A stretch of 64,000 nt of DNA, taken from positions 24,994 through 88,993 of IMG/VR virus record IMGVR_UViG_3300035070_003276; one strand, written 5' to 3'. Shown one piece after another: positions 1 through 64,000 of this stretch. The DNA is from a virus. Taxonomy: Duplodnaviria > Caudoviricetes. Under the pieces are notes generated by a model, which searched no databases, was not told the DNA's origin, and saw nothing but the letters and a program-made list of their open reading frames with translations. Each line of letters begins with the position of its first letter. Positions within the stretch are counted from its first letter, which is position 1. The position numbers and the translations under genes are program-made.

Positions 1-213
1 TTGTTTGAGTGTATTATTGCACAAAGGTTGATTGATTCAATTGATGGTATTGATGTTAGTGATACGATTCGTAGATACAATCCCCAAATTATAGCTGATA
101 AGAAACCTGGTAGAAACGAAAGAGTTATGTTACAATCACCTGATGGTGAAATGGAATTCGTAAAGTATAAAAAAGCAGAACGATTATTAAACAAAGGATA
201 TCAATTAGTATAA
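1..213 (+). CDS. 5'-truncated peptide-deformylase-like protein with a degenerate metal motif and a basic C-terminal tail
   Basis: ECIIAQRLIDSIDGI aligns with the deformylase xxxxQHExDHLxG motif but lacks both His and the Glu; tail KKPGRNERV...VKYKKA; the ORF probably starts before base 1. Confidence 0.45.
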   Translation: MFECIIAQRLIDSIDGIDVSDTIRRYNPQIIADKKPGRNERVMLQSPDGEMEFVKYKKAERLLNKGYQLV

Positions 214-461
214 TGGCAATACTCACATACACATCAGAAGAACCAACTAATAGAGAGGCAATGAGTGTATCATTTGATATGCCTGATGATATGAACATAT
301 ATGAATTTAAAATTATGTGTGTTCGCTTAGCAAGTTCTTTGGGATACCACCCATCTTCAATTAAAAATGCATTTGGAGAAACCGAAATCAGAACAAATTT
401 GGATAACGAATTAGCAGATTTAATTAATTCAATGAACGTAACAACTAGTTCGTTAGTATGA
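213..461 (+). CDS. hypothetical protein
   Basis: 82-aa ORF tightly packed with its neighbours (TAATG and ATGA overlaps). Confidence 0.75.
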   Translation: MAILTYTSEEPTNREAMSVSFDMPDDMNIYEFKIMCVRLASSLGYHPSSIKNAFGETEIRTNLDNELADLINSMNVTTSSLV

Positions 462-670
462 TAGATGATGTTATACTACATAAACTATTAACTTTAGAAG
501 TGATAGTTGAAACACTAATGGATACGTTAATAGAAAATGAATTAATAGATGTTGAAAAATTTGATGATTCTCTTGTGGAAAAAATAAAAGAGTTGGGCAG
601 TATATCAACTAAAACTAAAGATGAATTTGATTATTCACCTTTTCTAATGGGCCCAAAAGGAGAAGCCTAA
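458..670 (+). CDS. hypothetical acidic protein
   Basis: 70-aa ORF with an ATGA overlap with the upstream gene. Confidence 0.75.
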   Translation: MIDDVILHKLLTLEVIVETLMDTLIENELIDVEKFDDSLVEKIKELGSISTKTKDEFDYSPFLMGPKGEA

Positions 671-676
671 AATAAA

Positions 677-708
677 TTTGGAAAATTGAAATATTTTTCG
701 TATATTTA
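677..708 (+). promoter_or_regulatory. Bacteroidota primary-sigma-type promoter
   Basis: TTTG-N20-TATATTTA; the known consensus is TTTG-N19-21-TAnnTTTG. Confidence 0.6.
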
Positions 709-724
709 CATTATCTTTTATATT

Positions 725-988
725 ATGGAAATTTTATATATTATATTAGGAGTATCAATCATACTGAATATCTTTCTTTTTTGGAGAGGTATTCGTTTGG
801 TTACTCAAGTAGAACAATCTCAACTAAACGTTGTTAACACCAATTATAATACTCTACAAACATTGGAAACTATGTTAGATGAAATGAGGCAGTTGGATTT
901 AAAGGGTTCATTTGAATCCGATGATGAAGTGGGTGTAGTATTCTCAGAATTAAAAGATGTTATTAAAAAATATAAAGATAACATTTAA
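725..988 (+). CDS. small membrane-anchored coiled-coil protein
   Basis: N-terminal TM helix MEILYIILGVSIILNIFLFW; start moved from 686 to ATG 725 because 686-708 is promoter sequence. Confidence 0.75.
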   Translation: MEILYIILGVSIILNIFLFWRGIRLVTQVEQSQLNVVNTNYNTLQTLETMLDEMRQLDLKGSFESDDEVGVVFSELKDVIKKYKDNI

Positions 989-991
989 ATT

Positions 992-1717
992 ATGGCAAAA
1001 CCAAGAAAGAAGAAATCAAAAATATATTTTGGAACACCTGCGCAAGATGCTATTATCGAATACAATAATAGTAAAGACCCGCGTGAACGAAATCAGATAT
1101 ATAAAGAACGTATCAAATTTCCATTCGAAAAACTAGCTGAGAATATTATGAATACATTTAAGTTCTCATACTTTGATGTACCAAAGATTGATATTCAGAA
1201 TGAAGTAGTATCTGTATTGATACAAAAGATACATATGTATAAGCCTGATAAGGGTCGAGCTTTCTCATATTTTTCTATTGTTGCAAAGAATCATTTAATT
1301 CTACAAAACAATGGAAATTACAAACGTTATAAAAAAACAGCATTACTTTCTCAGATGCCGGAATCTTGGAACCCAGAAGATAACTTTCATGTTGACCAAC
1401 AAGGTTCAGAATTCAATGAATTTAAAGAATTAATGTTGGAGTATTGGGATAAAAACTTAACAAAGGTATTTAATAAGAAGAGAGATATTCAAATAGCAGA
1501 TGCTATTTTGGAGTTATTTCGAAGAAGTCAATACATAGAAAACTTTAATAAAAAGCATTTATACCTTCTTATTAGAGAAATGACTGATTGTAAAACTCAT
1601 TATATTACAAAAGTAGTTAACGTTATGAAAGAACATCAAAAACGAATGTTAAACGAATATTTGGATTACGGAGAGATATCAGATAATCCAAATGAAGATG
1701 AGTTCTTTTCCTATTAG
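992..1717 (+). CDS. phage sigma-factor-like protein (late sigma, T4 gp55-like)
   Basis: sigma70 region-2-like segment DIQNEVVSVLIQKIHMYKPDKGRAFSYFSIVAKN; size and context fit gp55-like factors. Confidence 0.7.
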   Translation: MAKPRKKKSKIYFGTPAQDAIIEYNNSKDPRERNQIYKERIKFPFEKLAENIMNTFKFSYFDVPKIDIQNEVVSVLIQKIHMYKPDKGRAFSYFSIVAKNHLILQNNGNYKRYKKTALLSQMPESWNPEDNFHVDQQGSEFNEFKELMLEYWDKNLTKVFNKKRDIQIADAILELFRRSQYIENFNKKHLYLLIREMTDCKTHYITKVVNVMKEHQKRMLNEYLDYGEISDNPNEDEFFSY

Positions 1718-1721
1718 TATA

Positions 1722-1729
1722 ATACTTAT
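1722..1729 (+). promoter_or_regulatory. putative late promoter ATA(T/C)TTAT
   Basis: ATACTTAT; same motif recurs in most intergenic gaps. Confidence 0.5.
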
Positions 1730-1830
1730 ATTTAGATAAATTAGGAAACACTACAAATCCTAAACAGTTTTATTAATCACTTTGGTTTTATTAATAAGTT
1801 ATAGTTACTTCACTAAAGAGTAATTATCTT

Positions 1831-3762
1831 ATGAAACGATTTTTATTAGGCCTGATACTAATGTTACCATTTGTGTCTTATGGTCAAAATGGGGCTAATG
1901 AAATACTTACAGCCCCTAACTCAAACTCTCCACATATACTTGTGGATACTCTATTTACGTTAGAGCAAGATATTTCGGTTGGTTATACTGAAATTTATTT
2001 ACACTACGCTAACCCAACCCCATCTGATATATTCTCAGCTGTTCAGTTCAGAATATTCTATGATGATGTTAAGTTTACAACCCCTGAGATTTATTGGGGA
2101 CCTACTGCTACTCCGATTACTGATAAGTATGGTTCTTACTTTGCTAATTCAGATTATGTAAACGTTATTGCATCTTATACAGGTAACAATAGTGGATTTG
2201 ATTGGGCAGATGGGGCAATGTTTAAATTACGATTATATCACACTACCGCATACGATGGTGTTGTAGATTCAATTGCAATAGCTGGCTCAACAACTTACAA
2301 TAACTTAGCAACTACAACTTCCGGATTAGATGTTCCATTAGCAATGCACAACTATGGTGGTAATTTCCAAATGGATATTTTGGAGTTCCCAATTATTGCA
2401 AGAAATGCAGATGGAACTCCTGCACAAGGTATGTGGTTTACTGCTCAAAAAAGATTAAAATCAGATGTTTCTGGTTTATGGACACCAATCTCAATGGATT
2501 CAACAAACTCAAATGGATTGTTCGTTGTACAAGACCAATTAGATACCGCATTTTGGCATCTGAGAGTTACTGCACAATCTGATACGATGAGTGATGGGTT
2601 TGCATTATCCGTAACTGATGCATATAAATTAGCAAACCAAGCTTCTCAACAAGATACACTTTCGGGAATCGAATGGTATGCTGGTGATATTAACGAAAGT
2701 AACGATGTAACCATTTCAGATGCATTCGCAATGTTTAATAGATTAGCATTACAATCTACAACGTGGACATCATTATTTAGTGGTGTAAACAACGTAGCAA
2801 TATTATGGCCAGATGAATACATATCAGCATTGGCTGCAACTACATCTCCAACTTGGACAAACACTCCGAGAGTTTACGTAATAGACACAATTGTAAACTC
2901 AATGGATTCACTTAAACCTTACATTTATGTAGTAGGTGATGCAACTACAACGGGTTACAACAACCCTGGTGTATTGGTTGCTAAGATGGCTGACCCCGGT
3001 ATTGGGACGGATTACATATTAGACCCAGCGGTATATCTTTCAAACAAACCTGATACTGTTGAATTTAGAATTCCTAAGTTAACAATGACGGTTGATAATA
3101 AAATGAGTGTACCTGTAACTCTCTACACATTTGGTAACCAATTAGGTGCTATCCAAATGGGTATTGAATTCGATACTACTATCTTTAGATTTGAATCAAT
3201 TGAAATGGGTGATGCAACTTCTAAATGGACATCAGTTCTATCGGTGGAGAAAGGAAAAGTATTTTGGGCAGGACATGAGGATAGATTAAACCCAGCATTG
3301 GTTGATGATATGACAACTCAGTTCACATTTAACTTTGAGGTAATTGACCCATTGGGTTGGAATCAATCACCATTAAAAATAGTTGAAAAAATGGCTGGTG
3401 ATAGATATGCACAAGATGTTAGTGTTAAACCTTCACCAAATGATGGTTCAGTTGTTAATAGAACTTCAATTGACCCTGAGTTAGACCTGATGATGAATGG
3501 ATTCAAAGTTTATCCAAATCCAACAACTGAATTTATGGGACATTGGGTTGTATTTGAATATCACACTTACTTAGAGGATGGTGATGTTAATGCAATCGTT
3601 TATGATATTAATGGTAGAGAGGCAATGAGATGGTCTGATAAGATTTATCAAAGTGGTTTCCAATTCCAAGGTTTCACAATGGAAAATTTACCAAACGGAA
3701 TGTATTTGGTAAGGTTGGTTACGCAAGATAGAGATAAAGTTTATAGAATTATTAAAAAGTAA
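1831..3762 (+). CDS. secreted T9SS cargo protein: cohesin-like, Ig/carboxypeptidase-regulatory-like, dockerin-like, second cohesin-like, T9SS type A C-terminal domain
   Basis: signal peptide MKRFLLGLILMLPFVSYG/Q; SAVQFRIFYD and GAIQMGIEFD cohesin-like strands; SVTDAYKL...AGDINESNDVTISDA dockerin-like pair; KVYPNPT...YDINGR...LPNGMYLVRL...RIIKK CTD. Confidence 0.8.
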   Translation: MKRFLLGLILMLPFVSYGQNGANEILTAPNSNSPHILVDTLFTLEQDISVGYTEIYLHYANPTPSDIFSAVQFRIFYDDVKFTTPEIYWGPTATPITDKYGSYFANSDYVNVIASYTGNNSGFDWADGAMFKLRLYHTTAYDGVVDSIAIAGSTTYNNLATTTSGLDVPLAMHNYGGNFQMDILEFPIIARNADGTPAQGMWFTAQKRLKSDVSGLWTPISMDSTNSNGLFVVQDQLDTAFWHLRVTAQSDTMSDGFALSVTDAYKLANQASQQDTLSGIEWYAGDINESNDVTISDAFAMFNRLALQSTTWTSLFSGVNNVAILWPDEYISALAATTSPTWTNTPRVYVIDTIVNSMDSLKPYIYVVGDATTTGYNNPGVLVAKMADPGIGTDYILDPAVYLSNKPDTVEFRIPKLTMTVDNKMSVPVTLYTFGNQLGAIQMGIEFDTTIFRFESIEMGDATSKWTSVLSVEKGKVFWAGHEDRLNPALVDDMTTQFTFNFEVIDPLGWNQSPLKIVEKMAGDRYAQDVSVKPSPNDGSVVNRTSIDPELDLMMNGFKVYPNPTTEFMGHWVVFEYHTYLEDGDVNAIVYDINGREAMRWSDKIYQSGFQFQGFTMENLPNGMYLVRLVTQDRDKVYRIIKK

Positions 3763-3774
3763 CATTAATTTATT

Positions 3775-4152
3775 ATGAAAGAAGAAATCAAAGAAGGGAT
3801 GTCCACTCTTAAAAAAGGTGTGATTGGATTGTTGGGAACATTAGTAGCAGGTGTGGGAACATTTGTAACTACTCAATTTAATTCATTATTGGGAATTGAA
3901 GAAGAATCAGAAACTCCAACTGAGATTGTAGTGCCGGTTGAAAACACACAACAACAAAATGTGAATGTAACTGGACCTGAAATCATCATTAACATTCCAC
4001 AACAACAAACACCAGCTCCTACTCGTACAATCATAAGAGAGACTGTTAAGGAAGTTCCTGCAGCGCCGATTGAAGTTGTAGAAGAGAAGCCAGAAACTCC
4101 AATGGAAAGAATGGCTAGACTAAAAAGAGAAAGAGCAGAAAAAAATAAATAA
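3775..4152 (+). CDS. single-TM protein with a Pro/Glu/Thr-rich stalk
   Basis: GVIGLLGTLVAGVGTFVTT hydrophobic helix followed by a low-complexity region. Confidence 0.75.
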   Translation: MKEEIKEGMSTLKKGVIGLLGTLVAGVGTFVTTQFNSLLGIEEESETPTEIVVPVENTQQQNVNVTGPEIIINIPQQQTPAPTRTIIRETVKEVPAAPIEVVEEKPETPMERMARLKRERAEKNK

Positions 4153-4154
4153 TT

Positions 4155-4895
4155 ATGAGAACGAGAAAAGATGTAATTTTAGAATGGACAGTAGCACCTT
4201 TGATGCTTATCCTTACCGCTTGTGCCTTAGTATTTGTAGGTACATTCGCAACCTCATGTTCTTCATCAGTTGGTGTGGTTCAATATCAAGCTGATTTTGA
4301 GAAGGCAGAACCCCTAAATACAATTCCACCATTTACAGGTGAGAAGCAAATTGTACAACTTTCGAAATTAAATGTAAATAAAGAACTATGGGAAATGTTT
4401 CCTGAGTTGAGAGATAAGAGAGTTGGTTTAGGTGTATCGAATCGTATTATCGAAAACTTTGAGATGACTCAAAGATTCAAATACGCTGAAGAAAAAGAAG
4501 CTATTCAAAACCAAATGTTAGATGCTTGGGAAGCCGAACTCAATGGAATGGGTGATGGGCAAACTGAGTTAAAGATGGAGGGCATTGCTTTACCTAAGTA
4601 TATCGTATATGCTGAGATTTATGATTTCGCAGTATCGTATGGTGAAAACTATAAACGGGGTAAATCAGAAATAACTAACACTACTATTATGGGTATCCAA
4701 ATCAGAATGGTCAATGTAGATAACTCACAATACATCGTAGCGAGTGGACAGGGAACTGCAACTCAGATAGGTGAGGGATTCTTCAAAAATCCACAAATGG
4801 GTTTTGATAATTCAACTGTTGGTATCGCTACCCAACGTGCGTTAGAGGTTGCTACGGTAAACCTTGTGAAACGTATGGAAAGTTATGGATGGTAA
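4155..4895 (+). CDS. CsgG/HfaB-family lipoprotein
   Basis: hydrophobic segment plus lipobox-like FATS/C; CsgG-like pattern LGVSNRIIENFEMTQRFKYAE...YIVYAEIYDF...GIQIRMVNVDNSQYI. Confidence 0.7.
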   Translation: MRTRKDVILEWTVAPLMLILTACALVFVGTFATSCSSSVGVVQYQADFEKAEPLNTIPPFTGEKQIVQLSKLNVNKELWEMFPELRDKRVGLGVSNRIIENFEMTQRFKYAEEKEAIQNQMLDAWEAELNGMGDGQTELKMEGIALPKYIVYAEIYDFAVSYGENYKRGKSEITNTTIMGIQIRMVNVDNSQYIVASGQGTATQIGEGFFKNPQMGFDNSTVGIATQRALEVATVNLVKRMESYGW

Positions 4896-6336
4896 GAAAT
4901 GGTTAATAGTATTATTACTTCTTATAGGGTTTAAGTCATTTGGGCAATCGTTCCAATACACTTATATTGACCCCTGTACTGGTGTTCCTAATACTGTAAC
5001 TATTTCACAACCTTCAGGTTCGGTAACTCTTTTTTACGCAGGACAATATCAGAATTTTACATCAACCCAACTTCAAGCCGGTGGTTATGAAGCTTGGGTT
5101 GCTTCTATTAATGCTGCATCCCCACCGGGTTCTAATCCTTGTGCTGGAAATGCTGGAGCCGTAAGTGGTTCTACTTCTGCATCGGTAGGTACGAACGTAT
5201 CAAATACCGTATCTAACATATCGGGTGCACTTGCCACATTGGGTTCTTCCACATCTGGTGGTTCCTCTGGTGGAATGGGTACATCTACCTCTTCATCTGG
5301 TAGTTCATCATCAACCTCTTCTTCAAACGATGGTGGTTCATCTTCTGGTAGTAGTGGTACCGATGGTGGTGATACTGGTGGAAGTGGTAGTGGCGATACT
5401 GGGGGTTCTGGTGGTTCTTCTGGTAGTGGAGATGGTGGTAGTGGTGATACTGGTGGAGGTTCTTCTGGTGGAGGTTCTGGTGGTTCTGGTGGTTCATCGG
5501 GTGGAGGTTCTACTGAGGGTGGTGTATCATCCGATGGTGGTAGTACAACTTCAGATGGGGATGGTGGCTCATCTAATGGTGGGGCAATTGGTGATAAAGA
5601 TATTGATGCAGAATCAGGTGGACAATCATCTGATTCCGAATCCGAAGATTCCGGTGGAAGTGGTGGTGGAAAGAAAAAGAAAAAAGGAGCAAGAGCAAGA
5701 AGGGGTTCGTTAATTGCATCGGGTGATATGGTAGTTGTTCGTAATGGTTCAGATTACAAAGAAAGTGGTAACGATAATCTTAAATTCAATATGGGGGTTA
5801 CTTGGGCAAATACTAACCAAACAATTACGGCTGGTGGGCTGTTAAATTATACAACGGGGCAAAATGAATTTTCTCTTACGGGATATGGTTCTTTTAAGAT
5901 TGAAGAATCAATGATTGTAGGGTCTAACTCATTCCTATACAATGTATCTCAACAAACTTGGTTCAATACGGGTAATGTAATGTATGCATTCAAACAAAAT
6001 AAGTATTTAACCACATTAATGGGAACTAACTTTTCAGTAGGTCAATTAGGTGATGAAACATTTTCAAATTGGGCAGCAAACATTGGTACATTTACTACCT
6101 TTAATGGTTATAAAGGATTTGCGATGAACTTAATGGGTATCGCAATGTACTCACCTTATACTTTCTTCTATGAAGGACAATGGTTCAAAGGAGGATTCCT
6201 TTTTGTACCTCTAACAAGTTTTGATTTTAATGTTACAAAAACTTTTAAATTTAATATATCTACCTCAACTGTATATTTAATGGGTGAGGGTATATTAAAC
6301 TTTCAACTAATGACTGGTACGAAGATGTTGTTATGA
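4885..6336 (+). CDS. secreted protein: small N-terminal domain, long Gly/Ser linker, C-terminal outer-membrane beta-barrel-like domain
   Basis: signal peptide ending SFG/Q; about 140 aa of G/S/D/T linker; about 200 aa of alternating hydrophobic and aromatic strands ending FQLMTGTKMLL. Confidence 0.65.
   Translation: MDGKKWLIVLLLLIGFKSFGQSFQYTYIDPCTGVPNTVTISQPSGSVTLFYAGQYQNFTSTQLQAGGYEAWVASINAASPPGSNPCAGNAGAVSGSTSASVGTNVSNTVSNISGALATLGSSTSGGSSGGMGTSTSSSGSSSSTSSSNDGGSSSGSSGTDGGDTGGSGSGDTGGSGGSSGSGDGGSGDTGGGSSGGGSGGSGGSSGGGSTEGGVSSDGGSTTSDGDGGSSNGGAIGDKDIDAESGGQSSDSESEDSGGSGGGKKKKKGARARRGSLIASGDMVVVRNGSDYKESGNDNLKFNMGVTWANTNQTITAGGLLNYTTGQNEFSLTGYGSFKIEESMIVGSNSFLYNVSQQTWFNTGNVMYAFKQNKYLTTLMGTNFSVGQLGDETFSNWAANIGTFTTFNGYKGFAMNLMGIAMYSPYTFFYEGQWFKGGFLFVPLTSFDFNVTKTFKFNISTSTVYLMGEGILNFQLMTGTKMLL
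5242..5670 (+). repeat. GGT/TCT-rich low-complexity tract encoding a Gly/Ser linker
   Basis: repeated ggtggttct and ggtagtggt codons; imperfect, without a fixed period. Confidence 0.85.
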
Positions 6337-7532
6337 TACGATGGTTAAAATTCTTTTTGGTATTTCCGTTGGGGTTGTTTTCACAAAATGTAACCTTTGC
6401 AACTGTTGGTATCCAAGATATGAGTGGCATTGATGTAACAATCATTCATACTCAACCTGGTGGTACAATTGGTAGTATATCTCAAATGACAAGTGGTATT
6501 CCGACAGATAGAGGACAGGGAACTACAACCATATTCGCATCAGCTAATTCGGACCAAGGTTCAGTTATAGTAAACTTTCCAAATGGATATGAACCCGAAA
6601 TTGGTGGTACATCTTATTCCACCGGTAAACTTCATGCTAATGCTTGGTTAGCTTTTCCAACTACAAACTATAATAGTTTCGCTAGTTCAGCATCTGCACC
6701 AAATGTACCTACACTTCACTTTACTTCGGTAAACAATGGTAGTACCGATAACAATATGTCTCACGTTTCTACTGAGACTTATAATGACCCATCATTAGGT
6801 GATGTATTTAGAATTAGGTATGAGGGAAGTTATAGGTATAATGTGAGTGGTATCAATACAAAGATAGACTTATACTTTGCAAAGAATAACAACAAAGAAA
6901 TCTTAGTGGTACTTAGACAATTTTTGGCAGATGGTTCAAATCAAGAACAAATCGGATTATCAAATGGTAGTAGTTGGTTAGCATCTAACATTATCTCATC
7001 TACATCATATTCAAACGGAAACGCTTGGTCAATCGATAATACTGTATTGGTTGGTGTAAGGGATACTTTAACAACACAAACCACAACATCAACCGGTATG
7101 TTAAATTTTAACAATCCAAATAACTACGATTATGAAGTGATAGTGGATGTGAGTAATATGAACAATATACTTACTGAATCTGAAATGAATTACTTAATGT
7201 ATCTAAGAATGTTCCCAAATGAAATTACATCTTGGGATTATCATACGATGAACTTCTACACATTAGATAGTTCAGATATTACAACTTATTCGGATGTATT
7301 CTCTGCATATCAACTATACAAATTGGGACAGAACTTTGGATACACTTATAATAACAATTGGGTATATTCACAATCGGAAAAAGATGATATAGAATCAAAT
7401 GCAAATAGTTTAATTTATCATTTAAAGTATCCAAAAGAATCAATCAGAACATTTAACAATCTCAATAGGTTTTATATCGTTTCTTTGGGTAAACACCGAA
7501 GAACAACTAATACAAAAACAATAACACAATGA
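6333..7532 (+). CDS. secreted protein with a degenerate dockerin-like C-terminal region
   Basis: signal peptide ending GLFS/Q; ATGA-coupled on both sides; LTESEMNYL...DSSDITTYSDVFSAYQL parallels the dockerin-like region of the gene at 1831. Confidence 0.65.
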   Translation: MIRWLKFFLVFPLGLFSQNVTFATVGIQDMSGIDVTIIHTQPGGTIGSISQMTSGIPTDRGQGTTTIFASANSDQGSVIVNFPNGYEPEIGGTSYSTGKLHANAWLAFPTTNYNSFASSASAPNVPTLHFTSVNNGSTDNNMSHVSTETYNDPSLGDVFRIRYEGSYRYNVSGINTKIDLYFAKNNNKEILVVLRQFLADGSNQEQIGLSNGSSWLASNIISSTSYSNGNAWSIDNTVLVGVRDTLTTQTTTSTGMLNFNNPNNYDYEVIVDVSNMNNILTESEMNYLMYLRMFPNEITSWDYHTMNFYTLDSSDITTYSDVFSAYQLYKLGQNFGYTYNNNWVYSQSEKDDIESNANSLIYHLKYPKESIRTFNNLNRFYIVSLGKHRRTTNTKTITQ

Positions 7533-7927
7533 ATCCAATCGTATGCTATTTCGTAGCAAGTGTAATCTCACTTGCATCTCTAAAGGATATTCCTGAAGAA
7601 AAGTTCACTTTCGGTGTAAGACAAATCACCGAAGAAATCGTAGGACAAGACCAACCATTATGTCCTGATGGTTCACCAATCTATGTTACAGTAGAATCAA
7701 TCAAAGCACCAACCAAAGGAATCCAAATCGGACCATTTAAGTTCAAACAAAAGAAAACTTTGGTAACGGTAAACGTTGTAAAAGATGGAGTTGAATCAAT
7801 AGGTGTAGGTTCGGCTAAAATGAATGTATCTGCAACACTTTTACAATTGCAAGATGAGAACTTACCATTCGAACAAACGGAATTTTCAGTTGCAATGAAA
7901 AAGGCAATTGAGGATGCGATGGATTAG
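7529..7927 (+). CDS. small alpha/beta protein, possibly a truncated CsgG-like fold
   Basis: FGVRQITEEIV...IYVTVESI...LVTVNV...FSVAMKKAIEDAM echoes the layout of the protein at 4155; ATGA-coupled. Confidence 0.55.
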   Translation: MNPIVCYFVASVISLASLKDIPEEKFTFGVRQITEEIVGQDQPLCPDGSPIYVTVESIKAPTKGIQIGPFKFKQKKTLVTVNVVKDGVESIGVGSAKMNVSATLLQLQDENLPFEQTEFSVAMKKAIEDAMD

Positions 7928-7954
7928 ATACATCCGTTACTTTTTAGTTTATTG

Positions 7955-7962
7955 ATATTTAT
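7955..7962 (+). promoter_or_regulatory. putative late promoter
   Basis: ATATTTAT, 25 nt upstream of ATG 7988. Confidence 0.55.
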
Positions 7963-7987
7963 ATATTGAATACAATATCAATATGCT

Positions 7988-8383
7988 ATGTCAAATGATT
8001 TCGAAATATTTCCTGGTAAAAGTTTAAGTGGACTTTTTGAGGATATCTACAATAATCAAATTAATAAAAAGAGGCACATCTCTGAGGTAATTGCTGAACT
8101 ACGTAAGTTAGTTCGTAATCCAAATGATATGAGATACATAGGTCCTCTTATTAAAGATTTAATTGATACATCTGTTCGTAACGATGAATCATTAATTAAA
8201 CTTGCTACAATAGCTCAACGAATTATGATTGCTGGGACTAGAAGCGAAGGTGAAGAAGGTTACTTATCTGAAGCAGAGCGAGAGCAATTACTTTCTCAAA
8301 TCGATGAAGTTCAAATGGAAGTTCAACGAATGGATGATATGCAAAATGAAATCGAAGAGGTAAAGCAAAAATTAGAAAAGTAA
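7988..8383 (+). CDS. hypothetical helical/coiled-coil protein
   Basis: 131-aa ORF heading the baseplate block. Confidence 0.8.
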   Translation: MSNDFEIFPGKSLSGLFEDIYNNQINKKRHISEVIAELRKLVRNPNDMRYIGPLIKDLIDTSVRNDESLIKLATIAQRIMIAGTRSEGEEGYLSEAEREQLLSQIDEVQMEVQRMDDMQNEIEEVKQKLEK

Positions 8384-8384
8384 A

Positions 8385-9605
8385 ATGGGAATAGGTAGTA
8401 GTAGAAACATATCCATTGGTAGTAACCAACAAATTGATATTAGACCTAACGATAAAAGTAGTGTTGGTGTTGTTTTTAAAGTCATACTTGATATAGATGA
8501 TGAACTATTGGATATAAAGGAAATACCTGAGAATGAAAAAGCCAAATACATTGGAGCCATCCAATATAGATTACAATCATCTAATGAAAAAAGTGAAAAT
8601 GATTTACCAATAGCAATTCCCTATAATAGTAATTACACTGCTTTACCTATAAAAAACGAAGTTGTACGAATTATACGAGTTGATGGTGTTGGATTACAAT
8701 ATGAGAGAGTAGTAACATCAGCAACTCCAAACGTATCTGGTGATTCTAATATCATATCTAAATCAACTACAAAAGATAAAGGTCCTAATGAAACAAATGC
8801 ATCCGATTATAGTAAAGTTCAAAAAACAGGAGTAAGTAGGAGTACACAATCTGATAATGTGAGTACTGATACTTATGGTGAGTATTTTGAATCAGATTTA
8901 AATATACACAAATTACGTATTTTTGAGGGTGATACTTTTGTTGAAAGTAGATTTGGTCAATCAATACGATTTAGTGGGTATAATAACCCAGACCAAAAAC
9001 TATACCCAACCATTACAATACGTAATGATGAAAATGGTGAATCACGTGCAACCCCAATTGGTAAAACAACAATTGAAGATATAAATAAAGATGGTAACAT
9101 TATATTTTTAGGTAGTCGTAATCATTTATTACCATATACGTTACCAACTGAAAACGAACATATATCTTTTAAAAACTATCCATCTGAACTTAAAGGAAAT
9201 CAAATTGTATTAAATTCAGATAGAATTGTATTATCAGCTAAAGCAGCTGAAATGATATTAGTATCAAAAAAAGATGTTGGTATCATAACTGATAGTTTAT
9301 TTTCTATTGATGCCACTGGTGGTATTGATGTTACATTGGATGGTGATACTAATTATAAAACAAACGATAGAGATATCAACTTAAATACTGGTAATGGTAA
9401 AGTTAATATTGGTGACCAAAACTTAGAATCATTGGTTAAGGGTGAAACTTTAGTTAATTTAATGACTGAACTAATTACAGCGATAGAAGTGATGACAGTA
9501 GCAACTCCAGCCGGCCCATCTACACCACCGATAAATGTAGCATCATTTAGTAAAGTAAAATCTCAATTAAGAACAATGTTGAGTAATTTAAATAAAACAT
9601 CATAA
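8385..9605 (+). CDS. baseplate hub/spike protein (gp5/gpV-like)
   Basis: N-terminal OB-fold-like region (LPIKNEVVRII), GDTFVESRFGQSIRF motif, beta-rich spike and VKGETLVNLM...TPAGPS tip; lies upstream of the wedge genes. Confidence 0.6.
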   Translation: MGIGSSRNISIGSNQQIDIRPNDKSSVGVVFKVILDIDDELLDIKEIPENEKAKYIGAIQYRLQSSNEKSENDLPIAIPYNSNYTALPIKNEVVRIIRVDGVGLQYERVVTSATPNVSGDSNIISKSTTKDKGPNETNASDYSKVQKTGVSRSTQSDNVSTDTYGEYFESDLNIHKLRIFEGDTFVESRFGQSIRFSGYNNPDQKLYPTITIRNDENGESRATPIGKTTIEDINKDGNIIFLGSRNHLLPYTLPTENEHISFKNYPSELKGNQIVLNSDRIVLSAKAAEMILVSKKDVGIITDSLFSIDATGGIDVTLDGDTNYKTNDRDINLNTGNGKVNIGDQNLESLVKGETLVNLMTELITAIEVMTVATPAGPSTPPINVASFSKVKSQLRTMLSNLNKTS

Positions 9606-10543
9606 TGTCTTGGACTTTATTCAAAGTAAATATATTAAGAAAAACTAATCCTAATTTTACCATCAATAGCATAAATGAAGTTGCTGCGATATGGGCCGAT
9701 GAGTATGATGCGGCTGTAAAGCGAGGTAAGGATTTTGTAAACTTTGAATCGGTTCAACGAGGTAATAAAGTAATAATGGAATCTTTATTTAGAGTTGCAT
9801 TATTAAAAGGATTATCAACTTTACCTGGTCAAAACTTTTCATTAGTAAACGAATTTGGAAATGGTGTAAAGGCATATTGGGCTGGCGCTCAAATGAAACC
9901 ACTCCCATTACCATTAATACCAGCACCAGGTTCAATACAAAATATTTCAGTAAATTCCAATGTTGTGTTTAATGTAGGTACATGGCCAATTTACCCACCA
10001 TTAAAACCCGCTAGAAAGCAGGAGATAATGGTAGATATGTTTATACTTGCTGCACTAATTCACTTATTTAGTATTGGTGGTATTATACAAACAACATCAT
10101 TATACCCATCAGTACCAACACCAATACCAGCTCCAGGTATTATTCCTTGGACTGGTTACTTAGTACCTCCTACAATTCCAATTCCTAATATCAACTTCCC
10201 TTCTGAAGATAACAATGAACCACCGGTAATTGAACAACCTGATGGAAGTGATGGATATGCACTCAATGTTACCAACCAAAGTAGTGGAACCAATAATGGA
10301 CAAGATGGTGGAACCAATAATGGACAAGGTAGTGGAACCAATAATGGACAAGGTAGTGGAACCAATAATGGGCAAGGTAGTGGAACCAATAATGGACAAG
10401 GCAATATATTGGGAGGGGATACTTCATTACAAAACGTATTAAATGTATCATTACCTGATATGAGTGTTGATTCATTTGATGTAAAGGCTTATATAGCTAG
10501 TTTCCAACAACAACTTAAAGATGATGGGTGTTGTTGTGATTAA
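9605..10543 (+). CDS. hypothetical baseplate-region protein with a tandem (G/S)GTNNGQ(G/D) repeat
   Basis: 312-aa ORF with a TAATG overlap; Pro-rich middle; five 8-aa repeats. Confidence 0.75.
   Translation: MSWTLFKVNILRKTNPNFTINSINEVAAIWADEYDAAVKRGKDFVNFESVQRGNKVIMESLFRVALLKGLSTLPGQNFSLVNEFGNGVKAYWAGAQMKPLPLPLIPAPGSIQNISVNSNVVFNVGTWPIYPPLKPARKQEIMVDMFILAALIHLFSIGGIIQTTSLYPSVPTPIPAPGIIPWTGYLVPPTIPIPNINFPSEDNNEPPVIEQPDGSDGYALNVTNQSSGTNNGQDGGTNNGQGSGTNNGQGSGTNNGQGSGTNNGQGNILGGDTSLQNVLNVSLPDMSVDSFDVKAYIASFQQQLKDDGCCCD
10281..10400 (+). repeat. tandem repeat, 5 x 24 bp (gtagtggaaccaataatggacaag), in frame
   Basis: copies at 10281, 10305, 10329, 10353 and 10377; at most 2 mismatches per copy. 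Confidence 0.95.
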
Positions 10544-10565
10544 AAATTGAAAATACTTAATTTAA

Positions 10566-10573
10566 ATATTTAT
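10566..10573 (+). promoter_or_regulatory. putative late promoter
   Basis: ATATTTAT upstream of ATG 10601. Confidence 0.55.
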
Positions 10574-10600
10574 AAGGAGAGTAATATAAAAGATAATAAA

Positions 10601-11179
10601 ATGAATACTGATAAATTAGTAAAGGCAATTCAAATTATTGTAGAAGGAGAGATTAAATCAGTTCTACCTGGGTTGGTAAAAGCTGGTGTTAAAAAGGAGA
10701 TGGTAAAGTTGTTAAAAGAAAATAAACAACTTAGAGAGGCTTTAACGCCAACCAAAGAAGTAGTTCCACCTCAACCTACATTTATGGATGAAACTGTTAT
10801 GGAATCAATACAACCTCAACAACCACAACGAGTGTTAAGTAAAAACCCGGTATTGAATCAAATATTAAATCAAACACAGCCACTTAGTTTAAGTGAAAAT
10901 ACCTCAAAGAGCGTATTAGATAAAATGCCTACTTATGCTGGTGCACCAACTGAAGTATCTGAAACAACAATGGAGTTTGGAACACAAAGTACTCATACAT
11001 TAGGTGCACAAAGTATAGCTGATAAAATGGGGTATGGTGATATGCAACCTGCTGGTAAAAAGCAAGGATTGGGTGTTTCAACTGGATTAGCTGGATTAGA
11101 TAGAATTTTGAATAGAGATAATTCTGAATTGATTAAAGCTTGGGATAAATCTAAAGGTCCTTGGAGGCCAGGAATGTAA
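10601..11179 (+). CDS. hypothetical protein
   Basis: ORF track starts at TTG 10547; ATG 10601 downstream of the promoter motif is preferred. Confidence 0.75.
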   Translation: MNTDKLVKAIQIIVEGEIKSVLPGLVKAGVKKEMVKLLKENKQLREALTPTKEVVPPQPTFMDETVMESIQPQQPQRVLSKNPVLNQILNQTQPLSLSENTSKSVLDKMPTYAGAPTEVSETTMEFGTQSTHTLGAQSIADKMGYGDMQPAGKKQGLGVSTGLAGLDRILNRDNSELIKAWDKSKGPWRPGM

Positions 11180-11187
11180 TATAAATT

Positions 11188-11616
11188 ATGGCAGTTGAAC
11201 TAGGTAGTAAGATAGTAAAGGATACGCAATCATTTAACGATTATGCGATTGGTATATCTTTGCCTATTCAAATAACCAATACGGCATTCGAGCAAACATT
11301 CCAAACATCGGAGCAAGTAAAATCTAATATTAAGAATCTTCTATTAACAAAAAAAGGTGAACGAATATTACAACCTGAATTCGGAAGTGGATTGCAGGAA
11401 TTATTATTTGAACCAAACGTTGATGATTTTGAAGGTAGAATTGAAGATACTATAAATGAAAGTTTAGAACAATGGTTACCATATGTAACCGCTGAGGAAA
11501 TTTTAGTTGATTCATCCGATACATTAAGAGATAATAATAGAATAAATGTTTCAGTTAAATTTAGAATTGGTCAAAATACCGATTTAAACGAAGTAACATT
11601 TACAGCACAGGGATAA
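11188..11616 (+). CDS. gp25: baseplate wedge / sheath initiator (T4 gp25 / P2 gpW-like)
   Basis: VKSNIKNLLLTKKGERILQPEFGSGLQELLFE...LEQWLPYV signature. Confidence 0.9.
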   Translation: MAVELGSKIVKDTQSFNDYAIGISLPIQITNTAFEQTFQTSEQVKSNIKNLLLTKKGERILQPEFGSGLQELLFEPNVDDFEGRIEDTINESLEQWLPYVTAEEILVDSSDTLRDNNRINVSVKFRIGQNTDLNEVTFTAQG

Positions 11617-11620
11617 CAAT

Positions 11621-13651
11621 ATGGCTATAACTAAAACAAATAAAAACTTTAAGAATAGAGGTAAGGATATAAAATACCTTAATAAAGATTTTGCTCAATA
11701 TAGGGGAAACTTAATTGAGTTTGCTAAAACATATTTCCCAAAAACTTATTCGGATTTTAACGAATCATCGCCAGGTATGATGTTTATTGAAATGGCATCT
11801 TATATTGGTGATTCCCTTTCATATTATATTGATGATACTTTAAAAGAATCATTAATGGTTCATGCTGAAGATATTGAGAATGTAATTGCACTTTCACAAT
11901 ATTTGGGTTACCAACCAAAGGTAACATCACCAGCAGTAACAACCCTTTCGGTTTATCAATTAGTTCCATCTATTGGAGTAGCTGGTGCTAATACTTATGA
12001 TGAAACTTATTTACTTACTATTAAAGAAGGTATGCAAGTTTCAAATGGAGATACTACGTTTATAACAAAGGATGTTGTTGACTTTTCAGATGATACTGAT
12101 AGAGAAATAACTATATATGAAACTGATAGTATAAGTGGAGAAACTACATTCTATTTAGTTAAGAAATATGTTCAAGCTATTTCAGCAGAAGTTGTAACTA
12201 AGGAAGTTGAATTTGGTTCTTATCAATCATTTCAAACTATTGAGTTAAGTGAACCAAACGTAATAGATATTTACGATGTTAGAGATTCTAACGGAAACAA
12301 ATGGTATGAAGTTCCTTACTTAGGACAGGAGATGGTATTTGAGGATTATCCAAATACTGAAATAAATGACCCAGAGTTATATCAATTTAAAACAACTGTA
12401 CCTTACATTTTAAAAACAATTAAGACACCTCGTAGATTTGTTAAAAAAGTAAATGGTGATAGTACAACTACTATTCAATTTGGAGCTGGAGACCCAACTG
12501 CAAATGATGAACAATTAATTCCAAACTTAAAAAACGTTGGATTGGGATTACCCAATTCAATTAGTAAGTTAAATGAATCATTTGACCCAACTAACTTTCT
12601 GAAAACAAAAACATACGGAACATCACCATCAAACACAACTATGACTATTAAGTATTTAGTTGGTGGTGGTATTAGTTCTAATGTATCTAAGGGTTCACTT
12701 ACTGTAATTAACTCAATTGATTTTGAAGAAGATTTACAATCATTCAATGATAATCAGCAAGCGTTGGTATCTGCAACTAAAAACTCCGTAGCAGTTGATA
12801 ATGAGGTTCCCGCAACTGGTGGGAAAGGTGGAGATACTATTGAGGAGATTAGAGAGAATGCATTGGCAAACTTTGGCTCTCAGAATAGAGCAGTAACTGC
12901 TAAGGATTATCAAATAAGAGTTTTATCAATGCCAACCAAATATGGTTCTATTGCAAAGGCTTACGCTACGGCAGATGGTACGTTGGATAATAACTCACCA
13001 TCATCTATTTTGAGTTCGCCTAAAGCTCTACAAGAGTTTACTGATTTGGTAATGGGATTTGTTGAAAAGCCTGATAGTGAGGAACCCAATAGAAGAAGTG
13101 TTCAGGAAGAACTACAAAAATTCTTGATTGGCAAAACCTCAAATGAAAACGAAAAGAATAACCCATTTGCAATCAATCTTTATTTATTGGGATATGATGG
13201 TAATGGTAAATTATCAACATTAAATTCTGCTGTTAAGGAAAATTTAAAAACATATTTAAATGAATACAAAGTTTTAACCGATGGTGTTAATATATCTGAT
13301 GGATTTATTATTAACATTGGTATTAACTTTGAAGTAATAACTTTAAAGAATTATAATAAGAGTGAAGTTGTTACTGAATGTATTAATGAAATGAAAGATT
13401 ATTTTGATATTAATAATTGGACATTTAATAATACGATAAACATTTCGGAGTTGGAACTATTATTAGCAAACGTTGATGGTGTAAGTTCAGTTCCTAAATT
13501 AGAAATAGTGAATAAGTGTCATGGAAACTACGCACCTAATTCATATAACATAGAAGCGGCCATTAAAGATAAGATTTTATATCCATCTTTAGACCCTTCA
13601 GTATTTGAAATTAAATTTCCAGATGTGGATATAAAAGGAAGAGCTAGATAA
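11621..13651 (+). CDS. gp6: baseplate wedge subunit (T4 gp6 / baseplate J-like)
   Basis: YSDFNESSPGMMFIEMASYIGD and QNRAVTAKDY motifs; follows the gp25-like gene. Confidence 0.85.
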   Translation: MAITKTNKNFKNRGKDIKYLNKDFAQYRGNLIEFAKTYFPKTYSDFNESSPGMMFIEMASYIGDSLSYYIDDTLKESLMVHAEDIENVIALSQYLGYQPKVTSPAVTTLSVYQLVPSIGVAGANTYDETYLLTIKEGMQVSNGDTTFITKDVVDFSDDTDREITIYETDSISGETTFYLVKKYVQAISAEVVTKEVEFGSYQSFQTIELSEPNVIDIYDVRDSNGNKWYEVPYLGQEMVFEDYPNTEINDPELYQFKTTVPYILKTIKTPRRFVKKVNGDSTTTIQFGAGDPTANDEQLIPNLKNVGLGLPNSISKLNESFDPTNFLKTKTYGTSPSNTTMTIKYLVGGGISSNVSKGSLTVINSIDFEEDLQSFNDNQQALVSATKNSVAVDNEVPATGGKGGDTIEEIRENALANFGSQNRAVTAKDYQIRVLSMPTKYGSIAKAYATADGTLDNNSPSSILSSPKALQEFTDLVMGFVEKPDSEEPNRRSVQEELQKFLIGKTSNENEKNNPFAINLYLLGYDGNGKLSTLNSAVKENLKTYLNEYKVLTDGVNISDGFIINIGINFEVITLKNYNKSEVVTECINEMKDYFDINNWTFNNTINISELELLLANVDGVSSVPKLEIVNKCHGNYAPNSYNIEAAIKDKILYPSLDPSVFEIKFPDVDIKGRAR

Positions 13652-14715
13652 TGTATTACTTTTTAACAGCATCAAAAGATGCATCGGTTTACTTACAACA
13701 ACCTGACCAAAACACTGGTTTAGATGAGGTATTAGAGGTTAGTAAGGTTTACTATGGTAACATCAAAGATGTATCAAGAGCACTCCTTAAATTTGATTTA
13801 AATGGTGTATCTCAAAGTATTGTAGATGGTGATGTTAGATTAGATGAGGCAACACTTATATTAAGAGAAACTGATTCCGAAGAACTACCATTACAATTTA
13901 CATTAGAAGCTTATCCAATCTCACAAAGTTGGGAAATGGGTAATGGTACTCGATTTGATGATGTATCTACATCTGGTGTAACTTGGAATAATAGAGAAGG
14001 TGATACCATCCAACGTTGGCTACAAACTGCAGAGTTCTCAGAAGTATCAACTGGTTCATACGCTGGATTGGGTGGAACATTCTATGATTCGGTTTTTGCA
14101 ACTCAAACTTTTGAATATCTAACATCTGATGTTAATATGGATATTAAAGATATTGTTGATGATTGGATTAGCGGTTCAATACCAAACGATGGGCTAATAC
14201 TGAAACTTCCATTTGCAAGCGAATCCGATTCTACTGATTATGGTATATTAAAATTCTTTAGTAAAGAAACTCACACAATCCATCAACCTAAACTAAGAAT
14301 AGGTTGGGATGATGTTTCGTTTACAACTGGTTCATTGACTGAATTAACATCAGAAGAAATCAAAATAGGAATTAGAAACTTTAGAAAAGAATACAAAGTA
14401 AATACAACACCAAAGTTGAGAGTGATAGGTAGGGATTTATATCCATTAAAATCATTCACATCTACGGCTCAATATGGTATAAGTAAATTCTTACCAACGT
14501 TATCATATTACCAAATTAAAGATTACCACTCAGATGATGTAATCGTTCCGTTTGGTGATTACACAAAATTAAGTTGTGATGATAGTGGTAACTATTTTAA
14601 GTTAAACTTATCTAATTGGGAAGTTGATAGAATATATAAAATAGAATTCAAAGTTGTTATTGATGGTACTCCTCAATTCTTCGATAATGATTATACATTT
14701 AGCGTAATAGGATAA
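13651..14715 (+). CDS. virion protein with a DNRLRE-like beta-sandwich domain
   Basis: DASVYLQQPDQNTG...SRALLKFDL...ATLILR...SQSWEMG...GVTW pattern. Confidence 0.55.
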   Translation: MYYFLTASKDASVYLQQPDQNTGLDEVLEVSKVYYGNIKDVSRALLKFDLNGVSQSIVDGDVRLDEATLILRETDSEELPLQFTLEAYPISQSWEMGNGTRFDDVSTSGVTWNNREGDTIQRWLQTAEFSEVSTGSYAGLGGTFYDSVFATQTFEYLTSDVNMDIKDIVDDWISGSIPNDGLILKLPFASESDSTDYGILKFFSKETHTIHQPKLRIGWDDVSFTTGSLTELTSEEIKIGIRNFRKEYKVNTTPKLRVIGRDLYPLKSFTSTAQYGISKFLPTLSYYQIKDYHSDDVIVPFGDYTKLSCDDSGNYFKLNLSNWEVDRIYKIEFKVVIDGTPQFFDNDYTFSVIG

Positions 14716-14716
14716 G

Positions 14717-15877
14717 ATGAATAAACGCTCAGGTTTAAAGAACGAAAAAAAAGTTCAAAATATATTAGTATCGGGTTCAGCTGTATTACCACAAAAGAAT
14801 TCGGCTGGAGTTCGTGTTGCTAAAAAGAAAAAACCTATGCCGGATTCCCCTATTGTAAAGGGATACCCAGACTTATCAGATATACCAAGTGATAATTATG
14901 GTAATTTAAGTGAAGCTGGTTTTATAAAATCTAATGAGATAGATGGTGGGATTATTAGTGGTAAATTGGTTAGAGCTAAGTATGATAATACTGAGTTAAA
15001 AAAATCAATCGATACTAATATATTTGAATTAATACCAAAAACTCCAGTAGAATTGCCTGATGTTGTACTACGTTCAGTTTATAATGTAGTAACACAATCT
15101 GTAAATGATTTAACAATAGAGGTACAACTATTAACAAATGAAGTATCTACTCTAAACTCACAAATTTCAGAATTGGAAATCGTAAGTGAGAGTTTGAAAA
15201 TAGAAGTTGATAATGAAAAACTTAAAGCAAATATTGCAGCGGAGCAAGCTAGGGTTGCTAATGTACAAGTTGGTGAAACTACAATAGATTTATCAAACGC
15301 AATTCAGAACTCAATTAATGAATCAATCCAACGAGTATCTTTAACCGCACGAAATCAAGCTTTACTGCAAGAAAATGAATCACTAAGAGAACAACTATTT
15401 GGATTATCTGCTCAAACTGCGGAAGGTGCTATTAGTGGAGGTTCTAATGGATTTACTGTTAAAGTAAATAATGGAGATGGTGATGCCAGCCAAAAATCAT
15501 CTGACTTTTATGCTAAACATTCTCACAAAGCTGTTGTTGGTGATGGTATCACTATGACAAACACAATCGAAGTGAGTAACGTTACTACTAATAATAAAAT
15601 AACGGAAATATCATTTACGTTTACTGGGGACCCTAAATGGGTAAAACCTATTACAGGAGCAACATCAATCGAACCTGAGAGTTCTGAAACTTATCAATGT
15701 GAATTTGATACTTCGGTAGTTTACGATATCAAACCAAATAAACAAGGATTCTGGGGTTCATGGAGTGGTAAAGCTACAAACTATAAAACAATGGCAATTA
15801 ATGTAAACGTAAAATTCGCAGATGGTACAACTGATAGTGTAACGCTTAGTACTGATTTAAGAAAAAACAAAGGTTAG
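14717..15877 (+). CDS. putative virion structural protein (coiled coil plus C-terminal Ig-like domain)
   Basis: central heptad region and beta-rich C-terminus; inside the baseplate operon. Confidence 0.6.
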   Translation: MNKRSGLKNEKKVQNILVSGSAVLPQKNSAGVRVAKKKKPMPDSPIVKGYPDLSDIPSDNYGNLSEAGFIKSNEIDGGIISGKLVRAKYDNTELKKSIDTNIFELIPKTPVELPDVVLRSVYNVVTQSVNDLTIEVQLLTNEVSTLNSQISELEIVSESLKIEVDNEKLKANIAAEQARVANVQVGETTIDLSNAIQNSINESIQRVSLTARNQALLQENESLREQLFGLSAQTAEGAISGGSNGFTVKVNNGDGDASQKSSDFYAKHSHKAVVGDGITMTNTIEVSNVTTNNKITEISFTFTGDPKWVKPITGATSIEPESSETYQCEFDTSVVYDIKPNKQGFWGSWSGKATNYKTMAINVNVKFADGTTDSVTLSTDLRKNKG

Positions 15878-15878
15878 A

Positions 15879-17090
15879 ATGGCAATTAAAACATTTAAAG
15901 AAATAATAGACGATAAGGGATATAGAATATCATCAAAAGATAGAGCTATCTTTGCAGAGGGTACATTACAATCTTTCTTTGGATTTACCGATTCTGATAT
16001 GATTGAGTTTATCTTATATGATGTTAATGATAACCAATTACCTCAAGGTGAATTTGGTGAATTGAGTAGATACATTCCAATGAACTCTGAAAATATTAAA
16101 GATTATTTTCTAATAGCTGATGGTACAAAATTCCAAGCATTTCAATTTCCAAATGAGTATTTTATAGATGTGGAGCGTTTGATAAATGAAGCTGGATATG
16201 ATAATGGTATTTTTAAAACTCAAATTACTTTATTAAATAAAAGAGTTGGGTACGAATCACCAAATGAAAAATTATGGATTAAGGAAATATCCCCATCCAG
16301 AACTGAAGTAAAGTTATTACCACTACGAAATGATATAGCTGATAAGACTGATTTACTTCAACGATTTAATGTAATGGTTAATGGTAGGGATTTTAGAGAA
16401 GATATCATTCCATATATTCCTGAATTTATAGAAAGTATAACACCATCTACAATTGATTCATTTATAAAAAAGATTTATACTGATAAGTGGTATAATAAAA
16501 TGGTAGCTGAATTTGGTATTGCTGGGTTTGATAGATTAATGACAAAAATCCATAGTAAATTCAGAGAAGCTATGTTTAATGAGTTTTCTAATAGATATTC
16601 ATCGATAAACGATAGTAATTACGGAAATCCAAAATCAACTGGATTATCTTTATCTTTCTCAAAAGATGATGTATATAAAGTAGCTCAAAGAATAATCGTA
16701 GAATGTATTGATTATTATTTACCAAAAAGAACAATTCAAACTGAAACTGAAATAGATAAAATTTTTGATGAAAGTTATGATAAGGTGGGGCAGGTATTAC
16801 AACGTAGAGAAAGTGATGTTGTAATAAATGCAAAAGCTGCAAATGTAATTGTTACTAAAAAGAAAAAAGATGAACCAACTAAACCATTTATAAAAGAGTT
16901 TGATTTGAGTAAAGAGATTTTGAAAGAAATACCATTTGATAAACCTGTACCTAAGTTTTCTAAACCAAATCCATCTAAATCAATAAAAAAAAGTAAAGTA
17001 ATTCAAAATAGTAGACCTATGGTACAAAGTGGTTTGTTTAATAATATTAGTACAATAGGTGGTGGTGGTAGTGATAGTTTAGATAGCTAA
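15879..17090 (+). CDS. putative baseplate structural protein
   Basis: 403-aa ORF containing IKEISPSRTEVKL; K/P-rich tail ending GGGGSDSLDS. Confidence 0.65.
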   Translation: MAIKTFKEIIDDKGYRISSKDRAIFAEGTLQSFFGFTDSDMIEFILYDVNDNQLPQGEFGELSRYIPMNSENIKDYFLIADGTKFQAFQFPNEYFIDVERLINEAGYDNGIFKTQITLLNKRVGYESPNEKLWIKEISPSRTEVKLLPLRNDIADKTDLLQRFNVMVNGRDFREDIIPYIPEFIESITPSTIDSFIKKIYTDKWYNKMVAEFGIAGFDRLMTKIHSKFREAMFNEFSNRYSSINDSNYGNPKSTGLSLSFSKDDVYKVAQRIIVECIDYYLPKRTIQTETEIDKIFDESYDKVGQVLQRRESDVVINAKAANVIVTKKKKDEPTKPFIKEFDLSKEILKEIPFDKPVPKFSKPNPSKSIKKSKVIQNSRPMVQSGLFNNISTIGGGGSDSLDS

Positions 17091-17102
17091 TATCATTTAA
17101 TA

Positions 17103-17110
17103 ATATTTAT
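17103..17110 (+). promoter_or_regulatory. possible late promoter
   Basis: ATATTTAT, but only 4 nt before ATG 17115, so a downstream start codon may be used. Confidence 0.4.
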
Positions 17111-17114
17111 AGAT

Positions 17115-18467
17115 ATGATAAATTTCTTCAACGATTACAGTTTTGGTAACCTAACATTTGGTAATTCAAATGGTGGTGGGGTATCTCTTACGACCATAGG
17201 TGATTCAACTGATGAGACTGGTGAATTAGACAATAATGGTGGCGGTGTTGGCATTGGTGGTGGTGGCGTTAGAATTACCCCACCCAACTATACACTCAAT
17301 ATTAAATCAAATGTAAAAGGTGCATCGGTTTTAATAAATGGTGAACTTTCAAAAAACACGACACCAGCTCAGATTCAAATTTCAAAACAAAATTTAATTG
17401 AGAATGGTAATAAAACTATAACACTTACTAAATCAGGTTATATATCAAATGAAAAATATGTAATCAGATTAGATACAACGGGAACTAATTTAATTAAATC
17501 ACCACTTATTGATGGTGGGTATGGTAACTTATCTTTATCTTCTATTGTTGTTGATTATTATGTTAATGATATTAAACAACCATATTTACAAATAGAGGAA
17601 AAAACTCTTAAAGAATTATCGTTTACGTTATCTAATAAAAATATTGATGATATTGATATGATAAGTAGATATGATTTGAGTATCAACATATCTGGTATTA
17701 ATAGTGGTAATGCTATTCTATTAAGAAAGAACGCATTTACATCTGCTAATATGTTTCCATCAAACGGATTTACCAAATATTCCGATGTTAGTAATACAAA
17801 GTATAACATAAGTTCATCTGATTTATCATTATATAGAATTGTAAAAATTACTTACAACACAGAATCGGATAGGTTATCAAAAGCATCCCCAATTACCTTA
17901 ACTGCAAATGATGGTGAATCATTGACTTTAGATATAAACTTAAATGATAGTTATGTAGTTGATATTGTGGCTGAAGATGTGATTAAAGATACCACATCAA
18001 TTAAACCCGAAATTAAACTACTAAATAATGATAGTAGAACTTATAACATAAACAGTGAAATTGGAGTACCTATCGGATTTGAAAAGAATTCAGCAGTAAA
18101 TGCAATTACAATTATTGTTGGAGATGATATATTGGAATTTGATGATTTAGAAAAAGGTGAAATTGGTGGGGTTACTATACCACATTCAGTTTTTGAAAAA
18201 ATAGGAAAATATAATATTAAAATATTTCCGTTTTCATTAAGTGAGTATGATACTATAACTAATCCAAAGCCAGTAAAACCAGCAATAAAGCCAAAACCAA
18301 TAAAACCTCAATATGATGTAACGGAAACAATAAAACCAACAAAACCAATAATAAAAACCAATCCATATATTAATACAACTCCTATTTATAGTAATGTGAG
18401 TACTAATATAATACCGATTGGGTTAATCAACGTTGGTGGTGGCGGTGGACGTAGTAGTGATAGTTAA
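17115..18467 (+). CDS. putative structural protein with a PEGA/Ig-like domain
   Basis: LNIKSNVKGASVLING...TITLTKSGY is PEGA-like; Gly-rich N-terminus and K/P-rich C-terminus. Confidence 0.6.
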   Translation: MINFFNDYSFGNLTFGNSNGGGVSLTTIGDSTDETGELDNNGGGVGIGGGGVRITPPNYTLNIKSNVKGASVLINGELSKNTTPAQIQISKQNLIENGNKTITLTKSGYISNEKYVIRLDTTGTNLIKSPLIDGGYGNLSLSSIVVDYYVNDIKQPYLQIEEKTLKELSFTLSNKNIDDIDMISRYDLSINISGINSGNAILLRKNAFTSANMFPSNGFTKYSDVSNTKYNISSSDLSLYRIVKITYNTESDRLSKASPITLTANDGESLTLDINLNDSYVVDIVAEDVIKDTTSIKPEIKLLNNDSRTYNINSEIGVPIGFEKNSAVNAITIIVGDDILEFDDLEKGEIGGVTIPHSVFEKIGKYNIKIFPFSLSEYDTITNPKPVKPAIKPKPIKPQYDVTETIKPTKPIIKTNPYINTTPIYSNVSTNIIPIGLINVGGGGGRSSDS

Positions 18468-18486
18468 AACAGATAGAAAATAAATA

Positions 18487-21400
18487 ATGGCAGAAATAGC
18501 ATCCTTTTTAGGGGGTAGTAATATAACTTATGGTGGTACCGCTGGTGGTACTAAACCTAAAACGTCCGTAAGTATAACTAAGCCTGTAACTAAACTTAAT
18601 TTTCCAACAAAGCCTGTAAATAACTTAGGATTAGGTACAATATCCCCTTCGATTATTAATAATCTAATTTTAGATACCACTATAAAGGCTCCCATAGCTA
18701 CACAATTAATAAATCAAGAATCAGATACAGAAACAATAAATATAGCATCACAAGCTATCGATTTAGTAATTAATGTAGTTTCTGATGTATATGTTAATAC
18801 CCCTGATATTAGAGAGATAACATATCCAAAAGAAGTGAGAGGGGCTGATTTTGTAGGATATGATGTAGATTTTGATATAAGTTGGAATTCGATTGATGCA
18901 ACTGTTATTAGAATGTATGTTGGTAACTCTACTGATTATGTAGAATTAGGACCAAAGGGTAATCTTACTTTAAATGTAAAAGAGCTATTAGATAAATATC
19001 CATTACAAACCCCCACATTAACGGCAAAAAAACCGATTAATCCTAATGTAAGAAACGCCAATAACGATTATGGTGATAAGGTAAAAATTCCACTACGATT
19101 GGTTCCTATAAATTTGGAAACCAAAAAGCCCGTTAAAGGGCCGGTAGAGGAAATTGAAATTTTATTTGATAAAGGTGATTTAGAAATACCTCGTTCAGTT
19201 GTTATCAACAGAATAGCAGAGGGATTCATATCTCAATTTGATAAATGTAAATTTGATGATTCTAAATTACTTACTCATTTATTTCATATAGGTAATGGTG
19301 ATAACAAAGTAATTACTACATGGACTGGATTAGTTGCTAATTCTACTAATGATATAGATGATACTTCATTAATACTTAAATTATACGAACCACTACCAAC
19401 ATCAGTATTAACTAATCAAAAAGTTTGGATTAGTAAAGTACAAGCTGAACCGATTATTGATACGATAACGTTGGTTGGTGATGATACCGAATACTGTCCA
19501 CCATTGCAAGGACCTAATTTTAAATTAGAAGTTGATAATGGTATCGGATATCAAATGTATGATGATTTGGTTGCAAATGGTTCAACCACCTCAACCTCAT
19601 TAATACAACAATACGTTAGTAAGACTGGAATTGATACTGAAAAGTTAAATATTCAATATGCTAGTGGGTCTGTTCATATGTTTGAAAACTTTTCACACTT
19701 TGGTTCTGCTGAGGAAAGAATTAAAAACTTTTGGTATAAGATTCAATTATTAGAATCATATCAATCAAAATATAACGAACTAACATCAAACACAGTTGAA
19801 TTAGGATTCGTACTTGCTGAAGGTGGAGCTTACGATGGGTACACTATAATAACAGAAGCTTCTGATAATTTACAATTAGATGCACTTTCAGTAACAGCAA
19901 CATCTCAAATACAATCAGCTGCTCAGTTAACAAAAATAAACGATTTAATTGGAACCTTTGATGGTTTCGAAAAGTGGTTATATACTGATACACAATATAG
20001 TGATTCGTTATCATATCCAAAAAGTGGTAATACAATTAAAGCAACTTCAACTGATGAAGCAATCGCTTGGTATAACTCATCTGTTTCATCCGCAGCAACA
20101 TACGATAGAAATAATGTAAACTACCTTAACAATAATCTTCCTGAATTTATCAAAGAAGATTATCAGAATGAGGATTTTATGTTGTTTATGGATATGGTAG
20201 GACAACACTACGATATTATATGGGCATATGTAAATGGTTTAACAAAACTTAAATCACCACAACATAAAGCTGATTTAGGATTCTCAAATGATTTAATGTA
20301 CGCAATGTTGGAATCATTGGGATGGGATGGTAAAAAAGCTTACGATTCTCAATTCTTATGGGAGTATGCATTCGGACAATATAAGGATGGTACTCAGAAA
20401 TATCAACAATCACTTAAATCGGCAAACGAAGAAGTTTGGAGAAGGATATTAAATAACTTACCTTATATACTTAAACATAAAGGAACATCTCGTTCTTTAA
20501 AAGCTGTAATGGCCTGTTATGGTATTCCAAATTCATTACTTACTATAATGGAGTTTGGTGGTCCAACTGACCCAACCAATGGTGGTACTAATAAATTTAC
20601 ATTTGAAGATAGGACAGCTGCTATAAACTTTACCAATAGTGGTGAATCGATAAGTACTCAATGGAATGAAGTGGATGGTACCTATCCAAATGCAGTTGAA
20701 ATGACTGTAAATTTACAAACTCCTGGAAATTATAATATACTAAAAGGTGCTAATGACGCATTTACAACTCCGTTATGGAGAGTTAGTATTACTAATACAA
20801 CCGGTTCATTTGGTACAATTGATTTATTTGTATCCGAAAGTTTAACCGGTAATGTACATTCATCATCTACTGAACCATTTAATATATTCAATGAAGAATA
20901 TACTCAGATTGTAATTAATAGAGAATTAGTAGGGTCTGATTCACAATTCCAAATAATAGCCAAAGAGGCATTTGGTGGTAGAATTAGGACTAATGTATCT
21001 ACTGATGTTATGAGTATAACTGGTGATAATGGTTGGGATACTGGTTCTGCATTTATAGTATCATTGGGTTATGAGATGGAAGGTAAGGTTGATGAATTCA
21101 GATTATGGAAACAACCTTTAGAGGATAATGTTATTGAAACGCATACTCTTATGCCTGATTCTACTGTTGGTAATTCATATACATCATCTACTGAAGATTT
21201 ATTAGTACGTTATGATTTTGAATACCCAAAGAATAGGGCAGTTGATTTAGATATTAAGAATGTTGCAATCAGTACTGAGTATAGCTTACCAAATGGTTCA
21301 GCTGATGGATTTATATCAGCAACTGAATACCCATACCAATATACTCCATATGAAAGAAGTGTAACGGCTAAGGTACCATCATTAGGATTTAATCAATCTG

Positions 21401-22647
21401 ATAAGATAAGATTTGAAACTCAAACTTTAGTAGGTGATTTATCACATAGAGTTAGAGCAACACAAAAAGCATTTGATAGGGCACCAATTGATTCATCTAG
21501 GTTAGGATTATTCTTCTCACCTATGAAAGAGTTGAATATGGATATCCTTAAATCATTTGGTAATTTTAATATAGATAACTATATTGGAGACCCATCTGAT
21601 GAATTCAAAGATAATTATTCTGAATTGGGTATTCTTAGAGATTATTATTTCAAAAGGGTAAATAGAGATATCTATGAGTATATAAGATTGGTTCGTTCTA
21701 TCGATAAATCACTATTCGATGTATTGGAAGATTTAGTTCCAGCCAGAGCTAAAGTATCTAAAGGTTTACTAATTGAACCACATTATTTAGAAAGAAGTAA
21801 AACACAATGGAAGCCGGCTAGTTCTGAAAGGGGTGACCATGAAACTTCTATCGATATTAATGATATAGTATTATCAGGTGATAACAATCAATTCTCAGCT
21901 GAGTTAGATGCTGATTCTAATGTAGAATTATCATTTCAATATGATAACTATGATGCAAACATTGATGGTGATGATACGATTAATATTACATCAACAACAC
22001 CATTCTACAATGCTGATATAACTACCGAAGATACAATTGTATTAAATGGTGAGTATCCATCATACGTTTCACATATAGAAGTTCCATCTGGTGGTAAGTT
22101 AAGTGCAATGGTTGATGAAAGTACATTCCAACAAATCGGAATGGAGCGAGATTCACTTGCTAATGCTGGGTTTGGATTATACGCACCAATAACAACTGGT
22201 GTTGTTACTAAATTAGATATATTTGGTAACCTAACCGCATCAAGAGAAGATATTTATTTAATTAAACAATCTTATGTAGAAACAATATTAACACAAACCG
22301 AAGGATACCCCGCAACTTCAAATAACGAAGCTGTTAAGTATGAGAATGTAGATGTAACTAAATTTAGATACAAAGTATCTATAATACCTTATGGTGGTTC
22401 TACTCCATCGGTTGGAAACGATATAGTAGAAGTAACTCCATTATATGGATACTTCCCCACACACTATCGTTATAAAAACAATTTACCACAGGGTATGAAG
22501 AATTCATTCTTTGAAGGTTCAAAGCAAACTGCAGCAACAACCCCAGATGGGTTATCTCCAGTGGAAACATTTACAACTAATCCTAACATTCTTAGAGTAG
22601 CTGATACTGGTAGAGGTAGTGGTGAACCGATTTTACAGGTTGATTAA
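18487..22647 (+). CDS. large baseplate wedge protein (gp7 / P2 gpI-like segment) with a LamG-like domain
   Basis: LPYILKHKGTSRSLKAVMACYG wedge motif; GKVDEFRLW LamG-type end; 1386 aa. Confidence 0.65.
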   Translation: MAEIASFLGGSNITYGGTAGGTKPKTSVSITKPVTKLNFPTKPVNNLGLGTISPSIINNLILDTTIKAPIATQLINQESDTETINIASQAIDLVINVVSDVYVNTPDIREITYPKEVRGADFVGYDVDFDISWNSIDATVIRMYVGNSTDYVELGPKGNLTLNVKELLDKYPLQTPTLTAKKPINPNVRNANNDYGDKVKIPLRLVPINLETKKPVKGPVEEIEILFDKGDLEIPRSVVINRIAEGFISQFDKCKFDDSKLLTHLFHIGNGDNKVITTWTGLVANSTNDIDDTSLILKLYEPLPTSVLTNQKVWISKVQAEPIIDTITLVGDDTEYCPPLQGPNFKLEVDNGIGYQMYDDLVANGSTTSTSLIQQYVSKTGIDTEKLNIQYASGSVHMFENFSHFGSAEERIKNFWYKIQLLESYQSKYNELTSNTVELGFVLAEGGAYDGYTIITEASDNLQLDALSVTATSQIQSAAQLTKINDLIGTFDGFEKWLYTDTQYSDSLSYPKSGNTIKATSTDEAIAWYNSSVSSAATYDRNNVNYLNNNLPEFIKEDYQNEDFMLFMDMVGQHYDIIWAYVNGLTKLKSPQHKADLGFSNDLMYAMLESLGWDGKKAYDSQFLWEYAFGQYKDGTQKYQQSLKSANEEVWRRILNNLPYILKHKGTSRSLKAVMACYGIPNSLLTIMEFGGPTDPTNGGTNKFTFEDRTAAINFTNSGESISTQWNEVDGTYPNAVEMTVNLQTPGNYNILKGANDAFTTPLWRVSITNTTGSFGTIDLFVSESLTGNVHSSSTEPFNIFNEEYTQIVINRELVGSDSQFQIIAKEAFGGRIRTNVSTDVMSITGDNGWDTGSAFIVSLGYEMEGKVDEFRLWKQPLEDNVIETHTLMPDSTVGNSYTSSTEDLLVRYDFEYPKNRAVDLDIKNVAISTEYSLPNGSADGFISATEYPYQYTPYERSVTAKVPSLGFNQSDKIRFETQTLVGDLSHRVRATQKAFDRAPIDSSRLGLFFSPMKELNMDILKSFGNFNIDNYIGDPSDEFKDNYSELGILRDYYFKRVNRDIYEYIRLVRSIDKSLFDVLEDLVPARAKVSKGLLIEPHYLERSKTQWKPASSERGDHETSIDINDIVLSGDNNQFSAELDADSNVELSFQYDNYDANIDGDDTINITSTTPFYNADITTEDTIVLNGEYPSYVSHIEVPSGGKLSAMVDESTFQQIGMERDSLANAGFGLYAPITTGVVTKLDIFGNLTASREDIYLIKQSYVETILTQTEGYPATSNNEAVKYENVDVTKFRYKVSIIPYGGSTPSVGNDIVEVTPLYGYFPTHYRYKNNLPQGMKNSFFEGSKQTAATTPDGLSPVETFTTNPNILRVADTGRGSGEPILQVD

Positions 22648-22675
22648 TCAATAATAATTTATTTTTTAAAATGTT

Positions 22676-22683
22676 ATATTTAT
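22676..22683 (+). promoter_or_regulatory. putative late promoter
   Basis: ATATTTAT upstream of ATG 22712. Confidence 0.55.
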
Positions 22684-22711
22684 TAGTATATCAAAAGGGT
22701 AATATAAAATT

Positions 22712-23335
22712 ATGGGATATTTAAATAACACATCGATTACAGTAGATGCCATTCTGACCAAAAAAGGTAGACAGAAGCTGGCATCGGGTCAATCATTGAA
22801 CATAACCAAATTCGCATTGGGTGATGATGAGATTGATTATACATTATACGAACCAGCACATCCGAAGGGAAGTGCATATTATGATTCGGCAATTAAGGCA
22901 ATTCCTATAATGGAAGCAAGTCCTGATGAAACACAAGTATTAAGATACAAATTAGTTACACTACCGAAAGGTACAACACAAATTCCAATCGTAGCATTGG
23001 GAATTCCATCTATCGGAGCTTATCAAGATGAAGGAGGAGTTGCAATGACTCCAACTACTTCACCTGCTGGTAACTCTTCAGCTGGATACACTGTTGTATT
23101 GGCAGACCAGAGAGCTGGTACATTATCAGTAACGCAAGGAGCAACAGCAGCCGGTTCGGTTCCTGTTTTCTTAGGAGAAGAAATCACAACTACCGCACAA
23201 GTTGTAAGTGGTTTAGGATTTAAATTCACTCCAAATCCAGCGTTAACTTCAAATGTATCAACAACTATTACGGTCTATGGTAATGAAACGGGTGGTTCGC
23301 AAACCATTCCAGTAACTATAACATATAGAGCATAA
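22712..23335 (+). CDS. baseplate / tail-fibre-attachment structural protein
   Basis: DAILTKKGRQKLASG...ITKFALGDD resembles the N-terminus of tail-collar (DUF3751-like) domains; C-terminal Ig-like strands. Confidence 0.55.
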   Translation: MGYLNNTSITVDAILTKKGRQKLASGQSLNITKFALGDDEIDYTLYEPAHPKGSAYYDSAIKAIPIMEASPDETQVLRYKLVTLPKGTTQIPIVALGIPSIGAYQDEGGVAMTPTTSPAGNSSAGYTVVLADQRAGTLSVTQGATAAGSVPVFLGEEITTTAQVVSGLGFKFTPNPALTSNVSTTITVYGNETGGSQTIPVTITYRA

Positions 23336-23347
23336 AGGAAATAAGAT

Positions 23348-24556
23348 ATGGCATTAATAAACGACCCAAACATAGCAGCACAAATTGCTGATTTAGCATC
23401 AACTGGAACTTTTGATACGAACGATATCGTTTCAATCATAAACTCCGCATTACCTGCTGGTCAACAATTACAATCCGGAGCTGGAGCAACAACTGGTGTG
23501 TACAAACAATTCGGTGAATTTGATAAAGTAAACGCTAAGGTAGAAGTGGTAACAACGGGTCTTTGGACTGGCGATGTTGGTTCTTTGGCAAACGCTTATA
23601 CTTCATCAACCCAAGTTGCACAAAGTGGAAATTACTATTATGATGTGTATAGTACTGACCCAAGAACTGATTCAACTGCAGAAGTTCAATTTGCAGTAGC
23701 ATACGGACACGTTGATGGTAGTGGTTCCGTTTCATTGGAAACCGATGATGATGCACTTCTTTCTACAAAAGCAACATACGCACAATACAAATCAGTATTG
23801 TTAGACCCAACTGATACTAAATTCTCATTTGAAACTTCCACTGCTAACGTATTTGAAGATTCAAACTCAATCTACGCTATCAATGTAAATAGAGCTAGAT
23901 ATAGAGAAAAAATGGATGCTGGAAACTGGTCAATCCAATTAAGTGGTTCAAATGGAACATTCACTTTCATTGATGATAGTGGTAAGAAATTCGGAGATAC
24001 TTTAGGAAAAGCTGGTAGAGTATTCAAAGTAGTAAGTGGTTCACTTAACTTAGGTACTGAAAACGAAGCAACTGTTGCATCTACTACTGATGCAAACGGA
24101 AAAGGATATGGATTATTCTACCCAGATAGAGGTATTGTAATTTTCAATCCAACTGCATTAGCAACTACTGTTGGAACTGTAAAGCCATTTGGTGGAGCAG
24201 CTGAATCTTTATTAGGTGTTGAGACTGTTGTAGCGGATACTCAAAATCACAAAACATTAATTCAAGCTATTGATAACGGAAGTGATTTCCAAGCGAGAAG
24301 AACTGAAAATGTATCAACACAACATTTCTTCGTAAGAGCAACGAATAGAGAATTCAACTACTCAAACAATCCAACGTACACTAAGGCAGATGGGACGTTC
24401 GTAGAAACAACATTTAATACTGACCCACAAACGTATATTACAACGGTTGGTTTATTAAATAACTCAAATGAATTAATTGCAGTAGCTAAAACTTCTCAAC
24501 CCATAAACAAATCGTTTGATAAAGAAGTATTAATAAAAGTTAAACTTTCATTTTAA
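23348..24556 (+). CDS. tail/baseplate structural protein
   Basis: C-terminal YITTVGLLNNSNELIAVAKTSQPINK motif, shared with the next gene. Confidence 0.6.
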   Translation: MALINDPNIAAQIADLASTGTFDTNDIVSIINSALPAGQQLQSGAGATTGVYKQFGEFDKVNAKVEVVTTGLWTGDVGSLANAYTSSTQVAQSGNYYYDVYSTDPRTDSTAEVQFAVAYGHVDGSGSVSLETDDDALLSTKATYAQYKSVLLDPTDTKFSFETSTANVFEDSNSIYAINVNRARYREKMDAGNWSIQLSGSNGTFTFIDDSGKKFGDTLGKAGRVFKVVSGSLNLGTENEATVASTTDANGKGYGLFYPDRGIVIFNPTALATTVGTVKPFGGAAESLLGVETVVADTQNHKTLIQAIDNGSDFQARRTENVSTQHFFVRATNREFNYSNNPTYTKADGTFVETTFNTDPQTYITTVGLLNNSNELIAVAKTSQPINKSFDKEVLIKVKLSF

Positions 24557-24585
24557 TAAAATTATAAAAGTATAAACTCTAAATG

Positions 24586-24615
24586 AAACCCCCCTTAATT
24601 GGGGGGTTTTTTGTT
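24586..24615 (+). terminator. Rho-independent terminator
   Basis: AAACCCCCC-TTAATT-GGGGGGTTT stem followed by a T tract. Confidence 0.85.
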
Positions 24616-24621
24616 TCATAG

Positions 24622-24629
24622 ATATTTAT
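24622..24629 (+). promoter_or_regulatory. putative late promoter
   Basis: ATATTTAT directly after the terminator and upstream of ATG 24649. Confidence 0.6.
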
Positions 24630-24648
24630 ATGAAAGTATATTATTTAG

Positions 24649-25488
24649 ATGATTAAAGAAATACCAAAATCGGATGTAGTAGTTAGGCCTTTTAAAGTTT
24701 ACAAAGAGTGGGCTTTGGATGAGAGTGATGTTACGCCATTATATGGTACACTACAAACTGATTTATATGATGTAGATACCGATGAAGTGAATACAGATGG
24801 TACATCTAAACGAACCTTATATGATTCTATAAAATCACAATTCTATCTAAACCCATCAACCTCATCAATCTTAACAGAAGTTGGTAAGAGGGTATCTTAC
24901 GCATCTACTGATGAGAGAGTAATTGGTGATACTATTGGTGTGATATCAATACCACAACAAAAATATGGTGAAGGGTTAAAGATAGGTTCGGTTGAATTGG
25001 AATATGGTTCTATTACTGTAACTGATGATGGTAATTCAAACTTAATTGATTCTGCTAGTAATCATAAAGGTAACGTATTTTATGATAGAGGATTGATTGT
25101 ACTTACCGATGGTATTATAGATGATACGACTATTAATACCTTTGATGTATCATATCGTTCTACAATGACTATTTACGAAAACGAAGTATTTCTATCCGTA
25201 AATGAAAATGAGTTTAATGTATCACAAAACCCATCGGCATATGATGGAACTAATAGAATAAAATTAAAAACAATTCAATCTACAATAGAACCAACTAAGT
25301 TTGGTGGATTTGGTGATTATGATTATTCATCTTCAGTTGATACTACTGGTTCGTATTTAGCACCATTCATTACAACGATAGGTTTATATGATAACGAATT
25401 GAATATGGTTGCGGTATGTAAGTTACCAAAACCGATTAAATCATTACCTGATTATCCGTTGAACTTTATTGTTCGTTTCGATACTTAA
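24649..25488 (+). CDS. tail/baseplate structural protein, paralogue of 23348-24556
   Basis: GNVFYDRGLIVL versus GLFYPDRGIVIF; FITTIGLYDNELNMVAVCKLPKPIK C-terminus. Confidence 0.6.
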   Translation: MIKEIPKSDVVVRPFKVYKEWALDESDVTPLYGTLQTDLYDVDTDEVNTDGTSKRTLYDSIKSQFYLNPSTSSILTEVGKRVSYASTDERVIGDTIGVISIPQQKYGEGLKIGSVELEYGSITVTDDGNSNLIDSASNHKGNVFYDRGLIVLTDGIIDDTTINTFDVSYRSTMTIYENEVFLSVNENEFNVSQNPSAYDGTNRIKLKTIQSTIEPTKFGGFGDYDYSSSVDTTGSYLAPFITTIGLYDNELNMVAVCKLPKPIKSLPDYPLNFIVRFDT

Positions 25489-25491
25489 TTG

Positions 25492-25499
25492 ATATTTAT
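25492..25499 (+). promoter_or_regulatory. putative late promoter
   Basis: ATATTTAT upstream of ATG 25520. Confidence 0.55.
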
Positions 25500-25519
25500 A
25501 TACACAAAGGAGAATAATT

Positions 25520-25726
25520 ATGACTTTAGAAGAAAGATTAAAACAAACACCGCCAGATTCATCAAAAGCAAATACTAAAGGTGGAGATAAGACTCCATTA
25601 GAAGCAGATGGTGGACTAGATTTATCAAAAGATGAAAAGGCTATTGAAAAATCAGGTGGTAGAAAGCTAGGAAAAGGTGGAGCTGGGCATAGTCCATCCA
25701 AACCTTATTCAGACAAATTTAAATAA
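25520..25726 (+). CDS. small hydrophilic hypothetical protein
   Basis: 68-aa ORF with AAGGAG upstream. Confidence 0.75.
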   Translation: MTLEERLKQTPPDSSKANTKGGDKTPLEADGGLDLSKDEKAIEKSGGRKLGKGGAGHSPSKPYSDKFK

Positions 25727-25732
25727 GACTTA

Positions 25733-26197
25733 ATGTCAAATTGGTTATGGAATGGTAACGATGTTACCGAAGATGTTATACCTGAGGATGCCGTAGGATT
25801 TATCTATATGATAGAACATATCCCTACTGGCAAATATTACATTGGTAAAAAATCCTTAGAAAGTGTCCGAAATGTAAAAATCGGAGTTAGAGAGTTGGCT
25901 CGTATCAAAGAAGAACGAAAGTTAGCTGGTATAAGGGGTTCACTACCCAAAAAGAAAAAAGTTAGAAAATCTTCTGACTGGCAAAAGTACTACTCATCCA
26001 ACGATTGGATTAAAGAACAAATCTCAGAAGGTAAGAATGATGAGTTCAAACGAAGTGTTCTACAATTCTGCTATTCAAAAAAATCATTATCATATTATGA
26101 AGTACATTGGATGTTTAAATACGATGTCCTATCAGATGATAATTCACTTAACGGAAACATATTAGGAAAGTTTTATAGAAAAGACTTGGATAATTAA
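25733..26197 (+). CDS. GIY-YIG family endonuclease-like protein
   Basis: GFIYMIEHIPTGKYYIGKK motif, with a downstream Glu (YYEV) and Asn (SLNGNI). Confidence 0.75.
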   Translation: MSNWLWNGNDVTEDVIPEDAVGFIYMIEHIPTGKYYIGKKSLESVRNVKIGVRELARIKEERKLAGIRGSLPKKKKVRKSSDWQKYYSSNDWIKEQISEGKNDEFKRSVLQFCYSKKSLSYYEVHWMFKYDVLSDDNSLNGNILGKFYRKDLDN

Positions 26198-26216
26198 AAT
26201 ATTATTTGTATATTTG
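26185..26216 (+). promoter_or_regulatory. Bacteroidota primary-sigma-type promoter
   Basis: CTTG-N20-TATATTTG. Confidence 0.6.
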
Positions 26217-26249
26217 TATATTAAATGTATATACACTAAAAATAATATT

Positions 26250-26453
26250 ATGAATTTAGAACAAGTAGCAATTGCATATGGTATTAATCCAAATAACCTA
26301 AATGCAAAAGATGATGGTTTAAAGATAGCTGTTAAATCAATCAAAGATTTAGTAAGACAAATGGAGCAACGTAATGTTGATGCCCAAACTATATCTCAAG
26401 TAAAGAGATTGGGTGAATTCTTATTTGCGGTATCCGATTCTCAAATGGGATAA
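26250..26453 (+). CDS. hypothetical protein
   Basis: ORF track 26214-26453; ATG 26250 downstream of the promoter is preferred. Confidence 0.7.
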   Translation: MNLEQVAIAYGINPNNLNAKDDGLKIAVKSIKDLVRQMEQRNVDAQTISQVKRLGEFLFAVSDSQMG

Positions 26454-26485
26454 TTTGGTAAATCCAAATAAATTTCGTATATTTA
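26454..26485 (+). promoter_or_regulatory. Bacteroidota primary-sigma-type promoter
   Basis: TTTG-N20-TATATTTA upstream of the primase gene. Confidence 0.65.
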
Positions 26486-26501
26486 CACAAAATATAATTT
26501 A

Positions 26502-27440
26502 ATGCTCTCCGCAAGAAATAAATTAGTTGTTATAAATGTATTGGATTCTACATTAGGTGTGGGTTCATCTATGAAGGGAAACGAACAGGCACATCACTGT
26601 CCTTTTTGTCACCATCATAAGAAGAAATTACAAATAAATTTAGATTCTCAATATTGGCATTGTTGGGTATGTGATTCTAAGGGAAGAAGTATCCAATCAC
26701 TTTTACGGAAGCTAAATGTAGATAGAGGTGATTTATCAAAAATCATTTCTATCTATGGAGAGTATAAACCATCTACTAATCATAAGGAGGTAGAAAAAAT
26801 ACAACTTAAACTTCCTAAAGAATTCAAACCACTTCATCAGAAACCAAAATCGATAGATTTTGCATACAATCAAGCATTGGGATATCTTTATAAGAGAGGT
26901 ATTACTATGGATGAAATATTAAAACATAATATTGGATATTGTGAAGATGGTATGTATGGTGGTAGGACTATTGTACCATCATATAATGCTGATGGTGAAT
27001 TAAACTATTTTGTAGCACGTTCGTATTATTCTGATAATACCATGAAATACAAAAACCCACCTGTTAGTAGAGATGTAATTGTATTTGATAACCAAATCAA
27101 TTGGAATGAACCAATTACACTAGTTGAGGGTGTGTTCGATTCATTCTCAGTAAAGAGAAACGTAATTCCCATCTTAGGAAAGTTTTTACCAAAAACATTG
27201 AAAGAGAAGATATTTGAAAAGGGAGTAAGTGAAATAAAAATCCTATTGGATGCTGATGCAGTTGATGATTCCACAAAGCATGCGGAATACTTTATAAAAA
27301 ATGGTATAAAGGTAACAAACATTATACCCACAGAAAGTGATGCTGGTGATATGGGATTTGATAAAGTAAATGAATTACTAAAAGAAACCAAAGAAAGTGG
27401 TTGGGATGATTTAATCCTATCTAAATTAAATAATATATGA
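26502..27440 (+). CDS. DNA primase (Zn finger plus TOPRIM; T4 gp61/DnaG-like)
   Basis: HCPFCHH...WHCWVC zinc finger; LVEGVFD and LLDADA TOPRIM motifs. Confidence 0.88.
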   Translation: MLSARNKLVVINVLDSTLGVGSSMKGNEQAHHCPFCHHHKKKLQINLDSQYWHCWVCDSKGRSIQSLLRKLNVDRGDLSKIISIYGEYKPSTNHKEVEKIQLKLPKEFKPLHQKPKSIDFAYNQALGYLYKRGITMDEILKHNIGYCEDGMYGGRTIVPSYNADGELNYFVARSYYSDNTMKYKNPPVSRDVIVFDNQINWNEPITLVEGVFDSFSVKRNVIPILGKFLPKTLKEKIFEKGVSEIKILLDADAVDDSTKHAEYFIKNGIKVTNIIPTESDAGDMGFDKVNELLKETKESGWDDLILSKLNNI

Positions 27441-30400
27441 AGGTAGAAAAGATTTACCATTTAGCGGATTTACATATCCGTAACTTAAAAAGACATAAGG
27501 AGTATAGAGAAGTATTCCAAAAGTTTTTGGATAATGTGGATAGAGATAATATTGAAAACTCAGTTATCTACTTAGCTGGTGATATTGCACATGCTAAAAC
27601 TGAAATGAGTCCTGAATTAGTAAGGGAAATCAGTTGGTTATTAACTGAATGTGCAAATAGAAAAGAAACATTCTTAATTACTGGAAACCACGATTGTAAC
27701 TTAAATAACAACTATCGATTGGATGTATTGACTCCAATTGTAGAAAACTTAGACAATGAAAGAATTCACTATCTTAGAGATACTGGGGTGTACAAACATC
27801 ATAATCTTACTTTTGTGGTATATTCGATACTCGATGAAAAAGAGAATTGGCCAAAGGCTAAATTGGTAGAAGGTGAGAATAAGATATGTTTATTCCATGG
27901 ACCTGTTAACCTAGCAGAAACTGATATCGGATATACTGTATCATCCAACTCTTTCACAACCGATATGTTTGATGGGTTTGATATGGTGATGTTGGGTGAT
28001 ATCCATAAAAGACAAACATTAGGAACGCCAACTATTGCATATGCTGGTTCGATGATTCAACAAAATCACGGAGAAGCTTTGAATAAGCATGGTTACTTAT
28101 TATGGGATGTTGAAAGTAGAACTTTCGAAGAGTTTGATATTGAAAACGATTATGGATTTTACACATTGGATGTAAATGATGGTGTAGTTCCGAACGTTAC
28201 CAATATGCCAAAGAAACCTCGATTAAGAGTTCGTATTTCAAATACTGACCCAACTCAGATTAAGAGAGCATTAACCGAAATCAAAAAGAAATATAAGGTT
28301 GAGGAATTCACTGTTACACGTATGGATACTCTATCTAAACAAAAGACTGGTAACTTTGATGATAAGTTGGCAATCGGAAATGTAAGAGATGTTGAATTCC
28401 AAAACGAACTCATTAAGGATTACTTAGAAAGACAATATCTTGCAGATGAAGATACTATTGACAAAATCAAAACTATCAATAGAGAGATGAATTCTAAGTT
28501 AGTAGATGATGATGTTACCCCAAACATCCAATGGGTACCAAAAACATTTGAATTTTCTAATATGTTTTCATATGGTGAGAATAACAAAATAAAATTTGAT
28601 AATGTAAATGGGATGGTTGGTATATTTGCCCCAAACGCAAGTGGTAAATCATCTTTATTTGATGCAATCTCATTTTGTATTTTTGATAAGACAAGTAGAA
28701 CCTATGTAGCAAAGAATGTTCTAAATAATAGAAAAGATAACTTCTATTGTAAATTACACTTTCAAATAGAAGATGTAGATTATTTTATAGAGAGGAGAGC
28801 AAAACTCATCAATAAAGGTAAGAATCTAAAAGTAGATGTTTCCTTTTGGAAAGAAGATGTGGGTGGTATCACTTCATTGAATGGAGAGCAGAGGAGAGAA
28901 ACCAACTCAATTATTCAACAATACTTAGGAACCTATGATGATTTTGTTCTCACTACTCTATCACTTCAAGGAAACAACTCATTATTTATTGATAAATCTC
29001 AATCAGAGAGAAAGGAAATCCTTGCTCAATTTATGGGAGTAGATGTGTTTGATAAACTCTACAACTTTGCACAAGATGAGAATAGAGATAACGCTTCACT
29101 CATACGTAAGTTTAAACAAGATGATTTTACTCAGAAGTTAGCTGATATCGAAGTTGAATTAAAATCTAAAGAAGCTGAATATAAGTTAGAAGAAATAAAT
29201 CTATCAACGGCTAATGCTGAAGTGGAGAAGCACAATCAAAAATTAATCTCCCTCAACGAAAAAGTTGTAAAAGTTAAATCCGACAATTATTCTTTGACCG
29301 AATTGGAAACCAAAAAATCGACGGTGGTAGGAAAGTTAGTAACTTTGGAAGAACAACGAAATTTAAACCAAAGTAAGATTGAAACTTTAGAAGATGAACA
29401 AATTGGATTGGAAGAATCTATTGATACGTATGATGAAGATGATATCATCAAAGAGGTGGAGTTATTTAATCAATACACTTCGGATTTAAAGGATTTAGAT
29501 AATGAGTTGGATAAGATGAAAATTAGAGAGGATTCTCTAATGGAAAGAATGGCTCATTTGGAAACTCATAAATACAATACTGATTGTGAGATTTGTATGG
29601 AGAATTCAGAATCCATCATCGATGCTAAAGTTGGTGTAGAAGCAGACTTATCTATCATTTCGGTGGAGAAGAAAGAAAAGTTTGAATATAAGAACGAACT
29701 CCTTTTGGGTATCGATAGTAGAAAGAAATACCCAGAATTGTTGAAAGAACTCAACAAACTAAAAGTTGATGAAGAAAAGGTAAGTAGAGATATTAACACA
29801 CTTATCAACAAGTTATCAACAATGGAAACTCAAGAAGTGAAGTTAAATTCGGAACTTCTTCAAGTTACACAACTGATTACGGATTATTTGGAGAATGAAA
29901 AGCAAATCAAACAAAACAAAGAACTAAGAACCGAAATCCAAAATGTACGAACTGAATTACTTAATTCAAAGAAAAATTTGGAAAAGGCAAATAAAGTAAT
30001 TCTTAAACTAAATGGTGAAGTATCATCTCTTACTAATCAGAAACAAACCATTGAGGAACGAATAAAGGAGGTTGCAAAATTAGAAGAACAATTTGGATTA
30101 TATGAATACTACTTAAACGCTTTGGGTAAAGATGGGGTATCGTATGAATTGATTTCAAAGGCACTTCCAATGATTGAAGGTGAGGTAAACAACATCTTAG
30201 GTCAAATTGTAGAGTTTGGTTTACAATTGGAAATGGATGGGAAAAACATCAACGCTAACATCGTTTACGATGACCAGAAATGGAGTTTGGAGATGTGTAG
30301 TGGTATGGAGAGGTTCATTAGTGGTTTAGCTATTAGAATCGCTCTAATCAACGTATGTAACCTACCTCGTCCTAACTTCTTAGTAGTGGATGAAGGATTT

Positions 30401-30568
30401 GGAACTTTGGATAACGAAAACCTAACATCATTGTATATGTTGTTCGCTTATCTAAAAACTCAATTTGATTTTGTGATGATTATCTCACACATCGATTCAA
30501 TGAGGGATGTGGTGGATACTTTGATGGAAATCAAAAAAGTAAATGGATTCAGTAACATTAAATTTTAA
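27437..30568 (+). CDS. fused SbcD-SbcC (Mre11-Rad50; T4 gp47-gp46-like) nuclease-ATPase
   Basis: phosphoesterase motifs DLH, GD, GNHD, HG and GDIH; Walker A APNASGKSS; zinc hook CEIC; signature CSGMERF; Walker B VVDEGFGTLD; H-loop ISH. Confidence 0.92.
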   Translation: MKVEKIYHLADLHIRNLKRHKEYREVFQKFLDNVDRDNIENSVIYLAGDIAHAKTEMSPELVREISWLLTECANRKETFLITGNHDCNLNNNYRLDVLTPIVENLDNERIHYLRDTGVYKHHNLTFVVYSILDEKENWPKAKLVEGENKICLFHGPVNLAETDIGYTVSSNSFTTDMFDGFDMVMLGDIHKRQTLGTPTIAYAGSMIQQNHGEALNKHGYLLWDVESRTFEEFDIENDYGFYTLDVNDGVVPNVTNMPKKPRLRVRISNTDPTQIKRALTEIKKKYKVEEFTVTRMDTLSKQKTGNFDDKLAIGNVRDVEFQNELIKDYLERQYLADEDTIDKIKTINREMNSKLVDDDVTPNIQWVPKTFEFSNMFSYGENNKIKFDNVNGMVGIFAPNASGKSSLFDAISFCIFDKTSRTYVAKNVLNNRKDNFYCKLHFQIEDVDYFIERRAKLINKGKNLKVDVSFWKEDVGGITSLNGEQRRETNSIIQQYLGTYDDFVLTTLSLQGNNSLFIDKSQSERKEILAQFMGVDVFDKLYNFAQDENRDNASLIRKFKQDDFTQKLADIEVELKSKEAEYKLEEINLSTANAEVEKHNQKLISLNEKVVKVKSDNYSLTELETKKSTVVGKLVTLEEQRNLNQSKIETLEDEQIGLEESIDTYDEDDIIKEVELFNQYTSDLKDLDNELDKMKIREDSLMERMAHLETHKYNTDCEICMENSESIIDAKVGVEADLSIISVEKKEKFEYKNELLLGIDSRKKYPELLKELNKLKVDEEKVSRDINTLINKLSTMETQEVKLNSELLQVTQLITDYLENEKQIKQNKELRTEIQNVRTELLNSKKNLEKANKVILKLNGEVSSLTNQKQTIEERIKEVAKLEEQFGLYEYYLNALGKDGVSYELISKALPMIEGEVNNILGQIVEFGLQLEMDGKNINANIVYDDQKWSLEMCSGMERFISGLAIRIALINVCNLPRPNFLVVDEGFGTLDNENLTSLYMLFAYLKTQFDFVMIISHIDSMRDVVDTLMEIKKVNGFSNIKF

Positions 30569-30570
30569 AA

Positions 30571-31395
30571 ATGATAGGAATAATTGGACAAGGTTTTGTT
30601 GGTAACGCAGTTTATCAAAAATTTAAAAATTATTATGAAATCAATACATACGATTTAGATTCATCTAAATGTAATTCAACTGAGCAAGAAACATTAGATA
30701 ATGGTATTGTATTTGTATGTTTACCAACCCCAATGAATTCCGATGATGGTAGTTGTAATATCAGTTTGGTAGATGCGGCAATCAAACGATGTTTTGATTT
30801 TGGTGTTACAAAGACTGTTGTAATTAAATCAACAATTCCACCTGGTACAACTGAATCTCTTAATAAGAAATACCCATCATTACAAATTGTATTTAATCCT
30901 GAGTTCTTAACGGAACGAAATGCGGTAAAGGATTATGATAATCAAAGTAGAATAATATTAGGTGGGCCAAGACCAAGTACTACTACTTTAAAGCAAATAT
31001 TTTCAAAGGTATTTCCATCGGCGCATATTGTAAAAACCGATTCAACTCACGCTGAAATGGTAAAGTATCTTACTAACTCATTTTTGGCAACCAAAGTATC
31101 TTTTGCAAATGAAATGTATCAGATATGTGATAAGTTAGATATCGATTATGATAAGGTAGTAGAATACGCAACCTTTGATGAAAGATTAGGTAAATCACAT
31201 TGGAATGTGCCTGGACCTGATGGAGATTTCGGATATGGAGGACATTGTTTTCCAAAAGATGTTAAAGCACTAATCCATTTAGCAGAAAATGAATTGGAAT
31301 TGTATTCAACTATGTTGAGAGCCACCGATAAGAAAAACGATGTGGTTCGAAAAAATAGGGATTGGGAACAAATGAAGGGGAGAGCTGTTATTTAG
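30571..31395 (+). CDS. ugd: UDP-glucose/GDP-mannose 6-dehydrogenase family protein (short form)
   Basis: GQGFVG Rossmann motif; CLPTP, KSTIPPGTT, NPEFL and catalytic GYGGHCFPKD. Confidence 0.88.
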   Translation: MIGIIGQGFVGNAVYQKFKNYYEINTYDLDSSKCNSTEQETLDNGIVFVCLPTPMNSDDGSCNISLVDAAIKRCFDFGVTKTVVIKSTIPPGTTESLNKKYPSLQIVFNPEFLTERNAVKDYDNQSRIILGGPRPSTTTLKQIFSKVFPSAHIVKTDSTHAEMVKYLTNSFLATKVSFANEMYQICDKLDIDYDKVVEYATFDERLGKSHWNVPGPDGDFGYGGHCFPKDVKALIHLAENELELYSTMLRATDKKNDVVRKNRDWEQMKGRAVI

Positions 31396-31558
31396 TTTTT
31401 AATACATTAGAAGGGAGGGGTTTCACATTTGGTGAAACCTTTTCTTTTATAAGCGATTCTACTAACCCATTCATTTTGTATCCTTTATCTTTACAAAATG
31501 ATTTTAATAACTGATGAACTTCAGCATCAATTTGTAACATTGCATACTTTTTACTCAT
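31388..31558 (-). CDS. ribbon-helix-helix DNA-binding protein (56 aa), absent from the ORF track
   Basis: hand-translated MSKKYAMLQIDAEVHQLLKSFCKDKGYKMNGLVESLIKEKVSPNVKPLPSNVLKTK; beta strand-helix-G-helix RHH pattern. Confidence 0.75.
   Translation of the reverse strand: MSKKYAMLQIDAEVHQLLKSFCKDKGYKMNGLVESLIKEKVSPNVKPLPSNVLKTK
31409..31449 (+). terminator. possible terminator hairpin after ugd, lying inside the antisense RHH gene
   Basis: GGTTTCAC-ATTTG-GTGAAACC stem with purine/pyrimidine flanks and a TTTTCTTTT tail. Confidence 0.5.
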
Positions 31559-31585
31559 TTCTTTATAATTCTTTAGTTTTCTTTA
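31559..31585. repeat. three TTCTTTA heptamers at a 10-bp period (candidate operator)
   Basis: copies at 31559, 31569 and 31579, immediately 5' of the RHH start codon. Confidence 0.6.
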
Positions 31586-31587
31586 GA

Positions 31588-31595
31588 ATAAATAT
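31588..31595 (-). promoter_or_regulatory. putative late promoter for the RHH gene
   Basis: ATAAATAT on the plus strand reads ATATTTAT on the minus strand, 29 nt before the RHH ATG. Confidence 0.5.
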
Positions 31596-31614
31596 TTCAA
31601 TTATAAATTTTGGA

Positions 31615-31622
31615 ATATTTAT
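31615..31622 (+). promoter_or_regulatory. putative late promoter for the tail fibre gene
   Basis: ATATTTAT upstream of ATG 31650. Confidence 0.55.
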
Positions 31623-31649
31623 ATTGGAATCAACGGAATATATTCATCA

Positions 31650-34600
31650 ATGGCTAGAATTAAAAAGTATTCACCAGAACAAAACTTATCATCATTTCAA
31701 ACATTAATTGTAGATGATAACCCTAATTCGGATTATTTTAGAATAACTGAATTTAAAGATACATTTACTGGTGGTAAAAACGGGTTTCTTATTGAGGGGT
31801 CTGAATACCTAAAAGAAACTACTGAAATAAAAATAGAGATTTTAGATGTAGAGGGGAATCCTATATTCTATGAGCCAGCAAAGGGTATCCCAGAATACTA
31901 TGAAGGTATATCATCCCTAATAGCAGTTTATATTTATAATGATACACCAATTGGATTGGGTAAGATTACTATTTTAGGTGAACTCAAAGAGTACATTGAT
32001 AATGATGTAAAACGAACTATTCCAGATGTATGGAAAGGTACATACAATGTTAAATGGGAACGTACATTTCAAATTAATAAAATACTTGCTAATGAGGATA
32101 GAGTTAGATTCTTTAAAAGACCTCAAATCAATATTGATGAAATTAACAAACCTATATTCAATAATAATGCAAATTTAGTAACTCAGATTGGTAATGTTAA
32201 TGGTATCCCATTAGCACCAACCGCTGGTACTTCATTAACTGAATTTTCGTTACCAACATCATATAGATTGAATGTTAGTAATGGTTCTAATTGGACGGGT
32301 TCAATTGAGGGTAATAGTATTTCTTTTGATAGTATTGATTATAATCCAATTGTATTAGATGTTGTAAGTGAAACTGAAATAATTGTTTCACCACCATATG
32401 CACCTAATGGAATTGTGGCACCTTTTTCAAATGAAAGTTATACTACATCATTTAATTATTTAGAAGGCGTATCTGATTTAGCAACCGCACTTACTGGTTC
32501 ATTCGCTAAGATTAGTATTACTGATATGAAAACAGTAGTTGGTGATGCTGCAAGAGTAAAAGTATATAGACGTTCTCAATCAAACTTAACCGATTATGAG
32601 TTTGTACAAGAAATACAATTAGAATCAAATGAGTTATTAAGAGATATAGAAACTACCGAAGCTAATGAAATTAGTTATGGTACGTTTACACAAGATGTGT
32701 TATCACAATATTGGATGACTTCATCAAATGATATCTCAGTAGAACTAAATACTGGATTCTTATACAACTCAACTAAGTTAAACTCAACCGAAGGAAACTA
32801 CTTTCTTACAAAGCAATCATTTCCAATTCAGAGTGGTGTAGAATATACATTAGATTTTAATGTTAAAAAGGGTAGTGTTTCCCCAACTGATTTCCTAAAA
32901 GTAACTTTAAGTGGTTCTTTAAATGGAACTCCAAAATCACAAACAATTGTAAATATACCATCATCAAATGCTATTTTACAAAAACGAAATTTTACCGAAA
33001 ATATAATTGCTGATGATTTTGATGAAGCAAGGTTATATTTTGAAGTCGATGGGGTTGATTGGTACGTTAATAATGTAAGTTTGAAAGCATCACAGGAAAC
33101 ATCGTTTTCTCCTGATGAAATTACATTTATACAACAAGTACCAAAAACATTACAAACTGAAACATTTGATTATAGATTTGAATTCTATGATATCAACAAC
33201 AATTATATACCTGTATTAGTTGAAGATACAAAAACATTTGATGGTGGAAATTTAAATCTTTTTAATAAAGATATTACAATTACACCAAACAATTTATATT
33301 TCTCATTTGATTCAGCATCTGCGCCATCAAATCCGTTACCACCAACAACAATTACATTTGATGTGGAAACAACTTTGGTTACTGGTTCAATTACATATAC
33401 ATCTGGTGCATATGATGAGTTTGGTGATTTGATTTTATCATCCGAATATGTAGGTGGACAGTATCCTGGTTTAATGAGTGGATATGAAACTCTAAGTCCA
33501 ACATTAACTGTTGCTGATTTTACTGGTTCCAGAGATGATATTACTGTACAATATATTAGATTCACTGGTGAGGTGGAGGGTGTATCCGATGATGTAGTAA
33601 TCACCAGAACTCAAGATGGTAAGGGTGGTGTAAACTTTGAAATTAGACCTTATAGAGGTACCATTATAAAAAATAAAGATGAGAGTACATTGGAGGTACA
33701 AGCAATTCGTATCGATGGTGTTAACGAAATCATACTAAAAGATAACTTACCACAAAATGGATTCTCTGATGCAAAGTTGAGAGTACAAAGTGGGTCTGAG
33801 TACATATTATTATCTGAGGCACAATCAAGTGGATTCATACAAGGGTTAACCGCTGGTATAACTGGTAGTGGTGAATTGAATTATAACGCTGTATTTGATA
33901 GAACATCTATTACGGGTCAGTTACCATTATACCTAATGGATGGTACTACTGAGCAAGATATCCTAACAACTTTATTGTTAACTGATTTACAAGATGGATT
34001 GGGTGCTGGATTTGTTACATTTGATGTAGAACAATTTAACATCAATCCAAAAGAAGATACAACATTTACACCACAAACTGCAAGTTTAGCTGGTAACTTT
34101 TATTTAAGAGGTACAAACGAATCACCAATTAGTGGTACTTTACAAGTATTCCCATCGATGTCTATTGATGAATCACTTTTACCTGAATATTATATGTTCT
34201 TTGAAACTGGTGCATTTGATAATAGAATAACTGTAACAGCAACAAACGCACAAAACGAAATTATTGGTAGTGGTATCCCTGGTGATTCGGTAGATTACTA
34301 CACACCTATTGATAGTAAGCAATTAACATTTAACTTTACATATGTAGAAGATTTCACATCAGAATCAATTAGTGTTGATAAAACAATATTTGTAGCACCG
34401 GATGGATTGGGTATTGAGCCGGTTGTTGTAAGTGTTGACCCACTTACCTTAAACTTAAACTCAAACCAACAAGGTGAGGTTTATAGTTACACTCCATTAG
34501 ATACAACAATTACTGCTAAGCAGGGTAAGTTGGATTTAATTTATACTGGTAGTGAAAAGCCGGGTACATTCTATACTGAATCAATCAGTACAACGAATAT

Positions 34601-37600
34601 AGAATATACTACTGAAAGTTTTACAAATACTACTTTATCACTTACTGGTTTTCAAAATATGACATCATCTTTGGTGGCTAATGTTGATTATAACTTAAAG
34701 GTATATCCATATTATACATCATCATTTCAAACCCAAACTATTACACAACGAATTACAAAGGGTGTGGATGGTTCAGATGCAGTTGAAATATTAGTAGAAC
34801 CATCTGTGGTAACACTACAAGCTAATGAAAATGGAACAGTATCCGATTACTCAACTGCTAATACTGATATTGTTGTTAAGCAAGGTAATTTATACCTATC
34901 ATATGAAACAAGTAGTTTACCGGGTACATATAATGTATCTGCAACTGGTAGTGGTATTGTGGTGGGTGATATATCAGCATCCTCTCAATATGATTTAGAT
35001 TTCGGAGATGAGACAGTACACTTTACAAACTTTAGTGAATTGGAAGGTGGTAGTGGTTCGGTTGATTACAACTTTGTTGTATTCCCATACTCATTAACAA
35101 ATGGTGTGGCTGGTGTAGTTGAAACTTATAATAAAAAGCAGGTATTCTCAAAATCAAATGATGGTACAGCTGCAAGAAGTGTAAGTTTATCAACCACAAC
35201 AGAAGTTGTAAACTTTGATGGAGATGGTGTGGTTACCTCACCATTAGGTTCGATATTCTTAGAAGCAACTGCATTCAACGTAACTGCATCACAAACGTAT
35301 TACCAATTCTTTAGAGATGGATTTGCATATAGTTTAGTTGGAACTGAACCTACATTTGAAATTGGTTCTGGTGATGCAACTTCACCTGGTGAAACTGCAA
35401 CTTGGAGAGTTCAAATTAGAGATGGTCAATCTAATTCACCAGTAGTAGCATCCTCAGAGGTAACTATTGCGGGTATCAAAGCAGGGGCCGATAACTATCA
35501 AGTATTTTTAACAAACCCATCACCAAGTGTTGGAGTTGAGGTTGATGGTACTACTACACTAGATACAACTGGAACTCAAATAACGGCACTTAAAGGTACA
35601 ACTCAATTAACGCATGTATCAACATATTCCGATGAAACTTTAGATTTAATTGGAGACCCGATTGGTACAATTGGTGAATTTTCATCATCATTGTATTATG
35701 TACCACCATTTATAACACAACCAAATATACCAAACGGAAATCCGGCTAACATAGACCCAATAACAGATTGGAGTACACCGCAAGATAACAAAGCAGCTAC
35801 AATTGTTTATAAGGTTGATATAGAAAATGGTAGAGCAACTTATTTCTTATCACAATCACTTTCAACTGTATTTGAAGGAGCAACTGGGCCTGGTATTGTT
35901 GTAAGGGGTGAATGGACTGGTTCGGTTGATTACTTATTTAGTTTAGAACAAAAACGTAGAGATGCAGTAGTTTACAAATACGATAATGGTGGTGAGCAAG
36001 AAACTCATTACTTTGGTACAACAAATACATTAAACGATTTTAAGAGATTACCATATACATCTTCAGTTGGTATTACTGATGAACCATCTTATGATGGAAC
36101 GCAAGAACAGGGTGATGTAGATACATTTGGTTGGGAATACTTAGGACAACAAGATATGTTTGTTGCTGCTAAGATAGCAATCTTCGAAGAATCATTTGTA
36201 GAAAATACAATAAATGTTGGTATTCCGCCTGATGGATTTCCTAACGCAAATATTGCAATAGTTGGTGGAACCGATGAACCTTATATAGCAATTGGTCAAC
36301 AAGGTACTCAAGGATTCGCTCAACCTGGTGTGTTTATGGGTATGACTAATGATGGTGGTCCTAATGGTACGTCTGGTACAATGGGTATATTATCGTTAAA
36401 ATCAACACCAAATGGTGGTGAATATAAATCGTTAGAATGGGATGGTGATACACTCACAATTAGAGGTTCAATTAGACAAACTGCGGCTGGTGTAGTAGAA
36501 CCATCACTTAGAGGAACTTGGGCAGATGGAGTAGATTACAATCCAGAAGATTTAGTACAATACATTGGTGAGACTTGGAGTTCAAATACTACACATACAT
36601 CAAATATATCAGGTGGAGTAACTGATGGACCTCCGGGAACCGGTCCTTGGACTATTGCAGCTGGCGCAGGTAAAAACATAAGTTTATCAGCCGATTCATA
36701 TGTAATACAATATGATGAATTTGGATTAAACCCAATACCATCTTCAACAATCTCCTTAATTGCATCATCATCAAATTTTGTTGATGCATATTATAAGTTT
36801 ACTGGAGGTGGTGCGGTATTTACGGATGAAACTTCATTTACTGATGGGTTAACCGCAAATACCGATACGGCAACATTAACTGTTCCATCATCGTATTTCT
36901 CAACACCATTGACAATTAAAGTTGCAGTTTCTGAGGGTAATCAGGTAGAAAAATTATCCGATACAATTACCATAACTGCATTAAAATCTGGAGCAGATTC
37001 TACACCACAATATATGATTACTCCATTGACTGGAACTCAAATCAAAAATAGTAGTGGTAATATTGAACTACAAGTTCAAGAATCATCTATAAATGGATTG
37101 AGTGATGTAAATAGTGGTGATATTAAAATATACAAAAACGATTCATCTTTATTAAACGCTTCAATGAGTGGTGTTACTGGTGATGAGTATAACCCAACAT
37201 TGGATTCAGATGCAATAACTGGTACACTAAATCTACAATTAAGAGATGTATCCGATAACGTATTAGATTCAATCACATTAGTTGATGTTAGTGATGGTTT
37301 AGGTGGTGGTTCATTTATTTCACCAAACTTAAAAGCAACGAGAAATCCAGGTTACGGAATTTATAATCCAACATTCTTATCAGCAACCGCATCATTCTTC
37401 GATACATCTGGAACCGAATACCAAAAGCAAGTTCGAATCACACCATCGTTAAGTGGTGTAACCGACTATATGGAAGTTGGTACGGCGAGTGGGGATAGTG
37501 AAATTACTATCACCGCAAACGATGGTGATGGTGGTAGTATCACATTGGGTGGTTCATCGGTAGCAACTAAAGATGTTGTATTAGTTGCAACATTCACAGA

Positions 37601-40600
37601 CCCAGCTACTTCACAAACAACTACGATTAACGAAACATTCTATATTGTTTCGGATGGAGCCGATGGGTTATCAGCAATAACTGTTGTTAATACGAATCAA
37701 TCACATACATTACCTGCCTCATCTGATGGAGTAGTTTCATCTTATGTTGGTAGTGGTACTAATATTTTTGTATATGAGGGAACTGGTTCTCTATCGTATG
37801 ATGGGTTTGGTACATCAGTTGCAACTTGGAAAGTATCTTCTTCTATATCACCTGATAACGTAATTACTGTTGGTTCAATAACCGATAATGGTGATGATAT
37901 TACAATTGGTGATTATAGTGGAATGGATAGTGGTGAATCAATCGCAAATATTACACATACTATCACAGGTCGCAGGGTAAATGGGGATTCATTTACATCA
38001 GAAACAACGCAAACTATTACTAAGGCTAAGGGTGGTAGTGATGGTGCACCTGGTAGCTCTGGTGCTGGTGTAACTTATAGAGGTGAATGGGCAAATGATG
38101 CTGGTGTAACCTACAACTCATCAGATGCAAGAAAAGATGTTGTTAAATTTAATGGTGATTTCTATATTGCAGATTATGATGGTGGTGATACATTTGCTGG
38201 AAACATATCACCACCAAACGCAACTTATTGGACTACCTTTGGAGCACAATTTGAATCAGTAGCTACTGATATCTTATTCGCTGAAGATGTTTACGCTAAC
38301 CGAACTGTAAACATTGGTACTGGTGAAAGTGGAAACCCTGTAATTGCTCTGAACGCTGATTCATCATCTGGATACGCAAATCCATTCATATCAATTGGAC
38401 AAACCACACAAGGGTTTGAAAGTGATGGTATCTTTATGGGTTTTGATGAAGGAACTGCAAGTTTATCTTTAACTGGTGAAAATGTAAAAACAAACATTGG
38501 TGGATGGCAAGTCGATAAGAGTGGTTTATTTTATGAAACCGAATATTCTATTGGAGATGCAATAACAACTGAATTTTACGCAACATCATCACTTGCACCA
38601 GGTTCAATTCCAAACTGGCTATATTATTCTGGGATTTATAATGTAGTATATAATTATTATTTTGGTTCCGGAACCAACGGAGTACTTACAACTAATGATG
38701 CAGTAAAAATTTATACAAGAACACCTGACCCTTTTGGTAGTGGTTCACAAATGACTGCATATGGTCAAATCACAACAACTCATACTATCAATGGATATGA
38801 TGGGACTGGTGATTTGGGTGTATTTACATTAGAAGGACCTGCATTATATGCGGAATCATCATCCATTGATTTACTCACATATGTAACTTCATCTTTTGAT
38901 TTGAGTGCAGGTGGTCCTGGTGACACAAAAGCTGAAATAGTATGGCTAGATGGTGCTAATTTTATACAGGCCTTTGAAGCTGGTACTTCTCGTACTGTTC
39001 CATTAAATTGGGCGACTGTTGTAAATACAGCTTCATTTTCTGATAAGAATTGGTTAGGTACACCTGATTTTGCTCCACATACAAATGCATATGTATATAC
39101 CACAAACGTAAATGTAGGTTCATATATCTCAGAATCGGTTGCAATAAAATTAGCAACCATAGATGGTGGAAACTATTTGGATGCAGGTACTGACTCTCAA
39201 ATAGAAACTGAAATATACAACACTACCGGTCAAGACTGGGTTCTATCGGTGGATGGGCAAAACCCAGCTACCAATCAATTTATCTTATACACAATACACC
39301 GAACTGGTGAGATTATTGATACATTTGGTATGGGTACTGTTAAGGCTGGTCGTTTGGGTGAATCACTCATAACTGGTGATGCTATTCGATTATCAACATC
39401 TGGCTCTGATACTGGTACCGATAAGCCATTTATATCATTAGGACAATCAACTGCTGGATATGATAGGCGTGGGGTGTTCATCGGATTCCCATCAGCATCA
39501 GCATTTCCACATTTATCTATGAGAAGTCCTTCTGGTGATTTTATGAGATACAATGGGGATTCTATTCAATTTAGTGGTGATTTAACTGGTGGTTCAATTG
39601 AGGGTACTGATATTACTGGTGGTACTCTTAGTATTGGTTTAATTAGTGGTTCAACTAATCAATATAATTTTACTGTTGATAATCAAGGTAATGTATCCGC
39701 TTCAAATGCAGAATTAAGTGGTATCGTAAACGCTAATAGTGGTAGAATTGGCGATTGGGTAATTGATGTGGATACAAATTCATTAAGAGATAATAATTCT
39801 GAAATTATATTTGAACCAAACATACCTGAATTACAATTTTACACTGGTAGTGAAAAGAAGGTAATCATCGGACCACAACCCACACTATCCGATATAGCGG
39901 GTTCAACTGGGATTGAAATGACATTTAGTAGTTTAGCAAGTGCTACACCTGATGAAGGAATTAGTGTAACTAGCACAACACCTTACGGAATATCGTATAG
40001 TAATTATTCAACGGGTAGTGTAACAACAGGACCAACGGGTGGTACTATTCCTGTAGCGGTAGGTGATATACAAATTGGATTAACAACTCCAACGATGACA
40101 CTAAATCCACCCACTCAATTTATTTCACAAACAACATCATATCCAAATTATTCACCAACGTTTACGGGTCAACTACATGGTAGAGTATTCGGACCCAATA
40201 CCATTAAACAACGTGCCTATTTATATTTAGAAGTGGTTGATACAAATAATTCTGATGCGGTTATTGGTAGAAAATTAATAGCACAAACAAGTGAGGCTAG
40301 GAGTGCATATGCAGGTCCTGGTAATTATTATACTGGAACTTATACCGGTAATGGTGGTGGCGGTGAATTAACAGTATATTCAGTAGTTGGTAATACTAAA
40401 ATAACATTATCTGATGGTTCTACGATTTTGGCAAAAGATGTTAAAAAAGGACAAAAGATATTAGCTTGGAATTGGAATGATAAGATTGATACACATAATG
40501 GTGTTGATGGGTTTGATGTATTTACAATAGATGATGTTAAGAGTAGAACTACAACCAAAATATACAAAATAACAGTAGGTGATAAGGTTGTTGAAGTATC

Positions 40601-41714
40601 GGATTCTCATGGATTTTGGAAAGATAACAATGAGCAAATAAAAGCTACTGAACTTATAGCTGGTGAAAGTAAAATTTATGTAAAAGATGGTAATTCCATT
40701 TCATTACAATTGGTTGATGGTGTTGAAATATTAGAGGGTGATAAAGTATATACATTCTCAGTTCCTGGTGTTTACAACTATATATCAAATGATATTATAT
40801 CTCATAACATTTCTACTGGATATTGGACATACACAGACACCCAACAAGGTGGTGTGGCTGCTGTAAATGGTTCTTATACTGGTGCAGCTCAAACAATAAG
40901 CATACCAATAACAACTGCATCTACTGCAGCCGCATTCAGATATTCAATTAGGTTAAGTACCCTTGCTGGATATGTAGAAAATACCAATTCATCGGGTACA
41001 ATTACTACCAATTTTATATCATCAACAGCTGCATATAATAATACATCCACACCAGCAACCTCTACTACTGGATATCTACAACCAATAACAGTGGATACTG
41101 GATTAGACTTTTCTATTTCATCTAACTTTGTTGAAATAAAAGCTGGTGGAATTCAAGTAGTATCTGACCCATCGGTTTATGTTCAGATACCAAGAAAAGC
41201 ACCTGGTTCATCGAATCCAAATATATTCTATGCTCAAGGTGGACAATCTAACTTTAAATCACTGCAAGATGCTGGATTTACTTATGATGTTGGTATCGTT
41301 TGTGATGGTATGTTGCTGCCTGGACAAGATGACCATTGGGATTTGGGTAAGGGATCTGTTAGATGGGATGATATTTACGCTAGTAGTGGTATTGTAAACT
41401 CATCGGATAGAAATCAAAAATCGAATATTCAAACATCTGATTTAGGATTGGCATTCATAAATAGTTTAGTACCATCATCATATAAGTTCATTAGTGGTAG
41501 TGTTGGTAGAACTCACTATGGTTTAATTGCTCAAGATGTTGAAGCAACTTTAGATTCGTTTGATAAAACCTCAATTGATTTTGCTGGATTGATAACGGGT
41601 TCTAATTATGGATTAAGATATCACGAATTCATTTCACCAATGATTAAGGCAATTCAAGAGTTGACTAATAAGGTTACACAATTGGAAGCTCAAATTAGTG
41701 GTTCAAATACGTAA
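31650..41714 (+). CDS. giant tail fibre / receptor-binding protein (3354 aa) with Ig-like repeats, a Hint domain and a C-terminal S74 chaperone
   Basis: repeated DGxxG-delimited beta modules; RGxW carbohydrate-binding-like repeats; Hint and peptidase S74 motifs. Confidence 0.88.
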   Translation: MARIKKYSPEQNLSSFQTLIVDDNPNSDYFRITEFKDTFTGGKNGFLIEGSEYLKETTEIKIEILDVEGNPIFYEPAKGIPEYYEGISSLIAVYIYNDTPIGLGKITILGELKEYIDNDVKRTIPDVWKGTYNVKWERTFQINKILANEDRVRFFKRPQINIDEINKPIFNNNANLVTQIGNVNGIPLAPTAGTSLTEFSLPTSYRLNVSNGSNWTGSIEGNSISFDSIDYNPIVLDVVSETEIIVSPPYAPNGIVAPFSNESYTTSFNYLEGVSDLATALTGSFAKISITDMKTVVGDAARVKVYRRSQSNLTDYEFVQEIQLESNELLRDIETTEANEISYGTFTQDVLSQYWMTSSNDISVELNTGFLYNSTKLNSTEGNYFLTKQSFPIQSGVEYTLDFNVKKGSVSPTDFLKVTLSGSLNGTPKSQTIVNIPSSNAILQKRNFTENIIADDFDEARLYFEVDGVDWYVNNVSLKASQETSFSPDEITFIQQVPKTLQTETFDYRFEFYDINNNYIPVLVEDTKTFDGGNLNLFNKDITITPNNLYFSFDSASAPSNPLPPTTITFDVETTLVTGSITYTSGAYDEFGDLILSSEYVGGQYPGLMSGYETLSPTLTVADFTGSRDDITVQYIRFTGEVEGVSDDVVITRTQDGKGGVNFEIRPYRGTIIKNKDESTLEVQAIRIDGVNEIILKDNLPQNGFSDAKLRVQSGSEYILLSEAQSSGFIQGLTAGITGSGELNYNAVFDRTSITGQLPLYLMDGTTEQDILTTLLLTDLQDGLGAGFVTFDVEQFNINPKEDTTFTPQTASLAGNFYLRGTNESPISGTLQVFPSMSIDESLLPEYYMFFETGAFDNRITVTATNAQNEIIGSGIPGDSVDYYTPIDSKQLTFNFTYVEDFTSESISVDKTIFVAPDGLGIEPVVVSVDPLTLNLNSNQQGEVYSYTPLDTTITAKQGKLDLIYTGSEKPGTFYTESISTTNIEYTTESFTNTTLSLTGFQNMTSSLVANVDYNLKVYPYYTSSFQTQTITQRITKGVDGSDAVEILVEPSVVTLQANENGTVSDYSTANTDIVVKQGNLYLSYETSSLPGTYNVSATGSGIVVGDISASSQYDLDFGDETVHFTNFSELEGGSGSVDYNFVVFPYSLTNGVAGVVETYNKKQVFSKSNDGTAARSVSLSTTTEVVNFDGDGVVTSPLGSIFLEATAFNVTASQTYYQFFRDGFAYSLVGTEPTFEIGSGDATSPGETATWRVQIRDGQSNSPVVASSEVTIAGIKAGADNYQVFLTNPSPSVGVEVDGTTTLDTTGTQITALKGTTQLTHVSTYSDETLDLIGDPIGTIGEFSSSLYYVPPFITQPNIPNGNPANIDPITDWSTPQDNKAATIVYKVDIENGRATYFLSQSLSTVFEGATGPGIVVRGEWTGSVDYLFSLEQKRRDAVVYKYDNGGEQETHYFGTTNTLNDFKRLPYTSSVGITDEPSYDGTQEQGDVDTFGWEYLGQQDMFVAAKIAIFEESFVENTINVGIPPDGFPNANIAIVGGTDEPYIAIGQQGTQGFAQPGVFMGMTNDGGPNGTSGTMGILSLKSTPNGGEYKSLEWDGDTLTIRGSIRQTAAGVVEPSLRGTWADGVDYNPEDLVQYIGETWSSNTTHTSNISGGVTDGPPGTGPWTIAAGAGKNISLSADSYVIQYDEFGLNPIPSSTISLIASSSNFVDAYYKFTGGGAVFTDETSFTDGLTANTDTATLTVPSSYFSTPLTIKVAVSEGNQVEKLSDTITITALKSGADSTPQYMITPLTGTQIKNSSGNIELQVQESSINGLSDVNSGDIKIYKNDSSLLNASMSGVTGDEYNPTLDSDAITGTLNLQLRDVSDNVLDSITLVDVSDGLGGGSFISPNLKATRNPGYGIYNPTFLSATASFFDTSGTEYQKQVRITPSLSGVTDYMEVGTASGDSEITITANDGDGGSITLGGSSVATKDVVLVATFTDPATSQTTTINETFYIVSDGADGLSAITVVNTNQSHTLPASSDGVVSSYVGSGTNIFVYEGTGSLSYDGFGTSVATWKVSSSISPDNVITVGSITDNGDDITIGDYSGMDSGESIANITHTITGRRVNGDSFTSETTQTITKAKGGSDGAPGSSGAGVTYRGEWANDAGVTYNSSDARKDVVKFNGDFYIADYDGGDTFAGNISPPNATYWTTFGAQFESVATDILFAEDVYANRTVNIGTGESGNPVIALNADSSSGYANPFISIGQTTQGFESDGIFMGFDEGTASLSLTGENVKTNIGGWQVDKSGLFYETEYSIGDAITTEFYATSSLAPGSIPNWLYYSGIYNVVYNYYFGSGTNGVLTTNDAVKIYTRTPDPFGSGSQMTAYGQITTTHTINGYDGTGDLGVFTLEGPALYAESSSIDLLTYVTSSFDLSAGGPGDTKAEIVWLDGANFIQAFEAGTSRTVPLNWATVVNTASFSDKNWLGTPDFAPHTNAYVYTTNVNVGSYISESVAIKLATIDGGNYLDAGTDSQIETEIYNTTGQDWVLSVDGQNPATNQFILYTIHRTGEIIDTFGMGTVKAGRLGESLITGDAIRLSTSGSDTGTDKPFISLGQSTAGYDRRGVFIGFPSASAFPHLSMRSPSGDFMRYNGDSIQFSGDLTGGSIEGTDITGGTLSIGLISGSTNQYNFTVDNQGNVSASNAELSGIVNANSGRIGDWVIDVDTNSLRDNNSEIIFEPNIPELQFYTGSEKKVIIGPQPTLSDIAGSTGIEMTFSSLASATPDEGISVTSTTPYGISYSNYSTGSVTTGPTGGTIPVAVGDIQIGLTTPTMTLNPPTQFISQTTSYPNYSPTFTGQLHGRVFGPNTIKQRAYLYLEVVDTNNSDAVIGRKLIAQTSEARSAYAGPGNYYTGTYTGNGGGGELTVYSVVGNTKITLSDGSTILAKDVKKGQKILAWNWNDKIDTHNGVDGFDVFTIDDVKSRTTTKIYKITVGDKVVEVSDSHGFWKDNNEQIKATELIAGESKIYVKDGNSISLQLVDGVEILEGDKVYTFSVPGVYNYISNDIISHNISTGYWTYTDTQQGGVAAVNGSYTGAAQTISIPITTASTAAAFRYSIRLSTLAGYVENTNSSGTITTNFISSTAAYNNTSTPATSTTGYLQPITVDTGLDFSISSNFVEIKAGGIQVVSDPSVYVQIPRKAPGSSNPNIFYAQGGQSNFKSLQDAGFTYDVGIVCDGMLLPGQDDHWDLGKGSVRWDDIYASSGIVNSSDRNQKSNIQTSDLGLAFINSLVPSSYKFISGSVGRTHYGLIAQDVEATLDSFDKTSIDFAGLITGSNYGLRYHEFISPMIKAIQELTNKVTQLEAQISGSNT
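40380..40808 (+). other. Hint (intein-like / BIL-type) domain inside the tail fibre, aa 2911-3053
   Basis: SVVGNTKITLSDG (block A), VSDSHGF (block B), VYTFSVPGVYNYISNDIISHN (blocks F/G); the +1 residue is Ile. Confidence 0.85.
41403..41711 (+). other. peptidase S74 intramolecular chaperone domain
   Basis: SDRNQKSNI...LVPSSYKF...HYGLIAQDVE...LRYHEFISPMIKAIQEL followed by a coiled coil. Confidence 0.9.
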
Positions 41715-41728
41715 AACAAATTTAGTAT

Positions 41729-41736
41729 ATACTTAT
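41729..41736 (+). promoter_or_regulatory. putative late promoter
   Basis: ATACTTAT upstream of ATG 41763. Confidence 0.55.
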
Positions 41737-41762
41737 ATATAGATAATAAAAATAACTAAGTT

Positions 41763-42035
41763 ATGGAACAAAAAACAGAAACATTAGACCAATCGATAAT
41801 TGATAAACTAAAATCAATTCAAGAACTACAAAACAATATGGTAATTGGGTTGGGGCAAGTTGCGGTTCGAAGAAGAGAAATTGAAAAACAATCAGAAGAA
41901 CTTAATTCTAAAGAAATTGAATTTGGTAATAAGTTAGATTCATCAATGGATGAAATGAATTCAGAACTAGCCGAATTGGATAAAAAATACCCAAATGGAC
42001 AAATTGACTTAGATGCAGGAACAATAATTTACTAA
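41763..42035 (+). CDS. small coiled-coil protein, paralogue of 46593-46940
   Basis: LGQVAVRRREIE...KKYPNGQIDLDAGTI. Confidence 0.8.
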   Translation: MEQKTETLDQSIIDKLKSIQELQNNMVIGLGQVAVRRREIEKQSEELNSKEIEFGNKLDSSMDEMNSELAELDKKYPNGQIDLDAGTIIY

Positions 42036-42041
42036 AAAATA

Positions 42042-42073
42042 TTTGGTAAATTAAAATATTCTTTGTATCTTTG
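42042..42073 (+). promoter_or_regulatory. Bacteroidota primary-sigma-type promoter (exact consensus match)
   Basis: TTTG-N20-TATCTTTG upstream of the glycosylation cassette. Confidence 0.75.
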
Positions 42074-42105
42074 TAAATAAGTGTAATTATACACTAAATT
42101 TGTTT

Positions 42106-44274
42106 ATGTCAAAAAAGAAATTGTTATACATATCATCTCACCTATCTACTGGTGGGATGCCACAATACCTATTAAAACAAATCGAAATATTTAAAGATGA
42201 TTTTGATATTGAGGTAATTGAGGTAAATAACCACAGTGGTGGTGTATTTGTAGTTCAGAAAGACCAAATCAATAATTTGGTTAAACTACATACATTGGGA
42301 GATGATAAATCTGAAATTGTTGATTTGATAGAATCTATCGAACCAAACATCATACATTTTACAGAAGTACCAGAACACTTTTTATCTTATGATATCTTAG
42401 ATAAGTTGTGGGTAAAATCACGTAAGTACAATATTGTAGCATCAACTCATGGGTCTGGGACAAATCCAGATGAAATTCGTTACCAACCTGATAGATATGT
42501 TTTAGTATCTGAGTGGAGTAGGAGAAAGTTTGAACATTTAGGAGTTGATACCAAAGTATGGGAATATCCAATAGAGAAGCAAATATTCAATAAATCTGAA
42601 TTTAAAAAAGAATTGGGATTTGAAGAAGATTGGAAGCATGTTCTTATGGTTGGGTTATTTACTGAAGGTAAGAATCAAGGTGAAATATTCAAAGTAGCAA
42701 GAATCTTAGAAAAGTATAAAATCAAATTCCATTTCGTTGGAAACCAAGCTATGAACTTTGAATCATATTGGGGGCCTATAATGAATAGTAAGCCTGATAA
42801 TTGTATAGTATGGGGTGAACGTAATGATGTAGATAAATTCTATAAAGCATCGGATATGTTCTATTTCAGTTCTAAGTTGGAATTGAATCCACTATCAATT
42901 AAAGAAGCATTAGGGTATGGGTTACAATGTATATTCAGAAGGTTACACACTTATTTGGATACATATGATTCTAATGAATTGGTTACGTATATTGATGATG
43001 ATATAAACAATACTAAGAAAATTATAATAGAGCTATTGGAACCTCAATTCAATGAGATACCAGGTTGGTTCGCATATGCGGGGTTATATGACCGAATGGT
43101 AAATAACGCTAAAGGTGGTGAGGTATTTGTAGAAGTTGGAAGTTGGTTGGGTAAATCATCTAATCATATGGCTACATCAATTACCAAATCAAAAAAGAAT
43201 ATAGATTTTACTGTTGTTGATACTTGGAAAGGTACTGATGATGAACAACTACATCAAAACATAGTTGGTTCATATGGTGGTGATATTTATGGTGAATTTG
43301 TGGAGAACACAATAATGAGTGATAACTTTGGTACATTCACTGCTATAAAAGATACCTCTGAAAACGCATCAACTCAATTCCAAAATGATTCTATTGATTT
43401 CATAATGATTGATGCTGGGCATGATTATACTTCTGTAAAAGATGATATCAAACGATGGTATCATAAAGTTAAATCTGGTGGATTTATTACGGGTGATGAT
43501 TATGGAGTTTTCAAAGGAGTTAATGATGCTGCTAATGAATTCTTTTATAATCAGATGTTAATTGATAATCGTAGTTTTGTTCGTAGGAAGCCAAAGATTC
43601 AGATAAAACATTTAATGACTCGACCAGATGATTTAAGAGAACGTATAAGTCAAGAATCATTAAAACAACTACAATCGTATGGTATGGATTACGAAGCTAT
43701 CGTAAACACACCTTATACTGATTTCCCACCAGCAGAACATTGTAGGAGACCACAACATATATCTCCAACTAATACACCTGGTGAACTTTCACCTGGTGCT
43801 GGTTTGGGTTGGATAACTGGAGGACATTATGGTTGTTATATGGCACATAGATTCGCATTAGAAACAATGAGTCCTGATTATGATTACACATTAGTATTTG
43901 AGGCAGATGCATATATCCATAGTGGATTAATGGAGTTTGTTGAGATTGTACATAAAGCATGTTTCATATCAGAAAGAGATAATGTACCATTTATATCATT
44001 TGCAGATAATCCATCAAACTCTAAAGAAAAGATAGATGAGTTGTTTAGTAAAACCGCACACAACCAAGATTTAGCACACGCATACTTAATCCCAAATAGA
44101 GAAAAGGGATGGTGGTTAGATAGAATAAAAGATTGTGAATGGGATGTAGCTGATTTATGGTACAATCACGTATTCTACCATCACCAAAGACCAAGATACA
44201 CAACTAATAAAATGTATTCAAATCAGGCTGAAGGATTTTCATTATTGGATTTAACAAATAAGACTTGGAAATGA
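42106..44274 (+). CDS. three-domain enzyme: GT-B (GT4-like) glycosyltransferase, class I SAM methyltransferase, GT-A (GT25-like) glycosyltransferase
   Basis: HLSTGGMPQY...SKLELNPLSIKEALG; FVEVGSWLGKS...DFIMIDAGHDY...GGFITGDDY; GHYGCYMAH...LVFEADA; ATG 42106 preferred to TTG 42100. Confidence 0.8.
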   Translation: MSKKKLLYISSHLSTGGMPQYLLKQIEIFKDDFDIEVIEVNNHSGGVFVVQKDQINNLVKLHTLGDDKSEIVDLIESIEPNIIHFTEVPEHFLSYDILDKLWVKSRKYNIVASTHGSGTNPDEIRYQPDRYVLVSEWSRRKFEHLGVDTKVWEYPIEKQIFNKSEFKKELGFEEDWKHVLMVGLFTEGKNQGEIFKVARILEKYKIKFHFVGNQAMNFESYWGPIMNSKPDNCIVWGERNDVDKFYKASDMFYFSSKLELNPLSIKEALGYGLQCIFRRLHTYLDTYDSNELVTYIDDDINNTKKIIIELLEPQFNEIPGWFAYAGLYDRMVNNAKGGEVFVEVGSWLGKSSNHMATSITKSKKNIDFTVVDTWKGTDDEQLHQNIVGSYGGDIYGEFVENTIMSDNFGTFTAIKDTSENASTQFQNDSIDFIMIDAGHDYTSVKDDIKRWYHKVKSGGFITGDDYGVFKGVNDAANEFFYNQMLIDNRSFVRRKPKIQIKHLMTRPDDLRERISQESLKQLQSYGMDYEAIVNTPYTDFPPAEHCRRPQHISPTNTPGELSPGAGLGWITGGHYGCYMAHRFALETMSPDYDYTLVFEADAYIHSGLMEFVEIVHKACFISERDNVPFISFADNPSNSKEKIDELFSKTAHNQDLAHAYLIPNREKGWWLDRIKDCEWDVADLWYNHVFYHHQRPRYTTNKMYSNQAEGFSLLDLTNKTWK

Positions 44275-45413
44275 TATACGATAAATTAAAAAAGAATAAA
44301 AACAATATTGTTGATATTAAGAATAGAGTTATTACTCATTTTGTAAGAGGACCATTTGTTGAGATATTGGGTAATATTGATGAAGAGTATAGAGTACAAT
44401 TTATTGATAAAAATACAAACACAATACGATTTGAAACCACAATAAGAAATAACAATTGGGCTAAATCAAATATAGAATATTGTATTGATTGGAAAGTGAG
44501 AGTACTCAAAGGGGATGATGTTTTCTATGAACATGATTTCAATCCAAATGGTAAACGTGTGTTTATATCGATGGGCTCACGAGCATTAGGTGATACATTA
44601 GCATGGTTTCCATATTTTGAAGAGTTTAGAAAAAAACACAACTGTGAATTGATTGTATCCACTTTCCACAATCATATGTTTGAAGAACAATACCCTCAGT
44701 TTGAATTTGTTAAACCGGGTTCAACTGTACCAAATTTATATGCAATGTATGATGTTGGTTTATTCTACAATGAGGATGGGAGTGTAAATGAATTAAAAAA
44801 TCCAAATGATTTTAAAACCCAAACAATGCAAAAGATGGGTTCCGATATATTGGGATTGGAATACAAAGAGATACGACCTTTACTACCCAAATCAAATGTT
44901 GTAAAGGATGATAAGTTAATAACTATTGCAATTCACGGAACCGCACAATCAAAATATTGGAACAATCCAACTGGTTGGCAAGATGTGGTTGATTGGTTAA
45001 ATGATAAAGGATATACAGTTAAGTTACTATCCAATGAAGGTGATAACTATATGGGTAACAAACATCCAAATGGAATTATACAACACCCATCGGGTCCATT
45101 AGAAGGTGTTATGGATGAGATGAGAAAATCAAAAGCATTCATAGGTATTGGGAGTGGTTTAAGTTGGTTAAGTTGGGCATTGAATACAAAGACTGTATTA
45201 ATAAGTGGGTTCTCATATGATTGGGCAGAAATGAGTGATTGTGTTAGAATTACACCACCCAAAGATAAATGTAGTGGGTGTTTTAATCGATTACGATTGG
45301 ATGCTGGTGATTGGAATTGGTGTCCAGACCATAAAGGAACGAATAGGCAATTTGAGTGTACTAAGGGTATATCATCCCAAATGGTAATTAACGAATTAGA
45401 AAAGTTCTTATAA
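44271..45413 (+). CDS. AAH/TibC-type (autotransporter strand-loop-strand) protein O-heptosyltransferase
   Basis: ALGDTLAWFPY, STAQ-like GTAQSKYWN, FIGIGSGLSWL, and four C-terminal Cys in CSGC...WCPDH...FEC matching the Fe-binding motif; ATGA-coupled start at 44271. Confidence 0.8.
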   Translation: MIYDKLKKNKNNIVDIKNRVITHFVRGPFVEILGNIDEEYRVQFIDKNTNTIRFETTIRNNNWAKSNIEYCIDWKVRVLKGDDVFYEHDFNPNGKRVFISMGSRALGDTLAWFPYFEEFRKKHNCELIVSTFHNHMFEEQYPQFEFVKPGSTVPNLYAMYDVGLFYNEDGSVNELKNPNDFKTQTMQKMGSDILGLEYKEIRPLLPKSNVVKDDKLITIAIHGTAQSKYWNNPTGWQDVVDWLNDKGYTVKLLSNEGDNYMGNKHPNGIIQHPSGPLEGVMDEMRKSKAFIGIGSGLSWLSWALNTKTVLISGFSYDWAEMSDCVRITPPKDKCSGCFNRLRLDAGDWNWCPDHKGTNRQFECTKGISSQMVINELEKFL

Positions 45414-45802
45414 TGAAAAAAGTATGGATGAATGGATGTTTTGATGTTCTACATCATGCTCATTTTAAAATGATTGAGTTCGCATCTACATTTGGTGAGT
45501 TAGTTGTTATTGGAATTGATTCTGATAAACGAGTAAAAGAACTAAAAGGAGATGATAGACCATTTCATTCAGAGGAAGAACGTAAGTATAATTTAGAACG
45601 AATTAAAGGAGTGAGTAAAGTTATAATATTCGATTCTGAGTTAATGTTGGAAGAGGCTATTAAACGATATCAACCAGATGTTTTTGTTATTGGCTCTGAT
45701 TATAAAGATAAAAACATAGTTGGCGAATCGTATAGTAAATCAATGGTTTTCTTTAATAGAATGGAAGATTTTAGTACAACAAAAATATTAACAAATGAGT
45801 AA
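45413..45802 (+). CDS. rfaE2: heptose-1-phosphate nucleotidyltransferase (HldE/RfaE domain II-like)
   Basis: NGCFDVLHHAH HIGH motif; DSDKRVKELKGDDRP; GSDY; STT. Confidence 0.82.
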   Translation: MKKVWMNGCFDVLHHAHFKMIEFASTFGELVVIGIDSDKRVKELKGDDRPFHSEEERKYNLERIKGVSKVIIFDSELMLEEAIKRYQPDVFVIGSDYKDKNIVGESYSKSMVFFNRMEDFSTTKILTNE

Positions 45803-46541
45803 AGTACTTTTAATAGGAGAGAGTTGTATGGATATTTTTATCTATGGAAATACTCCACGTCTTTCACCTGAAGGACCAGCTCCTGTTTTTAACCCAACCA
45901 ATGAAAGGTATAATGGTGGGATGGCATTAAATGTACAATCTAATTTAGAATCGTTAGGTGTTGATGTTGATATCATAACACATAATTCTACCATAACAAA
46001 AACGAGATTTGTACACGAATCATCTAACACACTTTTATTGAGAGTTGATGAAGGTGATAACGTAGATAGGCTTGATAGAAGTAAATTACCAAATAATTAT
46101 TGGGATTATGATATGGTAGTTATATCAGATTATAACAAAGGATTTTTAAATGATGATGATATCGCTCATATAGCATTTAACCATCCTATCACAATTTGCG
46201 ATACCAAAAAGAAATTAGGTGAATGGTGTAGAGATTTAAAATTTATCAAATTAAATAGAACTGAATATTTAAATAACCAATCATTTATTAGTGATAATGA
46301 ATGGATTGTTGAAAAACTTATAATCACACTTGATAAAGATGGGTGTAAACACAATGGTGTTATGTATCCAACTGAGAAAGTTGAGATTATGGATATATCG
46401 GGAGCAGGTGATACTTTCGTAGCAGGATTCACTATGAAGTATATAGAAAGTTCGGATGTAATTGAATCAATAAAATTCGGAAATAACTGCGCATCTCAAG
46501 TAGTACAAAAAAGAGGTGTAACAATTATAACGAAAACATAA
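45795..46541 (+). CDS. rfaE1: heptose-7-phosphate kinase (HldE/RfaE domain I-like, PfkB family)
   Basis: RLSPEGPAPV, GGMALNV, TKTRF, LLRVD, SDYNKG and DISGAGDTF motifs. Confidence 0.85.
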   Translation: MSKVLLIGESCMDIFIYGNTPRLSPEGPAPVFNPTNERYNGGMALNVQSNLESLGVDVDIITHNSTITKTRFVHESSNTLLLRVDEGDNVDRLDRSKLPNNYWDYDMVVISDYNKGFLNDDDIAHIAFNHPITICDTKKKLGEWCRDLKFIKLNRTEYLNNQSFISDNEWIVEKLIITLDKDGCKHNGVMYPTEKVEIMDISGAGDTFVAGFTMKYIESSDVIESIKFGNNCASQVVQKRGVTIITKT

Positions 46542-46548
46542 TTTATGT

Positions 46549-46556
46549 ATATTTAT
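46549..46556 (+). promoter_or_regulatory. putative late promoter
   Basis: ATATTTAT upstream of ATG 46593. Confidence 0.55.
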
Positions 46557-46592
46557 ATATGAATTCAAAAACAATTTTTAATTAAAAATATT

Positions 46593-46940
46593 ATGGCAAA
46601 CGAAGAAATTCAAAAAATCGAATTGGTTACTAGAGAACTAGGTGAAGATGTGGTAACCCCAATTAAAGAAGCTAATGATGAGATATCTCAGTTAGTAAAC
46701 GTATTCGGACAACTTTATCTAAGAAGAAAAGAGTTGGAAGATGAGATGGTAAAACTTGAAGAAGGATTGGAAAGGGCAGAAGCTGATTTCAAGGAGAAAA
46801 ATGAAGCTCTAAGAGGTTTGGTAGGTGAACTTGAAAAAGAATACCCAAGAGGACAAATTAATCTACAAGAAGGTACAATTACATTTGACCCATCTATCAA
46901 AGAGAAGATGGCTCAGCAAATGGAAGTTGTAAAACAATAA
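46593..46940 (+). CDS. small coiled-coil protein, paralogue of 41763-42035
   Basis: FGQLYLRRKELE...KEYPRGQINLQEGTI. Confidence 0.8.
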   Translation: MANEEIQKIELVTRELGEDVVTPIKEANDEISQLVNVFGQLYLRRKELEDEMVKLEEGLERAEADFKEKNEALRGLVGELEKEYPRGQINLQEGTITFDPSIKEKMAQQMEVVKQ

Positions 46941-46946
46941 AATCCT

Positions 46947-46954
46947 ATATTTAT
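46947..46954 (+). promoter_or_regulatory. putative late promoter
   Basis: ATATTTAT upstream of ATG 46983. Confidence 0.55.
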
Positions 46955-46982
46955 ATAGTACAATAGAAAACGTACTATTATA

Positions 46983-49466
46983 ATGAATGATTTATCTAAC
47001 TTTTTAGTAGAAAGTATATTATTGGAAGCGGACAGTGTAGACAACAAAGTTGTAGTTTACGCTGGCCGTTTTCAACCTTTTCATAAAGGTCATTATGCTA
47101 CTTACTCACATTTAGTAAAGAAGTTTGGAAAGGATAATGTATATATCGGAACATCTAATAAAACCGATAATCAAAAATCACCTTTTAACTTCAAAGAGAA
47201 GAAGCAAGTAATGATTACAATGTTTGGTATTCCCTCAAACAAAATCGTTGAAGTAAAGAATCCATATGTACCAACTGAGGTACTTAAAAAATTTAATGAA
47301 GATACTACGGCATTTATCACAGTTGTTGGTAAGAAAGATGCAAGTAGATTAGGTGGTAAGTTCTTTACTCCTTATAAAGATAACTTAGAATTTGAAGGAT
47401 ATAAAGATAAGGGGTACGTTTATATAGCTCCTCAACAATCAAACCCAATAAGTGGAACTGATGTTAGGATGGGATTGAGAAAAGGTTCTGATGAAGATAA
47501 GAAGCAATTCTTTACTAAAAGAGCATATGGTAAGTTCAACCCAAAAATATTTAAATTTATAGCTGGTAAGTTATCACAACTACCAGAGATAACATCTGAG
47601 GAAATCTTTATCCCAAAACACATAATCGAAAATTGGATAGTTGATAACGTTGAGTTAATCAAAGAAGCATCTAAGATAGGTGGTTCTACTGAAGTGGATG
47701 ATGGTCCTAACTTTGTGTTTCCATCATATGCATCATTTGATAAAGTTTCTAAGAAACGAGCCGAAGCAATTGGATACACTGTTTTATCACAAATAATGAG
47801 TGATGAACTTACTGATATAGATTCACATCCTATATATCCAAAAGGACCTGTAAAAGCAGTAACACCATTTCCTGCTGGGGTAATTGGTAAAACGACTGCA
47901 ACTAACCAAAAAGATTTTTATGGTTCACAAGCCTATAATTTATGGTTTAAACATGCAACTCGATTTGCTAGTTTAGTAGGATACTCAGTACTTGATTCTA
48001 TTGATACTGATAATGATGAGGTTGAGGCTAAAAAAACTAAAAAAGTAAAAGACCCAAATACAAATATTGTAAAAGAAGATATTACGATTCCAATTAATAT
48101 AGGTGATACTGTATTAGGTGGTAAGTTTAAAAATAAACGTATTGTAGTTAAAACAATTGGCAAAAACGAAAAGGGTGATATTACTATAAATGGTAAACCA
48201 CTTTTAAAAGTTAGAATTATAGAAGAGGGTGTTTTAGTTGAATTTTCTGGAGAAGAGATTAGTTGTGAAAAATGTAATCATTCTTGGGAAATGGAATCCG
48301 ATGATAATGAAAAGTATTTCTGTCATAATTGTGGATTTGATAATCAATCAAAGGAATATGATTTAGATAAATTGGATGATTGGAAACGTTCACATAATAT
48401 TATTAAAGAGATATCATCAGAAGATAGAACTTTGATTTATCAACTAACTACTAAGGCATTAAAAACAATGCCAAACTCCCAAAAACAAAAGGAGATAATC
48501 AAACAACTAAACAAAGTTAGAGTTAAGAATGGTATGAAACCTTTGAAAGAAAACTTCTTAGGTATCACATTAAATGAGGCATCGTTAACTATTTCAATAG
48601 CAAACATTGTAAGGGATTTATTCCCAAAGGAGTTTTTCTACGCATATAAGCCAAATGATGTTGAGCAAATGAAAGCAACAATTGGTGATTTAGTAAACAT
48701 CTTAAATCGTTTCTATAAACAACACAACGTAAAAGTACGATTTACCAATACCGATTTTAAATATAAAATGTACTCCAATGAAGGGGTTGAACTAAACGAA
48801 TTTGGTGGTGTTAGATTTGATTTGGTTGGATATGATGGTAACAACAAACCAGTCCTAAAAACAATTAAAAGGTCTGCAGACTCATTCTCAACTGATGTTG
48901 CAGGATATGGTTCTGAAAAATTATTCAAAAGTGGTAAGGGTGTTGAGTATGTAAAAATATACTATGATAAACATCACTTAATGACCGTAAAGGATGGTGG
49001 TAGAGAGCAAATCAAAGAAAAGGGATGGGGTAAGTTACCAATCAATGAAATCCCAATGGGAGACCTTCAAAAGATTGATACATTTGCTGATAAACAATTA
49101 AAACCAGTGGATGTGGTTCTAACTGGTAAACATTTCTTTGATAGATTAAATGACCCAAGAAACGGAAAAGAAGTAACAAATGCTGAGTTGATTGGTTTCT
49201 TTAAAAGATTGGGTAAAAAGAAAAAAGAATTTGTGAACTTCCTTAATCAATATAATCAGATTGTAGCAAAGGATAATAGAACTAATTTGAACATTCCATT
49301 TATGAAACAAGCGAATAAAGTAATCGCTAAAACCATAATGAGAAAAGATGATTTCAAAACATCAGACCCGGAATATAAATTTGAAAAATTAGAAAAGGAA
49401 AAGTTGAAATACAATGAACCATACGCTTTAAGTGGTGGTATCTCTGAATCAACTAATAAAAAGTAA
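46983..49466 (+). CDS. multi-module protein with an N-terminal HIGH-family nucleotidyltransferase, a zinc ribbon and further small modules
   Basis: AGRFQPFHKGH and ISGTDVR; CEKC...CHNC; C-terminal HFFDRLNDPRN module. Confidence 0.75.
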   Translation: MNDLSNFLVESILLEADSVDNKVVVYAGRFQPFHKGHYATYSHLVKKFGKDNVYIGTSNKTDNQKSPFNFKEKKQVMITMFGIPSNKIVEVKNPYVPTEVLKKFNEDTTAFITVVGKKDASRLGGKFFTPYKDNLEFEGYKDKGYVYIAPQQSNPISGTDVRMGLRKGSDEDKKQFFTKRAYGKFNPKIFKFIAGKLSQLPEITSEEIFIPKHIIENWIVDNVELIKEASKIGGSTEVDDGPNFVFPSYASFDKVSKKRAEAIGYTVLSQIMSDELTDIDSHPIYPKGPVKAVTPFPAGVIGKTTATNQKDFYGSQAYNLWFKHATRFASLVGYSVLDSIDTDNDEVEAKKTKKVKDPNTNIVKEDITIPINIGDTVLGGKFKNKRIVVKTIGKNEKGDITINGKPLLKVRIIEEGVLVEFSGEEISCEKCNHSWEMESDDNEKYFCHNCGFDNQSKEYDLDKLDDWKRSHNIIKEISSEDRTLIYQLTTKALKTMPNSQKQKEIIKQLNKVRVKNGMKPLKENFLGITLNEASLTISIANIVRDLFPKEFFYAYKPNDVEQMKATIGDLVNILNRFYKQHNVKVRFTNTDFKYKMYSNEGVELNEFGGVRFDLVGYDGNNKPVLKTIKRSADSFSTDVAGYGSEKLFKSGKGVEYVKIYYDKHHLMTVKDGGREQIKEKGWGKLPINEIPMGDLQKIDTFADKQLKPVDVVLTGKHFFDRLNDPRNGKEVTNAELIGFFKRLGKKKKEFVNFLNQYNQIVAKDNRTNLNIPFMKQANKVIAKTIMRKDDFKTSDPEYKFEKLEKEKLKYNEPYALSGGISESTNKK

Positions 49467-49474
49467 AACCTATT

Positions 49475-50719
49475 ATGATAAGATTAAAAAAATTACTAAG
49501 TGAAGTTCTTCTAAACGAAGGTGGTGCATATGGGCATATGAATCATCCATTCGATACCGAAATTAATTTAACTTTTGGGCAACTTAAAGATATTGTAAAT
49601 AAAGCATTAGAAGGAAACTTAGATTTAGCAAGAGAAAAAACCGATGGACAGGCATTAGCTGTAAGTTGGCGAGATGGTAGGTTAGTTGCTGCTCGTAACA
49701 AAGGACACTTAAAGAACAAAGGTGAAAACGCTTTGGATATAAATGGTGTAGCAATGAAGTTTGCTGGTAGGGGTGAATTGGAAAAAGCATATAATTTTGC
49801 TATGAATGATTTATCAAAAGCAATAAAATCACTTTCTGAAAAACAAAGAGATAAAATCTTTAAAGGTGGTAGTTGTTTTATGAACTTAGAAGTTATTTAC
49901 CCAACTTCTGTAAATGTAATACCTTATGACCAAGCACTGCTCGTATTTCATGGGACTATGGAATACAACGATGATGGTATTGCCATTGGAGAAAATCAGG
50001 AAGCTGCAAGAATCCTTGCGGGAATGATTAAACAAATTAACGCTGATGTACAATCGGCTTACACTATCCAAGGCCCACCAATTAATCAATTACCTAAATC
50101 AAATGATTTAAAAAAGTTAAAAGGTAAGTACAATTCTAAAATAGGAAAATTACAATCTAAATTTAAATTAAAAGATAACGATGGAATCGCTGATTACCAT
50201 CAAGCATTTTGGATGGATTTTGTAACTAAAAAATCACCAACTAAATTAGATAACAAAACTCTAATGGGATTAGTCAAACGATGGGCATTCTATGATAAAT
50301 CATTTAGATTGGATAAGAAGAACATCTCAGATGAAAAGACTTTAGAATGGGCAAAGGGAATCGATAAGAATGACCACGCTAAGATAGCTAAAGATAACAT
50401 TAGACCTTTTGAGGATATATTCTTAGGTATTGGAGCAGATATACTTTCATTTATGAGTTCAGTACTCGCAGCTAACCCTGATAAAGCAATTAGGGATATG
50501 AAGAAGAGGTTAGATAAAACTATCATTGATGTTCGAAAGAGTGGAGATGAAAAAAAGATAGCTAAACTTAAAATGGAACTTCAGAGATTAAATGCAATTG
50601 GTGGAAAGGATAAGATTGTTCCAAATGAAGGTATTGTGTTTGTATATAATGGTAAGACTTTTAAATTAACTGGAACGTTTGCTCCACTTAATCAGATACT
50701 TGGATTATTTTACGAATAG
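49475..50719 (+). CDS. ATP-dependent ligase-fold nucleotidyltransferase (RNA-ligase-like)
   Basis: motif I EKTDG, Ia AARN, III NLEVI, IIIa LVFHG, IV EGIVF, V FKL. Confidence 0.65.
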   Translation: MIRLKKLLSEVLLNEGGAYGHMNHPFDTEINLTFGQLKDIVNKALEGNLDLAREKTDGQALAVSWRDGRLVAARNKGHLKNKGENALDINGVAMKFAGRGELEKAYNFAMNDLSKAIKSLSEKQRDKIFKGGSCFMNLEVIYPTSVNVIPYDQALLVFHGTMEYNDDGIAIGENQEAARILAGMIKQINADVQSAYTIQGPPINQLPKSNDLKKLKGKYNSKIGKLQSKFKLKDNDGIADYHQAFWMDFVTKKSPTKLDNKTLMGLVKRWAFYDKSFRLDKKNISDEKTLEWAKGIDKNDHAKIAKDNIRPFEDIFLGIGADILSFMSSVLAANPDKAIRDMKKRLDKTIIDVRKSGDEKKIAKLKMELQRLNAIGGKDKIVPNEGIVFVYNGKTFKLTGTFAPLNQILGLFYE

Positions 50720-50730
50720 TAGAAAACCTA

Positions 50731-50738
50731 ATACTTAT
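50731..50738 (+). promoter_or_regulatory. putative late promoter
   Basis: ATACTTAT upstream of ATG 50761. Confidence 0.55.
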
Positions 50739-50760
50739 ATATATGAATATATAATAGGTT

Positions 50761-51441
50761 ATGGCAGATAAAAAATTTAGTAGAAAGTTCATGCATCCAA
50801 CTCGTAGAAAGTTGGCTGATATGGTAAAAACGGGTGAGTATGTAAAGAATACTCAAATCGGATTCTCTGATATCAAAGAACAAGAAGTAAAACGTAAAGT
50901 AGGTGATATTTGGAATGATACCGATGGTAACGTTTGGGAGCAAAAAGAATTTGGGAGAGTAAAGCAATCCAAAATGTCAAACGTAATGGTAGAACTTCGA
51001 AATTACATTGACGCTCAATCCCAATGTAAAGCTGATGACTGTGATGTTAGTGGTAAATTCTCAAACTCAGATAAAAAGTTAATTTCTAAAACTGGTTATT
51101 GTGCTGGTTGTTTAGCAAAAAAAGAACTTGTTATAAAGCAGGATGGTTTATGGGAATCATATGAACAATATAGAATATATTCTAATATGGCTGATTATGG
51201 TACTGATGTTTTAGAAAAGTGGAATCAAGCTCTTAAAGAAGTATCTAATATTCACGAATACGTTAACGATGATGGTTCTGTTGAAAAATGGCAATCCAAC
51301 GATGATGTTCAGACTTTAAAAGCTCAGATAGAAGCCGATATAGAAAATGGTAAGAAAGAACTTACTGAAGTTATCGAAAAACGCAATATTGCGTATGAGA
51401 AATTAAAGCATAAGAATTATGAGTTGGTTAAAGAAATTTGA
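50761..51441 (+). CDS. hypothetical protein with a possible four-Cys zinc site
   Basis: CKADDC...YCAGC; coiled-coil C-terminus. Confidence 0.75.
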   Translation: MADKKFSRKFMHPTRRKLADMVKTGEYVKNTQIGFSDIKEQEVKRKVGDIWNDTDGNVWEQKEFGRVKQSKMSNVMVELRNYIDAQSQCKADDCDVSGKFSNSDKKLISKTGYCAGCLAKKELVIKQDGLWESYEQYRIYSNMADYGTDVLEKWNQALKEVSNIHEYVNDDGSVEKWQSNDDVQTLKAQIEADIENGKKELTEVIEKRNIAYEKLKHKNYELVKEI

Positions 51442-52114
51442 TTTAAAAACTATTTTAATAATGGCACTTTGTGTAGTGTTGTTAATAAGGGGATGTGATG
51501 GTGGTGATACTGATGAAATTGAAACTATCAAAGTTGATGGTAAGAATTACGAACTACTAAAACAAACTATCGATACTGTTTTTGTAACTAAAGAAGTAAA
51601 GGTTCCAACCTATGTACCAAAATACATTACTAAAGTTAAAACAGTTGAGGTTGAAATACCAATTGATATCGATACTTTGGCAATTGTAGAAAAGTACTTC
51701 TCTACATATCAAGTTAAAGATACATTAAATCTTTCATATGAGTTTCCAACTGGAGTTACTGATTCATTGGGTAACAAACCATCTCCAAATTTGGGATTTG
51801 GTATTATAACCGATAACATATCACAAAACTCAATCATATCCAGAGATGTAGATTGGACATTTCAAATCCCAACAATTTATAATACTACAATCGTAAAGGA
51901 ACTACCAAAAACCCAATTGTATTGGGGAATGACTGGTGGGTTTAATAGAGAAGATGTGGTTACAAATCTATCAACATCCTTATTATTAAAAACTAAAAAA
52001 GATAAAATATTCCAATTAGGATTGGGTGTACAAAACAATTCTAACATACAACAACTATCACCATATATTAGTGGTGGTATGTATTGGAAGATATCATTTG
52101 GTAAGAAAAAATAG
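51419..52114 (+). CDS. membrane-anchored, possibly lipidated envelope protein
   Basis: ILIMALCVVLLIRG/C N-terminus; DTV and DTL sequons; amphipathic beta strands ending GGMYWKISF. Confidence 0.6.
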   Translation: MSWLKKFDLKTILIMALCVVLLIRGCDGGDTDEIETIKVDGKNYELLKQTIDTVFVTKEVKVPTYVPKYITKVKTVEVEIPIDIDTLAIVEKYFSTYQVKDTLNLSYEFPTGVTDSLGNKPSPNLGFGIITDNISQNSIISRDVDWTFQIPTIYNTTIVKELPKTQLYWGMTGGFNREDVVTNLSTSLLLKTKKDKIFQLGLGVQNNSNIQQLSPYISGGMYWKISFGKKK

Positions 52115-52117
52115 TTT

Positions 52118-53698
52118 ATGGCTAAACAATCGTTGAAAGATATAATTAAGTTGGAATATCAGAAGTGTGCTTCTGACCCAATTTACTTTATGAAAAAATA
52201 TTGTATGATACAACACCCTGTTAGGGGAAAAATACAATTCCAATTATATCCATTTCAGGAAGAAACATTGGTTGACTTTAAAGACCATCGTTATAATATA
52301 ATACTAAAATCCAGACAAACTGGTATATCTACCCTAACTGCAGGGTTCTCACTTTGGAAAATGTTATTTAATCAAGACTTCAATGTTTTGGTTATCGCAA
52401 CTAAGCAAGAGGTGGCTAAGAACTTAATTACTAAGATTAGGGTGATGAATCAATATCTTCCTTCTTGGTTGAAATTGGAAACAGTAGAAGATAACAAACT
52501 ATCCTTACGATATGCAAATGGTTCACAAGCCAAAGCAACATCTGCTGCTGGTGATGCTGGTCGTTCAGAAGCACTATCACTATTGGTATTTGATGAAGCA
52601 GCATTTATTGATAAGATTGAAGAGATATGGGTATCAGCTCAATCTACATTATCTACGGGGGGTAACGCAATTGTGTTATCAACTCCAAATGGTGTGGGTA
52701 ATTGGTATCATAAAACTTGGGTAGGTGCTGAAGAAGGAAGAAACGATTTCAATACAATCAGATTACATTGGACAGTTCACCCTGAAAGAGACCAAGATTG
52801 GAGAGATGAGCAAGAACGATTGTTGGGACCTAAAGGAGCCGCACAAGAATGTGATTGTGATTTTGTATCTTCTGGGGATAGTGTTATAGACCCGCAACTT
52901 TTACAATTTTATAAAGATACATATGTTCAAGAACCAATTGAGAAAACTGGATTCGATGGTAACTTATGGAAGTGGGAATTTGCTGATTATACTAAATCAT
53001 ATATAGTTGTAGCGGATGTCGCTAGAGGGGATTCTTCGGATTTCTCTACTGCACACGTTATTGATGTGGTTACATCAGTTCAAGTAGCTGAATATAAAGG
53101 TAAATTGGATACAAAGGATTTCGGAAACTTTTTAGTTGCATTAGCAACCGAATATAACAACGCCCTATTAGTAATTGAAAACGCAAATATTGGATGGGCA
53201 ACTATTCAACAAGTTATTGATAGAAGTTATACCAATTTATATTATACCGATAAAGATATAAAGTACGTTGATTCTGGTAATCAACATACTAACAAATATC
53301 GTTCACAAGATAAGAACCAAGTAGCAGGGTTCTCAACAACCTCTAGAACACGCCCTCTAATCATATCAAAGTTGGAAGAGTACATAAGAGATAAATCAAT
53401 CACAATACGTTCAGTACGAACGATAGATGAGATGTTTACATTTATATGGAATAATGGTAGAGCTGAAGCAATGCGAGGTTATAACGATGATTTAGTTATG
53501 GCATTGGCTATTGGATTATGGGTAAGAGATACCGCTCTAAGATTAAGACAGGAGGGAGTTGATTTAACCAAACAGGCAATTAACAGTATTTCATCTCATA
53601 CTTATACTGGTATATATGGTGGTAATGATATTGATGATAATCCTTGGAAAATGGATATCGGAGATGGTACCCACGAAGACTTAACAAATTGGTTATAA
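52118..53698 (+). CDS. terL: terminase large subunit (T4 gp17-like)
   Basis: LKSRQTGIST Walker A; LVFDEAAF Walker B; STPNG coupling motif; ADVARG and NDDLVMA nuclease motifs. Confidence 0.95.
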   Translation: MAKQSLKDIIKLEYQKCASDPIYFMKKYCMIQHPVRGKIQFQLYPFQEETLVDFKDHRYNIILKSRQTGISTLTAGFSLWKMLFNQDFNVLVIATKQEVAKNLITKIRVMNQYLPSWLKLETVEDNKLSLRYANGSQAKATSAAGDAGRSEALSLLVFDEAAFIDKIEEIWVSAQSTLSTGGNAIVLSTPNGVGNWYHKTWVGAEEGRNDFNTIRLHWTVHPERDQDWRDEQERLLGPKGAAQECDCDFVSSGDSVIDPQLLQFYKDTYVQEPIEKTGFDGNLWKWEFADYTKSYIVVADVARGDSSDFSTAHVIDVVTSVQVAEYKGKLDTKDFGNFLVALATEYNNALLVIENANIGWATIQQVIDRSYTNLYYTDKDIKYVDSGNQHTNKYRSQDKNQVAGFSTTSRTRPLIISKLEEYIRDKSITIRSVRTIDEMFTFIWNNGRAEAMRGYNDDLVMALAIGLWVRDTALRLRQEGVDLTKQAINSISSHTYTGIYGGNDIDDNPWKMDIGDGTHEDLTNWL

Positions 53699-53710
53699 AT
53701 GAATTTTTTT

Positions 53711-53718
53711 ATATTTAT
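53711..53718 (+). promoter_or_regulatory. putative late promoter
   Basis: ATATTTAT upstream of ATG 53736. Confidence 0.55.
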
Positions 53719-53735
53719 ATAGTATAGAATTTATT

Positions 53736-54143
53736 ATGGATAATACAACTAAACAACTTTATGAAGATTTTACAAAACAATTTAAGGATGATATCTTTGA
53801 ATATGATGTAGAAAATCACGATGATATAGTAGAATTTTTAGAATTCATAAAAGAATATAAGCCGGATGTAAACGAAGCTGAATATCAAGGTAGAGAGGTA
53901 AAACTCAACAAGCCAATGGCAGGTGATGTTAAGAAGTTTAAGGTATATGTAAAGAATCCAAAAGGAAATGTTGTAAAGGTAAACTTTGGACATGGTGGAA
54001 CTTCGGCAAAAAAAGCCGGTGAAAAAACTATGAGAATTAAGAAGGATAACCCAGAACGAAAGAAAGCATTTAGAGCTAGGCATAATTGTGATTCACCTGG
54101 TCCAAGAACTGGAGCAAGATATTGGAGTTGTAAAGCGTGGTAA
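53736..54143 (+). CDS. small head-region protein with an acidic leader and a basic domain
   Basis: VNE/AEYQGREVKLNKP...FRARHNC...ARYWSCKAW. Confidence 0.75.
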   Translation: MDNTTKQLYEDFTKQFKDDIFEYDVENHDDIVEFLEFIKEYKPDVNEAEYQGREVKLNKPMAGDVKKFKVYVKNPKGNVVKVNFGHGGTSAKKAGEKTMRIKKDNPERKKAFRARHNCDSPGPRTGARYWSCKAW

Positions 54144-54148
54144 ATAAA

Positions 54149-54180
54149 TTAGGATATATTAATAATTTTTCGTATATTAG
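54149..54180 (+). promoter_or_regulatory. Bacteroidota primary-sigma-type promoter (variant)
   Basis: TTAG-N20-TATATTAG upstream of the portal gene. Confidence 0.5.
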
Positions 54181-54207
54181 TGGGATTATTAAATAAACAA
54201 AATTAGA

Positions 54208-55980
54208 ATGGCAGAAGAACAAAATAGTTCATTTTTTCAAAAGTTAACAAAACTTTTTTCTACCCAAGCCGTAGTCGTTGTTGACAAGGATGGTAAGAGG
54301 ACAGTTAAGGATACCGATGATAGACAGCAAGGTAGTACTAACTTAATGAATTTAAGGGATAGGTACACAAAACTACAACGTTCGTTCTATGGTGACCAGA
54401 TGGCAGCTCAATCAATGGCATATCATCAAGTCCGTAGAGAATTATTTAGAGATTATGATGCAATGGATAATGACCCTATTATCTCATCGGCATTGGATAT
54501 ATACGCAGATGAATCAACATTGAAAAATGAATTCGGTGATGTCATTCAAATAAAAACTCAGAATGAAAAAGTAAAAGAATTATTAGAAAATCTTTTCTAT
54601 GATATTCTTAATGTAGAATTTAATCTATGGGCTTGGACTCGTAATATGGTAAAGTATGGTGATTTCTTTCTTTCTATGGAAATCGCTCCAGGTAAAGGGA
54701 TTATAAACGTACAACCACTTCCAGTTTACGAAACTGAAAGAATGGAGAATACCGACCCAACAAATCCAAACTATGTAAAGTTCAAAGTAAATCACGACCC
54801 AAATGGTAAAGGTGAATATGAGAACTTTGAGATAGTACATTTCCGTTTATTATCAGATACCAACTTCTTACCTTATGGTAAGGCAATGATTGAGAATGGT
54901 AGACGAATTTGGAAGCAAGTTTCTTTAATGGAAGATGCAATGTTAATCCATAGGATTATGAGAGCACCTGATAAGAGAGTTTTCAAAATCGATATTGGTA
55001 ACATTCCACCAACTGAAGTTGATAACTATATGCAAAAGATTATCAACAAAATGAAGAAAACTCCATTCATTGATAAAAACACTGGTGATTATAATTTAAA
55101 GTACAACATCCAAAACTTAACCGAAGATTTCTTCTTACCTGTTAGGGGTGGTGATAGTGGTACTGAAATAGATACATTAGGTGGTTTAACTTATACTGCT
55201 ATTGAGGATATTGATTACTTAAAGAATAAGTTATTTGCAGCTCTAAAGATTCCAAAAGCATATTTAGGATACGATGAGAATGTAAATGGTAAAGCAACTC
55301 TTGCTGCAGAAGATGTGAGATTCGCTAGAACAATCGAAAGAATTCAAAGAACATTAGTATCGGAACTTACAAAACTTGCAGTTGTACATTTGGCAGCACA
55401 GGGTATTGAAGGAACTGAAATGGTTGACTTCGAATTGAATTTGGTAAACCCATCTACAATCTATGAGCAAGAAAAGGTAAACCTTTGGAGTGAAAAAGTA
55501 AGATTAGTTTCTGATATTACTCAATTGAATATGATTTCAAAAGAGTGGGCATATGAGAACATCTTTAATATGAGTAAGGATGAAATAGATTATCAAAAAA
55601 CTCAAATGGTTAATGACCTTAAAGATAGATTCAGATATCGTTCTATTGAAGATGAAGGTAATGACCCAGCAATGGAATCAGAACCAACTGATGTTGAGAA
55701 TGAATTAGAAGAACTAAAGAATGAATTAAAAGATAAAGGTGGTAGACCTAAAGAGGGAAATACCTATGGTAAAGATAAACATCCATATGGTAGAGACCCA
55801 TTGGGAGCCAAAGAAAACCAAAAAGCTTTGAAGAAAACTGAAGCTAAGGTTAGTAGAAAAGCTAGCAAATTTGCAAAAGAATATGTTAATGGTATATCTC
55901 CTAAGAAGAAGGTAATTACTGAAAAAACTGATTTTTTAAGTGATAGCAATTTGTTAGATGAAGAAAATTTTAATAAATAA
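54208..55980 (+). CDS. gp20: portal protein (T4 gp20-like)
   Basis: MEDAMLIHRIMRAPDKRVFKIDIGN, EDFFLPVRGG and YLKNKLFAALKIP motifs. Confidence 0.95.
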   Translation: MAEEQNSSFFQKLTKLFSTQAVVVVDKDGKRTVKDTDDRQQGSTNLMNLRDRYTKLQRSFYGDQMAAQSMAYHQVRRELFRDYDAMDNDPIISSALDIYADESTLKNEFGDVIQIKTQNEKVKELLENLFYDILNVEFNLWAWTRNMVKYGDFFLSMEIAPGKGIINVQPLPVYETERMENTDPTNPNYVKFKVNHDPNGKGEYENFEIVHFRLLSDTNFLPYGKAMIENGRRIWKQVSLMEDAMLIHRIMRAPDKRVFKIDIGNIPPTEVDNYMQKIINKMKKTPFIDKNTGDYNLKYNIQNLTEDFFLPVRGGDSGTEIDTLGGLTYTAIEDIDYLKNKLFAALKIPKAYLGYDENVNGKATLAAEDVRFARTIERIQRTLVSELTKLAVVHLAAQGIEGTEMVDFELNLVNPSTIYEQEKVNLWSEKVRLVSDITQLNMISKEWAYENIFNMSKDEIDYQKTQMVNDLKDRFRYRSIEDEGNDPAMESEPTDVENELEELKNELKDKGGRPKEGNTYGKDKHPYGRDPLGAKENQKALKKTEAKVSRKASKFAKEYVNGISPKKKVITEKTDFLSDSNLLDEENFNK

Positions 55981-55990
55981 AATAAAACTT

Positions 55991-55998
55991 ATATTTAT
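55991..55998 (+). promoter_or_regulatory. putative late promoter
   Basis: ATATTTAT upstream of ATG 56050. Confidence 0.55.
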
Positions 55999-56049
55999 AT
56001 ACGGAAAACTTGCGTATAAGGAATATATTATTATAGGGTAAACAACGTA

Positions 56050-56925
56050 ATGAAGAGAGTAAAACATTCAAAATTTAAGAATACTGGTATTCTTTTTGAA
56101 CTTTTAGTGAGGCAAATCACTTTAGAGGTTCTTAATGGTGATAATACTGAAACGGCTAAAGCTATAGTAAGTGAGTTTTTCTCAGCTAAAACTGAGCTAA
56201 ACAAAGAATTGAGATTATACGATTTATTGTTAAAAGAAAAGTATAATTCTGAATCTAGAGCTGAAAAGTTTATTGATACAATCAATGAAGCTCACAACAG
56301 AATCAATCAAAAGAATCTGCAAAAAGAAAAATATAATCTTATTAAAAAGATTAATGAATCATTCAATATGGATGAGTTCTTATCTTCACCTATATCAAAC
56401 TATAAGGTATTAGCTTCAATATATAAAGTATTTGAATCTAAGAACTATGAAAACTATGATGTAAAGGATGTGTTTAATTCAAAAATTACCCTAATTGAAA
56501 ACATCACATCAAAACCAAGTAAATTGGTTGAATCTGGTGATTCTGATAAAATAGTTGAAAACTATAAAAAGCAAGATAAAGACTTACGTTTACTTACTTA
56601 TAAAATCTTAGTAGAAACTTTCAATAAGAAATATTCTAACTTAGATACAAATCAGAAAAATTTATTAAAGGAATACATTAATAACTTATCTAACACAACT
56701 GGATTCAAATCGTTCATTGAAAAGGAAATTCCTAAAATCATTACTGAGATGAAATCTTTGGGTAAATCTATAAACGATAAAGTAACCAAAATTAAATTAG
56801 CTGAAACTGTATCAGTTTTATCTAAAACCAAAATTGGTAAAGTAGTTTCCGATAATCACGTTTCATCATTAATGATTTCATATGAATTAATTAAAGAGTT
56901 GAAAAGTAAAGTTGATGGAAAGTAA
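56050..56925 (+). CDS. head-region hypothetical protein (helical, possible prohead core component)
   Basis: KHSKFKNTGILFELLVRQI N-terminus; lies between the portal and protease genes. Confidence 0.75.
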   Translation: MKRVKHSKFKNTGILFELLVRQITLEVLNGDNTETAKAIVSEFFSAKTELNKELRLYDLLLKEKYNSESRAEKFIDTINEAHNRINQKNLQKEKYNLIKKINESFNMDEFLSSPISNYKVLASIYKVFESKNYENYDVKDVFNSKITLIENITSKPSKLVESGDSDKIVENYKKQDKDLRLLTYKILVETFNKKYSNLDTNQKNLLKEYINNLSNTTGFKSFIEKEIPKIITEMKSLGKSINDKVTKIKLAETVSVLSKTKIGKVVSDNHVSSLMISYELIKELKSKVDGK

Positions 56926-57364
56926 TTTAAAAAAATATATTGAAGAACTAATTGCTGAGATTGAAAATGATGAATTGGATATCGAAGAAGCAACCACTTC
57001 AGGTGATATAGCTGGGTATAATACCCCAAATGCATTCAAAAGTACTGATGGTAAAGATGAAGATGCTGAGCCTGATGATTCTCATACAAAAAAAATCAAT
57101 AAATCAACTGGATACAAAAAGGTTAACGAAAACCGTTGGCATGAGTTAAGAAAAGATGAATCCTCACCGAAAGCAAAAATTGGTAGAGGAATTTCTAATG
57201 TTAACAAACAACTTGCCGAAATTGAGAAATTCGTAGGATGGTATGGTAAAATCAAAAAAGAGGGAGGATTAGAATCTGACCAATATTGGAAACGTACCCA
57301 AAAGAACCTATCTAAAATCAGAGAAAGATTAAATAGTGTAGCAACTAAAATACAAAACTTTTAA
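56912..57364 (+). CDS. head-region hypothetical protein
   Basis: EEATTSGDIAGYNTPNAF motif; acidic N-terminal half and basic C-terminal half. Confidence 0.75.
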   Translation: MMESNLKKYIEELIAEIENDELDIEEATTSGDIAGYNTPNAFKSTDGKDEDAEPDDSHTKKINKSTGYKKVNENRWHELRKDESSPKAKIGRGISNVNKQLAEIEKFVGWYGKIKKEGGLESDQYWKRTQKNLSKIRERLNSVATKIQNF

Positions 57365-57379
57365 TAGCAAATTATAACT

Positions 57380-58372
57380 ATGAAAATTACCAAAGAACAA
57401 ATTAAGGAAACTTTAAAATTAGTTATGAAGGAAGAAGCTGATTATAAAGTTTTTTTCAAAAAAGCATTAGAAAAAGCTGGTAAATCAATTCCATCTATGA
57501 GTGATGATGAAAAGAAGGCATTCTTCAATAAGATAGATGCTGCTTGGGATGCGAAGGGAGAGCAAAACGAAGGAAACGCCTTTGGTGCTGCGGTAGTTGC
57601 TGCTAAAAAAGCTGGTAAAGATGAGTTCGAAGTTGGTGGTGAAAAATTCAAAGTAGAAGAATCGCACTCAGATTGTAATTGTGGATGTGGTGGTTGTTCA
57701 ACTAACCTTACCGAAGGTAAGCATGATGTAATGTTAGATAAACTTGCCGATATGGTAAAGGATGCTAAATCATTTATGGATATTGGTAGGGAGCTAAAGA
57801 AGAATGGTATCAAATATTCATTCTCTACAAGTATGTTACCAATGTATCTAATTGATAAACCTACTAAGATTGCAATATTAAATAAAAAATATGCAGATGG
57901 GGCTGAGAGAATTGTTGGTAGTACGGCAATCGGTTTAATGGAATCCGTTGTTAACGAAGCTAGTAAAGAAGCAATAGGAATTGCTGCACTAACTGGAACA
58001 AGAGGTTCTGCTGTTGATGATTTTATCAATAAACATGAGTTGGATGGTAAAAAATTATTTAATAGTATTAAGAAAGCAAATTTAAGAGGTAGGTTAAACT
58101 TCGTATCAGCATTAGCTGGTAAGGATGGTAATCCAAATCAAAAACTTACAATCAAACTACATAAACAAAAATTTAACGAAGAGTTATCTAAGGAATTAGC
58201 ATTTGAGGTAATTACCTTTATGGAAAGACCCGTTATGGAAAGTATAATAGTAGATGAGTTTGAGGTAAGTGATGTAGTTGAAATGTTAGTTAATGAAGGT
58301 ATTGAAGATGTATTAACTGAAGATGTAAAAGCTGAGTTTAATACTTTAGTAGAAGCTTACACTAAAAAATAA
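57380..58372 (+). CDS. head-region modular hypothetical protein
   Basis: short modules separated by xNE/LTE/LxE motifs. Confidence 0.75.
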   Translation: MKITKEQIKETLKLVMKEEADYKVFFKKALEKAGKSIPSMSDDEKKAFFNKIDAAWDAKGEQNEGNAFGAAVVAAKKAGKDEFEVGGEKFKVEESHSDCNCGCGGCSTNLTEGKHDVMLDKLADMVKDAKSFMDIGRELKKNGIKYSFSTSMLPMYLIDKPTKIAILNKKYADGAERIVGSTAIGLMESVVNEASKEAIGIAALTGTRGSAVDDFINKHELDGKKLFNSIKKANLRGRLNFVSALAGKDGNPNQKLTIKLHKQKFNEELSKELAFEVITFMERPVMESIIVDEFEVSDVVEMLVNEGIEDVLTEDVKAEFNTLVEAYTKK

Positions 58373-58381
58373 ACGAACGAT

Positions 58382-58969
58382 ATGAAAAATTTAATTATAG
58401 AAACTAATTTGTTTAAAGGTAGCGTTAATGAAGATGCTTCTGGTAGAACATTAGTTAAGGGGGTTCTTCAACGTTCTGGTGCAGAAAACCAAAATGGAAG
58501 AGTGTATCCAAAAAACATATTAGAGAGAGAAGTAAATAACTACCAAACTCTTATTAAAGAAAGAAGAGCATTGGGTGAATTAGACCATCCTGATTCATCT
58601 GTAATTAACCTAAAGAATGTTTCTCATAACATAAGAGAAATTCATTGGGAAGGTGATGATGTAGTAGGTACAGTTGAAATACTACCAACTCCATCTGGTA
58701 ACATCTTAAAAGAATTACTTAGAGCTGGTATCCTATTGGGTATCTCATCAAGAGGTATGGGTTCGGTTACTAATATTGGAGAAGGTAAAGTAAAGGTAGA
58801 GCCTGATTTCGAACTAATAGGTTGGGACTTTGTATCCAATCCATCTACACATGGTGCATTTATGACACCCATGAATGAATCAGTAGTAAAAAGTATTGGT
58901 ACTGATGTTTGTGGAGATTTTTGTAAAGCAGAAAATTTAATGAGAGAAATTATAACGGAATTATCATAA
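58382..58969 (+). CDS. gp21: prohead core protease (T4 gp21-like)
   Basis: NQNGRVYP, ALGELDHP, GISSRGMGSV and WDFVSNPSTHGA motifs. Confidence 0.93.
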   Translation: MKNLIIETNLFKGSVNEDASGRTLVKGVLQRSGAENQNGRVYPKNILEREVNNYQTLIKERRALGELDHPDSSVINLKNVSHNIREIHWEGDDVVGTVEILPTPSGNILKELLRAGILLGISSRGMGSVTNIGEGKVKVEPDFELIGWDFVSNPSTHGAFMTPMNESVVKSIGTDVCGDFCKAENLMREIITELS

Positions 58970-59514
58970 TGAAAAAAGGATTTGACATATACAAATACGT
59001 AACTGAGAATAAAATTGAATTTAAAGTAGATTCTAAACAAGGTACAAGCGTAAGTAAAGGATACAATGATATCCGTAAAACTAACATTAACGAAGTAAAG
59101 GTTGTTAATGGTAAATTCAGTTTATCTGAATCACTTGAAGCTAATAAACCACTATCTAATGAAGTTAAAAAGCACTTTTTAGAAGTTATCTCAACTTATA
59201 AAAGTTTTGATGAACAAATGAAGAGAAAATCTGATATCGTAAAGGTAGCAGAAACTTTAGGTGGAATCGTAGAAGCTTCTAAAGCATTACTATTAGGAGA
59301 ATCTGATGATTGGTTCGATAAGGTAACGATTAAACGTAACCTAAGTGAATTAGAGAAGATGGATAAATCATTTGAAAAGATTGCTTCTGAAGCAAGACAA
59401 ATGGATGAAAGATTACATGCGTTATATGAGGATATGGGAAATATTCTAAATAGATATTATGAAATGGCTGATTTAGATATTGAGGAGGCTAATAGAAGAT
59501 TAGGAAAAAAATAA
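58969..59514 (+). CDS. head-region hypothetical protein
   Basis: 181-aa helical ORF with a TAATG overlap. Confidence 0.75.
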   Translation: MKKGFDIYKYVTENKIEFKVDSKQGTSVSKGYNDIRKTNINEVKVVNGKFSLSESLEANKPLSNEVKKHFLEVISTYKSFDEQMKRKSDIVKVAETLGGIVEASKALLLGESDDWFDKVTIKRNLSELEKMDKSFEKIASEARQMDERLHALYEDMGNILNRYYEMADLDIEEANRRLGKK

Positions 59515-59526
59515 TATATTACTACT

Positions 59527-60702
<1,176 letters not shown>

Positions 60703-60715
60703 AAGTAAAAGAATT

Positions 60716-61123
60716 ATGCCTGCACAATCACAACAACAACAAAAACTATTTGGATTAGCCTTAGCATATAAACGAGGTGAAGTTCCAGCATCTGAGGTTT
60801 CTGATGAAATTAAAGATATTGCTGATAGAATGAGTGAAAAGGATATTGAGGATTTTGCATCAACTAAACATAAAGGATTACCAAAGATGAAAGAACAACT
60901 TAGAAAAATTGTAAGAGAGATAATGAGAGAACAATCTATCTCTGAAATAAACGAAGGTACACTTAACGAATCTCCTTCATCTGAAGAATTGAGAATCGTA
61001 ATGATGGCAGTTAGAAAGATTGCTAAATATCGTAACGTACCAATCGACCAATCAATTAATGATGTATTAAATGCAGCAGAACAATTGGAAAGGGATATTA
61101 AAAAGGGAAAAATTAAAAAATAA
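60716..61123 (+). CDS. DUF3008-like small protein
   Basis: MPAQSQQQQKLFGLALAYKRGE...MSEKDIEDFASTKHKGLP. Confidence 0.65.
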   Translation: MPAQSQQQQKLFGLALAYKRGEVPASEVSDEIKDIADRMSEKDIEDFASTKHKGLPKMKEQLRKIVREIMREQSISEINEGTLNESPSSEELRIVMMAVRKIAKYRNVPIDQSINDVLNAAEQLERDIKKGKIKK

Positions 61124-61126
61124 AAG

Positions 61127-61152
61127 AAAAGGTGGTTTATCCACCTTTTTTT
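61127..61152 (+). terminator. Rho-independent terminator
   Basis: AAAAGGTGG-TTTAT-CCACCTTTT followed by a T tract. Confidence 0.85.
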
Positions 61153-61214
61153 ATGCTATTTTTATAAAAACTAAAGAAAATATAGTATTTTTTTATGGTT
61201 TTCTAAACTTCATT

Positions 61215-61222
61215 ATATTTAT
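61215..61222 (+). promoter_or_regulatory. putative late promoter for the scaffold-capsid operon
   Basis: ATATTTAT, 142 nt upstream of ATG 61365. Confidence 0.5.
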
Positions 61223-61364
61223 CATTGTTAATAACCCATCTTTATGGGTTTATTGGTTTATGAATACTAACTTTTAATGTTTAGTGACCGAACGACCAAT
61301 TTACAACTATTCTACATTGGGGTTCCCAAATAACTTCAGAAATTTATTAAAAAAGGTAAAGTAA

Positions 61365-62462
61365 ATGGCAAATTCAAGATTGTTAAAAGAAGCAATTGCT
61401 GATGCCAAAGCTGTAAGAGAAACCGCTATCGCTAACGCTAAAATCGCATTAGAGGAAGCCTTCACTCCACGTTTACAATCTATCCTATCAAAGAAGCTAA
61501 CTGCTGAAATGGAAGGTGAAGAGGAAGAAACTATGGAAGAGGGAGACCACTCAAATGAGGAAGAAGTTGAAGAAGAGGTAGCTGTTGAAGAAACAGTTGA
61601 GGTAACAACAGAAGCTGAAGAAGTTGAATCTGATGAGGATTCAATTGAAGAAGGTGAAGAAGGTGAAGAAATCGAAGAAAACGAAGAAGCAGAATCTATG
61701 GAAGAAGAAGCTGATGAAGAAGTTGAAGAAACTTATTCTGAAGGTGATGAAGAAATGGAAGATGATGATGAGTTAGATTTGGAATCTATCATTAGAGAAT
61801 TGGAAATGGGTATGGATGAAGAAGATGAAATCGAAGATGAAATCGAAGATTCTGAAGAAGAAGTAGCTATGGAAGAAGAATTGGACTCTGAAGAGGAAGA
61901 GGACGTAGCAGATATCGCATCTGATGAAATCGAAGACCACGAAGCAGAAATGCATGGTGAGGAAGAAGTTTCTGAAGAAGAAGATATGGATGATGAAATC
62001 GACTTAGAAGAAATCCTAAGAGAAATGGGATACGGAGATGATGAAGAAGAAGTAAACGAAGAAGAAGAAGTTGAAGATAAAACTGCTGAATTAGAAGCAG
62101 ATTTAGAAGAAGCTTTGAAAACTGTTAAATCACTTCAATCTACAATCAACGAAGTAAACTTGTTAAATGCAAAGTTATTATACGCTAATAGATTGTTCAG
62201 AGGTTACAACTTAACTAACGAACAAAAAACTAAAGTTGTAGAAAACTTAGACAGAACTAGTTCTGTTAGAGAAGTAAAATTGGTTTACGCAACGTTGGCT
62301 GAATCGATGAATTTCACAGGTACTGAAAAGAAAACTAAAAGAGTTGTTGCAGAAGCTGCCGCATCTAAACCAGTTTCTTCAACTGCACCTAAGAAAGATA
62401 TCATTTCGGAAAACACAAATATGATGGCTGAGAGATTTAAACAATTGGCTAACATTAAGTAA
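61365..62462 (+). CDS. prohead scaffolding protein (T4 gp22-like)
   Basis: very Glu-rich centre; LLKEAIADAKAVRETA and LNAKLLYANRLF conserved ends; lies between the protease and capsid genes. Confidence 0.85.
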   Translation: MANSRLLKEAIADAKAVRETAIANAKIALEEAFTPRLQSILSKKLTAEMEGEEEETMEEGDHSNEEEVEEEVAVEETVEVTTEAEEVESDEDSIEEGEEGEEIEENEEAESMEEEADEEVEETYSEGDEEMEDDDELDLESIIRELEMGMDEEDEIEDEIEDSEEEVAMEEELDSEEEEDVADIASDEIEDHEAEMHGEEEVSEEEDMDDEIDLEEILREMGYGDDEEEVNEEEEVEDKTAELEADLEEALKTVKSLQSTINEVNLLNAKLLYANRLFRGYNLTNEQKTKVVENLDRTSSVREVKLVYATLAESMNFTGTEKKTKRVVAEAAASKPVSSTAPKKDIISENTNMMAERFKQLANIK

Positions 62463-62501
62463 TTATTATTAACAAACAAACATTAAAAAAAGAAAAATAA
62501 A

Positions 62502-64000
62502 ATGGCAAATTTTGATTTATCTAAGTTAATGGAAGGAAAGAATCCACAACAAGTGATGTTGTCTGAAACAAGACAATTGAAAAGTAAGTGGGATGCAACT
62601 GGACTTCTTGAAGGCTTAAACGCAAAAGAGCAAGGCGCAATGGCGGTTATGCTCGAAAACCAAGCAAAACAATTGCTTGATGAGGCAACTCAAACAGGTA
62701 CTGCAGCTAGCTCGGAAGAGTGGAGTGGTGTAGCTTTACCTTTAGTAAGAAGAATCTTTGGTGAGATTGCTTCTAAAGAATTCGTTAGTGTACAACCTAT
62801 GAACTTACCTTCAGGTCTTGTATTCTATCTAGATTTTAAATATGGTACTGCTCAAGGTGGTAACCCTGCATTCTCTGGTCAATCACTTTTCGGTGGTACT
62901 GGTGCTGATGTAGGTTCTACTGATTCAGCTGTAAATGGTTTATATGGTGAAGGAAGATTCGGATATACTGCAAATGATGTAACTGCATCTACTGCTGTTG
63001 CTTCAGTAACATTTACTTCAGCTTCTTGGGCTGATGTAGGTTTTGACGCTTCTTTATCGGCTTCTATCTCTGATGGTGAAGTTGTAAAAGCAACTTTCGC
63101 TAAACCAGCAACTGCTGATGTAGATGGTGTACGTTCGTTCAATATCGCTAACGCTGAGATTGCAACTAACTTAAACCAATTCCATAGTGTATCTGGTAAC
63201 AACTTAGTAATGATGGTATCTGCTTCTGCTGGTTTAGAAACTGCTAAAGCTGGTAACGTTGAATTAACTTACTCAGTAGTTCCAACTGATTACGCTAGAG
63301 GTGATTTCGAAGATGGTAAAAACGCTGGACAGATTGCAGGTAATGCTGGTGCTGTTGGTACATCAATCGATATTCCTGAAGTTGATTTAGAATTGAAGTC
63401 TGAAGCAATTGTTGCTAAGACAAGAAAACTAAAGGCTGTATGGACTCCTGAATTGGCGCAAGACCTTAACGCTTACCACAGTATTGATGCTGAGGCTGAA
63501 TTAACTTCTATGTTATCTGATTACATCTCTTTGGAGATTGACTTGGAAATCTTAGATATGTTAAAGTCTAATGCATTAACTACTGAGTACTGGTCAGCAA
63601 CTATCGGTGAAGAGTACAATTCTTCAACTGGTGTATGGTCTGGTGGTAATTCAGCTGTAGCATACCAAAAGAACACTTGGTTCCAAACTTTAGGTACTAA
63701 ATTGAACAAAGTATCTAATAAGATTCACCAATTGACTTTAAGAGGTGGAGCTAACTTCGTAGTTGCTTCTCCTGATGTATGTACTATCTTGGAATCAATC
63801 CCTGGATTTACTGTATCTGCTGATAAAGATGCTTCATCTTTCGCTGCTGGTGTAACAACAGTAGGTGCTATCGCTAATAGATACACTGTGTACAAAAACC
63901 CTTACATGACTTCAAATGAAATCTTGTTAGGATTTAGAGGTTCAAACTTCCTAGAAACAGGAGCAGTTTACGCACCTTATGTACCATTAATTATGACTCC
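62502..64000 (+). CDS. gp23: major capsid protein (T4 gp23-like), 3'-truncated by the window end
   Basis: hand-translated MANFDLSKLMEGKNP...KWDATGLLEGL...VQPMNLPSGLVFYLDFKYG...IVAKTRKLKAVWTPELAQDLNAYH...GAVYAPYVPL; not in the ORF track. Confidence 0.95.
   Translation, partial: MANFDLSKLMEGKNPQQVMLSETRQLKSKWDATGLLEGLNAKEQGAMAVMLENQAKQLLDEATQTGTAASSEEWSGVALPLVRRIFGEIASKEFVSVQPMNLPSGLVFYLDFKYGTAQGGNPAFSGQSLFGGTGADVGSTDSAVNGLYGEGRFGYTANDVTASTAVASVTFTSASWADVGFDASLSASISDGEVVKATFAKPATADVDGVRSFNIANAEIATNLNQFHSVSGNNLVMMVSASAGLETAKAGNVELTYSVVPTDYARGDFEDGKNAGQIAGNAGAVGTSIDIPEVDLELKSEAIVAKTRKLKAVWTPELAQDLNAYHSIDAEAELTSMLSDYISLEIDLEILDMLKSNALTTEYWSATIGEEYNSSTGVWSGGNSAVAYQKNTWFQTLGTKLNKVSNKIHQLTLRGGANFVVASPDVCTILESIPGFTVSADKDASSFAAGVTTVGAIANRYTVYKNPYMTSNEILLGFRGSNFLETGAVYAPYVPLIMT

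Follow-up and report, generated by a model that had tools for sequence, protein, structure and literature searches.

Introduction

The closest described relatives of the locus analyzed here are the "curli operon" of the pelagimyophages (HTVC008M gp014-gp018) and the cluster of the OM43 phage Melnitz, both of which are phage-encoded CsgG/CsgF clusters (PMC7029224, PMC9004378). They are co-oriented clusters in T4-like myophages built around a CsgG-family lipoprotein; the pelagimyophage cluster also encodes a PA14-like protein (gp018), and no curlin subunits have been identified there. For the CsgGF proteins of Melnitz, a pore that times lysis has been proposed (PMC9004378). Phage-encoded T9SS cargo has been published for "Cryophage", in which it is the variable enzymes, and also the PA14 protein, that carry the C-terminal sorting domain (CTD) (PMC7468147).

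Here, we analyze a six-gene module in a 64-kb stretch of DNA (64,000 nucleotides; the window) from a myophage, which encodes a baseplate wedge, TerL, portal, and MCP and for which we infer a Bacteroidota host from its relation to the Flavobacterium phage immuto. Like the pelagimyophage and Melnitz clusters, the module is co-oriented and has a CsgG-family lipoprotein at its core; unlike them, it lacks CsgF, and its additional components are a predicted T9SS cargo protein, a tether to the inner membrane, a predicted barrel resembling those of autotransporters, and a mini CsgG-like protein. We propose, with chances that we consider evenly balanced, that the module is an operon by which the phage remodels the envelope of its Bacteroidota host during infection. 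A preliminary description regarded it as a candidate for an undescribed system. This holds for the combination, of which we found no published account in the literature, but not for the ingredients, because phage CsgG/CsgF clusters and phage T9SS cargo have both been reported.

Results

The module spans positions 1831-7927 of the window on the + strand and consists of six co-oriented open reading frames, the coordinates of which were checked, with a recurrent motif on either side:

1729..1736, + strand: TATTTAGA, a one-mismatch variant of TATTTATA, ~95 nt 5' of O1
1831..3762, + strand: O1, 643 aa, predicted T9SS type A cargo with probable cohesin
3775..4152, + strand: O2, 125 aa, predicted single TM helix, Pro/Gln-rich (sequence and alignment)
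4155..4895, + strand: O3, 246 aa, CsgG-family lipoprotein (Cys35)
4885..6336, + strand: O4, 483 aa, signal peptide, Gly/Ser tether, predicted C-terminal barrel
6333..7532, + strand: O5, 399 aa, Sec-exported, occupies a variable slot
7529..7927, + strand: O6, 132 aa, small CsgG-like protein
7956..7963, + strand: exact TATTTATA, 32 nt 5' of the gene that follows (7988), downstream boundary of the module

Coordinates and junctions agree with the earlier picture of six co-oriented genes of which the last four overlap or are coupled: O3 and O4 overlap by 11 nt, and ATGA coupling is found at O4/O5 and O5/O6. The single terminator-like site on the + strand within the cluster, at 1929, is weak. Two late-promoter motifs had been said to flank the cluster. 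The downstream one is exact, while 5' of O1 there is no exact TATTTATA but only the one-mismatch variant. With 14 copies in the window against 15.3 expected by chance, the motif is not enriched in number; nevertheless, its placement is non-random, since, of the 13 copies on the + strand, at least 6 precede a start codon by no more than 45 nt, and such positions account for 3.4% of the window. The GC content of the module is 0.36-0.40 compared to 0.33 for the remaining window.

From their sequences, all six products look exported. At least five export signals had been noted, and these are present: signal peptides followed by Gln in O1, O4, and O5, a TM segment in O2, and a lipobox-aligned Cys in O3. 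Also in line with the first description, in which none of the proteins resembled a virion or lysis protein, O1-O6 have no match to PHROG, virion, or lysis families.

The order O1-O2-O3-O4-(one or two slot genes)-O6 recurs in 24 IMG/VR loci, the flanks of which differ, in a 316-kb contig (L026), in a 254-kb contig (L029) alongside relatives of TerL and MCP, and in jumbo-phage contigs binned into bacterial MAGs. It is kept in part in the isolate immuto, where the module (gp013-gp019) is flanked by nucleotide-metabolism genes. In the phage collection, the O3 lineage matches immuto and not the pelagimyophages. This co-occurrence of the genes in homologous phage loci argues that O1-O6 are a phage module and no decaying host fragment. 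The closest relatives carry a divergent second module ~18 kb away with an O2-like protein (43% identical), an O3-like protein (36%), and a protein of O4-like architecture. The O1-like protein of this paralogous module has no CTD, and the slot gene is absent; hence, T9SS routing and lectins are perhaps accessory.

O1 begins with a signal peptide (MKRF start, hydrophobic core, YG|Q) that is kept in 13 orthologs, and the region that follows it is conserved in the ortholog alignment. As in other T9SS type A cargo, this Sec signal is combined with a type A sorting domain (aa 560-643), which scores 32.9 bits against TIGR04183 (curated cut-off 23) and 25.8 against Pfam PF18962 (Por_Secre_tail), slightly below the gathering threshold of 27; Por_Secre_tail is matched by all 13 orthologs (best E 1.4e-9). 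The cohesin domain (PF00963, from aa 411) reaches 23.8 bits in O1 itself, just short of the gathering threshold of 24.1, and is found in 13/13 orthologs (best E 8.4e-12). The description of O1 as a T9SS-sorted cohesin/dockerin protein is, thus, upheld for the sorting domain and probably correct for the cohesin. The dockerin part is weak: Dockerin_1 (PF00404) gave weak matches only, in 7/13 orthologs (best E 0.03), and aa ~250-306 hold a weak dockerin-like F-hand pair, the D.N....SD.F..F.R pattern of which is conserved in the alignment. Compared to Cryophage, O1 is likewise phage-borne and associated with variable PA14-type genes; however, the CTD here belongs to the conserved cohesin protein and is absent from the variable lectin-type proteins.

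O2 has orthologs in every homologous locus. It consists of a short cytoplasmic N-terminus, a Gly-rich TM helix, an acidic patch, an N/Q/P-rich spacer, and a basic C-terminal helix with a conserved ERMARLKK; its predicted topology is N-in with a periplasmic C-terminus.

Conservation within the module is highest for O3 (69-99%), the family of which comprises 528 clusters at 90% identity. Three lines of evidence bear out the proposed CsgG-like lipoprotein. First, C35 aligns with the lipoboxes of relatives (LTGC, FAGC, and FLGC; canonical L-[AST]-[GA]-C). Second, 27 of 55 family members match Pfam CsgG. Third, the family profile matches solved CsgG structures with an E of 9e-7. PF03783 (CsgG) itself matches neither O3 of the window nor the immuto record. 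TraT was also considered as a relative of O3 and rejected, CsgG being a far better match. O3 has a CsgG-family alpha/beta fold with a folded domain of 211 aa. Like E. coli CsgG, the type VIII channel of curli secretion, it is a lipoprotein, and the two are homologous at the profile level. However, the hairpin regions that form the 36-stranded barrel in CsgG are shorter in O3, by ~6 aa in TM1, which has the charged tip ENYKRGKSE, and by ~9 aa in TM2, and both are polar or charged. This shortened form is uniform throughout the short O3 family, and the O3-type short domain is also found in fusions with caspases and Ser/Thr kinases. These features speak against the idea that O3 is a CsgG-type secretion ring. 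By contrast, the CsgG of HTVC008M is canonical (280 aa, PF03783 180 bits, full-length hairpins) and paired with CsgF. O6, which had been called a small CsgG-like protein, is indeed related to O3: its aa 51-132 are homologous to the C-terminal half of O3, i.e., the beta-sheet and final helix (hhalign probability 90%, E 1.4e-6). Its N-terminus is hydrophobic, C6 and C45 are invariant, and its closest Atlas clusters are all viral.

O4 combines an N-terminal domain of ~65 aa (aa 22-90, with C31 and C86 invariant), a hypervariable Gly/Ser tether (aa ~95-265; 35% G, 32% S), and a Lys/Arg patch that precedes the barrel. In the structural model, aa 275-483 at the C-terminus are a 12-stranded outer-membrane barrel. 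The model is of moderate confidence, with a pLDDT of 55-75 for the barrel and <40 for a conserved helix at aa ~102-123. The tethered beta-barrel of the preliminary description is, thus, recovered as a predicted barrel plus Gly/Ser tether. We compared this barrel with type Va autotransporters (NalP, EspP, EstA, and AaaA) and with 12-stranded porins (KdgM and NanC). O4 shares with the autotransporters the C-terminal position and 12 strands of the predicted barrel and an N-terminal extra-barrel part ahead of it. It differs from them in having no Pfam autotransporter match at E up to 0.1, a "passenger" of only ~65 aa, and a conserved helix that is separated from the barrel by ~150 aa of Gly/Ser instead of lying directly before it. 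BAM substrates typically end in an aromatic residue; O4 ends in Leu-Leu. No relation was found between O4 and HTVC008M CsgF, the curlin-associated protein, or gp017.

O5 occupies the hypervariable slot. All slot proteins have a signal peptide, and O5 and those of other phages have in common an N-terminal segment and a C-terminal module of ~140 aa. Of the proteins scanned, five have PA14 as the middle domain and one has a C-type lectin; the middle domain of O5 in the window has no recognized lectin domain or known family. In immuto, a C-type-lectin gene lies directly 5' of the module. The PA14-type slot proteins match gp018 of HTVC008M (E 3e-7), which lies within the csgFG cluster of that phage. 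O5 had been taken for a second dockerin-like secreted protein, a view that is not borne out: its C-terminal module profile has no match in the PDB, and Dockerin_1 is matched by 1/16 members at an E of 0.18. Among the O5 C-terminal module and the O1 orthologs that were profiled, no dockerin partner for the O1 cohesin was found. O5 has no recognizable route across the outer membrane, and the payload could, therefore, remain periplasmic.

Discussion

If the module rebuilds the envelope of the infected cell, as we propose, O1 would be exported by Sec and then routed by the host T9SS via its type A CTD to the cell surface, where it would carry the cohesin as a protein-docking module. O4 would become a 12-stranded, autotransporter-like barrel of the outer membrane, with its small, disulfide-bonded N-terminal domain hanging on the long, flexible tether. 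A lipid anchor would hold O3 to the periplasmic side of the outer membrane, where, together with O6, it would probably form an oligomeric CsgG-fold platform below the O4 barrel, as PelC does below PelB, while O3 probably makes no 36-stranded channel by itself. O2 would tie the assembly to the inner membrane. The comparison with lipoprotein-barrel pairs (PelC-PelB and LptE-LptD) is a mechanistic analogy only: PelC, which has no membrane hairpins, is arranged as a ring under a porin; however, there is no sequence relationship to O3/O4, the predicted O4 barrel has 12 strands and not 16 or 26, and the module has no polysaccharide or LPS genes. The slot proteins (O5 here, PA14 or C-type-lectin variants elsewhere) would be an interchangeable glycan-binding payload, either retained on the assembly or released through it. 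The conserved O3 alongside a hypervariable slot and tether is consistent with a constant core and a ligand-binding part that diversifies. The net effect would be the display of carbohydrate-binding proteins chosen by the phage on the infected cell. As for purpose, we favor adhesion or aggregation to glycan-rich particles or sibling cells, with receptor masking as the main alternative.

A related explanation, which we consider unlikely, is that the module serves superinfection exclusion and progeny protection by covering or altering the receptor, i.e., a surface glycan or outer-membrane protein. Adsorption of other phages would be prevented, released progeny would be spared loss on debris, and the swappable lectin would follow variation in host glycans. 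Exported envelope proteins with a hypervariable putative glycan binder as payload are what such a function would use. However, known exclusion factors need far less than six genes and ~6 kb, duplicated in some genomes. Moreover, the module proteins have no similarity to the tail or baseplate genes of the phage and no PADLOC family match, and O3 resembles CsgG much more than TraT.

Alternatively, O3 and O6 may form the outer-membrane channel of a self-contained, curli-type (type VIII-like) secretion system, with the slot proteins and/or the N-terminal part of O4 as its substrates. In both structure and sequence, CsgG is clearly the closest relative of O3, the hairpin regions persist in shortened form, and a PA14-like protein is also found in pelagimyophage csgFG clusters. 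Immediately after the signal peptide, slot proteins have a conserved segment, which we take to recall the N22 targeting segment of CsgA. The short and charged hairpins, the spread of this short form over the whole family, including the caspase and kinase fusions, and the failure of PF03783 to match O3 in the window or in immuto make such a channel quite unlikely, as does the absence of CsgE, CsgF, CsgA, or CsgB relatives among O1-O6 in Pfam and NCBIfam. In a bolder, very unlikely version, an O3/O6 ring, the O4 barrel, and O2 would together be a virus-encoded surface-display machine exporting lectins that dock on the O1 cohesin, giving a cellulosome-like adhesive coat. If true, the infected cell would be glued to glycan particles or sibling host cells, and the "sibling capture" idea advanced for pelagimyophages would be realized through a new secretion route.

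A lysis device, with O2 and O3 as an inner-/outer-membrane spanin pair or O3 and O4 as a gated pore timing lysis, is highly improbable. The gene for an inner-membrane-anchored, periplasmic O2 directly precedes that for the outer-membrane lipoprotein O3, a PG_binding_1/GH19 endolysin-like gene lies two genes 5' of the module in one locus (L039), and a pore has been suggested for Melnitz CsgGF (PMC9004378). However, outer-membrane spanins are small, Pro-rich lipoproteins, whereas O3 has a folded 211-aa CsgG-fold domain, and O2 is Pro/Gln-rich and without the coiled coils typical of inner-membrane spanins. Furthermore, the module has no lysis PHROG match, no endolysin adjoins it in the window, that of immuto is ~8 kb away, and the T9SS cargo and lectins would be left unexplained. 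Virion-associated proteins or a functionless, decaying host fragment, for which the position directly 5' of the baseplate genes in the window and the raised GC content could be cited, have a negligible chance of being correct, because the signal peptides, lipobox, and CTD, conserved throughout, cannot be reconciled with virion assembly in the cytoplasm, because the flanks vary among phages, with nucleotide-metabolism genes in immuto, and because the frames are intact and coupled over >24 divergent loci, with a paralogous copy retained as well.

Returning to an operon that rebuilds the infected-cell envelope, large aquatic Bacteroidota phages devote ~6 kb to the module and twice that in some genomes. 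This cost, together with the hundreds of clusters of O3 homologs in metagenomes, suggests a likely common, unrecognized viral reprogramming of the infected-cell surface. Its short CsgG-fold lipoproteins and minimal autotransporter-like barrels also form a natural collection that could be used to test which parts of these folds channel formation needs. Direct testing is possible because a phage and its host, vB_FspM_immuto and Flavobacterium sp. LMO8, are available as isolates. If the payload consists of displayed lectins, the module would affect how infected flavobacteria aggregate on algal polysaccharide particles, what host range competing phages have, and how the "curli" clusters of SAR11 and OM43 phages, so far unexplained, are read.

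Results

A coupled gene module kept across phages

The six co-oriented genes claimed in the preliminary description, O1 to O6, here collectively the module, are all present:

1831-3762, + strand: O1, protein with a T9SS type A sorting domain
3775-4152, + strand: O2, protein with a single N-terminal TM helix
4155-4895, + strand: O3, predicted CsgG-fold lipoprotein
4885-6336, + strand: O4, protein with a Gly/Ser tether
6333-7532, + strand: O5, occupant of a variable slot between O4 and O6
7529-7927, + strand: O6, small protein resembling part of O3

Their coupling is likewise as described: there is an 11-nt overlap between O3 and O4, and an ATGA is common to O4/O5 and to O5/O6. The gaps between O1 and O2 and between O2 and O3 are 12 nt and 2 nt, respectively. 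Because the genes are so tightly coupled and no convincing + strand terminator was found inside the cluster, the module is likely transcribed as a single unit.

The module is real, conserved, abundant and phage-owned. In a scan of viral contigs, we identified 24 loci with O3 identities of 69-99%, and all 24 have the order O1-O2-O3-O4, one or two slot genes, and O6, with the same coupling and with varying flanking genes; co-occurrence of the module genes in homologous phage loci, in kept order, is thereby borne out. The sole isolated relative is the 160-kb Flavobacterium phage vB_FspM_immuto (immuto), in which the module corresponds to gp014-gp019, with O1 as two genes and without a slot gene. 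In this phage, a C-type-lectin gene lies directly 5' of the module, and the surroundings are nucleotide-metabolism genes, not tail genes.

Long contigs from bacterial bins also contain full, divergent modules (28-38% identity). The contig of locus L029 (254 kb) is a jumbo phage, because relatives of TerL (E 1e-33) and MCP accompany the module on it; the O4 ortholog of this locus aligns over the full length (hhalign probability 99.9%). In the 316-kb contig of L026, the module lies amid phage-type genes, and L039 is phage-like, with an endolysin-like gene two genes 5' of the module. The deposits are labeled "uncultured Bacteroidetes" (L029), "bacterium" (L026) and "Pelagibacter TMED203" (L031, an 11-kb contig); although deposited as bacterial MAG sequence, these three look like phage sequence. 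L031 does not serve as a bridge to pelagimyophage csgG, since immuto was the sole phage record that its O3 homolog matched.

In the records of the closest relatives, a second CsgG-like gene lies ~18 kb from the main module. It belongs to a paralogous, divergent module ~18 kb upstream (L047, G009:C1:28380-47287; - strand, reverse-complement coordinates 7896-13135), whose products are, in gene order, a small Sec protein, an O1-like protein lacking a CTD, a small lipoprotein of 118 aa, paralogs of O2 (43% identity) and O3 (36% identity), and an O4-like protein combining the D.CTG N-domain of O4 with a low-complexity Q/A/S/T-rich linker. This module is without the lectin slot. Only one module is found in each of two complete relatives (173 kb and 119 kb).

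Genomic surroundings and a candidate promoter element

The window is phage DNA. Its GC content is ~32%, and all ORFs of at least 120 aa that are not nested in a longer ORF lie on the + strand, including the following, identified by PHROG matches:

11621-13651, + strand: baseplate wedge protein
27437-30568, + strand: 1043-aa ORF, apparent SbcD-SbcC fusion (SbcD-like PHROG N-terminal, SbcC-like PHROG C-terminal)
42100-44274, + strand: glycosyltransferase fused with a DNA methyltransferase-like region
46983-49466, + strand: 827-aa protein with cytidylyltransferase
52118-53698, + strand: large terminase
54208-55980, + strand: portal
62502-63998, + strand: major head protein

The products of 42100-44274 and 46983-49466 could represent further surface-glycan or DNA-modification genes. 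By a wide margin, the biggest ORF of the window is a single one of 3354 aa (31650-41714). A megablast search of window positions 1-12000 against a phage collection gave no match. Directly 5' of the module lies a 241-aa ORF (992-1717) that is kept only in the closest relatives; as a candidate gp55-like sigma factor it was rejected, having no match in Pfam, PHROGs or NCBIfam. The GC content of the module genes is 0.33-0.40, with O4 at 0.40, against 0.33 in the remaining window, and the Gly/Ser linker accounts for only part of this increase.

Two promoter-like motifs had been described as flanking the module. The downstream one holds, as an exact TATTTATA at 7956, 32 nt 5' of the gene following the module; 5' of O1, there is only a copy with one mismatch (1729-1736). 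The motif is not enriched by count (14 observed vs 15.3 expected in the window) and is non-random in placement only. At least six of 13 + strand copies lie within 45 nt 5' of a start codon, a zone making up 3.4% of the window. Of the form (A)TATTTATA(T), 13/14 copies are on the + strand, mostly 11-58 nt 5' of a start codon; copies of this form, mostly + strand, include those at 7956, 17104, 24623, 25493, 31616, 46948, 53712 and 55992. The motif (TATTTATA / ATATTTATAT) is plausible as a candidate phage promoter element of unassigned class.

Architecture of the module proteins

Direct family searches with O2 to O6 (Pfam, PHROGs, NCBIfam, PADLOC) gave no match. The T9SS type A sorting domain of O1 scores 32.9 bits against the NCBIfam curated cut-off of 23. 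Its cohesin is borderline in the window copy and found in 13/13 orthologs; dockerin similarity is weak (7/13 orthologs, E 0.03 or worse). In O2, the TM helix, with Lys on its N side and Glu on its C side, is followed by a spacer rich in N, Q and P and then by a basic C-terminal helix, which is conserved. O4 begins with a conserved N-domain of ~65 aa containing two invariant Cys residues and continues with a conserved helix and a hypervariable Gly/Ser tether (35% G, 32% S), which is closed by a Lys/Arg patch and followed by a conserved C-terminal domain. A CsgF-like nature of the O4 N-terminus was rejected, with hhalign probabilities of <1% against CsgF of the pelagimyophage HTVC008M, curlin-associated protein and gp017. 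In an hhalign comparison (probability 90%, E 1.4e-6), O6 matches O3 over the final helix of the latter and its sheet of three strands.

Every product of the one or two slot genes has a signal peptide followed by Gln. Slot proteins share both ends, an N-terminal segment and a ~140-aa C-terminal module, and their middle domain is exchanged between loci. This domain is PA14 in L014a, L023a, L005a and L026a, and C-type lectin in L010b; no family could be assigned to it in the remaining slot proteins, including O5, for which all homologs are unnamed viral or metagenomic proteins. O5 had been called dockerin-like, a description we do not retain because the C-terminal slot module is not demonstrably a dockerin. 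An origin of the slot payload in the phage's own receptor-binding proteins was rejected, as it has no similarity to any other window gene. The PA14 slot proteins match (E 3e-7) HTVC008M gp018, a "hypothetical" protein with a PA14-like region (6139-7464 in L050, HTVC008M 4500-13500) encoded in the pelagimyophage csgF-csgG cluster. The neighboring gp019 is an adenylate/guanylate cyclase; a CHASE2-cyclase also lies near the Ignavibacteriales O3 homolog (L051).

O3 itself has no direct Pfam match, and a single-sequence PDB search returned only noise. An exhaustive search yielded an O3 family of 177 representatives at 50% identity. Among 55 aligned full-length members, 27 match Pfam CsgG (best E 1.9e-25) and 11 match LpoB; searched against the PDB, the family profile retrieves E. 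coli CsgG (E 9e-7), and the lipid-anchor Cys of O3 aligns with canonical lipoboxes of relatives. These comparisons argue for O3 as a CsgG-fold lipoprotein. That O3 acts as a channel is not established and seems rather improbable, for several reasons. First, compared to E. coli CsgG and HTVC008M CsgG, the TM1 hairpin region is six residues shorter with a charged tip and the TM2 region is shorter by ~9 residues. Second, this compact form is common to 55/55 family members. Third, the short CsgG-like domain is fused to peptidase C14 (caspase) in the metagenomic proteins P0169, P0202 and P0216 and to Ser/Thr kinase domains in P0181 and P0213, and in an Ignavibacteriales chromosome (L051) it adjoins a CHASE2 cyclase. 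The fusions suggest that the domain is a general extracytoplasmic interaction module. More economical than a channel, by analogy to PelC beneath PelB, would be a ring formed by O3 beneath the outer membrane. Neighbors of the chromosomal O3 homologs were ruled out as O4-like for L035 and L037.

Discussion

Clusters containing csgF-csgG, with function unassigned, have been reported in pelagimyophages and the OM43 phage Melnitz, and uptake, "sibling capture" and lysis timing have been proposed as their roles (PMC7029224, PMC9004378). Phage T9SS type A cargo, a PA14 protein included, is the subject of a single report, on "Cryophage" (PMC7468147). Literature searches gave no description of the present gene combination. 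Compared to HTVC008M, the CsgG-like protein here is short and divergent (PF03783, 180 bits in HTVC008M and no match in immuto). Moreover, the module lacks CsgF, and four of its components go beyond the pelagimyophage cluster: the T9SS cargo, the tether to the inner membrane, the autotransporter-like barrel and the miniature CsgG-like protein. Thus, single ingredients have published precedents, as do phage-encoded CsgG-centred envelope clusters, while the function of the module is undescribed.

Our analysis shows the export signals, the folds and a coupled synteny that is kept in phages, and from its sequences the module comprises a conserved core together with a diversifying slot, predicted to be glycan binding, and a diversifying tether. 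We suggest that host Sec, Lol, BAM and T9SS would place the module proteins into the envelope of the infected cell, where they may come together in a single assembly that either presents carbohydrate-binding proteins or releases them. The benefit to the phage may be adhesion or aggregation, which we favor, or alternatively receptor masking or another effect.

What the first reader, a model, noticed from the sequence alone, without database searches (positions are those of the whole stretch)
40380..41714. Tail fibre tip carries two autoprocessing devices: a splicing-incompetent Hint domain and an S74 chaperone
Seen: a 143-aa Hint domain (Ser1, SxxH block B, terminal His-Asn) has no endonuclease insert and is followed by Ile rather than Cys/Ser/Thr. 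About 200 aa later comes a peptidase S74 domain. Known: without a +1 nucleophile, Hint/BIL domains cleave or transfer the N-terminal part to an external nucleophile instead of splicing. Inference: the distal receptor-binding tip is released or held non-covalently as an exchangeable part, or the shaft is ligated to another molecule. The Hint could also be a recombination anchor for tip swapping.
Basis: partly seen in the sequence, partly recalled or inferred. Interest (0 to 1): 0.75.

Follow-up and report, generated by a model that had tools for sequence, protein, structure and literature searches.

The report
Resident self-cutting Hint domain in phage fibre
A giant tail fibre of an uncultured T4-like phage carries, near its tip, a small intein-like (Hint) domain that every relative found keeps with its cutting residues intact but without the residue needed for normal splicing, which points to an undescribed self-processing step in fibre maturation.

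Summary
The 3354-aa ORF (31650-41714, +) contains a 143-aa Hint domain at aa 2911-3053. It has Ser1, block B SxxH and terminal His-Asn, then Ile, and no endonuclease. Peptidase S74 starts 199 aa later, with an intact Ser3252/Lys3257 dyad.

New here: the Hint is a fixed part of a conserved distal fibre module, not a mobile intein.
- All relatives recovered have the order pre-Hint, Hint, post-Hint: 60 giant homologues, 14 shorter proteins and 28 viral loci. No Hint-less allele was found.
- Position 1 is a nucleophile in 60/60 (57 Ser, 3 Cys) and His-Asn is present in 60/60. The +1 residue varies freely (V, P, T, S, I, Y, A, D and others, never Cys).
- The Hint is better conserved than both segments flanking it.
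- A structure model suggests it sits in a loop of one jelly-roll domain, so cutting need not release the tip.
- Tips are swapped (S74 versus Gp53-like_C) about 190 aa downstream, not at the Hint.

"Splicing-incompetent" is not shown, because type A BIL domains ligate without a +1 nucleophile. The most likely role is type-A-BIL-like self-excision during fibre maturation; whether the ends are rejoined is open. I found no paper on it. This scan noted C-terminal Hint caps on fibres in other DNA; this internal Ser1 form is a distinct variant.

The parts
31650..41714 (+). Giant fibre ORF, 3354 aa (P0001)
   Evidence: Continuous frame. C-terminal Peptidase_S74. Relatives carry the Gp53-like_C tail-fibre tip, and one NCBI relative is named 'tail fiber domain-containing protein'. 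The phage context is T4-like: baseplate wedge, TerL, portal and major head protein.
40080..40379 (+). Pre-Hint segment (aa 2811-2910), ending in a Gly run (GGGG, aa 2902-2905, nt 40353-40364) and Tyr2910 at position -1
   Evidence: Conserved in relatives (alignment A3; 23 of 32 representatives fall in one cluster). The model is confident except at the Gly linker.
40380..40808 (+). Hint domain, 143 aa (aa 2911-3053). Key residues: Ser2911 (position 1), Ser2984/His2987 (block B), Thr3035 (block F position 4), His3052-Asn3053 (block G)
   Evidence: Invariant residues are listed.
40809..40811 (+). +1 residue, Ile3054, which is not a nucleophile
   Evidence: In 60 relatives the +1 residue is V14 P11 T9 S5 I4 Y4 A4 D4 N2 E1 L1 F1.
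40809..41402 (+). Post-Hint segment (aa 3054-3251) with the invariant NFVEIKAGGIQ motif. It runs up to the S74 cleavage serine.
   Evidence: Alignment A2. It is always directly preceded by the Hint. The model is confident for roughly its first 100 aa.
41403..41711 (+). Peptidase S74 intramolecular chaperone domain (aa 3252-3354). Ser3252 and Lys3257 form the SDRNQK dyad, and a long C-terminal helix follows.
   Evidence: Pfam E 6.9e-10. Matches S74 ends of known phage fibres. Dyad position; helix at model residues 625-652.

Best explanation
The Hint is a domesticated, non-mobile autoprocessing domain that works like a type A bacterial intein-like (BIL) domain. It is built into a conserved distal module of the fibre.

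Proposed course:
1. The Hint folds on its own as a bulge from a loop of a jelly-roll (CBM-like) domain formed by the pre-Hint and post-Hint segments.
2. Ser2911, helped by the block B Ser2984/His2987, makes an N-to-O acyl shift. This turns the Tyr2910-Ser2911 peptide bond into an ester.
3. Asn3053, helped by His3052, cyclises and cuts the Asn3053-Ile3054 bond.
4. The ester is then resolved either by water or by the freed alpha-amine of Ile3054. Water would give a two-chain fibre whose halves stay together inside the shared domain. The amine would give BIL-A-type ligation.
5. Independently, the S74 chaperone trimerises the end of the fibre and cuts itself off at Ser3252.

Shown: the fold, the motifs, their invariance, fixation at one site, the absence of Hint-less alleles and the variable +1 residue.

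Inferred: that the reactions happen, their order, the fate of the ends, and the one-domain topology.
For: - Hint fold.
- Position 1 is a nucleophile in 60/60 (57 Ser, 3 Cys) and His-Asn is present in 60/60. Block B His is 32/32 and Ser/Thr 32/32, at a mean pairwise Hint identity of 45% (minimum 27%). Asn at the end of a Hint has no known role other than cyclisation (established intein chemistry).
- The +1 residue is unconstrained, as in BIL domains (PMC4031507).
- No Hint-less allele was found. This holds for 28 IMG/VR loci located through a post-Hint motif, for 14 proteins located with a post-Hint profile and for 60 giant homologues.
- The Hint is more conserved than either adjacent flank in all 9 comparisons.
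- There is no endonuclease. The Hint's GC content (0.30) lies within the window's range (0.28-0.41).
- Jelly-roll/CBM matches span model residues about 52-460, on both sides of the Hint. The pre and post segments are not homologous to each other.
Against: - There is no biochemical or proteomic evidence. All activity is inferred from conservation.
- Two accessory positions of class 1 inteins differ. Block F position 4 is Thr/Ser rather than Asp, and block F position 13 is variable.
- The nucleophile is mostly Ser, so the intermediate is an oxyester, which is less reactive than the thioester of characterised BILs.
- Pro at +1 in 11 of 60 and Pro at -1 in 3 of 32 could slow the reactions (inference).
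- The one-domain topology rests on Z 5-6 matches to a single monomer model with mean pLDDT 59. I could not inspect its coordinates.
- The query included the Hint, which favours Hint-bearing hits.
Confidence: 0.6

Rival explanations
1. The Hint is kept in the mature fibre as an unprocessed globular decoration, for example a binding or spacer knob, three per trimer. The 'catalytic' residues would be conserved for structural reasons.
For: The Hint is the best conserved segment, which a binding domain could also show. Block F positions 4 and 13 depart from class 1 inteins. No cleavage data exist.
Against: Joint invariance of the position 1 nucleophile, block B His and the terminal His-Asn in 60/60 at down to 27% identity is hard to explain without chemistry. 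Ser-to-Cys replacement at position 1 in three relatives keeps the nucleophile rather than the shape.
Confidence: 0.15
2. The ester made at Ser2911 is resolved by a nucleophile other than water or the +1 amine. Candidates are a Lys of a neighbouring chain or of another virion protein (a covalent cross-link), or a glycan or lipid. The fibre shaft would end up covalently coupled, as in Hedgehog cholesterol transfer or Tetrahymena BUBL isopeptide conjugation.
For: BIL2 of the Tetrahymena BUBL locus is among the top structural matches and conjugates its N-terminal cargo to lysines (PMC8616854). A flexible Gly run precedes the Hint. Related phages encode a small 'cargo-GGGG-Cys-Hint' gene directly after the fibre gene. 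Glycosyltransferase genes lie next to the fibre gene.
Against: No acceptor has been identified. If only N-terminal transfer mattered, the invariant C-terminal Asn would not be needed. The structural match is at fold level only (13-14% identity).
Confidence: 0.1
3. It is a decaying selfish mini-intein stuck in the fibre gene, or mainly a DNA-level recombination anchor for swapping tips. It would have no function for the phage.
For: It has an intein-like layout with Ser1 and His-Asn. The fibre is mosaic. In 4 of 32 representatives both flanks are of another type while the Hint is kept.
Against: No Hint-less alleles were found. There is no endonuclease. The +1 nucleophile is lost, yet the other catalytic residues are invariant. 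The main swap point is about 190 aa downstream. The Hint's identity to relatives broadly follows that of its flanks.
Confidence: 0.07

Closest known systems
Type A bacterial intein-like (BIL) domains (Amitai 2003; Dassa 2004; C. thermocellum BIL4, PDB 2LWY)
   Same: Mini Hint fold. N-terminal nucleophile. Block B His. C-terminal His-Asn. No conserved +1 nucleophile. Located in a variable surface protein rather than a conserved enzyme. No endonuclease. 2LWY is the best single-sequence PDB hit and scores Z 18.9.
   Different: Position 1 is Ser rather than Cys in nearly all members. Sequence similarity to 2LWY is weak (E 1.4e-3 single sequence, 1.2e-4 profile) and no better than to DnaB inteins (E 2e-8). 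The host is a phage tail fibre. The domain is fixed at one site across a large clade. BIL-specific motifs were not tested.
Canonical class 1 mini-inteins (e.g. Ssp/Npu DnaB mini-inteins, PDB 1MI8, 4O1R)
   Same: Best profile and structure matches. Blocks A, B and G are present.
   Different: The +1 residue is not a nucleophile in the window or in 46 of 60 relatives. No intein-less allele was found. The host is not a conserved enzyme site. Block F position 4 is Thr/Ser rather than Asp.
Peptidase S74 intramolecular chaperone of endosialidases and fibres such as T5 pb1
   Same: C-terminal position, Pfam hit above the cut-off, SDxxxK Ser/Lys dyad, terminal helix.
   Different: Nothing unusual in the S74 domain itself. 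What is new is its combination with an upstream Hint. In about half of the relatives S74 is replaced by Gp53-like_C or another tip.
C-terminal Gly-Hint(-Lys) caps and poly-Hint arrays on phage fibres, noted earlier in this scan on other DNA
   Same: Hint/BIL-like domains in phage tail-fibre proteins, often behind a Gly run, and not described in papers. Such Cys1 Hints also turned up here: an extra copy 7 aa upstream in relatives L009-L017, arrays, and small downstream genes.
   Different: The window's Hint is internal, with about 300 aa after it. It has Ser1, no conserved Lys at +1, and apparently interrupts a folded domain. It forms its own sequence cluster.

Membership tests
Hint (Hedgehog/intein) fold superfamily | Hint beta-fold with adjacent N and C termini | tested here: met
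   AF2 pLDDT 92. Foldseek TM 0.77-0.84 to inteins and BILs. VIA Z 20.8, rmsd 1.5 over 136 aa to 4O1R. Profile E 2e-8 to 1MI8.
Canonical class 1 intein | Cys/Ser at position 1 and block B TxxH | tested here: met
   Ser2911 and Ser2984-x-x-His2987.
Canonical class 1 intein | C-terminal (His-)Asn | tested here: met
   His3052-Asn3053; present in 60/60 relatives.
Canonical class 1 intein | Cys/Ser/Thr at +1 of the C-extein | tested here: not met
   Ile3054. In relatives only 14 of 60 have Ser/Thr and none has Cys.
Canonical class 1 intein | Insertion into a host protein that also exists as intein-less alleles (mobile element) | tested here: not met
   No Hint-less allele among 28 loci, 14 proteins and 60 giant homologues. 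No endonuclease.
Type A BIL domain | Hint domain with an N-terminal nucleophile and C-terminal His-Asn but no conserved +1 nucleophile, in a variable non-enzyme protein | tested here: met
Type A BIL domain | Family-specific sequence motifs, or closer relationship to known A-type BILs than to inteins | tested here: inconclusive
   2LWY is the best single-sequence hit (E 1.4e-3), but with the profile DnaB inteins score better (2e-8 versus 1.2e-4). No BIL-specific HMM was available.
Type A BIL domain | Autocleavage and/or ligation activity | not testable with these tools
   Needs expression and mass spectrometry.
Peptidase S74 (intramolecular chaperone) | Pfam PF13884 match above the gathering score at the C-terminus | tested here: met
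   39.5 bits against a cut-off of 22, aa 3252-3302.
Peptidase S74 (intramolecular chaperone) | Ser-Lys catalytic dyad (S-D-x-x-x-K) | tested here: met
   SDRNQK at aa 3252-3257. The S-D-x-x-x-K pattern is conserved in the S74-bearing relatives.

The most novel reading that the evidence does not exclude
The Hint is an acyl-transfer device rather than a mere protease. The ester it forms at the end of the 2910-aa shaft would be captured by a chosen nucleophile, such as a lysine of a neighbouring fibre chain or virion protein, or a group on the host envelope. That would cross-link the fibre covalently or anchor the phage covalently to its host. This would be chemistry not known for any phage fibre.
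Probability: 0.08. Interest if true: 0.9.

Novelty: new variant of a known kind. Interest (0 to 1): 0.62.

Why it matters
Phage fibres are known to mature through chaperones and through S74 self-cleavage. Intein-type chemistry has not been described for them in any paper I could find.

This Hint is fixed in a large clade of aquatic T4-like phages. Its catalytic residues are invariant and its +1 residue is free. It would therefore be a natural, host-beneficial use of BIL-type processing, which bears on the old question of what BIL domains are for.

It also offers small Ser1 Hint domains that tolerate many junction residues, which could be useful for protein engineering. Finally, it shows where the exchangeable tip of these fibres really begins.

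Tried and rejected
- Curated libraries barely see the Hint. Pfam Intein_splicing is below threshold, NCBIfam intein N- and C-terminal models are below their cut-offs, and PHROGs returns nothing for the whole ORF.
- Deposited phage genomes (INPHARED) match only the S74 part. The closest cultured phages by TerL are Flavobacterium phage immuto and Microcystis phage Mel-JY01, at 56%. Neither was among the 30 rows listed for the fibre-end query; 4 of the 34 matching records were not shown.
- No whole genome is held for this window. A six-frame scan of the window finds no second Hint.
- Pre and post segments as tandem copies of one domain: rejected (hhalign probability 0.3%).
- Foreign origin judged from base composition: the Hint's GC (0.30) is below its flanks (0.37-0.38) but within the window's range (0.28-0.41), and it fits its Lys/Ile/Asn-rich composition.
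- A downstream +1 nucleophile through a shifted junction: rejected. Relatives have HN followed by PATW, DGTW or VFGG, with no Ser, Thr or Cys immediately after the Asn.
- P0173 was the only candidate lacking a Hint. It is a 415-aa protein from a 2.4-kb contig, with an unrelated N-terminus and only the second part of the post module, so it is not a precise Hint-less allele.
- Four literature searches for Hint or intein-like domains in tail fibres found nothing relevant.

Full report
**What is there**

Window 31650-41714 (+) is one open frame of 3354 aa. Its neighbours are T4-like phage genes: baseplate wedge, primase, an SbcCD-like fusion, large terminase, portal and major head protein. The terminase is 56% identical to those of Flavobacterium phage immuto and Microcystis phage Mel-JY01. 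The source is therefore an uncultured, distant T4-like myovirus. No whole genome is held for it.

The end of the ORF is a Peptidase_S74 intramolecular chaperone at aa 3252-3302 (E 6.9e-10, above threshold). Its Ser3252/Lys3257 pair lies in SDRNQK, and S74 ends of known phage fibres match it. S74 domains and the Gp53-like_C tips of relatives mark the protein as a tail fibre.

**The Hint domain**

Residues 2911-3053 (window 40380-40808) begin SVVGNTKITLSDGS, contain VSDSHGFW and end IISHN, followed by Ile3054.

Curated models see it only weakly: Pfam Intein_splicing gives 24 bits against a cut-off of 35.8, and the NCBIfam intein N- and C-terminal models fall below their cut-offs. The fold is nonetheless certain:
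- A profile of 11 homologues matches the Ssp DnaB mini-intein from end to end at E 2e-8.
- AlphaFold2 gives pLDDT 92.
- Structure searches give the NpuDnaB intein (Z 20.8, rmsd 1.5 over 136 aa), Tetrahymena BUBL BIL2 (Z 19.4) and the C. thermocellum BIL domain 2LWY (Z 18.9).

At 143 aa there is no room for a homing endonuclease.

**It is a fixed part of the fibre, not a mobile intein**

IMG/VR holds 28 related loci. In an alignment of their fibre ends the Hint sits at the same place in every full homologue.

I then looked for Hint-less alleles in three ways:
- Loci found through a motif of the post-Hint segment (NFVEIKAGGIQ) all have the Hint directly upstream wherever upstream sequence exists.
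- A profile of the post-Hint segment against 5.8 billion proteins found 14 proteins with the full segment, and all have the Hint 0-6 residues upstream. The one exception, P0173, is a short protein from a 2.4-kb contig with an unrelated N-terminus and only part of the segment.
- All 60 giant homologues (2004-3842 aa) have the order pre-Hint, Hint, post-Hint. The query for this search contained the Hint, which favours Hint-bearing hits.

A search with the Hint profile against 1.84 billion representatives found 32 cluster representatives of this Hint type. The Hint always lay 258-380 aa from the C-terminus of a complete protein.

**Conservation pattern**

- Position 1 is a nucleophile in 60/60 homologues: 57 Ser and 3 Cys (the three 'APC|IIGTT' cases are offset by one residue in the HMM alignment).
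- The terminal His-Asn is present in 60/60.
- Among the 32 representatives (mean pairwise identity 45%, minimum 27%), block B His is 32/32, the block B Ser/Thr is 32/32, and block F position 4 is always Thr or Ser.
- The +1 residue is V14, P11, T9, S5, I4, Y4, A4, D4, N2, E, L, F, and never Cys.
- The -1 residue is equally free.
- Measured against the window, the Hint is more conserved than both adjacent segments in all nine comparisons, for example 82% versus 73% and 53% for L001, and 85% versus 64% and 44% for L004.

Selection therefore keeps the residues for N-terminal ester formation and for C-terminal Asn cyclisation, but not the residue needed for the branched intermediate of canonical splicing.

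**Where the Hint sits**

A model of aa 2700-3354 is confident for the pre-Hint part (model residues about 70-200), the Hint, and the first 100 aa after it. It is poor for the rest, as expected when a trimeric fibre is modelled as a monomer.

Below the Hint matches, the structure search lists some 17 jelly-roll or carbohydrate-binding-module structures whose aligned range runs from about residue 52 to about 460, on both sides of the Hint. These scores are only Z 5-6. The pre and post segments are not homologous to each other. A Gly run just before the Hint is conserved and is modelled as flexible.

My reading is that the Hint bulges from a loop of a single beta-sandwich domain. This is inference, because I could not inspect coordinates. 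If it is right, cutting at both borders would leave the two halves interlocked rather than releasing a tip.

**Tip swapping**

The fibre is mosaic. Its first ~2100 aa are 88-91% identical to L001 and L002, while the end is 56-66% identical.

The recurrent exchange point near the tip is about aa 3243, roughly 190 aa after the Hint. There S74 (14 representatives) alternates with Gp53-like_C (PF21882, 10 representatives) and with other ends. Only 4 of 32 representatives keep the Hint between flanks of a different kind. The 'recombination anchor' idea therefore does not fit the main pattern, and the pairing with S74 is facultative (15 of 32).

**Mechanism**

The layout equals that of type A BIL domains. 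According to the review PMC4031507, these form the N-terminal (thio)ester and cleave at the C-terminus by Asn cyclisation. They can then ligate the flanks through the freed alpha-amine, although cleavage products dominate. 'Splicing-incompetent' is thus not established.

I consider self-excision during fibre maturation the most likely function (0.6). Within that, I lean slightly towards cleavage without ligation. The Ser oxyester is less prone to aminolysis than a thioester, and 11 of 60 relatives have Pro at +1. Both points are inference.

Rivals:
- An unprocessed decoration domain (0.15).
- Transfer of the shaft end to another nucleophile, as shown for Tetrahymena BIL2, which makes isopeptide bonds (PMC8616854) (0.1).
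- A decaying selfish element (0.07).

**Comparison and novelty**

Four full-text searches found no paper on Hint or intein-like domains in tail fibres. The papers returned by the keywords concern terminase, RNR or helicase inteins. Deposited phage genomes do not contain this Hint at E 1e-5 or better.

Earlier notes of this scan describe C-terminal Gly-Hint(-Lys) caps and poly-Hint arrays on phage fibres in other genomes. I saw such Cys1 Hints here too.

The window's domain is a distinct variant. It is internal, has Ser1, has no conserved +1 Lys, and appears to interrupt a folded domain. I rate it a new variant of a known kind, of solid interest to intein and phage-structure specialists, but unproven until the processing products are seen.

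Noticed in passing
L009-L017 (e.g. L010 ORF aa 2091-2241); also P0192-P0195, P0199, P0201: One sublineage has a second, 151-aa Cys1 Hint (CLVGT...ILTHN|V) inserted after the Gly run, only 7 aa before the resident Ser1 Hint. It is not a duplicate. It is 25-34% identical to the tandem Cys1 Hints of poly-Hint proteins, and Pfam PT-HINT is listed among the precomputed domains of most proteins that carry it.
   Followed up: partly
L053:3751-4485, L056:727-1479, L057:1576-2328, L060:13537-14232: In the SVDIN/VHHN lineage and its relatives, the gene right after the fibre gene encodes a ~231-250 aa protein. It has an ~85-aa N-terminal domain, a Gly-rich linker ending GGGG, a Cys1 Hint ending HN, and about 10 more residues. 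This is a Hedgehog/BUBL-like 'cargo-Hint' layout. It is absent from the window.
   Followed up: partly
P0049, P0051, P0052, P0054, P0057, P0068, P0069, P0091 and others; L059:6001-7197: A group of 320-560 aa proteins begins with a close relative of the fibre Hint (about 90 bits). It has no nucleophile at position 1 but keeps the terminal His-Asn followed by Phe-Asp, so only C-terminal cleavage seems possible. One is encoded in a T4-like replication-gene neighbourhood.
   Followed up: partly
P0027, P0031, P0038, P0041-P0047, P0056 and many more: Many metagenomic proteins carry 2-8 tandem Cys1 Hints joined by HN|KGG(G)|CF linkers. One is named 'Hint domain-containing protein' from a Candidatus Aenigmatarchaeota MAG.
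   Followed up: no
window 41380-41714 versus L004, L005, L010 fibre ends: The fibre tip is exchanged at about aa 3243. S74 chaperone ends alternate with Gp53-like_C (PF21882) lectin-like tips and with a third, unassigned end in L004.
   Followed up: yes
window 31650-38000 versus L001, L002: The first ~2100 aa of the fibre are 88-91% identical to IMG/VR relatives whose distal third is only 56-66% identical. The central part (about aa 1610-2260) is a variable cassette region with internal repeats.
   Followed up: partly
window 42100-44274 and 27437-30568: The gene after the fibre region is a glycosyltransferase/methyltransferase fusion. An SbcD-SbcC-like single-chain fusion lies upstream.
   Followed up: no

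Follow-up and report, generated by a model that had tools for sequence, protein, structure and literature searches.

The closest described relatives of the enzymes considered here are TibC and Aah of E. coli (family TIGR04414), bacterial autotransporter heptosyltransferases (BAHT) that act in the cytoplasm on TibA and AIDA-I, respectively. TibC (structures 4RAP and 4RB4) consists of an N-terminal beta-barrel, a GT-B core, a beta-hairpin thumb with a hydrophobic tip, and a four-cysteine iron finger, and its substrates are beta-helices (PMC4358343). Both TibC and Aah are encoded near the gene for a long, repetitive, Ser/Thr-rich fibrous protein. The ADP-heptose pathway comprises GmhA, the HldE kinase, GmhB, and the HldE adenylyltransferase.

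Other known glycosylation systems also invite comparison. BclA of Bacillus anthracis is a G-x-T triplet-repeat fibre whose threonines carry O-linked oligosaccharides ending in a methylated sugar. Freeman and colleagues reportedly found in 2023 that mycobacteriophage glycosyltransferases encoded beside structural genes O-glycosylate capsid and tail-tube proteins. In PBCV-1, the protein A064R (Rha-transferase / Rha-transferase / O-methyltransferase) builds the capsid glycan, and the glycosyltransferase genes of the virus are expressed early (PMC9614988).

The window (the whole 64,000-nucleotide stretch of viral DNA analysed here) contains four translationally coupled genes at 42106–46541 on the plus strand, hereafter the cassette. 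They are carried by an uncultured, lytic, T4-like phage, probably of a Bacteroidota host. The relevant features are as follows.

4885–6336, plus strand: exported protein of 483 aa with a signal peptide, a Gly/Ser/Thr/Asp-rich tract of ~170 aa, and a strand-rich C-terminal domain; alternative candidate acceptor
31650–41714, plus strand: giant tail fibre of 3354 aa (Ser/Thr 22%) with a C-terminal S74 chaperone domain; candidate acceptor
38034–38069, plus strand: vestigial collagen-like linker GSDGAPGSSGAG (fibre aa 2129–2140), ahead of a conserved VTYRGEW module
41763–42035, plus strand: coiled-coil protein of 90 aa with a late-type promoter motif; upstream flank of the cassette, paralogue of the protein at 46593
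42042–42073, plus strand: Bacteroidota sigma-A-type promoter (-33 TTTG, 20-nt spacer, -7 TATCTTTG) within the 64 nt that precede the cassette
42106–44274, plus strand: gene 1, tri-enzyme of 722 aa with an N-terminal GT4 (GT-B), a central TylF-like sugar O-methyltransferase, and a C-terminal GT25-like GT-A domain
44271–45413, plus strand: gene 2, predicted TibC/Aah-family (BAHT) protein O-heptosyltransferase of 380 aa, phage/GTS branch
45413–45802, plus strand: gene 3, predicted HldE-domain-II-like sugar-1-phosphate nucleotidyltransferase of 129 aa, motif FDVLHHAH
45795–46541, plus strand: gene 4, predicted compact HldE-domain-I-like (HldA-type) heptose-7-phosphate kinase of 248 aa
46593–46940, plus strand: coiled-coil paralogue of 115 aa with a late-type promoter motif; downstream flank of the cassette

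The open reading frames of the cassette (42100/42106–44274, 44265/44271–45413, 45413–45802, and 45795–46541, all plus strand) overlap by 4 nt (ATGA, with ATG 44271), 1 nt, and 8 nt at their junctions, and relatives use ATG 42106 and ATG 44271 as the starts of genes 1 and 2. Gene order is conserved in 79–80 of 80 related loci, fetched from 426 in IMG/VR, and a chance arrangement is therefore excluded. The recurrent order is fibre, 90-aa protein, tri-enzyme (found in 79 of the 80 loci), BAHT, HldE-like pair where present, 115-aa protein and, further on, TerL and portal; the order of the BAHT gene beside fibre genes recurs in hundreds of phages. The junctions, domains, and conserved order bear out the initial annotation of four coupled genes.

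On balance, sequence comparisons favour reading the cassette as phage-encoded machinery for O-glycosylating the phage’s own fibre proteins, a reading in which we infer both target and sugar throughout. The host would supply D-glycero-D-manno-heptose 7-phosphate via GmhA, as well as a GmhB-type phosphatase, and the phage kinase and nucleotidyltransferase would increase the flow towards an NDP-heptose. The TibC-like enzyme, acting in the cytoplasm, would attach the first heptose to Ser/Thr residues of the fibre, principally in proline-free Gly-Ser/Thr-Ser collagen-like tracts, which are vestigial in the 3354-aa fibre and giant in the downstream fibres of relatives. The tri-enzyme would then attach further sugars and an O-methyl cap. 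If this is true, the sugar coat would make the fibres stiffer, more soluble, or better protected, or would tune adsorption. We found no paper describing virion glycosylation of this kind, on a phage’s Ser/Thr-rich, collagen-like fibres.

Judged from its sequence and predicted model, gene 2 is a genuine, structurally complete TibC/Aah-family glycosyltransferase, in agreement with the AAH/TibC-like heptosyltransferase with all four cysteines that had been annotated. It scores 269.8 bits against TIGR04414 (hepto_Aah_TibC; cut-off 200), and a PDB search returns TibC with an E-value of 2e-49. The model (pLDDT 93.4) matches TibC 4RAP/4RB4 with a TM of 0.86–0.87 over ~381 columns and shares its barrel, GT-B core, thumb with a hydrophobic tip, and iron finger, the cysteines at 336/339/353/365 aligning with TibC Cys339/342/358/370. 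The catalytic Asp110, the contact residues Thr226, Lys230, and Trp301, and the four cysteines are invariant across 56 distinct phage sequences. By homology, the phage enzyme presumably also acts in the cytoplasm, and it too is encoded near a long, repetitive, Ser/Thr-rich fibrous protein.

The phage enzyme nevertheless belongs to a separate, deep, and phage-rich branch of the family (SH-aLRT 100). Unlike TibC and Aah, members of this phage/GTS branch have no autotransporter, their partners being proline-free (Gly-Thr/Ser-Ser)n proteins and phage fibres; here, the gene belongs to a lytic T4-like phage, and extra glycosyltransferase and methyltransferase domains accompany the enzyme. In Mel-JY01, L085, L097, and L099, BAHT is fused with other such domains. 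Throughout the branch, the adenine-contacting Arg286 of TibC is replaced by Val/Ile (Val in the window’s enzyme), and the C6-stereo residue (Pro300/Ser294) by Gly. Consequently, ADP-heptose can be named only as the presumed donor.

Gene 1 had been annotated as a GT/MTase/GT fusion, a description on which Pfam and Foldseek agree. Pfam matches cover GT1/GT4 (aa 165–315), Methyltransf_24/TylF (344–485), and, weakly, GT25 (572–620), and the fold of the predicted model (pLDDT 72) bears out all three domains, with Foldseek matches to BshA (GT4), the sugar O-methyltransferases MeT1/NovP/MycF/SpnH, and the GT25-like COLGALT1 and Mimivirus R655. Like PBCV-1 A064R, the tri-enzyme combines two glycosyltransferase domains and a sugar O-methyltransferase in one viral polypeptide, and in PBCV-1 the glycan is carried by the virus’s own structural protein, with early glycosyltransferase genes and a late target protein. 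However, PBCV-1 is a eukaryotic giant virus with N-linked capsid-protein glycans and glycosyltransferase families unrelated to those of the phage cassette. Its domain order is GT-GT-MT rather than GT-MT-GT, and the activity of A064R has been demonstrated, whereas the tri-enzyme is known from sequence and a model. The mycobacteriophage cassettes are likewise said to place glycosyltransferases within the structural block, with the phage’s own virion proteins as targets, but they involve other glycosyltransferase families, no heptose pathway, and an actinobacterial host, and their acceptors are capsid and tube proteins, modified at the C-terminal tails, rather than collagen-like fibre tracts.

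The two small genes, annotated as HldE domains, are indeed HldE-like. Their closest families are HldE (RfaE) of E. coli and the split HldA/HldC of Burkholderia, and both proteins fall below the curated cut-offs of their best-matching models, rfaE_dom_II for the nucleotidyltransferase (98 bits, cut-off 181.5) and rfaE_dom_I for the kinase (122 bits, cut-off 345). The nucleotidyltransferase matches cytidylyltransferase-fold enzymes in the PDB, 5x9q among them, and its HxGH-type motif, FDVLHHAH, is present in 28 of 28 distinct relatives. The N-terminus of the kinase has the HldA-type motif and aligns with residues 54–110 of Burkholderia HldA (4e84); DISGAGDT is present, and GAGD is found in all 24 relatives, with lengths of 242–248 aa. 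Unlike in E. coli HldE, the phage domains are split and reversed in order (nucleotidyltransferase first), and the kinase is trimmed relative to HldE/HldA. The pair lies directly 3' of the BAHT gene in 40 of 79 loci, with catalytic motifs retained in all, and is dispensable in the 34 (43%) from which it is missing. This absence counts against fibre glycosylation.

Family scans of the window’s open reading frames agree with the initial annotation that no autotransporter, GmhA, or GmhB is present, and GmhA, GmhB, and the SIS family were also absent from the window, two near-complete relatives, and two partial relatives. The suggested search of the rest of the genome for gmhA and gmhB, run on these four relatives, thus returned neither. 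The idea that the phage makes its own NDP-heptose does not survive: the cassette has two of the four pathway enzymes, and 34 of 79 loci lack even these, so the host pathway would be boosted rather than replaced. Among 201 genomes sampled from the phylum to which G005 belongs (Bacteroidetes), 128 encode an HldE-type kinase. The activation of ALPK1 by ADP-heptose, which had also been raised, is irrelevant to a phage from the environment.

It is conceivable, if unlikely, that the sugar is not heptose or that the donor is not ADP-linked, the branch having changed its donor. The HldE-like pair would then be an anomeric kinase and a nucleotidyltransferase, forming a two-step salvage route without GmhA and GmhB. 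This alternative concerns chemistry only and fits any target. The residue lost at position 286 reads adenine N1 in TibC and is needed for activity; since it is gone and both HldE-like proteins fall below their cut-offs, the donor may not be ADP-heptose. The Gly at the C6-stereo position, a kinase 60–70 residues short of the family model, the failure to find GmhA and GmhB, and the loci without the pair are consistent with such a change. However, rfaE domains I and II remain the top families, the HldA-specific N-terminal motif is retained, and the residues with which TibC holds the heptose O4 and the beta-phosphate (Trp301, Thr226, and Lys230) do not vary. In addition, the bacterial members of the branch occur in Proteobacteria, which make ADP-heptose, and have no sugar-activation genes nearby.

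Comparative evidence from sequences points to proline-free Gly-Ser/Thr-Ser (GTS) collagen-like tracts as the acceptor of the branch. Of the 20 loci of the branch from bacteria or MAGs, 15 have a G-X-Y run of 8 or more triplets within 4 kb (40–67% Ser/Thr in 14), compared with 1 of 60 classical BAHT loci (Fisher p = 3.5e-11). The bacterial partners are secreted signal-peptide or lipoprotein (GTS)n proteins, proline-free and not autotransporters, which form two-gene islands with BAHT amid housekeeping genes. In L085, BAHT is partnered by a GTS fibre that, judged by eye, has a C-terminus like that of the window’s S74-ended fibre. The repeats of BclA, by contrast, are Pro-rich and belong to an exosporium protein rather than a phage fibre, and its enzymes are unrelated, with rhamnose and anthrose as sugars.

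For the phage, sequence context makes a fibre protein the most likely acceptor. The 3354-aa protein carries a C-terminal Peptidase_S74 chaperone domain (aa 3252–3302) and is therefore a fibre; it is matched by 55 of the 80 loci and, where the fetched flank is long enough, always adjoins the cassette on the upstream side. It has only four GTS-type triplets, a remnant tract, and relatives have 7–18 G-T/S-x triplets in place of GSDGAPGSSGAG, with GTS runs at this position of the fibre gene in 17 of 80 phage loci. No GTS gene occurs within the 64-kb window. Close relatives encode giant GTS fibres of up to 4018 aa ~45 kb downstream, past the window’s end; the 4018-aa fibre, with 404 triplets, is that of G310, which is ~91% nucleotide-identical to the window’s end. 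BAHT and giant GTS genes occur in the same genome in the near-complete relatives G002 and G311, and no collagen-like repeat was found in Flavobacterium phage immuto, which is the closest relative among cultured phages that lack BAHT. The giant genes lie 27–57 kb from BAHT, and adjacency, the main argument in bacteria, therefore fails for them. Thus, the earlier proposal of a phage fibre as acceptor stands, but the adjacent Ser/Thr-rich fibre retains just its remnant, and the giant GTS fibres sit elsewhere. That giant GTS fibres are known only from relatives tells against fibre glycosylation.

A version that we regard as doubtful, in line with the initial annotation, has as acceptor not a GTS tract but either the whole S74-tipped fibre or the protein at 4885–6336, modified before export. 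Sugar would then sit on Ser/Thr of beta-rich modules, as in the beta-helices of TibA/AIDA-I that are the substrates of TibC-type enzymes (PMC4358343). The position and Ser/Thr content of the fibre fit this version, and in three relatives (G002, G003, and G004) the stretch fetched upstream of the cassette contains no G-X-Y run reaching 5 triplets. The protein at 4885, a possible acceptor, combines a signal peptide with a Gly/Ser/Thr tract, as do the bacterial partners; its richest 60-aa stretch is 92% Ser, Thr, and Gly, and Pfam and PHROG searches gave no match. However, its homologue occurs in just one of four relatives (G001), and the branch associates with strict period-3 GTS repeats rather than beta-helices or irregular Gly/Ser linkers, the enzyme adjoining GTS fibres in Mel-JY01 and L085.

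Of 41 distinct relatives, 34 retain the full promoter motif TTTG-N20-TATCTTTG upstream of the cassette, and a Bacteroidota-type promoter also precedes the primase gene at 26502. The ‘consensus host promoter’ previously annotated holds for the Bacteroidota type but not for sigma-70, a scan for which gave no match above chance. The structural genes flanking the cassette have the late-type motif ATAyTTATAT. If the cassette serves the fibres, its host-type promoter would allow enzymes and donor pool to accumulate ahead of the late fibre genes. The mismatch with the fibre genes’ late motif speaks against fibre glycosylation, and an early or host-type promoter suits a host- or DNA-directed role equally.

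A host-directed cassette would remodel the envelope (LPS core, other glycolipids, surface proteins) during infection, to block superinfection or stop progeny re-adsorbing to debris. Glycosyltransferases that marine T4-like phages encode in their tail-fibre regions are usually read in this way, and rfaE and glycosyltransferase genes in the host-recognition cluster of pelagimyophages have been interpreted accordingly (PMC7029224). The conserved, presumably early promoter, the GT9, GT4, and GT25 families typical of LPS synthesis, and a Ugd-like gene at 30571 would fit. We nevertheless consider it improbable. Gene 2 scores 269.8 bits with the protein-heptosyltransferase model but 24 with that for LPS heptosyltransferase I, its fold is TibC-like and not that of WaaC (TM 0.48), and it retains the beta-barrel, thumb, and iron finger that hold TibC’s protein substrate. 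BAHT occurs in 0 of 300 other sampled genomes of the phylum of G005, so no such host system is known there, and the cassette has a fixed position within the structural block of a lytic T4-like phage.

Heptose hypermodification of hydroxymethylated pyrimidines in phage DNA, modelled on metagenomic phage clusters in which a HAD/APH-like kinase, a cytidylyltransferase-fold enzyme, and a GT-B DNA glycosyltransferase yield mono- and di-heptosyl-5hmC (preprint 10.1101/2023.12.21.572611), would fit the early-type promoter but is very improbable, as the reported DNA glycosyltransferases resemble T4 beta-GT whereas gene 2 is homologous to TibC over its full length, the methyltransferase domain is like those of sugar O-methyltransferases and not of DNA methyltransferases, a thymidylate-synthase-like gene occurs in G001 only and not in the 96%-complete G002, and the TET/JBP family was not found in four relatives (controls were also silent for that model).

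The 90-aa and 115-aa coiled-coil proteins that flank the cassette match each other in searches of the related loci, and the 115-aa protein is present in all 80.

The four-gene cassette lies between a 3354-aa fibre protein (31650–41714) and the terminase block. The window has an overall G+C content of about 32% and encodes T4-like myovirus proteins, namely the Gp23 capsid protein, a prohead protease, the gp25 baseplate wedge, the large terminase, and the portal. The genes of the cassette are:

42106–44274, + strand: gene 1, a 722-aa tri-enzyme (GT4, sugar O-methyltransferase, and GT25-like parts)
44271–45413, + strand: gene 2, BAHT, a predicted protein O-heptosyltransferase of the TibC/Aah family (380 aa from the ATG at 44271)
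45413–45802, + strand: gene 3, an HldE-like nucleotidyltransferase (129 aa)
45795–46541, + strand: gene 4, an HldE-like kinase (248 aa)

Because their junctions overlap by 4, 1, and 8 nt, the four genes are coupled, as the initial annotation had it. Relatives of BAHT are widespread in metagenomes, with more than 3,300 related-protein clusters (at 90% identity), most of them 65–93% identical, and 426 loci in IMG/VR. Gene order was compared in 80 fetched loci out of these 426. The common order is fibre, 90-aa coiled-coil protein, tri-enzyme, BAHT, the HldE pair where present, a 115-aa paralogue of the coiled-coil protein, and, further on, TerL and portal. This arrangement is widespread and not a product of chance. 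A search of 50,697 phage records with the cassette gave no match by megablast, and tblastn found matches in four records only. By terminase, the closest cultured phages are Microcystis phage Mel-JY01 and Flavobacterium phage immuto (56% each). Comparisons reaching beyond the window drew on the related phage genomes G001–G004 and G310–G312.

Profile, fold, and catalytic residues all place BAHT in the TibC/Aah family. On TIGR04414 (cut-off 200) its score is 269.8 bits, with LPS heptosyltransferase I as the runner-up family at 24 bits. Its AlphaFold model (pLDDT 93.4) aligns with TibC (4RAP/4RB4) over the full length in Foldseek, with a TM-score of 0.86–0.87 across 371–384 columns, versus at most 0.52 for GT9 structures, including WaaF and WaaC (0.48 for the latter). 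The model has the architecture of the TibC protomer: an N-terminal flattened beta-barrel, a GT-B domain, a thumb formed by a beta-hairpin, and an inserted iron finger. In TibC, the catalytic base is Asp110, and the donor is contacted by Thr226, Lys230, and Trp305 (PMC4358343). BAHT has the corresponding residues (Asp110, Thr226, Lys230, and Trp301) in a gap-free alignment, and none of them varies across 56 distinct phage sequences. Also invariant are Cys336, Cys339, Cys353, and Cys365, which match TibC 339, 342, 358, and 370 and are predicted to form the iron-coordinating finger. The earlier identification of an AAH/TibC-like heptosyltransferase with all four cysteines is thus borne out by profile score, fold, and alignment. 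In TibC, the thumb, with two hydrophobic residues at its tip, and the iron finger hold together a ring-shaped dodecamer. The BAHT thumb is three residues shorter than that of TibC, its hydrophobic tip (Tyr262-Met263) is invariant, and Phe363 (equivalent to Phe368) is kept. From sequence and model together, BAHT is predicted to work like TibC and Aah.

Two positions of the donor pocket nevertheless differ from those of TibC. TibC Arg286 contacts adenine N1, and activity is abolished or largely diminished in the R286A mutant, while Pro300 (Ser294 in Aah) sets the preference for D,D- or L,D-heptose, that is, C6 stereoselectivity (PMC4358343). At the first position, the window's enzyme has Val282, and phage sequences have Val (55 of 56) or Ile (1 of 56). 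At the second, it has Gly296, which is invariant in the phages, versus mostly Ser in classical loci. Consequently, neither the donor nucleotide nor its stereochemistry can be transferred from TibC to this enzyme, and the residue-level donor determinants of TibC are not valid family-wide. A third family-typical feature, the autotransporter partner, is also missing: in agreement with the initial annotation, no autotransporter family was found among the window ORFs scanned. Lacking all three features, BAHT is classed as a distinct branch with a different class of partner.

The branch extends to bacteria. When the 56 phage sequences were aligned with 80 homologues from bacteria or MAGs, the classical loci (from Burkholderiaceae, Acetobacteraceae, Reyranella, Selenomonadales, and others) proved 30–36% identical to the phage enzyme. 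A second set, from Methylococcaceae, Polaromonas, and several MAG-binned phage contigs, is 46–56% identical and combines Val, Ile, or Leu with Gly, as in phages. At the Arg286 position, all 20 bacterial or MAG branch members have V, I, L, M, or T, versus Arg in all 60 classical loci. A long branch divides the two groups in the maximum-likelihood tree (SH-aLRT 100).

The genes adjoining these enzymes also separate the two groups. A run of at least eight G-X-Y triplets occurs within 4 kb of BAHT in 15 of the 20 branch loci (bacteria and MAGs), versus 1 of the 60 classical loci (Fisher p = 3.5e-11), and in 14 of those 15 the run is 40–67% Ser/Thr. The bacterial partner proteins begin with a signal peptide or lipobox, followed by nearly pure (GTS)n, where GTS denotes proline-free, collagen-like (Gly-Ser/Thr-Ser) triplets. 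In Methylobacter luteus, for instance, BAHT and a 287-aa protein matching Pfam Collagen form a two-gene island between mfd and DUF2845. The bacterial islands are flanked by unrelated housekeeping genes, and no sugar-nucleotide gene that could serve as a clue to the donor was found among these neighbours. At one locus (L085), it is a phage fibre containing GTS tracts that serves as partner; its C-terminus resembles, by eye, that of the window's fibre. Members of this branch have GTS-repeat proteins or phage fibres as partners, not autotransporters. Islands pairing a secreted protein or lipoprotein of the (GTS)n kind with a phage-type BAHT are seen at loci L086–L104 (Methylococcaceae, Polaromonas, and others). 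At the Polaromonas loci, a conserved protein of approximately 315 aa with no Pfam match lies directly upstream of BAHT.

Among the phages, Mel-JY01 (PP395634.1) has its BAHT at the C-terminal end of a larger protein (1226 aa, annotated as ‘FkbM methyltransferase’), and just upstream (1–3050, + strand) is a 1016-aa collagen-like open frame with Pfam Collagen matches and up to 149 consecutive G-S/T-S triplets. The GenBank annotation has two minus-strand hypothetical ORFs there (1–651 and 739–2298), and is probably on the wrong strand at 1–3050. The N-terminal anchor of the Mel-JY01 fibre, at 187.7–188.9 kb of the record, matches the window's fibre. Phage immuto has neither BAHT nor collagen-like repeats; as a single negative control, it is consistent with the association of the two.

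At the C-terminus of the window's own 3354-aa protein is a Peptidase_S74 intramolecular chaperone domain, a hallmark of fibres and spikes. GTS runs occur within the fibre gene at 17 of the 80 phage loci, and those examined stand immediately ahead of a conserved (I/V)x(Y/F)RGEW module. At that position (aa 2129–2140), the window's fibre has a four-triplet remnant, GSDGAPGSSGAG, and no run of five or more triplets exists in any frame across the 64-kb window. Nor is there a GTS tract in the first 10 kb past the window in the closest relative, where tracts occur further on. In this lineage, the giant GTS fibres are encoded far from BAHT and outside the window, as seen in relatives. Genome G002 (168 kb) has BAHT at 87.4 kb and GTS genes at approximately 114 kb and 136–145 kb; G311 (252 kb, 100% complete) has BAHT at 87.3 kb and collagen-like frames of 4590 and 3867 aa at 135–144 kb. 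Genome G310 shares the final 3 kb of the window (91% identical in nucleotides) and codes for a fibre of 4018 aa that contains 404 G-X-Y triplets, followed by another GTS protein, at least 825 aa long. Within the fibre's repeat region, a segment of 1,055 residues consists of 40% Ser, 34% Gly, and 17% Thr. Projected onto window coordinates, these G310 genes would fall at approximately 82–99 kb. Ahead of the GTS fibre, G310 also encodes a 2090-aa Ser-rich protein (G310:C1:15743–22015), so the lineage has at least three giant fibre-like proteins.

Glycosylation of fibres, with GTS tracts as the main acceptor, is, on indirect evidence, the best supported reading of the cassette, and we regard it as somewhat more probable than not. 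In this lineage, the GTS genes do not adjoin BAHT. The reading can be extended, more tentatively and with slightly less than an even chance of being right as a whole, to the entire branch. A deep, phage-rich branch of the TibC/Aah family would have switched its acceptor from autotransporter beta-helices to proline-free (Gly-Ser/Thr-Ser)n tracts, and its donor pocket would have been re-tooled through loss of the adenine-reading Arg. In T4-like phages of Bacteroidota, BAHT, the tri-enzyme, and the phage's own HldE boosters would then produce densely heptosylated fibres of micrometre scale, resembling mucin-like rods. The small (GTS)n lipoproteins of methanotrophs and Polaromonas would carry the same modification.

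Gene 3 has rfaE_dom_II as its top family at 98 bits (cut-off 181.5), with TagD-type cytidylyltransferase at 62 bits, and in the PDB cytidylyltransferases and 5x9q give similar scores; its HxGH-type motif is kept in 28 of 28 distinct relatives. Gene 4 has rfaE_dom_I as its top family at 122 bits (cut-off 345), retains the HldA-type N-terminal motif, and keeps GAGD in 24 of 24 distinct relatives, although its 248 aa are about 65 residues short of the roughly 315 in the family model. The pair is a variable element: both genes are present at 40 loci, the nucleotidyltransferase alone at 5, and neither at 34.

The ADP-heptose pathway also needs the isomerase GmhA and the phosphatase GmhB, and these were sought in the relatives. 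Neither GmhA (TIGR00441, and the general SIS_2 PF13580) nor GmhB (TIGR00213) had a match in G001 (100% complete), G002 (96%), or the partial genomes G003 and G004. The window ORFs contain no SIS or HAD family, in line with the initial annotation, which had seen neither gene there. That annotation also proposed that the phage makes its own NDP-heptose; that it does so alone is contradicted by these searches and by the 34 loci without the pair. In the phylum to which genome G005 belongs (Bacteroidetes in its record), an HldE-type kinase is common: of 201 genomes sampled, 128 have one. On the simplest reading, heptose 7-phosphate and the phosphatase come from the host, and the phage's own pair enhances two of the steps, which would explain why 43% of related phages do without it. 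For fibres that have more than a thousand Ser/Thr per chain, the demand for donor in each burst would presumably be very large, and an HldE-like booster would then be useful. Putative heptose-activating enzymes travelling with BAHT in this sub-lineage are the best available clue to the sugar. A sugar or nucleotide other than that of ADP-heptose, which the altered pocket would allow and which is compatible with any target, seems unlikely, though with an appreciable chance.

The tri-enzyme would add further sugar chemistry. Pfam assigns Glycos_transf_1 to aa 165–315 and Methyltransf_24/TylF to 344–485, and a GT25 match is sub-threshold. A sequence search against the PDB gave no match, and the domain assignments rest on fold searches with an AlphaFold model (24 relatives; mean pLDDT 72, high in the methyltransferase and C-terminal domains). 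These match the N-terminus to BshA (GT4), the middle to the sugar O-methyltransferases MeT1, NovP, MycF, and SpnH, and the C-terminus to human collagen galactosyltransferase COLGALT1 (GT25) and Mimivirus R655. PBCV-1 A064R is a functional analogue.

As to the target, the acceptor could instead be the whole of the neighbouring S74 fibre, or else an exported 483-aa protein rich in Gly and Ser (4885–6336), which has a homologue in one of four relatives. We consider these acceptors unlikely.

Remodelling of the host envelope is less probable again. Both the fold and the family of BAHT are of the protein-modifying type, and the BAHT family was found in 0 of 300 other genomes sampled from G005's phylum. 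The promoter is compatible with a host-directed function and with fibre glycosylation alike. The 64-nt gap before the cassette contains TTTG-N20-TATCTTTG, the consensus for the Bacteroidota primary sigma factor, and the full motif is kept in 34 of 41 distinct relatives at 60–95% protein identity. The cassette (42106) and the primase gene (26502) share this host-type promoter in the form AATTTGG...N...TATnTTT(G/A). The consensus host promoter of the initial annotation therefore holds for a Bacteroidota-type motif but not for sigma-70. Sigma-70 sites number 25 versus 35.7 expected, with none convincing before the cassette, and this candidate was replaced by the Bacteroidota -33/-7 motif.

A host-type promoter suggests early expression of the cassette, which fits pre-loading of enzymes and donor for fibre glycosylation and fits a host-directed function equally well. 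The glycosyltransferases of PBCV-1 are expressed early (PMC9614988). A different motif, ATAyTTATAT, resembles the T4 late promoter and precedes the fibre gene, both small genes flanking the cassette, and several head-region genes; lying ahead of most structural genes, it is probably the late promoter of the lineage. Its intergenic sites include 7928–7987, 17091–17114, 22648–22711, 24557–24648, 31396–31649, 41715–41762, 46542–46592, 46941–46982, 50720–50760, 53699–53735, and 55981–56049. No terminator-like site was found between the upstream late gene and the cassette, so late read-through is possible.

Glycosylation of DNA is very improbable, as no hydroxymethylation or TET genes were found and BAHT is unlike the described T4 beta-GT-like DNA glycosyltransferases (10.1101/2023.12.21.572611). 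The lack of TET/JBP families in relatives is a weak negative, since control genomes were also silent for the model. A thymidylate-synthase-like gene occurs in one relative only (G001:C1:199671–200753, 322 bits); it is absent from the 168-kb relative, whose cassette locus is identical to that of the 270-kb G001 despite a difference in content of about 100 kb.

To our knowledge, the only proteins known to be O-heptosylated are a few bacterial autotransporter adhesins, and virion glycosylation is documented for only a few groups of phages. Mycobacteriophage virion glycosylation is parallel in overall arrangement, with unrelated enzymes. The literature was searched in full text for phage BAHTs, for the pairing of collagen-like proteins with heptosyltransferases, and for Mel-JY01, with no paper found on any of the three. 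The present lineage, a very abundant one of environmental phages, has a true relative of TibC as a constant component of its structural block, and the branch-specific link to Gly-Ser/Thr-Ser repeats provides a concrete acceptor candidate. Fibre glycosylation at these repeats would be novel as a form of virion glycosylation, and a widespread one, and would give protein heptosylation a new class of substrate. If confirmed, it would explain the LPS-like genes beside the fibres of these phages, bear on host range and particle stability in water, and offer a small set of enzymes with which designed collagen-like proteins could be glycosylated. The window adds a BAHT that stands alone and is coupled directly to HldE-like genes, which hints at the donor; differences from TibC in residues of the donor pocket; an early-type promoter; evidence of an accessory HldE pair with GmhA and GmhB missing; and the finding, made in relatives, that the giant GTS fibres of this lineage are encoded far from the enzyme.

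Several other genes of the window merit mention. A Bacteroidota host is supported by the host-type promoter, by the kinship with a Flavobacterium phage, and by a sorting domain in the 643-aa protein at 1831–3762. This protein combines a cohesin-like domain with a C-terminal sorting domain for type IX secretion, which at 25.8 bits scores slightly under the cut-off, hinting at such a host and at an exported phage protein. The paralogous small coiled-coil proteins at 41763–42035 and 46593–46940, which end in YP(N/R)GQI(D/N)L..GTI, bracket the cassette in nearly all relatives; our guess is that they are fibre-assembly chaperones of the T4 gp57A kind. The 827-aa protein at 46983–49466 opens with an NMN-adenylyltransferase-like HIGH nucleotidyltransferase. 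The parts that follow differ between relatives or are exchanged for others, and its tblastn match is partial or missing at many loci. Just upstream of the fibre gene, a 274-aa protein (30571–31395) has the NAD-binding and central domains of a UDP-glucose/GDP-mannose dehydrogenase without the C-terminal domain, and may represent another sugar-nucleotide function or a truncated gene.
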